A DNA stretch of 64,000 nt from Bugula neritina (lineage: Eukaryota > Animalia > Bryozoa). Position numbers and translations under genes: made by a program. Below are positions 1 to 64,000 of the stretch, in pieces. The stretch covers positions 16,475,875 to 16,539,874 of the forward strand of contig OZ037768.1 in assembly GCA_964035545.1 (NCBI GenBank). Direction: 5' to 3'. Position 1 is the stretch's first letter; each line of letters opens with the position of its first letter. The notes beneath the pieces were generated by a model that made no database searches, had not been told where the DNA came from, and saw nothing but the letters and a program-made list of their open reading frames with translations.

Positions 1-572
1 ATGAAGGTTCTTAGCCCACTTAAAATTCCTTACTGTCAGGATGTTTTTTGCAGATATAGTGAGTTTTTTATTTAAACTTGATAGGCACTAACAAATGCGC
101 AAAACCCTGAACTTATAAAAAATATAGAGAGAAAAATGACCCAACTAAACTCTTACTGTATATCATAACAAATACAGGAGATGACTTTTTAAAAATAATT
201 TGCTTAGGACAAACGCAGCCAGCCAGCTTTGTTTAGCATAAACTAACGCTATAATTAGTAAGTCAGTTCAATCATCACAAATCTTTACTTATTCCAAGGA
301 AAAGCATAGCATTTTTATCCACAATCTCCATTCTAATCAGTATCAGGAAAACAGCTAAATATATCTTCAAACTTTTCATTGGTTGCAACTGGACGACTTT
401 TTAACTGTTTTTATAAATAATTCAATTTTGAACATGAAGAAAAATTGTCCTCCTTTGAGTCCTTTTTAATTTAGCTAAAATATTTCTATGGTGCACAAGA
501 AAGCCCATAAAATAAGTATAGTTAGCAGCAAAGTGGCATAAAATCTTAGCATAGATAAGAATGTTAACTCAC

Positions 573-3500
573 ATCAACCCATTGAGTGACTCCAGCATAG
601 AGCAGGTCCGGAGTTGTCGCTTCTCGGGCAATAACGAAGGTCCTCACTCTAAACAGACTTTCCTCAAAACCAATGTTAGCAATTTTCTTCAGGTACAAAG
701 TTACTTTGTTGAATACAGCATCTCCATTAGCTGAAGTACATCCCATAGATTTGTATATTAGATTACTCAACTTGCTGAGATTTGAAAATTCAAACAAAAC
801 AATCGACCAACAACAAATATAAATATAATTGTTCTAGACCACACACATACACTGCTGATGCTGCCTTTTAACCATTTCAACTCATTCCAAGTCTTAAACA
901 TTTCAATAGAAACGGCAATGCAAAAATAATAAGGTGAAAGTCACCACTATGGTATATCAAAAACGCAATACACACCACCACGCAGTTTTCCTCTTTTAAA
1001 CTACCATTAACAGCAAAATTACTCAACTAAGAGAAATAAAAATGTCCGTATTCAAATAAATACCTTCAACTTCATCTTCTATGCCAGAGTAAGTAACGCT
1101 ATGGACATCAAGTAGCACTGTGTCATCAATATCAACCACTGTGGACTCTACTATCTTCATCAGAGTCACTGTAGCTGGTCCCCCCACATCAGCAACAGCA
1201 ACCTCAAACTACACAAAAGAGATCGCACTGTTTACCCGCTACATGCCTACGAAAATCTGAATAATGAATCCCTCCAATCAAAGGGGTATGGTACTTATTC
1301 ACATGTACTTGGTAAATCTTTACCAAAACAATCCAATGATGTCTTATTAAGCTAGATGAGTCAGAGCATTTCTGTACCAATGAGACTTACTGTAGCAATG
1401 AGACTTACTGTAGCAATGAGACTTACTGTAACAATGAGACTTACTGTAACAATGAGACTTACTGTAGCAATGAGACTTACTGTAGCAATGAGACTTACTG
1501 TAGCAATGAGACTTACTGTGGCAATGAGACTTGCTGTAGCAATGAGACTTACTGTAGCAATGAGACTTACTGTACCAATGAGACTTACTGTAGCAATGAG
1601 ACTTACTGTAGCAATGAGACTTACTGTAGCAATGAGACTTACTGTGGCAATGAGACTTACTGTAGCAATGAGACTTGCTGTAGCAATGAGACTTACTGTA
1701 GCAATGAGACTTACTGTACCAATGAGACTTACTGTAGCAATGAGACTTACTGTAGCAATGAGATTTACTGTAGCAATGAGACTTACTGTGGCAATGAGAC
1801 TTACTGTAGCAATGAGACTTGCTGTAGCAATGAGACTTACTGTAGCAATGAGACTTACTGTAGCAATGAGACTTACTGTACCAATGAGACTTACTGTAGC
1901 AATGAGACTTACTGTAGCAATGAGACTTACTGTAGCAATGAGACTTACTGTGGCAATGAGACTTACTGTAGCAATGAGACTTGCTGTAGCAATGAGACTT
2001 ACTGTAGCAATGAGACTTACTGTACCAATGAGACTTACTGTAGCAATGAGACTTACTGTAGCAATGAGATTTACTGTAGCAATGAGACTTACTGTAGCAA
2101 TGAGACTTACTGTGGCAATGAGACTTACTGTAGCAATGAGATTTACTGTAGCAATGAGACTTACTGTAGCAATGAGACTTACTGTGGCAATGAGACTTAC
2201 TGTAGCAATGAGACTTGCTGTAGCAATGAGACTTACTGTAGCAATGAGACTTACTGTACCAATGAGACTTACTGTACCAATGAGACTTACTGTAGCAATG
2301 AGACTTACTGTAGCAATGAGACTTACTGTGGCAATGAGACTTGCTGTAGCAATGAGACTTACTGTAGCAATGAGACTTACTGTAGCAATGAGACTTACTG
2401 TGGCAATGAGACTTACTGTAGCAATGAGACTTACTGTGGCAATGAGACTTACTGTAGCAATGAGACTTACTGTGGCAATGAGACTTACTGTAGCAATGAG
2501 ACTTACTGTGGCAATGAGACTTACTGTAGCAATGAGACTTACTGTAGCAATGAGACTTACTGCACCAATCAGACAATACTTATATGTGATAATTATATTA
2601 TTTTTTGTATCATAAAGTGCATTGCATTTGTTCCGTTAAACACACTTATATAACTAATACTGGGATTTAATTAGTTGATCTGCTGTGAAGTAATGTACCT
2701 TCAACACATCATAATACATAGTTGCTGGTAAGACAACTTCCAAGTCCATCACTGCAGCACTCTCCGAGTATATTTCAGCGTCTACTCCCATGACATTCAC
2801 CCATGTGAATGACGGCAGCTAAAATAAATTTGCTGTTGTTACAACATTGCATATAACGGCAGCTATATTAGTTACATGCACTTCTTTATAGATTTATAAG
2901 TGGTACATTTGAGATTTTACAGGATTTACTGGCTTATTTAAGTAAGGAATCATTGCGCCATAAGCCATAAAAATGCATTGCTATCTCTAAATAAGATGGC
3001 AAACATTAGTATTTAAACTACTGTAAAAATCAACAACCATATTTAGGTAGTTGAATCTTTTCACAATGATTGCATTGCTTTCCCAATACCACAAGTTTTA
3101 CATTTTAAAGTACACTTCTCAATAAAGATAACATGTATTCAATTCCCTGACATACTTGGTTAAATTATTAGATTGTTGATTAGGCACTGTTATAGGAAAT
3201 CATGTCAAGCAGTTGATACAAACACATTAAAATTTCACACTAATTTAACCAATTAAATATACATTTTTTACAGTCTATTAACAAATAAACTTTTCAATTT
3301 TTGCACCCATGTTGAATCTGTATTGACTGTAAATGAGAAGCACATTTTAAACAGCATATTTGTAAAGAGATTAGGATGCCAAGCACAGTACAACAAACAA
3401 TAGGTATGAGCACATTAACAGCAGTATTGAAGTTACAGTAAACTATGAGAACTCACTTGAGAGGCAGTGTACGTCACTGGATCACTGGAGACAGTAACAT

Positions 3501-6500
3501 GGGTGGAGGTCGTAAAGGAGACAGTATCGGAAACTGTAGTATTGAGATCCATTATAACCGTGCTGCCATTAGAGTAAACATCTCTCGCACTTTCCAGGAG
3601 TTCACATAATATTTCTATCTAAAAACATAACACCAGCTTTTTCGTAATATTTTCAGTCACTAGGGCTATATATATATTACCTGTATGACAATATCACTAG
3701 GGCTATATATCTTACCTGTATGACACTATCACTAGGGCTATATATCTCACCTGTATGACACTATCACTAGGGCTATTTCTTTGGCCAGTATTATCTAATC
3801 CTGCCAGATCTATTCTAGCTTTATTGAAAAGCTCACCATCCTGCAACACACCATACTTATTGTAATATACAGTAGACATTCAAAAATTTACTTGTAACCA
3901 TATGAAAGACATATAACCAAGTGAATGACTTGTAACCATGTGAGAGACTTATAACCAATTGAAAAACATTGAAAGTAAGTAAATGTGACACTTACCACAT
4001 CTGAACTATATTCAATATGTATGTCACGGCTGGATGCAAAACGGGGAAAGTTGAATCCAATAGCCGATACTCTGATTCTATTCAGTACAACAGTTACTGT
4101 GTTATCTAACACAGGTGATGTGGCCTCCACCTGAAAACACAATATACACAGTAGTATACACAATATATAAAATATATACAATATACAAAATATACACAAT
4201 ATACACAGTATATACAATATACACAAGGTACAACAGTAAATCACAATTTTGATTCTACAGTCTCGTATTTTATTTAAAAAGCATTGTATTTAGTCAAATG
4301 TTAATCTAATGCTCCACCATTTCTATTCTACTTGACAAACAGCAAATGATACACACACACACGCACGCACACATGCGCGCGCACGCGCGCACGCACGCAC
4401 ACACAAAAATAATCTCTATATTACGTAGAGCTATGAAGATATATTAGAGTATTATGAATAACACAAGCATCAATTTATATCAAATGAGTTATTCTTGTGA
4501 AACAAAACAAAGTGTGTATAAGAAAAAAGTACCTGAAGACTGAGGGTGCTGTCGGTGGGTATGAAAACCTCCATTAAGATGCCGAATCTACTTCCGAATG
4601 TCACAATATCCTTGCTTGGCGTGGCTGTCACCTCAATAGCAGTATCCTGTAATAAGCCAAGTATATAGCTAGTATTGTGTAGTATTGGTTATTTCAGAGT
4701 AGTGGAGTCAGAATATTCTAGAATAGCTGAATGATAGACTGATTCTACTTTAGAAAACCCCAGAAAATGGGTCATATAAAAGACATTAATAAAAGCTGTG
4801 GTAAGACTTGTGCAAATACTTCGTTGGCGTGGTACCGAGGATAACTTTAACAAAGTTGATTCTGGTACAGAGTATAACTTAAACTCTATTGATTGTAGCA
4901 CCAAGTATAACTTTTACACTCTGAGCCGAATAACTTTCAATATTTTAAAGATATAAACATAGCTAGATCGGTATACGCTGCAACTTGCTTTCCATGTAGA
5001 AGTTAGAAGCTAAGTTACTTTAAAATAATTCCTTCCACGAGTTTGTATAAGGGTCATTTTGCTTAATTTAGTACACACTGGAAATCTCCAGTTTTTAGCT
5101 ATTTTTCACAATTGAGCTGCTAATGAACATATTTTTTCCTCCAAAGACTAGTAAGATATCAATAAATACATCTATTATTAAGGTTCTTCTTAATTTTGCT
5201 TTATATCCCACGGTTTTTCCTATTTATTTAGCTAATTTGGATTGCGGACCGCTACGAAAAAACCGCAATGGTCTGCAATCAAAAGTAGCTGAATAATTAG
5301 GAAAAAACATGGAAAATCAAGCAAAATTAAAAAGAACCTTGATTATTTAGATGTGATTATTGATATTTTATTAGTTTTGGTAAAGAAACCCATGTTCATT
5401 AGCAGCTCAATTGTAAAAAATAGCTAAGAACTGGAGATTTCCAGTGTGTACTAAATTAAGTAAAAGGACTCATAAACATCCCTTACATTAAAGGAAGCAA
5501 AGTGCAGCACATTCGACCTAGACCACAGCTTCTGACTGCAAGAGAAACAGACCCACCGTGTCCAATGGTTGCTCAGCTGTAGGTTGAACCGACAGTATAG
5601 ACGTGAAGGATGTTTGCACGTCACATATTCCTCCTTTCCACACAACAAAGTTGATATCATAGGGGCTGGCTGAGATGCTGTCATTCAACATGCTTATAGC
5701 TACTTCAAAGACAATTGTGTTCTTTGAGAACTCATAGTCTTTAGTGTGATAACCTGCAAATTAATACATTTTATAAACTGTATGTTTTCTATTTTAATAT
5801 GATTGAGTATGACAGGCAATTATGAAGAATGCTAGAACAACTAACATAGAAATATAATTGAAATGTACGTCACAGAAAAGCAAACTGAGGCAACCCAGCT
5901 TTTGTACAATGAGGTGATGTTAACACTTAACCAATTATGCAAAACATCCACAAAAGAATCAATAACCAAATTATTATAGCCGACTAAAACAATAGAGAAA
6001 ATATATTGATTAATCATCAAATCATTAGTTACAATAAAAACGTCTGTAGTATATGTCACTATGTGATGGGGAAAACATATTTTACAGACATATGATCGAT
6101 ATGTAGCATTGGACGCATTTACCACAAACCGCTTTGAAAATATCTGCATTATAGAAACTACTAAATGCTGTGTTTATCAAAAGTAATAAAATTGTACGAA
6201 AGTATTGTAAACCAACAAAATATCTTATCTACTATTCTATCCTTAATTCGATCTTACAAAGAAATCATAAGCTTGTTAACTCCAGACATAAAAACAGTAA
6301 GTTTGTGAACCAATTATCAATTAAGAATAAGGAGAGAAATAGCAGCGGTCAAAGGGCAATTGAAATCACAAAAACCTTCGTTTGATTTTATTTACCTGAA
6401 TTAACAATTGCTCCGAGATCTAGTCTGGCTGCTATTCCATGACCTTCAAACGTCTGTCTAGTGAAGTTTACCGACGCGTCATGGACATTTCTCACATAAT

Positions 6501-9500
6501 TTTCACCTTCAAAGCAAAATTTCTTCAACAGTTATTCAATGAACATAAAACATATAAAGCTATTTTATTTAATTATAATGTCAGAATTAAGATGTTAAGA
6601 ATAAGTTGACTGTGGTGATACTTGAAAGTTTACAAGAGAAGTTATCTATTTCAACACACAACTAACCATAAAAAGTAGACATATCACCCATAGACTATGC
6701 AAGTACAGTGGCGGAAAAATCGAAATAGAACAAGTTCTTAAATTGTCTTTATGAACTTTAGTTCAGAATTTGGATTAAAATTATCACATAACTTATTTTG
6801 TTACATTTTTAACCTAGAACACAGGCTTTATCAACCTCTCGACTACTGCACTTCTTTTAAACTCTGTGCAGTGTTATAAGTAGTTCAAATAATGCTAGCA
6901 TTTTACTCATATATTCCCTATATAGTTCATCTTTGACAATAACGCAGTAGCTGCCATTAATACATGACCAATACACATACAGATTCCATGCAGTACACAC
7001 AGAGCTATCAACTGATTACTTATTGTATACCAGATGATTACACCACAATAACTCACAGTATATAAAAGCAGGTATTGCATACTAAGCCGGAAGCCATACT
7101 TACCAATGGTGGTGATAGAAATGCTGTCTATACTGAGAAACTCCGACTGAGGTTCAAGAATAAAGACATCAATGAAGAGGTCATAGTATTGGTCAAATAT
7201 CTGAGCAGTTACTTTCCAAACCCCTGTTTTACCAACACTTAGAGTATCCGGTCCTTCAGCCGAGAAGTAACTGTAGTCCCAGTTTGTCTGAAATAAATAA
7301 AACTCAATGCTACAGTTCATGTAACTACTCTGAGCGGATTCCAAATCTACTGCTGCTTGCTAAACCAAAAGGTCAAAACTTTTCCTTTTTTTTAAACAAG
7401 AGCTAATTGATCAGATGTGAAACTTTAAAACAAAGAGTAAACTTTAAATTGGTTTGAAAGAAGTAAGACCAAATTTATAATCAAGTGTAAAAAATTTATT
7501 GAACACTGAACAGAATAGGTAACAGTTTAATATAAAGTTATAAAGTTAAATATGAAATTAAGGCAATGGCTTCAATGGATTAGACTCATTAGTCTAACAG
7601 ATATTTAAAGGCAAATTCATGGCAACAATTTTGTGTGCAGTATTTTTTTTCTAGGATGCTTCAGTTAAATATAGTTCACAGTAGAAAACACACAATATTA
7701 CCGGATCTGAAGTTGTAGACCGATAGGTTAGCTCATCATGAGCGACTTGCATGGTGTAAGAGTTGAAGAGAGCACCCACACTAATAGTGTACACCTCTCC
7801 ATCTACAAGTCCTTCTCGCATCACTGCTACTGCGTCAAACAGTATTTCAATTTCATTTGCTGATGATATCTCCAAATCAGAAGCCGAATTGGTGATGGTG
7901 CCGAGATTGATAGTGACGGAGTCATACTACAGTACGACACAAACAATTCAACATTAGTCAGTTTTAGAAACTAAAAAATAGCTAACTGGTGCAAATCCAA
8001 TCGCACATTGAAATCTAGTCATTGAGAGGGATCAAAGATGTAAAATTTCGAGCACATTACAGTGTTGTTTAGCTGCTAGAAAAGATTGTTGACTGATTTT
8101 TGAAAAAGGTAGCTGGTGAACACAACACGAATACAAAACTGTTTAAATAATGTCAAACATTAAAGAGAATTAAACAGTTTATTATTTCCTCTGAGCTCTA
8201 CAACCAAAGTTTTAGTTCAAAGTATTACAGGAAGCATCAGTTAGACACATCAGCTAGTATGTATAGCTATGCACACAGCAGACAACATACTGCCCTATTT
8301 GCATGAGTGTATCAGCAGTAAACTCCAAGCCTTGCATGTAATTCCATATATAATTATCAAACAGATTTTTCACCTATAAAACATTAAGTATGTGATTGCA
8401 TATGCATAAGCAGTCTACTCACCCTGCCACTGTTGTACTTTGCATAATATGTAACTTCTGCAGTTTGAGAAGTGAAAGGCGCTAGGTTGCTTCCAATATG
8501 GTTGAATCTTACATTAGATATAACAAAGTATGGCAAACCACTGGTCTCAGAAAATATCTCAATCTAAAATAAAACTGGCATGTTACCAACTCAGCTTTAT
8601 TCATTTGATTTATAAAAATTTCTATTCAATTCTACTCTAAAAAATCAACAGGAAACTTCAGAAAACTTTAGGAGCAAAATTTTATTTCTATAAACTCATG
8701 TTTTTCAATTATATCCACTCTGACATAGCTTATAATATAATTGTAGCTTATTTATCATATTATTTATAATTAATTATCAACATATTAAGGCATGAGGCAT
8801 AAATTAGAAGAGAAACAAAAAGAGAAAAAAAGTGAAGTGTGGCATGTTGAAATAAAACAGACACACCTATATATACATTCATAAGTCACAATAAACTACT
8901 ACAGTCAAAAAGATGTGTTTGACAGACAACAATGGTGGTATAAAAGGAAAGAGTAAAATACCACGACATCTGTGTCTATAGCACTAGCACTGATTGTACA
9001 TCTGTATGATCGGAGAGATGCCACTTCAAACTCTGTGCTCTGCGGTGTTTCCAGTTTCATATCAAAAGCATGTGGTATTCCAGAGCCCACCTGAAACACA
9101 AGTGATATGCGAGAACATTACATAATTCTATTAAAACTTTAACTATATAATGCTAAAGATACTTGGACCTTTACAGCATCCAACCATCTACTCATGTGCT
9201 GTAAGGTTTAAAGCGTGGCAGAGTTTTGTTACCCTATAATTGAAATATATTACATACCTACAGGCTACAAATTCTTTAGAGTATATTACAACATGCTATT
9301 ACATCTGCATGCAATGCTGCTGCATGCTGCATGCAATTCAATAAAGATTTTTGTTACTTTGAATAACTTATAGCTTATAGAAATACAATTTAAATGAGGC
9401 CAATAACAGAAACAGTGCTGGGTAAGATAATAGAATATCTTAAACTAACATGTGATCGCTTGACTCTGTGTAGGTTTGTTTCATGAGGGACCGAAGAGTC

Positions 9501-10225
9501 ACTACCCCATGTCAAGTCTTTCACTGTCCGATATTTGGATTGAGTTGGCAGATGATTATTCCTGAAAGAATGAAAATTCATTGACACTATATTCATACAA
9601 CATTGCATACTTTAACTACTTTTCTATCTGTTACTTGACATTTTATAAATCTATATTTGATTGCCAACTGGAAATACTATGAGAGATTACAATTAGGTCT
9701 TGTACCTAGCATCAAGTATTGAAAACTCTGCTTCAACGTCCACCATTTCTGCAGCTTCATCAACCTAAAATAATATTTCAGAGTTTTGAAAAAAAATAGC
9801 ACAGCTTTTCACATAACAAAGCTCAATTTATCAAGTCATAGTATTTTGGTTGTCAATTTCTCTTCATCAGAGATCAATCTAACTATAGAACAAACTTTGA
9901 CTTTTAATCTGCAACCAAAATATTTATTTCATATAAAAACCAATTAGTAATTAAATGCAAAATGGGTGCACTACCTTTTTTCTGGTCCTGAAATTTTCAT
10001 CTGCTTTGTTCGCTGGAAATAAAATAAAGAGCCATTAGAAAATATATTAAAATGAAGTCATTATTCAATCTTAATAGGAAATTGAGTAAGCTACAACAGA
10101 AATATATTAATATTTTGTATTTAGATTCATTATTGAGAAATATAATTTAGTGTATTGAGAGATAACTTACCTTGAATGAAAACTAACAGAACTAGAGAGA
10201 ACGTTACAGCTATATGTGTCGCCAT
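573..10225 (-). CDS. Large secreted protein with tandem ~160-aa beta-rich repeats and a furin-cleaved propeptide (3'-partial; continues past the left edge)
   Basis: 17 GT-AG exons in consistent phase: 10171-10225, 9975-10012, 9706-9764, 9450-9561, 8962-9090, 8423-8563, 7702-7926, 7104-7287, 6396-6506, 5557-5753, 4533-4646, 3996-4130, 3751-3840, 3457-3618, 2699-2818, 1064-1208, 573-730 (725 codons, no stop). Starts MATHIAVTFSLVLLVFIQA (signal-peptide-like) and has HRVKRS. Recurrent motifs IGSN/IGEN/IGFN and INLGTITNS/LDLGAIVNSG/IDLAGLDNTG/LYLKKIANIG. Confidence 0.85.
1372..2569. repeat. 18-bp minisatellite (GTAGCAATGAGACTTACT)n, ~66 copies, intronic
   Basis: Direct tandem array with recurrent single-base variants (gtac, gtgg, ttgc, gatt). 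It lies in the intron between exons 2699-2818 and 1064-1208 and explains the 409-aa and 419-aa repetitive ORFs. Confidence 0.98.
3657..3775. repeat. 35-bp tandem repeat (~3.4 copies) spanning an exon end and its splice donor
   Basis: Unit tcactagggctatatatc(t/c)tacctgtatgacacta; minus-strand CAG|GT donors at 3750, 3715 and 3680. Confidence 0.9.
4138..4235. repeat. Degenerate AATATACAC-type tandem repeat
   Basis: Repeated aatatacac/aatatataa units immediately upstream of the acceptor at 4131. Confidence 0.7.
4351..4404. repeat. (CA)n/(CG)n microsatellite
   Basis: acacacacacacgcacgcacacatgcgcgcgcacgcgcgcacgcacgcacacac. Confidence 0.85.
5051..5471. mobile_element. ~420-bp foldback/MITE-like palindromic element
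   Basis: Left arm gggtcattttgcttaatttagtacacactggaaatctccagtttttagct... is the reverse complement of right arm ...agctaagaactggagatttccagtgtgtactaaattaagtaaaaggactc. Imperfect pairing continues to a centre near 5255. No ORF. Confidence 0.8.
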
Positions 10226-11327
10226 TTTCTTTTCTCGTCAGCGGATAGCTGGATGCGACTTGGGGTGACAAAGATGGAAGGATTATGTTAGGAAAATCAA
10301 TGTGTACACAATGAATGTACAAAATGTGACACCTCAACCTAATTGATTACAGAGGCAACACAAAAGCGAATCATTGATTAATCTTAGACAAATGTTCATT
10401 TAGATTTTAGACAATATTTTGTTGCATTTTACTCAGATCACTCATGGAGAATATAACTCCCAAAATGATACATCTAGTGTATCATTTATCTCTATTAGCA
10501 ATTGCAGAGAATCTATTGCAAGATTATGATTAAATAGTGAGTCATAATTAGCAATTGGAGTAGACTTGGTACTGCTTAATATGGGTAATGCAATAAACAC
10601 AACCAATTCCTTCATAAATATCAAAAACATTTTATTTGCTGCATAAATAGAATAAATCACAATTCATTTGGACTGAATTTCAACAAAATAAAATAATATG
10701 TTTCATTATTAGTAGAGATTTTTTAATAATATATGGCTTAAATTATATAATCATTGTAGTAAATCGTGTTTATTGCCATTAAAATAAATTATTTTCGCTA
10801 AAAGAAGCTTATTAAAAAAATATTTATAGAACATGAGCATTGAGAATTTCATATTTGAGCAAAAAGCAATTTTCAACCAAACTGCGGAACAAAGACCACT
10901 GTTTCAATATAACATTCACTAGCAGATCAACCACCATTTTATGCAAAGACATATTGCTATACATTACAAACGTGGGAAGAGAGGGAGCTATCACAGTCAT
11001 CCAGTCTCAACAGAATCCCTACAACAAAAGTTTTTTCAACGAAATGGACAAAACTATCATATAACAAATGCAACTGTCAAAATACGACAAACATATAAAA
11101 TAAAAATTAACAAGGTGGTTGCTGGATGAATAAAAATATACAGTAAAACAGCGAAGATTGTGGAAGAACAAGGATCAATTTAAAACATACAACCTATGTG
11201 CTTAGTCTTGGTACATGGCAGAAGCATGAAATTCATACTATATTTTGCTTTGAAAATTTCTGGTAATTTATGTATCACTTTGTGTTAAAAAATCATTTAC
11301 TTGTAAATGCTGGCTTGTTGCTTTAGT

Positions 11328-14300
11328 CTAGAGATGAGTATCGGATTGAGTTGAGTGTGGTGAGGTAGTGGCACAGTTAGCAGGAGTGGACGAAGAATTG
11401 CATGTATTTCTAGTAGTTGAAGAGTGTGGAGAGGTAGTGGTGATGTTAGTAGATGTATCTGCACTCTCAGGAGACTTAGACAGAGACTTCTCTCGACTTG
11501 TCCTCTCTTTTCTTTGCTTCTCACTAAACAATAAGTAAAGCGCATTAAAGTAAAACACTACTCTGTGGTAGTTCAACTCATGTCACAGGTTATCTACATT
11601 CATACAAGAAAAAGTGGTTACAGGCACCAGGAAACTTCAAAATTATAAACCTGTACCAACTACTGACTGAAAGACTGTTAGATGAGGCTTAAGATCAAAG
11701 CACAACACTCGATAGAATGAGTGCAGAGCAAGTGCATAGGCAGCCAATGAATCGGCAGCAGATATATTTCTTGCAAAGAAGTTATACAGAAAGCTTCGTA
11801 ACTACATTAAGGTAGTGCTAAAACCGGCAGAAATATTTCGTTGTCAAAATGAATATAAAATTTTAAATATTTTTTGAACTGATTCCATTATTATTTGATT
11901 TATATTTACACATTTTGTAGACACGTGCATTAAACTATGTTACAATATTGGGGATCAGCTGGCAATGAATTTATTTCTAATTACAATAATTTTCATAATG
12001 CAAGCATATATCAAAATGCCAAATATATTGTAGATAGGGTTAGTGGTATCCTGTGTAGTGAGCTCTTAGTAAACCCACTATTCAACATTTCCTTTTGTAA
12101 AGTCGGCTTGATAGCACAGTTGATAGGCTCACTACCACTGCTAACTGCAAGAACTTAAATCTCACTATTGGCACGTATCATGTTAATATTTAGCAATATA
12201 AATTTTATGTTGAAAGCTATTTTAAGGATGTCAATTTGCTTTTTCAAACTTGAAAAATTTTGGTTGCAATTGTTTAAACTTGGTTTATTAGGAAAACTAG
12301 GTTATACTATGCCTGCATGCACGCAACTATTGTACTATCTTTCAAAGTTTATACAGACACCTGTTGAACTAAAAGGCCTTGATTAGTATTTCACTAAAGA
12401 ATAAAATAATTTAACATATTTTACAAGCTGACATGTAAATATTGATATCTGTAACTTTGGAATGTTTAAATATGGTATCAAACTATTATCAAAATACATT
12501 ACGTTTTTAGAAAGGAATGTTTGTGACAACACGCCCATCATACTTTATGTTCGAATGGAATATTAAACTGTATCGTCAATGAACTTAACATCTGTAACCC
12601 ATATAACAGGATGGAGTGGAAATAGGCAAGATAACGCTCAATGAGCCTCGCTGGAAACTTACAGCTCGCAACTATAAAGCTTGCTTGCTGAATGCTAGTC
12701 AACCACACAGTGCTTTTCTGCGCTAACCACAGACATATATTTTTGAAGCTAAGAGTATTTCTCTTTACAATCACATCTAAACTGTGCACAATGGTAAGAC
12801 AAATCCTTCTATCTCAGTTGTTTTTAAAAGTATAAACTACTTGTTTTCTCAGCTGAACATAACGTTGATATTCAAGTTTGAAGTACTACATTTTCAAATA
12901 AGAGAATTTATCACAAGCCTTACAAAACTTACAAACCAATTACAACTTTAAAACAATGCTGTTGTTAACAATCAAATTTTAGAGAGAAATGATTTTTGGC
13001 CATTGTGGAATTTATCACAAAGCAACATGAAGCGAGGTTAAAACACCCACACCTCCACCCCTTGGAACCTGTGTAGGAGTTTTGATAAAGATAAAACATA
13101 TTATATTATCATATTATTGCTTCCTTTTACATTCCTTTTACTCTAACACGACAACAATATAATTAGTGGAGTTTATCATATGAAAGCAAACAACCATTAA
13201 AGTGCTCCATTAGCATAAATGCAGTAAAACTGACGGAAGTTTATAGTCGCCATCCCTGTGAGAACCCCTGATGGAAAAGGTTGTTTAAAAGTGGGCTGAG
13301 GATATATTCCTCTATGTGGCACAGGAGCAATTATGACTGGATGCTCTTCCTAACATCACCCCTAAACCATAAGTGCAATAAACCATTCATAATTATTACC
13401 ACCAGTTGACCAAGTGGTGTATCACACTGAAACAATCAGATATTAGCACTAGTTATGAAATTCCTAGCAAACATGAGTGAAACAAGTACCTACTTGACAA
13501 ACTTAAGAGAACATTTAAAAAAAATTCTTAAATTTTCTACCAAAGACCATTTTTCATTTCACTGTATAAATAGATATAATAGTCAATTGCTGTTAGTGTG
13601 CGGAGTTCTGGTAGAACAGAGTAAATTTGCTAATTGTATTACCAATATTAGCAATAACTACAATCAATATTCACTTGATATATACATTTTGTTTGAATAT
13701 GTTACATTGTATTTTAAGCAAGACTAGGCTTAATCAAATTTTATTCAACTAGTTGATGGTGTTGAAGCCTGACATACATGTACATCAAATTGATTTGTTT
13801 TTGAATTTCATAGACATTTTAGGTAATGATTTCTTAATTACCTAATAGGCGGTCAATTGAAATGTATTGCAGCCGATTGGATTTTTGTATGACAAATTCT
13901 AAATCTAAGCTGTCTCTTTCTTTGAAAAATACTTGCCAACACATCACCGAGTTAACCAAAAGATTTTAAAAGTAAACAGATTTTGTAGCAAGTCTCAAAT
14001 TAAGTTGATACTTTAGAAAATTGTATGCATTTATTTTTAATGGTATATTCAAATGATAGCTGTAATAAAAAGTTATAGTAAAGAAACAACAGCATCAATA
14101 ATTTTCTAGAGAGCAGCTGTTAATGTGCAAAATTATTGCTTTGTTAACCCAAATCTATTTCTTTTAACTATGAGATACTGCAGTTAATTGTTAATACATT
14201 GCAAACAATTGAAGCATTACTTTTACTAACCTAGATGGCCTCTCATTGCTAATGCTACGATCATAACGGGAATGTCTGTACCGGCGATCATCTGACCTAA

Positions 14301-17300
14301 CATAAAAAGCATAACATAATTCAACAGCAAAAGATATGCATTGGAAAAATTTGAGGGAATTGAGAAAAAATCAAAATAATGATAAATTTGGGGCAGCAAT
14401 AAAGAATGACAATAATGAAGAATATTAACTTTTTTTCCAAAACTGACTTTACGTTTAGAATGAGAGAATAGTGTCAACTTAGCACCTCAGATAACATATC
14501 AATGAGCCATAATACGAAATTAGTTTTATGATTAGAAGTAGATAAACATAGTAATAACATGATCACTTTCATCTCCAATTATAGAATTTAAAGACTATAA
14601 GAGTAGAATTCAAGCCAATTAAAAGACAGATTTGAATATAAATATTAAATATATTAAAACTATGTCAAAATTATTCTGTAAAAATCATTCTAAGTTAGAG
14701 TTTCATGTTTTAAGCTTGAAAATGCATGTTAAAGTGATAAACCATAGATCTACATTGAACTAGCAGAAAATCTAACTATATAAGACATTTGTAGAAAGCT
14801 ATTGATAAAAAATATAATAAGATGAATCAATTTAAATTACCAATCACTTACCGAGGGCGCCTCTTGGGCGATCGTGATCTATAATAAAAAATAAAGTCAA
14901 ATGTCTTCAAAACATTTTCTGTTGAATAATTTACATCTATGAGGCACTTAGTGAAATAAGATTGCAAAACAATTAATTAAAACAATTAATGTATGACTTT
15001 CCAAACTAAACAAAATCATACAATTTTTTCAATCTATTTGTTTGAAAACTGGTAAAAATGAGTGCATACCTGGATTTAGCTGAATAGTCAGAAGAGTGGC
15101 CCTTACAGTTTCTCCGGGGAGATCTAGATCTACAACTACAATGAGAATAGTACTTGGACTGGCTGGCAAATCAAGAGGTAGTGATGAAGATTTCAATTCA
15201 AGTAACAAAACATTCATGAAATTCGAGTAGCTCATCAAGTTAGGAAATGAGAAGACAGTCTGCTATTTAAGCAATTGGAAACAAGTTTTCTCATTGGGTT
15301 ATGTCAAAGTACAAGAGATGGGCAACAGCATCACTTCATGAGAAGCCGAATTATTACCCAACACGAGTGTCATTCACCTCACTATTGGTAGATAAACAAG
15401 TGTAATCAGTAAAGCAATAGATGTTTGGTAGCCACACATCACTAAGAGAATCAGAAGTTTAGTTAAAGCAGCATAAGAATATGGCAGCAAAGTTTAGTCT
15501 ATTTGATGCATGAAAGTAGTTAGCTCATCAATTTATGTTTGGTATTAAAGAGTAGTACTCTAGGGTATTGATGTATAGGCTACATCATAGTTTGGTACTA
15601 TGGTACACCTATCAAACATAATAATTGCTATAAAATTAAAAGCAATTGTACAAAGATTAAAATATAATTTGCCATGCACACAGTAAAGAAATTGTTCACT
15701 GTTAAAACTAAATTTATAATACATTCTAAACTTATTCAGCATATGGCAATCAGTTTAGAAAATCTGAAACCTAGCCATACCACCATTTCATGTGCAACAG
15801 ATATTATTTCAATTAGAAAATTATTGTGCAGCAAAGACCAGCTGCCTACAGAGATATTTCCCTTGAGGTTGCTTCTCTATTTGAAAATGTAAAATAAAAC
15901 AGAGAAAAATGACATCAGCATACCTGTGCCTTGAACGTATTGAATCCTTTTGTTTTTCACTTCGATCATCAAATGGTCTAGCATATTCTACTCTCACCCT
16001 TCTTCCACAAAGCCTTCTATAAAAATACAATTGATTAAATGAAATTATATAACTGCAAATTTTATAATAAGCTTCATAAAATAAATTTAAATTTCAAACA
16101 CATTACCCCAGGGAAAAATAATAGTGAAACATGAAAATTAAAATTACCTCCCGTGGGATTTCCGTACTGCTCGTTCACATTCTTCAACACGTTTAAAAAC
16201 TATAAAAGCAAATCCAGGCGGATTTCTATAAGAAAAATACAACAAGAGAATATTGAACATCATTCAAAATTAATTCACTTATTGGTTGAAGATTGAAGAC
16301 TACAAGTCATAAAAACTAATTATTCATCCTCAACCTTACAACAACTGGTAGGTGACTTATATTCATGAGTCCAACTTTCCCTGGTTTAGCCAGAAAACCT
16401 TAAATTAGAAGGCTAAAACTTATTAGGAAATTCCTTACTTGAATATAAACTTTTCAATTAAAAATACAATGGAATTACAAATTATATAACCAGTATATAC
16501 AAATCACCAACGTTTAGTTAATACAGCAATTTATAAATTTGTGGTAATTATATACATTTTATCAGTATATTTATGGGCTACTAATAACTAGTTGTGGGTT
16601 GATATTGCCATAGCAATATCAACCCACAACTAGTTATTAGTAGCCCATAAATACACTGATAAAATGTATATAATTACCACAAAATTATAAATTGCTCTAT
16701 TAGAATCAGACTTACTGGTTGTGTTACAAGAGAACTTGACTTAAAAATTTGTGAATATATACACGCACACACAACCACACACACACACATATATATATAA
16801 AAGGTATTAATATCGGATAAATGAAATCACTCATTTAGCTGACTATAAATTTGTTTCGTATAATTTTACATTTCTGCTTACACGTACTGGAAAGTTTTTT
16901 ACTTTTGTTAAAGAAGGATAACTTTGGTGGCTTTAGGATACTGTACTTTTTATAGCTGCATAAGTTGCATAGGTTAGTTAAGTTCGAGTACGATTTACAT
17001 ATTCTTATAATGTCCCATCTGATGTTAAACTGCAAATTTTTTTCTTGCTCAGTTCAATATTTCTAGGTGTTCCTTTACAATCTATAAGTCTATCATCTCT
17101 TAGTTGCATTCTAGTGTGTATTCAGCTTTTCAATCACTGTGGTATAATGCTGATGAAAATAATTTAACTGTAGTCAGCAATAAAATATACACCCATTGCT
17201 ATGGACATCAACAATTTTTGCTTGCTTACTTCACAAATTTTCAAGTCATGTTTTCTTGTAACACAACCAGTAAGTCTGACTATTATAAAGTAATGGGCAG

Positions 17301-18391
17301 ATAGATCAATCACTTACAATCAGCAGCATAAATAATTCATACATTTAATTAACAAAACATGAAAAAATGAAACTCCAGTAAAAACCATCTGTTATTAATT
17401 ATGAGATTCAATTTCATATTGATGATCAACTTGATAAGTGCAATAGGTTTTATGATATTCTTATTGCTCTTGACTCACTGCTATTCTTTGTTGCTGTGAT
17501 TGCATGACCATTCACATTGTTATTGTGATACTCTATCAACCACCACAATGTAATTGCCATTCAGTTTAACTATTAGTATTAGTCATCTATAATTGTATCA
17601 TTTCTCTTATTATACTATTTATAATTAGTATTAGTTTTACTAAAAAGCACAATTAAACTCTAGTAGTAGCAGCAGCAGCAATAGTACTAGTAGCAACAGC
17701 AGCAGTATGAGTATACTAGTAACAGCAGTAGTAGTACTAGTAGTAGTAATACCAATAGTAAGAGTTACCAGTACTAGTAGTAGTAGTATTAGCATTACTA
17801 TTACTATTTGCATAAATTAAAATATAACTAGGTCTAGTAACTACTATTGCTACTACTGCTACCACTACTACTACCACTACCATTACCACTACTACTAGTA
17901 CTAGTATTACTATCAGTATCAATGTTAGACTAAAACTTAGACAAGATTTTTATAGTAAACCTAAATTTATAATTTTACTACCATTACTATTAGTAGTACT
18001 ATTAGTAATAGTAATACTGTATAAGTAGTAGCATTATGTATAGGTATAACTATTTTTCATATATGAAAATTAAAATAAAATAGAAATCTAAATGTAAAAG
18101 TAAAACTGAAAAATTATTACTATAAGTTATAGTGAGTATAAGTATATTTATACTTAGTCTTATAGTTATTCATAATGATAGTACTAAGTTTATTATTGAA
18201 ATTGATATTGGGCTACAGCATGAGTATAAGCACAACTAATAATTATAATAAATGTAATACCTGGCAACCCAAACGTCTATCAACTGTCCGTATCTTTCAT
18301 ACTCTCTTTCAATGTCATATCTTGTGGTCTGGTGCCCAAGATCTCCGACAAAAACTCTATAACCACCAAAATGCGGGTCATAAACTGCCAT
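11328..18391 (-). CDS. SRSF3/SRSF7/RBP1-like SR splicing factor (single RRM plus short RS region), ~218 aa
   Basis: Exons 18261-18391, 16148-16225, 15924-16016, 15070-15135, 14852-14878, 14231-14296, 11328-11523. Translation MAVYDPHFGGYRVFVGDLGHQTTRYDIEREYERYGQLIDVWVARNPPGFAFIVFKRVEECERAVRKSHGRRLCGRRVRVEYARP... has RNP2 VFVGDL and the family-typical WVARNPPGFAF RNP1 segment, followed by RSRSPRR/RSRSPKRR. No zinc knuckle seen. The start codon is uncertain: a short upstream exon near 18477-18483 could splice to CAG|TTTATGAC. Confidence 0.88.
13226..13367 (-). mobile_element. tRNA-derived SINE, internally deleted copy (same family as 34546 and 39604)
   Basis: Reverse complement contains ggtttagggg...tgatgttaggaagagcatccagtcataattgctcctgtgccac...catcaggggttctcacagggatggcgactataaactt, matching the other two copies. 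Degenerate flanking duplication cataaatgcagtaaaac / cataagtgcaataaac. Confidence 0.85.
16519..16702. repeat. Near-perfect 184-bp palindrome (90-bp arms, 4-nt centre) in intron 1 of the SR gene
   Basis: taatacagcaatttataaatttgtggt...gttgatattgc CATA gcaatatcaac...accacaaaattataaattgctctatta; about three mismatches. Confidence 0.95.
16706..17279 (-). mobile_element. Penelope-like element relic (C-terminal GIY-YIG endonuclease fragment) bounded by 50-bp inverted repeats
   Basis: ORF 16835-17035 (FNIRWDIIRICKSYSNLTNLCNLCSYKKYSIL...FNKSKKLSSTCKQK, preceded by IELSK) resembles the ELSK..I.W.I....Y....C.LC..EK..I...LNK..E....C.H pattern of PLE GIY-YIG C-termini. 16706-16755 and 17230-17279 are inverted copies (47/50 identical). 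Confidence 0.65.
17560..18250. repeat. Degenerate (TAG)n/(TAC)n low-complexity tract
   Basis: tagtagtagcagcagcagcaatagtactag... then actactactaccactac...; source of the poly-Val ORF 17737-17922. Confidence 0.85.
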
Positions 18392-18399
18392 AATGAAAA

Positions 18400-19318
18400 A
18401 TTTAGTTAATTATAGTTCAAAAAATATACATAAAAATTATTTTTAACCAACAAATACAATGCAAAAACCTACATTACGTATCATTCAGCTGTGCGTTCAG
18501 CAAAGCTCGACTTCACTCGATTTACGATTTTGTCCATTTTCAAAGAATCGTTATAATATAAGCAGTAATTTGAGATTCTCTAATTTGGCGTTAGGGGTGC
18601 AATTTGAAACCCCAAACTTTAAACTTGAGAGTTTTTAACTATTGCACCCAGTCACTATCAGCTTGGAGTTGCGTTTAAAAGGATTAACTTTTGGAGGTTA
18701 AAATTACTGAACCGAAACTATGTTCAATGGTCACCAATATGAACGTGTCTTGGAGTTGTTTACTCTTTCATCTTTTTACTAGTTGAGGAGAATAATTCGT
18801 CGGCAATCGTAATAATCATAGAAATAAATAATAATGCTATATAAATTTTTGGTTTGCAGTTTCAATTAAGTGCTGGTACTTATAATATATAGAACCATAA
18901 TTTTCAATTGCGTTATTAGAATCTTTTTTCGATTGCAATTATTCCTCATACCAATAGTGATAATGTGTTTTTTGTTCAAAATTGAAGCACGAAAATCATG
19001 TTGTTAGATTCTGTAGAAGATTGTAATTTATATACCTTCATAATCATTATTCATCATAATTAGACAATAGTTATTATGAGTCCGTTTAGCGTAGTTCTAT
19101 TGCAAATTGGAGTTGTGCATTTCAATGTTAAAGTAGACACGCCCAACGTAGTGTCAAAAGCCTCGCGTGAAAGGCGTGGCTTAGACACCATGATTAGCGA
19201 AAAGTCAATGAAATACCGTAAAAGCCATTCACGGAATACAACATGCGTTTAGAGCACGCGAATTATTCAAGACAATTGAAGGCAGAGGATTTTCTGAGTT
19301 TAGAGCCTACAGACGAAG
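18400..19318. promoter_or_regulatory. Putative bidirectional promoter between the SR gene (-) and the neuregulin (+)
   Basis: Divergent start codons are ~930 bp apart; locally CpG-richer stretches at 18490-18530 and 19135-19265. No TSS can be seen directly. Confidence 0.5.
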
Positions 19319-22300
19319 ATGTGGATCTCTCACCATAAGCTACTCCTATGGCACACCGCTAGAAATATCCTCGCGATATTTTACATGCTGGAAATACGAT
19401 TTATTTGCAGCTGCAGGACAGATTTTAATGACGTTCAGTCTAAAGCCGTTCTCTCTGATATAGTAATTGCTGGGAAAGTTGTAAATTTAAGTTTGACTCA
19501 GCCACCTCTATCAGCTGACTATGACAGTTACACTGCTTTTGTACAAGTTTCATCTGTGATAAAGCAACCAGCACATCAACTTAGTAACTATATTATTTAT
19601 AGGAGACAGTACATTTCTATAGATGGGTTTCTAAAGAACAACTCAGCTGATCTCCAGTCGTTGCATTTGTCGCAGGCAAACGCTAGCCATAATGTATCAA
19701 ATATATTTGCAAGTCAGTATTGTTTTTCCTACGTAAATCAATCACAGGATTATATTTTATTTATCAATCAAAGCATACCTGTCATCAATAATAAACCTAT
19801 ATATCGTTCTGCTCAAGTACCAGCTTTATATACAAGAACTGACAAAAAGCTAATAAAAGAAGTGCTATGTGCAAGTTGTGGTAAGTATTTTATAGAAATT
19901 TGTTTTAATCCTTATCCTAAGGTGGTATTGGATCACATAGAGTAATACTAAAATATTGCCATTAACCATTATTACATAACCTTAAGGCTTAAACTTAACG
20001 AAGCTAGGAATAGTTTCAGCTTGATAAGTCAGTTTAGATGTTTAGAGTTGAACTGATATTTTGCTGTTTAACTGCACTTCTAACATTCAGGTCTTGGAAC
20101 ACTAACTTATAGCTCAATAGTTCATTTGGTCAACTAGATTCAGCAGTTACACTTGGTGATAGTAAAGGTATTTCAATAGTTGATCCATTTACCTGTACAA
20201 TTAACAGTCGATGTAAATATCAAGCACTTAGATAAACTACAGCGCGAGTATGAAGAATAGTACCAATGAAGTGCTCACTTAAAAATAGAGTCATTAAAAC
20301 ACAAAGGTCAACTTTTTCATTTCAACGAAGTGCACTCGTACAGCTCCTTAGTGATGGCCAAATTATATGCTATTACTATTAGTATAATTACCAAGCTAGA
20401 GTTTTGATTTATTTTATACTATTTTGTTAACATTATCATTTTTCAGTAATATTGTATAATAATTTATCTATAAATATAACTAATTAGGCACTGATGATAG
20501 CCTAATGCCTACAAATTAGCTATTGCTTTTCTTATACTCTTAGGCTAAATATTTTTTCAGTGAAGTTACTTTCAATAATTTTTTAATTGTGTTATCATTA
20601 ATAATGACATACACATTTCATACAAAGTGGAAAGTGAAACTCACATAGAGTTGACAAAGGATAAATTATCCAGATTAGGCATTATCAAAGAAAACTGTAA
20701 AACTGAAAACCAGACATACATGTGTCATCAACTACTGCTTTATATGATGATGTTTAGCAGCTTATCACCAACAGCATACACCTACACCTACACCCATTCC
20801 TGCCCATAGTTTCATCACCGTGTCTCTCTGTGAAGCTGTTAGCAACAGTATGACATAAAATGTATAGCATATTCAGTTATAAAATTTTAGCTAAAAGTCC
20901 TAATGCCAAATCAAAACGTAATCTCGAAGTAATGGAAGGTGAAAGTAATTATAAGATAGCTTGCCGAATAGAAGGTGTCCCCCACCCTCAAGTATATTGG
21001 TATAAAGATGGCGTAGTACTGGATGATTCTCACCGAGGCATTGCCATAAAACAAAGAAGGTTAGTTTATGAAATAAATATATCTAAAACTATATTATTAG
21101 ATATGACTATTTTAAAGTAAATTTAGCCGGGTTTTAAATAATTGATGTGTAACAATTGTGTGCATTGTTCAACTGTTTGCGTGCAAGAGTTGCATGAATA
21201 ACTACATTGCCAAATGCTACAGAATGTTGCAATTGCTAGTGTATAGTAATTCATTGATCTACAGTTAGTTGTCTATAGGAAATATTTAAAGTATTTTTTG
21301 GTCGATAAATAATGATTATTTTCTAGACGTGGCTGTTGCAAAAACAAATAAAATTATAATAAGGTGCTATTACCTTACATTATTCCTTACAAGTTTATGC
21401 ATGATTAGCCGGCAGGTATCTATGAAATAACTTTATACCATTGACACTTTTTCTTAACATTTTCAATATTATTTGTTTTAGTTGAGTCATGTAAATATTT
21501 TTAACACTTGTGTGCTTGTTTAAGGGGTATTTGTTTTTCATGATGAAATACTTGAATGCCTCTCTTGACTACTATACCTTATAACTGTGGCCAGTACACA
21601 GTTTGCATACATTTGCATAATGTTTTTAGTTGCTATGGTTAAATTGTCAAGTTTGGGCAAGCCTTAACAGATTACAAAAGAAGAAGAGTTATTATGTAAA
21701 CATCATGCCAACTGACAATGATTCTTATGTAATTTTGCAGGAAAAAAAATATAATAACGAGTACAATAAGAATAAAGTCTGTGAATGATCAGCACGCTGG
21801 TGTTTATAAATGTGTAGCTAAGAGCATCCTGGGGGAAGATACTGCCAAAACAAAGTTAACAGGTGAGTTTTGAAAGAGATTCTGGTGTTCAAATAACCAT
21901 TTAGTTACCCAACGTAGGTGGTTCATAGTGTCTACATATGCACTATAAATTGGAGTTTAAGCTGAAATACAATACTGCCAACAATATTAATATTGCTTAA
22001 AGGTTGGCTTGCTGTTAATCAGACAAACATCTCACCCTACTTGAACTAATTCGTGGCTTGTGTGTTTGTCTATCAGCAGGAAAATAACAACATCTACTTA
22101 CCAATCCTTTATTAGTTAGCAGATGGCAAGCTTTTCAAACTGAATTATTCTTTAAGTGATCAATTAGTAAACTACATTAAATGGATACAGCACCGCTGGG
22201 GTTCACTAAATTGAGTCCTAAACTCTAGTGAAAATCCCAGCATTATGCACTTCAGATTTGTTTATCTCCAGATGTGACTGCAGTCTATCTTTAGGACAGT

Positions 22301-25300
22301 CAAGACAGTCAATTCTAGCAGTCAATACTGTATTATTTTTTCTCATATATTAAGTTGGATGGTCAGTAGTTGATGGCATTGAAACCACAGACATGCTATG
22401 ACATGTAAAAAAGCAAGATTATAGTTAAAAAGTAAAGATGTTGAAACCCTGACTATAGCAGAAAATGGCATCTAGTGGACAGAATGCATAGTTTCTGGCG
22501 TACAATATGATTCATTGAGGTTGGCCGACACATGCACCCCTAGATTAGTCAATTTTCTATCTCCAAAAGTGTCAGCTGTTAGAAACTAAAAATATAGAGA
22601 TTTTTTGTGGAAATTTTTTTTCAAGTGCAATCTTAAAAGCAACTTGTTAGTGGAGTAATTTAGTAATTTTGCAATTATCAACATTGTAATATAATGCTAA
22701 TTATAAATTATTTGCTTTTTACAATTAGATTTTATGATTACTATTGCATATGTTTTGCACGCGGGTATGATGTTTACACATATTACAGTAATAATATAAT
22801 TGTATTATAACTTAAAGAATATAACCATCAAACGTGCCAAGTGTCACACGTCACGTTTATTTGCCTGCGTCCAGGATTTTTAAAAGAAGTCTAGAGATTT
22901 GTTAAAATCATGATTTCTCAAAAGATAATTAGTCCCTGAATCTCCAGGGTGTAGAGGTGTCCTAGAAATTTTACATTAAATGCTTAGCTAAGTCTATATT
23001 TTCAAATTTGTCTAGAAAAATACAGAACAATGACTGGGATTGATTATTGCAGTAAGACATAGGTTATTATCATTCAGCCATTAAATTTGTCTTCACTGGC
23101 TTGATAAATTCCTCTTCTTCGGCGCAACACCCTTTCTCTGTGATGCTAGTTTACTACTTCACAAAAGCAAATCAGTTTAAAGAAGCTTGCCATCCGCAGA
23201 AAGTTACCTTTTTAAAATAAATTTGCCAGTATACACTGCCAGTAGGGCTAGTAATGGCATGTATAGCAAGCTTTTACTAGCAGCCCTTCGCTGACTGTGC
23301 TATGCCGTGGACCTAACCAACCACATTATCTTGTATACTCAACCATTCAGTTATCTGACTGAGGTTTCCTGCTGCATGCAGTAGAGCTAGCAGCACAGTT
23401 ATATTGCCAGTGTAGATAGCCTTGTGTAGCATTACTATGCCCTTCCATCACCACTTCACACTTTTATAACTATAATGGATGTATACCTGCTAGTTAGCAA
23501 AAGTTAGCAAAAGTTAGCAATAATATAATAACTCAGCAGTATGTAATTACTATTTCCATAATATACTTCATAGTTTCTGTTAGGAAGTAGTAAAAGGTCC
23601 ATCAATTATAAAAGTGCAATAGATTTTATCTGCTAAGCATTTCTATCAACAGTTTGTGTCATTTATTATACCATCTTCTTAAAAAAACTTGTTTTATTTC
23701 TGTTGCAGTCGTATCGAAAGGTATGTATGCTGACATGGTAACTTTGCTCTCTGTCTTTCCGTTTCACATTCAATGTTTGCATGTCAGCATTGTGTAGCTA
23801 GGAAGTTTGCCTAATGAATGATTAAGCAAGGGGGATGACTTTAGATTAATAGATGCTATATACTTATTTAGCCTTGAGTTTGTTTGCTTTTTCTATTATT
23901 TCCATTCTAACCACCTTCTATATGCAAATGAATCATCAGACAAACAAACATGATTTTATAGAATATGCTAGCAGCTAACAACACTTACTATAAAGTCTGA
24001 TGACTCAGGTGCAGTTTACAACTGAATGGTGCAACAAACAGATACATTGACCGGTTTTAAGTTAAAACTTGCCACATATTTGCACATATCATTATTGTTA
24101 TTATTATTAACCATGGGTTAATGACGGCTACGCATTTAGCTCTCTAGCTACTATTTGTGGTATGTGACGAATGCTCATTTGAGTTTTCCTAATCTATGGT
24201 ATGAATCCATCGGAACATCTCACCCCCACACAATTTATCTAACACCTTTATCATTCATCAACCAATAACTTTGTAACTTCTGGTGCTTAGGGGTGTAAAT
24301 TCTGAATTGCTGGGCCACTTCAGAAGGTACTTGTGGGTAGCTACATTCCTTCGGCCATATCTTAAATTCCATTTCCTCTTATCAGCTTGGCATTAAAATT
24401 TTTGAGCTTTGAGCATCTACAGACTTTCCATGTTAACCATCAGTTTACAATTATTGTAGGCTTTTAGATAAAAAATAACACTTTGTTTGTTGATAAGAGC
24501 AGCATGAAAGGCATTTGACATGTTTTTTTAATATACACTGTAGTGTGTATGTTTAGACAACCATATATATTTATACTAATATTCTCTTGCAGCATAGAAT
24601 AGCTAGAGGTTAATGGTATAGGAGTAGCCAATAGTTAGTTAATAGACATTGGTTTCATTGCCGAAGATTCTCAATGTCATGTGTTTGACTTTCTTTAGAG
24701 GCGGAAGGTACACCACCCCCTCCTGGCAACTCCAACATTTGGTCAGCGGTGGACATAGATGATGTCGACAGCCAGGATAGCATAGGGACAGTGTCTCATT
24801 ACATTCCATGCACTGGCCGAGACAGAAATTACTGTTTACATGGCGGAGAGTGCCAGGTATTCCCCGATGGCCGCTACAAGCATTGTCGGTAAGTTTAGTC
24901 TCAAATTTTACACTTTGTTAAGCTTGCAAAAAACTTGCAACTTTAATAATGGCATAACAACTACATTTTACCTGTGGTCATGCTCTCAGCCGATGTTTCA
25001 GGTGTCCATCAGGGTTCACAGGAGAAAGGTGCATGGAGCGAAGTGTCATCAACACCGGCGGAAGTATGTCAATGGCATGTCTCCCCTTCACCAGCATGCA
25101 TTGACATTTTCTGTCAAACATATTGTATACTTGCATGTTGTGTGCTCATTGCATGTTTGAGCTACCTCCTTATATGAACTACAGCTTTCTGTTAGTCCAC
25201 ATTAGCAGAAATTGAAACTGTACCTCATCAGCTTATTATTTCAGATACTTTGTTTTGCCAACAGCAAAAAATGAAGTCTCTACCGCATCAGAGTCATTAT

Positions 25301-28300
25301 TAGCTGCCCTGTGAAAAATTCTCCCTCAGCTTATATTCTTTATAATATTAACCTCCAGTTAACCTTGCATGCCATGTAATATTGCACAATAGACTTGTAT
25401 GCTCTATATATACCACTAAGCATATGTTTTATAACACCTTCTGTTGTATTTTTACAATCTTTCATGAATTCAAGTTTGTATTGTATTATCTCATGCGAAT
25501 TGTGCTTTTTAGCTGCTTGGCAAGATTTACGGGCGCTCGTTGTGAAGAAGCAAATATTTTTCCGCCAACGCCCTTCCCCGTCTTACAGTCGACTAACAGG
25601 CTACCAGGTAAAAGATTTTAGTAATGATTTGTTATTTACAACTCAGGATAGATATTGTTAAGATGCTATGAGTGCTGTACAGTTGACAGTTTCATGGTTT
25701 TTTTGTTTGTTTTCTGTGTTATGAGCTTGGCCACTATTTAACCACTATCTTTCAGCTGTTTATAACTAGGAATTTTGACTACATTAAGTTACTAGCCACT
25801 GCCATTTTCTTATACATATCAGAACTCTTGGATATCTAAGTTAGATTGATAGTATCTGTTACAATTATTCAACCACTATATGCTTCTTAGGCCAACTAGT
25901 CAACATTAAAAAAAACATGGTTTGATTTTCCTCAGATAGGCTGGCGTAGGTAAAATACTCAATAATATCACCTGTACCTGCATCCACATCATTGTAATCA
26001 AACCAACCCGTTAATGACCGAATTACTAACTTATGAACTCCTTATTGACATTTAAGTGGGTTTATTCTATAATAGTACCAGGCGCTGCCCAAAGTGTAAC
26101 AAAAAGCTTTTTTTCTAAACAAAAGCATATATTCAAGCTGTGGTTAGATTAGCAATTTTGAAGAGAAATTTAATTGAGAACTTTATAATGTGGATCAAAT
26201 AAGTTTATCTTAAATTATTTACACGCCTTTAAATAATCAAATATATGCCATAATAATATTATTTTAAATATAATTTCAAAATTTGAGATGATATATAACT
26301 TTTCCATTTCAATTAATTCTTTTTTAGAGCTCACACAAAAAAACTGTTCTTATTTTTGTGAAAAGTACATGAAGTTTAGCAGCAGCCTTTACATATATTT
26401 AAACATAAATTAATAAAATGGATTTATATCTTCAGGTGTTAAAATCTCAGCTTTTATAATATTTAAGTAAATATTTTCACTAATTTTCAAGGATATTTCA
26501 ATCAATAAGAAGCAACTGCTGAGTTATTGAAGTAGTCCTTGTTTTTATAGATTTTTGATTTATTCTAATTTGGCTAATACCACAATTTGCACTGCATATA
26601 TTCTCCTGCAGGTATAGCTATAGTTTATAAAGAAATACAATTACTTTTTTCAAGGGTTGTCAGCTGAAAAACGTAATACTGGGGACAAAAATAAAACCTT
26701 TGTCATATACGCACATTATTTTATTATAAATTAGCCTTAGGTCACTGGATCTTGAACATTAAGAGACAAGTAATAATTGCCTAAGTTAAGAGTTCCTCAT
26801 GCTATAGTAATTACTATACAGCAAGAGTGCTGGTTATTGACTCAATTGAGCATATAACAATTTATTACCTGGTAGAAATGCTATTGCATGTGTTTATGTA
26901 TGTTAACTGTGTGTAAAATTATGTCTATTGTAAACTACAATATGCACATAATACTTTGGTGATGCCCATAATTGTAAAGATCTATGACCTGGTATTGTGG
27001 AAAAATATCTTTATTATCGCTAGTGTTGTGTGTAATAGCCAAACAGCATAACTTTGTGATAGATAATTTATATAATCAATTTTCTAGTGAATAATGTAAT
27101 GGAATAGTAAGTAGACATTGAGCCTAAGGTGTCAGCTACCTTGCTAGTATTAAGGTGATTAGATTACCAGGAAGAAAGACACTTGCACTATGCTCTTGGT
27201 AGATTCACAGCTTGGATGCAATTTTTTGTTGGTTCCATCTTAAATTTGTGTGCAAAAAATATAATTTACGTGAGCCTGCAGCCAGGAAAGATAAAATCAA
27301 AGCTGCTGCCAGACAATACTATTATATTGATTGCTTTAATTTATCTGATCAAGGGTTTAAAAGGAGCATCTGGCATTGTAGAGTAATATTTACTCTTTAC
27401 AAGCATATGACTATGACTGAGTGTTATGTGCTGATGTAAGCAGAGCATATGTTGATTGTATATATAACACAACATTATCAGCTCCCAGGCATCTAAATAG
27501 AGTGGTTTTACTATAAGAAAGTGGATGTGTGAAGCTAATGAAGTTCCAAAGAAAGTCAGTTGCAGAGTGTAAACTCTGACTATAACAGATTTTACTGACT
27601 CCTTAATTTAATTGAATAAGTTTAGTGGATTATCATCTGCTGACGTTTATTTACAGTACTGGTAAACAAATGCTAGCACTTACATAATACCTAATATGTG
27701 CTAATATTTCAATACTACTTGACTTGACAATAGATTCATGCTACTTTTTTGCAGGAACAAGCTTGGAGCTAGTATACATAATCATCACATTAGCAGCAGT
27801 TCTTCTAATTCTGGTCATTTTGCTGTTGGTAGTGGCATTTTACTGTGGAGGAAAGAGCTTTCAGAGGTATATTTAAAAACATTCCAACTGTACAAGTTTG
27901 CATAATAATTAATAATTTTAAGTGGCAACTAGTTAGTACACCGTAGTTAGTACTAATTGCAGAAGCAATGGCCTGAGCAAGTGCTCTGATAGATGCATAT
28001 TGGCGGTGGTTAGTACAAGGATAATTATTAAGCTATTAACCTTTAAAGAATGATGCTGTACTCATTTGCAACAGCAGAACATTTCTAGCACTTCTAGAAA
28101 ATATACTACTAATGAAGGGCTTACTGCAGCTTCCCTAAATAGTCCAACATAATCAGAATAGGGAAATAAAGCTATTTTTAAGATAGGGAATCCATTATAA
28201 AGATGTTTAGTCTATGATTTATCCATTGTTGGCATATACAAAGCAGTCACTTACCAGCAATAGCCTATACCTGGTTTCCAGTTAACCTGTTCAGTACGGT

Positions 28301-30694
28301 TGGTTGCAACTGCATAGGAAATAAATAGTTGCATCAGCATGCTTAATGCACAATTGTTTTAAAAAACTTGTTTCAGGCAGAAAGAGAAAAGGCAAGGTCA
28401 TGTCCAATACTGCCCGACTCCTCAGGTTGAAGCCATTCGTCTGTTACCAAGTCAAGATTCTGAACACAAGAGTCCATCTAATAAGCTATGCAGCTCAACG
28501 GTCAGTTTTATAAAACAACTAAATATTATTTATTTCAAATCGGTTCTAGTTTATCCAAAGTTTTTTCTAATTTTTAGAAGATTTTAGGTATAGTCTAGTC
28601 AGGTTAGAGTTATGAGCAAGTGTTTGAAGACCTCAGTGAGCTAATTGATTGAGTCACAGGAAGTAAAAATAGCATTTCCTGTGTTTCTCTTATCAAAGAA
28701 GTACTTGGCTGTTATCTGGTGAGCCTAGCAGGGTGTGAATGAAGCTCGCTGTGTGCGATGGCTCCAATATTCTATTCAAGGCAGCGTTATCTAGGCTGTT
28801 GAGTTTAACGTAACTCTCTTTTTTTCTCACTTTTGCACCCACTTATCTCGCTAGTTCTCATTGCCTGTGATATGAGGTCAGACTTGGAGTTTGGCCTGCT
28901 AAAAATATAACTAAGTGTCTGAGGTTAACTCAAGTATTGCGTAAGGTTTAAAGTACTACTTTTTTAAAAATGAGATAAACTTATTATCAAGCTACTTTGT
29001 CAAGTTTTTCATAGTATTTAACTTTCAAGTTGACAAAAATCACAAAATTTAACTTGTACAGGAAAGTTATAGTGAGAACAAACCAGGCAAGTTAATATAA
29101 CCCTAAAACTGAGCAAATTGATTTATAACCAGACTAATCATAGCCAGATTTATCTCTAGGTGCACTAATTATTTCTGACTTTCTGTACAGATAGGTATTA
29201 TCCTATAAAATATGGTCCATTATGCTAAGAATAATGAAATGTTTATTTGCTTGGCTATGGAAGTGGATCATTTCTTGACTGGAGAATTGTATTCACGCTT
29301 ATAAGGCAAATCATTCTCATCTGGATTAGCTTAAAAGATAATTACTTGACTCATTTTTGTTTCCCCCATAAAAATTTCGACCTGAAAAGTGACAGATGGA
29401 ATCTGCTTTAAATAATCTGATTCAAGTTTTTTTGTCGTCTGCTTGCGTCTGCTGGTATTAGAAGACCGAAACAACCAACATCTGAAGGCTTAGTTACAAA
29501 ATGCCATATTGCAAAACTTTATTACACTAGATTGATGCAATGAAATGGTCAGCTGGTTTAAGTTAGAAATGCACTCTAGTAGCCTCTGTTACAGTTTAAA
29601 TGAGGTTATATGTCTAAACAAAGTTTATGTTAAGTTCTAGGCACCTGACATGTTTATTCCATTTTCAAATTAGTGTGAAATGTGCTGTAAAATTTATGGT
29701 ATAGTAGATCCTGAAACAAAGAGAAAGATACAAAACTGAGGCTTATTGGGTAACCAAAACACAAATATTCAATTGGGCTTTCTATTCATAATAAGCAAAC
29801 GAAATCTAAAAATAGATACAATAGTAGTGTTGAGGAATCAGTTTGGCCCCTGGAGTGGTATCTTGCTAAAAAACGACAGTTTTTGCACCTATTCTCTCTT
29901 TAAATTTGCATGTGAATTATCCCACATCCCAGAATACAAAGCGGTTCATTGTATACTCTAAAGGCAGACACTACAATCAACTTTTTACTGGGTAGTCAAG
30001 TCACATGGTAGTAATTAGTGGGTAGTCTAAGGAGAGAAAAATTTATTGCATTCCTGGTGAGAACTCATAAAATATGCTTTGCTACAACATGGTCTATTTA
30101 CATAGTCTTATGCATTTATAGTATATTTATGAGAAACTGATGTATTTTAGCTGTAGTAGGTCTGTTGTTGAATGTATCCTTGTGTGTTAATAGGCTTCAC
30201 AGACTGAACCAATGAAGAAGAGCCCTAACCTTCTTCAGAGATCTCTAAACCTGGAGCACCACTTTCCTCACTCTTCTTCTGACGTTATATTGAGACGGAA
30301 GTCACTGAATGGCTCCCCGGGTAGACCAGTGAGTCAACCAGCGGACAGACGTACCCCTAGACACCGTCTCAGCGCCACCTCAACTATCACCGAACAAAGA
30401 GTAAACGATAGCAAAGACCATATATCATTATCAACACCAACTGAACCACATTTAGAAGAACATGTAGGCTTATGTGATGGTAGAATACATCATCAAGCTC
30501 ACTGTGATCATGAAAGTACTGAGTCCATTCGTCTTCATATTTCAGAGTCTTCAAGTGACAGTGAAGACTCTAATAGAATAAATAATAATAAACTGCAGGA
30601 TCTTTATTCTAAGCCAGCCAAGTACATGGAATTAAAGGCTACTAATAAGGGGAAGGCAAGCAGACAACATTTACATAATGGAAACCTAGAATAA
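19319..30694 (+). CDS. Transmembrane neuregulin/vein-family EGFR ligand (NRG2-type N-terminal domain, Ig, EGF, TM, cytoplasmic tail), ~617-628 aa
   Basis: Exons 19319-19880, 20891-21059, 21741-21862, 23709-23720, 24699-24888, [25002-25063 or 25513-25607], 27755-27866, 28377-28500, 30194-30694, all phase-consistent. DVQSKAVLSDIVIAGKV resembles the NRG2/GGF2 N-terminus. Ig: IACRIEGVPHPQVYWYKDG...HAGVYKCVAKSILGED. EGF: SHYIPCTGRDRNYCLHGGECQVFPDGRYKHCRC..FTG.RC. TM: LVYIIITLAAVLLILVILLLVVAFYC, followed by a basic QRQKEKR. Confidence 0.9.
25002..25063 (+). CDS. Neuregulin alternative EGF C-terminal exon A (CPSGFTGERCMERSVINTGG)
   Basis: tttcag|G TGT CCA TCA GGG TTC ACA GGA GAA AGG TGC ... GGC GGA A|gtatgt; phase 2 in, phase 1 out; supplies EGF Cys5 and Cys6. 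Confidence 0.85.
25513..25607 (+). CDS. Neuregulin alternative EGF C-terminal exon B (CLARFTGARCEEANIFPPTPFPVLQSTNRLP)
   Basis: tttttag|C TGC TTG GCA AGA TTT ACG GGC GCT CGT TGT ... CTA CCA G|gtaaaa; phase 2 in, phase 1 out; supplies EGF Cys5 and Cys6. Confidence 0.85.
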
Positions 30695-32259
30695 AAACAT
30701 GAATTTGCAGATTAAAAACTGTCTATTACCGACTGCTCATTAAACATTTTGATATGTAATATTATAGCCAAAACCTCATGTAGCTACAAAGAAAAATATG
30801 TTTAGTTCCATTATTTTAGTATTTATTTATCACCGCTGCTGCTGTATGTTTTCAAATGGATAAATAATTTATTTTTTGCTTAAAACCTATGACTTAGGCC
30901 CTGCTATGTTACAGTGTTTTCTGTCATATGTGCCATTTAGTGTGACCGACAATTCAGTTCATTCCATAAAGTTGTGCACCTGTGTTACTTAGTCTTAGAG
31001 ATGGGGAGACAGTCCCGGTGGGGACAGAGGGCTGTTGTGTAGAACCCTCTCCTTAACTTGGCCAATCGCACATCTTGCTAGCAATCTCTTTATTATTGTA
31101 CAGTTGAATTCATCAATAACCATTATTTATTTATAATAATTTTTATGCCTACAAATTGTTTTTATGTAAATAAATCCACAAGCTTAAAAAAATGTTAAAC
31201 TAATACGATAGTTTTACATTAATGGCTATAATAGGCATAGTGGGGTTCTAAACATTTGATGTTTGTGCCAGTTCTGAAATTTTATGAATTGCTTCATAGC
31301 TTAATCTTTTAATTTTTTCTGAGTGAAGATTATATGTAAATTAAAAAAAATAAAATATTATCAACTGATGGAACTATCACCAGTATGGTATTATATTTAT
31401 ACACTACAATATAGCCAAAATCATCTTTTTGCCCACATTTGTGAAATACCCTGCTGATATATTGGAAACCTGTTCACAACGGTAGAATAATATACATTAG
31501 ATCTGAATTTTAATTTAATATTTTAAACATCATTATTAAATGCAAATAATCTTAAAGTTTTATTGCACTTGACTTATTATTTGGAAATCTGTAGCTTATA
31601 CTATATGGTAAACCAACAAGAGCAAAACTCAAAAAATATGAGAAAGACTACAAAATTGTAACTATAAACAAGTTGAAAAAGCAATTAATAACTGCTATCA
31701 GCAACTATAGCATAAAGAGAATTCAATATATGTGAATCATGCCAAAGCCTTAATATTTTTTGTTTTTCTTGACCTTGTTATTTAATAAATTAATATAATC
31801 ATAACTAAAATATAATGTCGCACAGTTACACACAGGTACATGACTTTAAACAGATTACATGAATACGTGTCATATTCAATGAGATTTAGACTAAAAATTG
31901 CTCTTACCATGCTATATTGTCATGAATTTTATGCTTTATGCTTGTAGACTGACATGCATTATATTTTGGATGATTACAATACAATGACTTTGTCAAAGTT
32001 CTGGAGTAACATCCTCAGAGTTGTCTACTATCGAGTTTTTATAGATGGTTGTTCGCGAAAATGTTAGTAAATACGTTACTGATGCACGTTGTAAAATATT
32101 AATATTAGCTAACGTTTATATTTTTTGTCTGTACTGCGTATTTTCAAGCTATATCAATAAAAAATGGAACTGGCGGGATATTTTTTGTTAAATATAACTT
32201 TAATGAGTAATGTAACTTATGGACGATGTCATGTCTAAAATACTTATGTTATTGTCTGA

Positions 32260-32705
32260 ATAATGATAATTAGTATATGCAACATAAAATATAGTAATAC
32301 CCTATGCGTCTATGCCCTATGGGCTATGGGCATGGCTATGAGTATGACCATGACTCTCACTCTGTACTCTGTAGTTATACTAATACTAATACTAATAGTA
32401 ATACTTATACTTATAGTTATACTTATAGTTAATGTCATACAGTTATGAGTTATACTTATAGTTATACTGATAGCATAACTATGATTTAGAATATGGTTAT
32501 CATAATCATAATGATTATCGGTATCACTATCAGTATGACTATGAGTAAGAGTATCAGTATGAGTATGAGTATCACTTTCACTATTGCTATGCCTATCACT
32601 ATGAGTATGACTACGACTATGAGTCCATAACTATTGGTATCAATCACAGTGTAACTATGACTATCAGTGTTAGTGTTACTGTACTATTCGTATTAGTATT
32701 ACTAT
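32260..32705. repeat. Degenerate hexamer/(TAG/TAC) low-complexity tract
   Basis: actaatactaat, agttatactt, agtatgagtatg and cactatgagt units; similar sequence resumes at 34412-34545 and 35140-35420. Confidence 0.8.
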
Positions 32706-34411
32706 CCTCTTCCTCCTCTTCTTTAGCACGTACTAGAACAGCGTAAGCAGTACGCCTCAATAATTTCAATCCTTAACCAGCGTGTTTTTCAAATCTGTTG
32801 TCTTGCGGCTATTTTGCATAGTGGTATTATAAGTTAGAAATCATCACCGTGGCCCTAGCTTAGTTTTGATGTCACGAATTGTCTTTGGTAAAAACTGTTA
32901 TACTTATAGTACATTCGTTTCTTAGCATGTAATTATATCGTGAGAAGATCTCCCCAAGACACTGCTCTAGTGATTGCAGTGTTAGTGGGTCTATCATTTA
33001 TAAGTTCATCGTAAGCAGATGTGAGCGATTCATGTTTTTCCTCATGGGACAGAAAGCGAAGCAACAGAACATGTTTTATTTTTTGTTCGTCTATCACCTA
33101 GGGTTTCTAGTTTCAGCTTCTCACGAGCTACTGGCACACTATTTCTTCTTTTAATGGTTGATATGAATCTTATGGCGTTGTTTTGCACCATATCAATGTT
33201 ATTTATTAGATAATCTAATGAAGTATCCCAAACCATATTCAACATGCGGTCTACATAGGCTTGTGTAAGCAAGGAGACAAGCGGAAGCAAGGGCATCATG
33301 CAGTGCGCATTTAATCATGCTCCCAACTGTCTTTTGGCTTTCCCAATTTCAACTCTGAATATGTTTGTTAAACTTCAAGTCTGGCTGAAGAATGACACTC
33401 TGGTAGCAAGTCTCCTGCAAAATTTCTAGGGTTGTCCTGTTTAGCACATGGTTGGTGTAAGGGGAAGTTGCAGTCTGATTGAAGGGAAGAACGGAACATA
33501 TTTTCCCATTATTGAAGTGCGTAAACATTGTTTTGAAATCTCGATTTGTCTTGAGCATTGTTGACCACCTGGTAGATGAGGGTGTCCCCGGCAAATAGAC
33601 TTATGTTACAATCAATGTGGTCAGGCAGATCATTGATGTAGGCTAGGAAGAAGGTAGGGCCTAGCGCTGACCCCTGAGGAACCCAACCCCAGACTTTACA
33701 GGCAGTTCATATGAAAGTTGCCCTTTAATCCTTAAGTTTTTGTGTGCGGGCCATAAGGAAGTCATGAATCTATTTCACTATCTGTGTACTCACATTAGGA
33801 ATGTTAGATAGTTTTTGCATTAGGAGTCTGTGTGAAACTTTGTCGAATGCCTTCCCGAATTCAGGAACTATTGCATGAACAGCATCACTTTTGTTTCCAT
33901 GCCTAGCAATGTCATGATATGTGCCATATTATTGTGTCTCACATGACAGCCATGCTGTCTGTTACACAGAAACTTATCTGGTACAAAGTTTAGGTGGTGG
34001 AGCGCTATGTGTTTGAGCAACTTGCAAAGAATGCTAGTAATCGTAATAGATGGGTAGTTATTTGGTTAATCAGCAGGTCCTTTCTATGAAGCTAGCTTCC
34101 ATTCACTGGGAAAAGTTAAGGTAGATAGAGAGACTTTAAATTTAAAAGAAAGTCACTTAGCAGTCATGATAGGGTCTATTACAAGATCCTCTTTGCGTAT
34201 ACCATCTGGACCTGCTGGTTTTCTATTCTTGAGAGCAGTGAGAATGTTAGCAACTCCAGCATCAGATACCTCAATAGATGAGGCAGTACAATTATATCTA
34301 TTGTTGCTATCAAGTTGTGTTGCTTGCAGAATAGTATTGAAGAACTTATTCAAAATATTAGCACATTCTATTGGGTCTTCAGTGTGGTCATTTCCCGAGT
34401 CTTGAGTTTCA
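32706..34411 (-). mobile_element. 5'-truncated, frameshifted non-LTR retrotransposon (CR1/L2-like RT)
   Basis: Minus-strand RT motifs KPAGPDGI (~34200), YPSITITSILCKLL (~34030), FGKAFDKVSH (~33850), VPQGSALGPTFFLAYINDLP (~33650) and VQNNAIRFI (~33170). 3' tail AAAGAAGAGGAGGAAGAGG at 32706-32724. Candidate TSD TAGTATTACTAT at 32694-32705 and 34412-34423. Confidence 0.88.
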
Positions 34412-34545
34412 TAGTATTACTATTAGTAATACTAATGTCTAATACTAATAGTTGTAGTATTACTAATACTATTAGTATTTATAATTATATTCATATTGAT
34501 AGTGATTATTTAATAATTTATATTACATTTACAATTAGTAAATTA

Positions 34546-34758
34546 AGAGAGCAGCTGTGGTCTAAGGGTTAGAGTGTTTGCCTAGTAAACACGAGGTGAT
34601 GGGGTTCGAGCCCGACAAAGGCCATTGGTGATGTTAGGAAAAGCATTCAGTCATAATTGCTCCTGTGCCTCATTTAAATAAGTCCTTAGCCCGATTTAAC
34701 AAAAACCCTTTACATCAGGGGTTTCTCACAGGGATAGCGACAATAAACTTGCGTGAGT
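34546..34758 (+). mobile_element. tRNA-derived SINE, full-length
   Basis: A-box-like tggtctaagggttag and B-box ggttcgagccc, then body ggtgatgttaggaaaagcattcagtcataa. Perfect 18-bp TSD tttacaattagtaaatta (34528-34545 / 34759-34776). Confidence 0.9.
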
Positions 34759-36057
34759 TTTACAATTAGTAAATTACTCAATTATTGCCATGATATTAAG
34801 TTTATTACTCAGTTATGAGATTGTTCAGATTTAATTTACATAAGATTTTTATTTAGTCAGTTTGTTCCAGCATCGTGGATAAGCAAGATGTCTTCTGCAG
34901 TCAAAGACAATTACTTCCTGTTATACATGAAATGTAATCTACAACAATTACTATAAAATATACGTATGACTTAAACTACAGTATGTCTTGGCACTTTTAA
35001 GCTTAGTTCAAATCTCTGTCAAGTGGAAGAGAAACAATCAAAAAGTTCCTGTAGCTGATTTGTCAATTTTGAATAAGTAGCAGCATTAACTGCATAAACT
35101 TTTTTGTTTTGCATAAAACATTGATGGTTAATACTGATAATTACTAAGTCTAATACTCGTAGTAATAGAGCTAGTTATACTTATAGTAAATACAGTATGA
35201 GTATTAGTAATACTTGTACTGTAAGTGTATTGCTATTAGCATAAGTGTTGTTCAATAATTACTTATTTACTAAACTAATACTTATACTTATACTATTGGT
35301 ATTACTGTTAGTATTACTATTGAGACTGTCTTATTTAGTGTTACTGTAGTAGTACTACTGATAATATTGCTATGTCTATAAGTATATATTCAAAATATTA
35401 TTAGTACCTATAATACTCTATGCTTCTGGAAATATATGGCTATCACTAGCTCAACATCCAATACGTGTGATGATTTTTTAAATAGCTAGTTCTGGTAAAT
35501 CCAAAGCTCTCCCAATAACAGCAGCCATTAAAAATGAAATTTTGCTTTTATAGATATCCACAAGTATGCTAATGAATAGCTTTGAAAAAATTAAATACTC
35601 ATGAATTTTTATGTGCCTAAATTTTGTGAGTGTATAAAAAGAGCTGAAATGTTAAATAGTAAATTGTACATGGCTCAGCTTTTCAACTCTGTAATCATGG
35701 GCCTATTTGCATGAAGGTTGTTGAAAGTTTGGAGAAAAAACCATATATTGAACAATGTAGACCTGGATTAAATATACAAGGAATTTTTATTTCATTAAAA
35801 CTAGACAATTAGCTTTTAATAATATAGAAAGTGCTGTCACTCCAAATAAATTATTTTGTTATATAATTTAATTAATATTTTGATGCTATTTGTTTAGCAG
35901 CTAGCTTTTCGTTCACTGGTATGAGCTTCAAAACGAACAGGAACGCAATTTTATACTGTTCTGTAAATTACTAGGCATGGTTATTTTTAAAATTCTAGTT
36001 TTTTACAGAAATAGTATTGCATGGATTAAATTTTTATTTTGTAGAGTTTTGTTAATT

Positions 36058-55537
<19,480 letters not shown>

Positions 55538-56397
55538 TTTATATTTATCATTTTTTAATAAGATTTATTGTTTTTTATTTACTTGTTTGCAATGACATTT
55601 TGGCTGGTATTACAAAGTTTTGATAATAAGAGAATTGGGTTTTCTACTAGAAGTATTTTATTGAGAACTCAACTAGTTAAGACTTCTACTGAAATGAATG
55701 AGAGTGGGTTATGTTTGCTGAGCAATTCTATTATATATTATTGAATCAAGCACAGCTTCTTAATGATATTTTATGTTTAGAGTTGCAGTGTAATTCTGGA
55801 AATGCCATGGCGGTAAATGACATATCTTAACCTGTATTTGTTTGGTTACATAATTGAAGGTCAACTACTCGGTTTAGCTAACATGCTTTGTAAAGGAACA
55901 ACTCTCCACCTATGTAATTTATTTCTTGATAATATCTTGTTTTTATGAAAAAAAGTATTAATTACTGTTTCATTGTTTTAAAAACTCTCCATTCTTGAGT
56001 AAATTTGTTGAGCTCTTTTAGTGTTCACACAATTCTACATTTTCAACTTAATTTATCTTTCCTATAGTAATTGCAGGACAATAATGTGTAATCTAAAATA
56101 AATATATCGTCCTAAATATAGTAACATATATGTTTTAAATACTTGCACAACAATAATAATTACTGTAGTAGATTCAGCCTTGTACAGTTTGTTCAAGTAT
56201 ACTATATTGTAGGCATGAATTTTGCATGGAAATGCTGGATCTAGCTTCTATGAAGGTTGAAAATGCATGAGTTGACATTAGATTGCACTTTGACTTGGTT
56301 ATTAAACAAGTCATAATAAAATTGTTAGTTAATTATTGGTAAAATTTCTGTATTTCACGGCATGCTGTTTACAATGCTTAGCTGTTAGGTAGACAGT

Positions 56398-56810
56398 TAG
56401 CGTAAGGCTACACGACTTGGATTTTCTGCATGCGGGTCCAAATAATTGAAAATCGCCTGCCATGCACAATGTGGGTGCGGAAATTTATTAGCTAATGAAC
56501 TTGGCGTTTAACTTTGCTGCTGGCCTAAGGTGCTTTTTTTAAAATCTACGTCATCGGCAAAGTGATTTTAGATTATTATAAAAGTGACAAATGCAAACTA
56601 TATGAAATTGTTCTAATTCAGGAAGCTAAAAATTAAAACTCGAATTGAAATTCAAAAAAGTGGGTTCGCTAATGGAAACCAGCCAATTAGATTAAACCAC
56701 GAGCTTTCTGCACTCTCTGCTCAGCGTGTTATCTGCATGAAAATCTACACACGAGCCTATTTTTGGACTAGACAGGTTTCCCGCATGTGGGCAGTGTGGC
56801 CCTAAGCTTA
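56398..56810. mobile_element. Putative MITE with degenerate terminal inverted repeats
   Basis: Left end tagcgtaaggctacacg vs reverse complement of right end taagcttagggccacac; interior richer in GC than the flanks; no ORF. Confidence 0.4.
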
Positions 56811-58918
56811 TGTATGTGTTAGGAAACCAAAATACAAATATATTCAATGACAAGAATATTCCATAACTCTAGTCTAGCACAGAACTTGCATACTACAAAT
56901 CTATGAGCAAAAACCTTATATTCTGTTAGAAAATCTTTGCAACAATATAACTTTCAACTATGCTAAAACTTGTTGAAAGAAACAGTTTCAGATTTATATA
57001 CTTTAAAGTAGCATGAAAAATTGATGTGAAATATGATCAACTCCTAGTCTATGACCACCAGCCCAGTTGTGGGATATCTTTGGACTCAATGCCCCCCCCT
57101 TCCTTCTTCATGACTAAATTAAATTCTGATTTCTGATGCACCGATTTCAAATGTGCAGCCTAAGAAATAAAACTCGTGTCTACTTAAAATTGATCTTTGT
57201 TTAAATTTATCCTTTCATAATTTTTTTTTTAATGTACTGCTACTACCCAAATACATATTGCTATATTGCAATTAAAATAAACAGCAATAATTTAATGCAG
57301 ATATAATATATAGCAAAACTTTTAGGACAACCAAATTACACTCTTGTGAGAAACTATGATTTTGTGGCAGTGGCTCAACCAGTGCTAAAGGTTTCAGAAA
57401 GCTGATTTTAGTGGGTTTAGAACTAATCCAATTTTTTGCTATACATCTTAGACATACACAGTAAATGAAACTTCAATTTAAAAGTTGCTGTTTGTGCTGC
57501 AGGACAGTCTTTGCCCACTATAGAGCCCTAGTTGACTAGAGTCCTAGAAACTGACTATAGTTTCTGTAGAATCTGTCTAGTCAATAAAAAGAATACATCT
57601 TCACGTTATTATTGATGTTGCTATCTACATAGCTAGAAACTATACACTGCAAATGATAAGCTGGAACAATGCCAGGGCACTCCTAAATCAGGGGCAGCGC
57701 TACTACATTGTTTTATATTTGTATAGATTCTGTATTTGTATAGAGGGTGGTTGAAGAAACTTTAGTAGCTAGTTTTGCTTGCATTGCGTTTGCTCCTTAA
57801 CAGTAGCTATTGTCTGCTTAAGGGCAATGGTCTTGAGGCTAAGAATGCATACTACAATAGTAATTATTGACTTGGAACATAAGCTGATACCTATGTTTCT
57901 GTTGCGAGTATAACGGTCACGTGATCAATAAATCCACGCAACCGAGTTCAGGTAGCAGCACACAGCACGTTGACTATATCCATATAGCATGTGCTCTGTT
58001 TTCACCCATCTGTAGCAGAGTAACATGTATTGGTGGCTTACGCGCTCATGAATATCTGTACTACTACAATACTACTGCTTTATCAAGGTGGGAATTACTT
58101 ATCACTTTATACTTCTTTTAGCGCAGTAGTAATCTATAATTAATTAGGTCTTTGTTGTATCTTTCAGCAACACTATGTTCCCAGTTAAAAACCCGTTGCA
58201 GAAGTTGTTCGGTTGATAATTTCATATCATTATGTTAATTTTCTTTGAATTCGGCTAAAATATTAGCTATGGAAAACCAGAAAGGAGTGTTACGTTTCTA
58301 GTGTAATTATTTTTCATTAATCGACTAGCTTTATTCTGTACATGTTTAGTAAATTTGTTGCATATAATCCAGGATGTTTAGCTAAACATGTATGTATGAT
58401 GTATTATTATAGTGCACCAATTGCAATTTTTATGATAAAACATAATGTTTATTAATTAATTAGTTACCCTTGACACGTTATCGGCATATATATGTAAATT
58501 TGAATTTTTTATCTTATTCACATGGAGTAAGTTTGATTCAAAAGTGTAAATACATTATTGCAGATTTAGTTTGACTTTACTTGAGCTACTAATCAATCAA
58601 CAATTCTTTCCTACAACTATTGATGAGTTGTAGGAAAGAATTCTTAAATGTACTCTCTCTGCTAAAATCATTTAGTCAATCATGTAGTTCATATTTTCAA
58701 TTCAGGACAAATCTATTATATTATTACTACATTTTAAACCAAGCAGGCACGCAGCACTATCAAACATCTGCCTGCTACTCATTGTCTCATACAATGCAAT
58801 ATGAAACCACCGTTTCAAGAGACCAATGCTATTGCAATCTTTTTGTAATATTATTCAAAATATGTGCTACTCTTTCCATGTGTGTTAATGCTATATAAGT
58901 TACTGCAGGTTTGACAGG

Positions 58919-61900
58919 ATGTCTGAGAAGGAAGGAAGGTATTATGTGGAGTATCTTGGCTGGAAGGAATCCCGGGGACTTTATGGCAGAGAGTTCACGG
59001 AACCAGTCATAACAGAATTACTTGCTCGTCGAAGAAATTTGGAACTTCCTAAAATGACTGTAAAAGTGAGTAACCAGGAGCTGCTAATCTCACAGGAAGT
59101 GCAAGGAAGGGGAGGAGGTCGACCTGAGAAATCCAATAAGTACCCGAGTATACCTATAAAAGATGTTTCATTTGTGATTCAAGGTCTATATCCTGATGGC
59201 GATGTGGTTGCCTGCATCTTCTTGGGTTACAACCCTTACACTAAATGTGCTATTCATGTGCATGTCTACAGATTTGACAGTGAGGCGACGGCGGCCATGT
59301 TTGTTTCACACGTGAACAGCATTATAAGCAACCCGACTCTGAGGAGTCGAATCATTGGCATTGAGAAAGACTTGTCAGATATGGGACACGTTGTGATGAG
59401 GCAGCAGCTTGCTCCAGCTGAAAAGAAAGTCTCACACCGCAGGTATAATTCAGAAGGATCTGAGGGTGCTTCGTGTAGAATACAACCGTCATACTCTCCG
59501 GAATCTCTGAGCCCCGCATATCCATCAGCGGAGGAAGCACTCAAGGAGCGTGCAGATATCAAAATTACAAAATCTCGTAAACCTGCTGAAGTACAGAAGG
59601 CAGTGAGGAGAAATTTCAGATCGCTTCACGAAGAATTAGAATACAAAATGAATTTACAGGAAGCACCCATCTTGTTACCACCGAAAGACTATGACACTAT
59701 TTTCAGGCGCCACGGTAGGCTGGGCATTCGGGACGAGGTCAGGCGCTCTTCGCAGACTATATTGGGACCTAATGGTGTGTTTGGAAACATAAATGGCCAG
59801 CCAGAGGAAGATCAAGTTGAAAAGTTACCCAGTGATAACGCTCCACCAATGAGACCTAAAACTACGATAGATCAGAATGCAAATATCACTCCAACAGTAA
59901 GGATTATATGTGAATACTAATCCTAATTTTACATTCATCTATTTTGATGATGAATATGCAACTGTTCTCTCATTTTATAGCTATGCCTATTAGAAAGTCA
60001 AGTTTAAGGATGCAGGCGTTAATGGCTGTGGGTGCCTTCCTAATTTTTGGCTTAGTAGCTTTAGCAGCAGTTGAAACACATTGTAATATTTCTCACATTA
60101 ACAGTTCATTTATCAAGGTAAATGGAATCACTGGCTATTGTGCCGCAGTCATTAGGGCCAATATTCAATATGGCTCTTTGTTTTTTTGCAGAAGCACTGT
60201 ATTATAAAAACTACTTTCAATCAATTCGAATGTTGATTTTGCAGTATTATATGTTTTGTTATGTTGTAACAGCTACAAAACCTGAAAGGTTATTTAGTTA
60301 GTAAATTGTTTCATAATGTCTGCTACTTAAGCCCTGTTTATACAGCCACTAACATTATAAGAAGTTTCAGCTGCCACATTCAAAACTGCTTGAGAGTAAA
60401 TTATATGCACTTAGGTGATCTCATGAACACTCTGTTACAACTATTGGTATGTTGTAGTTGGCGCTGTTGAAATTCTAATTTCTTGGTAACTTTCTTTTTC
60501 ATATATAGACATTGCGTCAGTCGAATGGCCACCACCAACCCCCTGCAATTGTGAGGTCACAGAGTGATAACATGCTTCAGTTCCCCCTTCATCGCCAAAA
60601 CTCTGTAGCCTCTAGTGACAGGAGCAACAACTCTGATGAAATGTTTGCAGATGGCTTGTATCAAGGTAATGATGAAACTGCTTACGCATAATACTAGGCA
60701 ATGTTATATTCGTTTGAAGTATTTATGACACATAACATTGTTTTTGCAGCTATAATTGTTATAAAAACTGAATTTGTTTTCTAGCAAAACTGTCTGAGAA
60801 CACTTTTACTTCTTTCCATAACTACAACAAGCAACGTTCAGTTATGTGAGTTAGATGAGGGGATTTATGCAGTTTTTGTTTATTATAATTGAGTTAACAC
60901 TATTTTTCTTGTAGTAACATTCAATCCACCCCAAACCCCTTCTCTCACAAAACTGTTTTTTTAAGTTAAGGAGGACCAGAGTTCAAAAAGAGGCTCTGCC
61001 ATTAAATTTATGCATGTCCAGCTCCCCCTTTCGTATTTCATTAAACTGCGTGTACCGAAACTTCAATTCGTGACATAGTAGAATTTTAGTCTGTAACTTG
61101 AATCTGTTGACATAGGAGCACTTCTTGCAACAGACATAAATGTACAGCGGAATTCTATAGGTTTCTGTAAGAAACTAATATGAGCTTCTGTCCATACACA
61201 CGTGAAGCATACCATATCAAGTTATACAACAATCAAAAGCACCAAAAATCAACTCCACATGTAACCATCTCTCCTTTCAGGTTATCGGCCTAGAAAACAT
61301 GCACGTAGTCAGTCGAAGGAGAATGGAAAGCAAGCGACTGATGACCCTACAACACAGATGGCCATGTGGTCTCCCAGTTACAGCTTTGGTCAGACTGGCA
61401 TCAAGAGCTTACCAACTCATCATGAAGAAGATGCCGACTTGCTCAACAGGTTTTCAAATTATATTTACTGTTCTCTGAAAGTACATGGTCAGCAAATTTA
61501 TTATTCATTACTGTTGATTACTATATTACTATTTATATTTTAAATATTGTGCAAGTGAAGTTCATCAGTTTTCAACTACTTTACTATTTGTATAAACAAC
61601 GAACAACACTTTTACAAAAAAGGGTGGCTACATAACTTCTATTAAAAGAATATTTGTATACCTAAACTTTGTTCTAATGCCTGCATTGTAAGCATATTTT
61701 TTTAAATGTAATGAAGGCATTTTAAGCTTAAATTTTAGAGCTATGCTTCGTCTTTCTGTGTATAGTATGCTAAAAGTGTAAAGAGGGGCATAATATTGTA
61801 AATACATTGCTGAACATTTAAAGTGGAGATATTGAAGCTCTATATTAATGTTAATGTGGTTTTAGAACTGCTCCAGCTGGAACACTGGTCAAAACTGAGC

Positions 61901-61989
61901 CCACAATTCCAACAGAAGACTATCATAGTGGCGGGTACTCCATCACACCTACCAAGCATGTTAAACGTTCAAACAGTCAAAAATTTTAA
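58919..61989 (+). CDS. PTB/PID-domain adaptor protein, ~475 aa
   Basis: Exons 58919-59896, 60509-60665, 61281-61449, 61866-61989 (phase-consistent, TAA at 61987-61989). The N-terminus has PTB hallmarks: YYVEYLGWKES, MTVKVSNQELLI, IPIKDVSFV, CAIHVHVYRFDSEATAAMFVSHV. A later motif is EELEYKMNLQEAPILLPPKDYDTIFRRHG, then a disordered tail. Confidence 0.8.
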
Positions 61990-64000
61990 GATAAAAATAA
62001 ACATTAACTATGAATTATAATGATTGATAGTTTTGCCCCTGATGAAACAAGTTTCCCACCCCGAACGAATGAACTAACTATGGTGCAGTATTAAAGTGTT
62101 TTGTGTGTTGTATATATTATACTCAGCATAAGTATGTAGCCCAATCACTAACACCTACATTATCATTATTTATGCAGAATTTCTATATATGATTATGCAT
62201 GTAGATCCAGGAGTTGTGATGTAATATACCTAAATACCTGGCTTATTTTTCTATTGCTATATTTTTATATATGTTCTCATTTTTCATATAGTCTATATAA
62301 TATGTAAATAATGCCTGTTTTGCAAGGCGTAGAATTGCTTAACAAAGTCTGAGAGTTTATCTAAGAATTGTCTTTTACAGAATAAATGCTACCAGCAAAG
62401 AGAACTAAACAGTGTATCATATTTTAAGCTACACTCCACTAACCGCATTTATAAAACCAGTCACTTTAGAAATTCAGTATCAAAGGCTATATTAAAGTCA
62501 TCTAATCATTTCAGTATTCACCATAGTAAAGGCGTAAAACCACGAGGGGGGGGGGTTAAAGGTGACCAAGGTGACTGGTGACAACTTGTAGTATTTTTAT
62601 CATCTATCTTGTTTCATGTAGCTATACAGATATATTCTAAGTGATTGAAAAAGAGATGCGTTTTAGTGCTTTTCTTGCTCCTATGTAGTTAAATATGGTT
62701 TTGCCTTGATTAAATTAATGGGTAGGCTATAAAAGGAGAGCATGATTACATAAGTAGTTTATTTGCACTGCTGTAGATATATATATACAGTGTAAGTTAA
62801 TATGCTGTAGATACTGTTAGCATTGGTATATTTACTCAGCATAGTGTAACATCTTTTCTCTTTGAAGAGGTATTAAGTCTAAAAGTTTGACATTCCAATA
62901 CAACGCAAAGCTGCAGTTACTATGCGATTTGTATTCCTTCGATCTATAATATTTGATTATTGATCAATTTAATTGCTTCATTCTTCAAATCAATTGTTAT
63001 GAACTTTAAGGTTAGGATAAGCACTGACCCAACTTGACATCAGATGCATGGGGAGCACAACTACCACAATCCATCTCTCTCATATAGGGAATTTTCAATA
63101 GCTAATACTTAATTGAAAAATCATGGTTTGTTAAAATGTTTCAAACAAACTTATCACATCCGCCTCTACAGTAATATGTGTATGCCTCAAAGTACATACT
63201 ACGTGCTATTGTAAGTTGCATCACATTTGCAGCAGCATGCTTATACTTCAGGCAGCAAGTTTTCATACAGCATGTAGCTGGAAGGAGAATTTTCAAATTA
63301 ATAATTTTTCTCTACTAGCTGTACTTATTCGCTGCCTGCACATACTAGCTCTAAGCCTTTGGTGCAAAATTTCGGTTATTGGTAAGGAAATCCATCAATC
63401 GTCTTTGAAAAACTTAGAAGCTAAAAACTATGTTCATGGCAGACTCATAGTCTTCTAATTAGACGAGGATTTCAAGTTGAATGGCCACAATAATCTATAG
63501 AAAATCTATAAAATAGTAGGACAATGCAAAATCATCAGTGCATTTAAGCAGTTAATAACCTTATACTATTCTACAGTTTAATGACAGCTTAGAAGTTGTA
63601 CAGTTTCATATGTTCAATACTTAATGTTTCCCAAGCTGTATCACTGTAGCATACGTGGCTCGCAATTAACTTTCAGGCTACTTAAAACTTTTAGTGATTT
63701 GGTGAAAAATTGTACATATCTGGAGTCCAATCATGCTTACCATAAATCTGAAATTTACCAAATTTGTTTTCTAGATGATATTATATTTTACTTGTACTAA
63801 AACTTCATAATTAATACGTATTATTATAGCTTATATATTGTTGATACTTTATATTTAGATATCAATATTTTAAACAATTTGTTTGACAAATATAAAATAC
63901 TTTTGAAAACTTGGCAATGCAATTATACTTGTTATACAAAAAATATAGAGCCAATGCTTTTATTAACTAGAAACTTTATAAAATACAAACTGAAATAACA

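Follow-up and report, generated by a model that had tools for sequence, protein, structure and literature searches.

The window, the whole 64,000-nucleotide stretch of Bugula neritina DNA that was analysed, contains a gene that is a bryozoan neuregulin/vein of Ig-EGF-transmembrane (TM) layout, in which the exon encoding Cys1-Cys4 of the EGF domain is followed by two tandem exons, A and B, that can each supply Cys5 and Cys6. Taken as a whole, and with somewhat better than even confidence, we consider the data best explained by duplication of this exon in bryozoans and regulated splicing of both copies, independent of the alternative alpha and beta exons of vertebrate NRG1 and NRG2 and of a similar pair in the mussel Mytilus. 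The finding extends a known mechanism to a further branch of animal evolution and is not a new kind of system.

The window gene is a neuregulin

A preliminary description of this DNA had claimed an invertebrate neuregulin, and this identification holds: an Ig domain, a single EGF domain and a TM segment were found, the sequence is bryozoan, and its orthologue matches the EGF domain of NRG1. The lone EGF module of the window is preceded by one Ig I-set domain (Pfam), which is spread over two exons. The nearest relatives of the gene are bryozoan, and Watersipora subatra carries a syntenic orthologue whose two flanking genes are syntenic as well. This orthologue matches NRG1 EGF with an E-value of 4e-7, the best solved-structure matches for its EGF domain are NRG1 beta and NRG1 alpha, and the top Atlas matches of the whole protein are NRG2 and vein clusters (0.92), an NRG2/vein-type N-terminal domain being present. 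A profile search retrieves Mytilus pro-neuregulin (E 8e-10). The EGF module adjoins the membrane helix and is interrupted by an intron between Cys4 and Cys5, which is the intron position of ErbB ligands (PMC1618406).

The cytoplasmic neuregulin domain PF02158 gave no Pfam match on the window's cytoplasmic exons or the Watersipora protein; its absence is usual outside deuterostomes. Homologue searches with two protein queries yielded no further neuregulin, and a metagenome scan yielded only loci resembling those already in the comparison. A match at G000:C3:3.95 Mb was rejected as a second ligand, the protein there having many EGF domains.

Table 1. Features of the neuregulin gene, in window positions.
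Feature	Position (strand)	Length	Remarks
Coding exon 1	19319..19880 (+)		Leader and NRG2/vein-type domain of the N-terminus; 49% identity with Watersipora XP_067933510.1; AG/GT and frame
Ig I-set, first exon	20891..21059 (+)		Pfam I-set, E 4e-7
Ig I-set, second exon	21741..21862 (+)		Pfam I-set, E 6e-6
Probable micro-exon	23709..23720 (+)	12 nt	Between Ig and EGF exons; placed by splice sites and frame only
Spacer and EGF Cys1-Cys4 exon	24699..24888 (+)	190 nt	Ends in phase 2 at ErbB-ligand intron position
Alternative exon A	25002..25063 (+)	62 nt	Cys5-x8-Cys6; short stalk; Cys6 followed by Met in all species seen
GCATG cluster	25075..25155 (+)		Four Rbfox-type motifs just 3' of exon A; position conserved in relatives
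Alternative exon B	25513..25607 (+)	95 nt	Cys5-x8-Cys6 and Pro/Thr-rich stalk; shifted frame when after A
Transmembrane exon	27755..27866 (+)	112 nt	Stop of A+B product at 27770-27772
First cytoplasmic exon	28377..28500 (+)		Predicted from splice sites and frame
Last coding exon	30194..30694 (+)		Cytoplasmic tail; tblastx match to Watersipora locus

Both alternative exons are conserved among bryozoans

The EGF Cys1-Cys4 exon, A, B and the TM exon lie exactly where the preliminary description had placed them, all with AG/GT ends and with the EGF exon ending in phase 2. As also claimed there, A and B each complete the EGF domain and join the TM exon in frame, and the two give different juxtamembrane stalks. 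Both are 2 mod 3 in length, and Cys6 is separated from the membrane helix by 15 aa when A is used and by 26 aa when B is used. Full gene models were made by joining exons in silico as a check on frames, the searches being run exon by exon; the full model stays open for 617 aa when it contains A and for 628 aa when it contains B. Inclusion of both exons leads to the stop at 27770 and a product of 409 aa, and omission of both also shifts the frame.

A and B are the sole Cys5-x8-Cys6 motifs on the plus strand of the window, neither lying more than 720 nt from the EGF exon that they share, and in the 216-Mb genome the A profile and the B profile each find only their own site at a significant E-value. 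Four divergent bryozoan loci (the window, Watersipora and two others) and a sister species all have both exons intact, with order and frame class unchanged. Across the four loci A measures 62, 62, 59 and 62 nt, thus always 2 mod 3 and in frame with the TM exon, and the A-B intron 400-525 nt. The exon pair is not due to chance: it is met again in Watersipora and in two further divergent loci, each time in this order and with lengths of 2 mod 3. Over 13 codons compared between divergent species, pN is 0.07-0.19 and pS 0.68-1.38 for A, and pN is 0.07-0.35 and pS 0.28-0.66 for B; judged by these values, both exons are under purifying selection across the four loci. The tandem arrangement, equal phases and conservation of both exons bear out the proposal of two alternative Cys5-Cys6 exons at the vertebrate alpha/beta position. 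Third codon positions are invariant in 6 of the first 11 codons of B, compared to 13 of 108 elsewhere (Fisher p 0.002), an excess of synonymous conservation such as would be expected if B were also read in another frame or contained a splicing element.

Splicing of exons A and B

Two sources, an annotated model and a published transcript, bear on how the exons are used. The annotated Watersipora model contains B alone, without A. The published Membranipora transcript (PMC4914847 supplement) contains A, then frameshifted B, and stops before the membrane helix; agreement of this sequence with the predicted A+B frame was assessed by eye. The presence of A and B together in this transcript indicates that the exons are not strictly mutually exclusive. 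Both the A+B transcript, with its frameshift and membrane-less product, and the mussel pair had been overlooked in the preliminary description. The shifted frame of B is open in 4 of 4 bryozoan loci and ends at the same site of the TM exon; under synonymous recoding, and assuming independent loci, the joint chance of these open frames is ~0.03. Between the A+B stop and the next junction there are 94 nt, and more introns follow, so the A+B transcript may be decayed and not translated.

A candidate regulatory element accompanies A. Each bryozoan locus has 3-4 copies of GCATG in the 150 nt directly 3' of A, against 0.14-0.30 expected (Poisson p 6e-5 to 2e-3), and none is found in the intron preceding A in the bryozoan loci compared. 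Such a conserved cluster in the proximal downstream intron is an Rbfox-type feature, and the motif suggests that an Rbfox-type protein binding there would promote inclusion of A, probably in nerve or muscle. A search with the C-terminal model PF12414 located no Rbfox gene in the genome, which does not by itself show that one is absent.

We propose that a bryozoan ancestor underwent a tandem duplication of the Cys5-Cys6 exon and that both copies would be used through regulated alternative splicing, with three predicted products. EGF-B-TM would be a membrane-bound precursor whose long stalk is rich in Pro and Thr, which fits the annotated Watersipora model; EGF-A-B would be a membrane-less ligand with an A-type loop and a frameshifted tail, which fits the Membranipora transcript; and EGF-A-TM is predicted as a short-stalk precursor, its frame being open in all species. 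A serious though less probable alternative is that A is a cassette exon ahead of a constitutive B, so that its inclusion would switch the product from membrane-bound to secreted or, as a poison exon, lower output. The sole A-containing bryozoan transcript seen has B too, and the single Watersipora model uses B; the open shifted frames of B with their common end, and its excess synonymous conservation, also agree with this alternative, and double inclusion would not be sterically blocked by an A-B intron of 400-525 nt. However, a pure cassette has no need for A to be 2 mod 3 in every species and to join the TM exon in frame, the Mytilus annotation joins each exon straight to the TM exon, and a pure poison role leaves the conserved cysteines and low pN of A unexplained. 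Cassette use is a matter of how the exons are spliced and would agree with either origin of the pair.

A proposed functional difference between the two loops

Every A has Met directly after Cys6, where B has Glu or Gly. At this position of NRG2, the change Gln43 to Leu converts a full agonist to a partial agonist, and together these observations support a functional difference between the loops, an argument about efficacy that carries over human ErbB4 data. The alpha and beta isoforms of vertebrate neuregulins differ 10- to 100-fold in affinity (PMC13466763), and NRG2 alpha is a partial agonist (PMC11060329). Three loci of the genome carry EGFR domain IV and are EGFR-like candidate receptors, which matches the three EGFRs of Membranipora. 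The A and B loops may be unequal in potency or efficacy, or in which of these three receptors they prefer.

Origin of the exon pair

The preliminary description had A as beta-like and B as alpha-like, in the opposite order to NRG1, and comparison does not support this assignment. For window exon A by itself the scores are 13.4 bits with NRG1 beta and 12.3 bits with alpha, nearly a tie. The four-species A profile favours alpha, owing to one species only, and an alpha-like A was dropped for these two reasons. The B profile gives weak matches to TGF-alpha and NRG1 alpha and none to beta, and window B alone gives no neuregulin match. These scores allow neither A nor B to be identified as alpha or beta.

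Mytilus neuregulin has two tandem Cys5-Cys6 exons, 77 and 68 nt long and equal in phase, which the annotations of three species give as alternatives (pro-neuregulin-like isoforms, e.g. XP_063444198.1 and XP_063444199.1; CAG2234550.1 and CAG2234551.1). These exons score 60 to each other and 18-45 to the bryozoan exons, and they group together in a tree of bryozoan and Mytilus rows, from which vertebrate and Membranipora rows were left out (UFBoot 86 for protein, 94 for DNA). This grouping favours independent duplications. From the sequence comparisons, the bryozoan pair most likely arose independently of the vertebrate alpha/beta and Mytilus pairs, and on ancestral versus convergent origin the data lean toward convergence.

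The competing view, which we regard as less likely, is that the pair already existed in the common ancestor of protostomes and deuterostomes, or at any rate in that of lophotrochozoans, and that the vertebrate, bryozoan and mussel pairs descend from it, with similarity within each gene produced by homogenisation or by co-adaptation to each lineage's receptor. A tandem pair does occupy one position in three lineages and is present in 2 of 2 invertebrate phyla whose loci were readable, and AU tests on 18 codons (p 0.11 and 0.37) do not reject positional orthology of the bryozoan exons with those of Mytilus. Mytilus has two GCATG 3' of the first exon and none after the second, a hint of ancestry shared with the bryozoan pair, GCATG thus standing only or mainly after the first exon in both invertebrate lineages; and double inclusion is frameshifted both in human NRG1 (PMC11360300) and in Membranipora. 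Phase identity, however, is no evidence for homology, since any copy of the exon must retain its phases. Against common descent stand the grouping of the Mytilus exons and their scores, both being nearer to NRG1 beta than alpha (first exon 32.6 bits beta, 26.4 alpha; second 30.4 beta, 21.4 alpha), the lack of a stable alpha or beta signature in A and B, and the finding that convergence is the usual case for tandem exon duplications, common ancestry applying to only 7 of 42 human-fly coincidences (PMC9741552). Less likely again is the fuller proposal that the alpha/beta switch itself predates the protostome-deuterostome split, with one ancestral pair, an Rbfox-driven first exon and a frameshifted secreted form surviving in vertebrates, bryozoans and bivalves; if it were true, ligand tuning by splicing would have preceded the four-ErbB system. 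It is highly improbable that one exon is a dead duplicate or that the stretch is vertebrate contamination, the two outcomes named beforehand as fatal to the original claim, since splice sites are intact, pN is low and both exons are conserved across loci with non-aligning introns, and since the closest relatives are bryozoan and both flanking genes are syntenic with Watersipora.

Comparison with known systems

Vertebrate NRG1 and NRG2 share with the window gene the Ig-EGF-TM layout and a tandem pair of alternative exons that follows the intron between Cys4 and Cys5, and in human NRG1 alpha-beta3 and alpha-beta2a double inclusion frameshifts the second exon, as in bryozoan A+B (PMC11360300). 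Unlike in the vertebrate genes, A and B bear no alpha or beta assignment, each carries most of its own stalk, and the bryozoan protein has no detected Pfam neuregulin cytoplasmic domain. The Mytilus pair resembles that of the window in its tandem Cys5-Cys6 exons, its phases and the GCATG after the first exon, but its exons are more similar to each other than to either bryozoan exon, each has Glu directly behind Cys6 and Leu at the fifth residue past it, the introns are 1.5-5.8 kb, and the shifted frame of the second exon closes early. The NRG of Membranipora membranacea (Barberan et al. 2016, PMC4914847) is an orthologue with near-identical N-terminus, Ig and EGF exons; that paper gives one sequence and, in its available part, does not mention alternative exons. 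The literature covered, which left most subscription papers outside, yielded no account of an invertebrate neuregulin with alternative EGF exons; those found described were only of vertebrate NRG1 and NRG2.

In vertebrate NRG1 and NRG2 the alpha and beta isoforms set affinity and full versus partial agonism. An exon duplicated and kept in two invertebrate phyla would mean either an ancient switch or a receptor-contact loop that is a recurrent target of duplication, and either origin informs the evolution of EGFR ligand diversity. The bryozoan case is compact and testable, with exons close together, a conserved candidate regulatory element and three candidate receptors. Tandem duplicated exon substitutions (PMC9741552, whose available text and supplements do not name NRG1 or NRG2) likewise involve alternative exons that are homologous to each other; these are often restricted to particular tissues and, in orthologous genes, have often arisen convergently.

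Results

The neuregulin/vein gene of the window carries two alternative exons, A and B, for the Cys5-Cys6 part of its EGF domain. We found both, together with the EGF Cys1-Cys4 and membrane exons, at the positions claimed in the preliminary description, with canonical splice sites at each and the phases claimed there. Each of A and B has phase 2 at its start and phase 1 at its end. Either exon by itself therefore keeps the reading frame between the EGF Cys1-Cys4 and membrane exons, and inclusion of both, or of neither, shifts it; a local frame check predicts lengths of 617 aa for the A product, 628 aa for the B product and 409 aa for the product of A and B together. The predicted stalks (15 residues with A, 26 with B) could lead to different shedding. 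No other Cys5-Cys6 motif occurs on the + strand of the window, and profile searches of the 216-Mb assembly found A and B each as a single copy.

Features of the window
Feature	Position	Strand	Remarks
Tandem array, 18-nt unit	1340-2650		among exons of a - strand gene; both strands with long open frames
RRM (SR-protein-like) gene	~14000-18400	-	head to head, upstream of neuregulin; syntenic in Watersipora
Inverted repeat, long, near-perfect	~16520-16700		in RRM-gene intron (by eye); possibly a foldback element
First coding exon	upstream of EGF exons		562 nt
Two Ig I-set exons	upstream of EGF exons		domain match to Ig I-set
Probable micro-exon	23709-23720		12 nt; between Ig and EGF exons
EGF Cys1-Cys4 exon	24699-24888	+
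Exon A	25002-25063	+	62 nt
Readthrough from exon A	25064-25104		short tail and stop; also in L002, L003
Exon B	25513-25607	+	95 nt
Membrane exon	27755-27866	+
Two cytoplasmic exons	downstream of membrane exon
Retroelement-like fragments (reverse transcriptase)	33045-34400	-	judged from translation only
PTB-domain-like open frame	58889-59917		343 codons; judged from translation only
RFC-type/CHTF18-like AAA gene	~36000-55500	+	downstream of neuregulin

With exon 1 as query we recovered a full-length ortholog from the bryozoan Watersipora subatra (XP_067933510.1), whose nearest clusters are NRG2 and vein and whose EGF domain is best matched, among solved structures, by NRG1. Since this ortholog has the same neighbour genes (the AAA gene is likewise syntenic), the window is bryozoan and not, as had been considered, vertebrate.

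Exon A precedes exon B in the Watersipora locus (L002), in two divergent bryozoan loci (L003 and L006) and in a sister species (L010; 92% identity). Across bryozoan loci A measures 59-62 nt and B 86-98 nt, every length being 2 mod 3. Introns are unalignable between the divergent loci, exon A approaches saturation at its synonymous sites, and the exons show low replacement rates; neither exon is thus the dead duplicate that had been envisaged. Third codon positions of exon B are unusually conserved (6/11 invariant versus 13/108; p 0.002). This could reflect selection on a second reading frame or the presence of a splicing element, between which these data do not discriminate. Exon A of L003 (L003:16454-16512) has an apparent GC donor, and within that of Watersipora (L002:14085-14146) lies a strong donor, at 46 nt, whose use would cause a frameshift.

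In every bryozoan locus the first 150 nt after exon A hold three or four copies of GCATG (expected 0.14-0.30), and the motif is absent from the intron before A in the bryozoan loci compared. Rbfox proteins bind GCATG and, when bound downstream, promote inclusion, mostly in nerve and muscle; Rbfox may likewise control exon A here, with a corresponding tissue bias. TGCATG also lies ~60 nt downstream of the probable micro-exon, which may be a second regulated exon, and L003 has an 18-nt candidate (L003:14447) followed by TGCATG.

The Watersipora RefSeq model is annotated as EGF-B-membrane. In the supplement of PMC4914847, compared by eye on machine-read PDF text, the Membranipora neuregulin (transcriptome SRX1121923) has a 20-residue A-type exon after Cys4, followed by a tail matching exon B in shifted frame, and terminates within the first codons of the membrane exon. 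A tail and early stop of this kind are predicted for A plus B in all four loci (window, L002, L003, L006). As it contains A plus frameshifted B, this transcript, as printed there, shows that both exons are spliced and are not strictly exclusive. It is of the same kind as a human NRG1 product, in which alpha is followed by frameshifted beta; one such product lacks the membrane part and another is a candidate for decay (PMC11360300). In relatives only, an annotation documents the use of B alone and one transcript that of A plus B. The A-to-membrane junction is predicted in frame in every locus and would give an A-only membrane form. Intron retention after exon A, where a stop soon follows, would also yield a membrane-less form.

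A profile search reached Mytilus pro-neuregulin; in three mussel species it is precisely the Cys5-Cys6 segment and the stalk that distinguish its isoforms. The M. edulis locus encodes the two versions as tandem exons, 77 and 68 nt long and of the same phases, and the arrangement is therefore not peculiar to bryozoans. Two GCATG copies follow the first mussel exon and none the second (p ~0.006, one locus). Some Mytilus isoforms (P0030, P0032, P0034, P0035) include, between Cys4 and Cys5, an extra 18-residue exon (L016:38591-38644, M. edulis locus) bearing two added cysteines, an insertion that would perturb the EGF fold.

The proposal that A is beta-like and B alpha-like did not hold. Exon A of the window scores 13.4 bits to beta versus 12.3 to alpha, a tie; a four-species A profile strongly favours alpha, a preference lost without L003; and B bears a weak likeness to TGF-alpha and NRG1 alpha and none to beta. 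For both Mytilus exons beta outscores alpha. The comparison spans only twelve residues, of which the fold fixes half, and these cannot support such an assignment.

Directly after Cys6, all A exons seen (including that of Membranipora) have Met, and B exons have Glu or Gly, a difference suggestive of function. This position corresponds to NRG2 residue 43 (alpha Lys45 sits three after Cys6), where Gln43 to Leu turns the beta form into a partial agonist (PMC7773179, PMC11060329); by transfer from human ErbB4, A would be the weaker or more selective ligand. Three EGFR-like loci in the genome (G000:C4:24.26 Mb, C5:9.99 Mb and C2:25.17 Mb), and likewise three in Membranipora, make receptor choice possible, and the A and B forms may differ in receptor activity. 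The C5 and C2 loci are highly alike in domain IV, which suggests a recent duplication.

Discussion

The architecture, the two conserved alternative exons, their frames, the motif cluster and the mussel parallel are direct observations, and the bryozoan pair is a real, conserved feature. Its workings parallel those of the vertebrate NRG alpha/beta switch, but exon orthology between the two is not established. The pairs probably arose independently: each Mytilus exon is more similar to its partner than to any exon of a bryozoan, and the two cluster together (bootstrap 86 and 94, in a tree leaving out vertebrate rows), and among tandem duplicated exons human-fly coincidences reflect shared ancestry in only 7/42 cases (PMC9741552). 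A lophotrochozoan or older origin is rather unlikely, even though an AU test on 18 codons rejects neither positional nor reversed orthology; the shared phases, which follow from copying the same exon, are uninformative on ancestry. An origin before the protostome-deuterostome split is more doubtful still. We found no description of alternative EGF exons in an invertebrate neuregulin in the open literature; those of mussels are already present in public annotations. Elsewhere in the genome, a gene at G000:C3:3950000-3968000 (L039, L040) has dozens of tandem EGF repeats and an open frame of >2000 codons.
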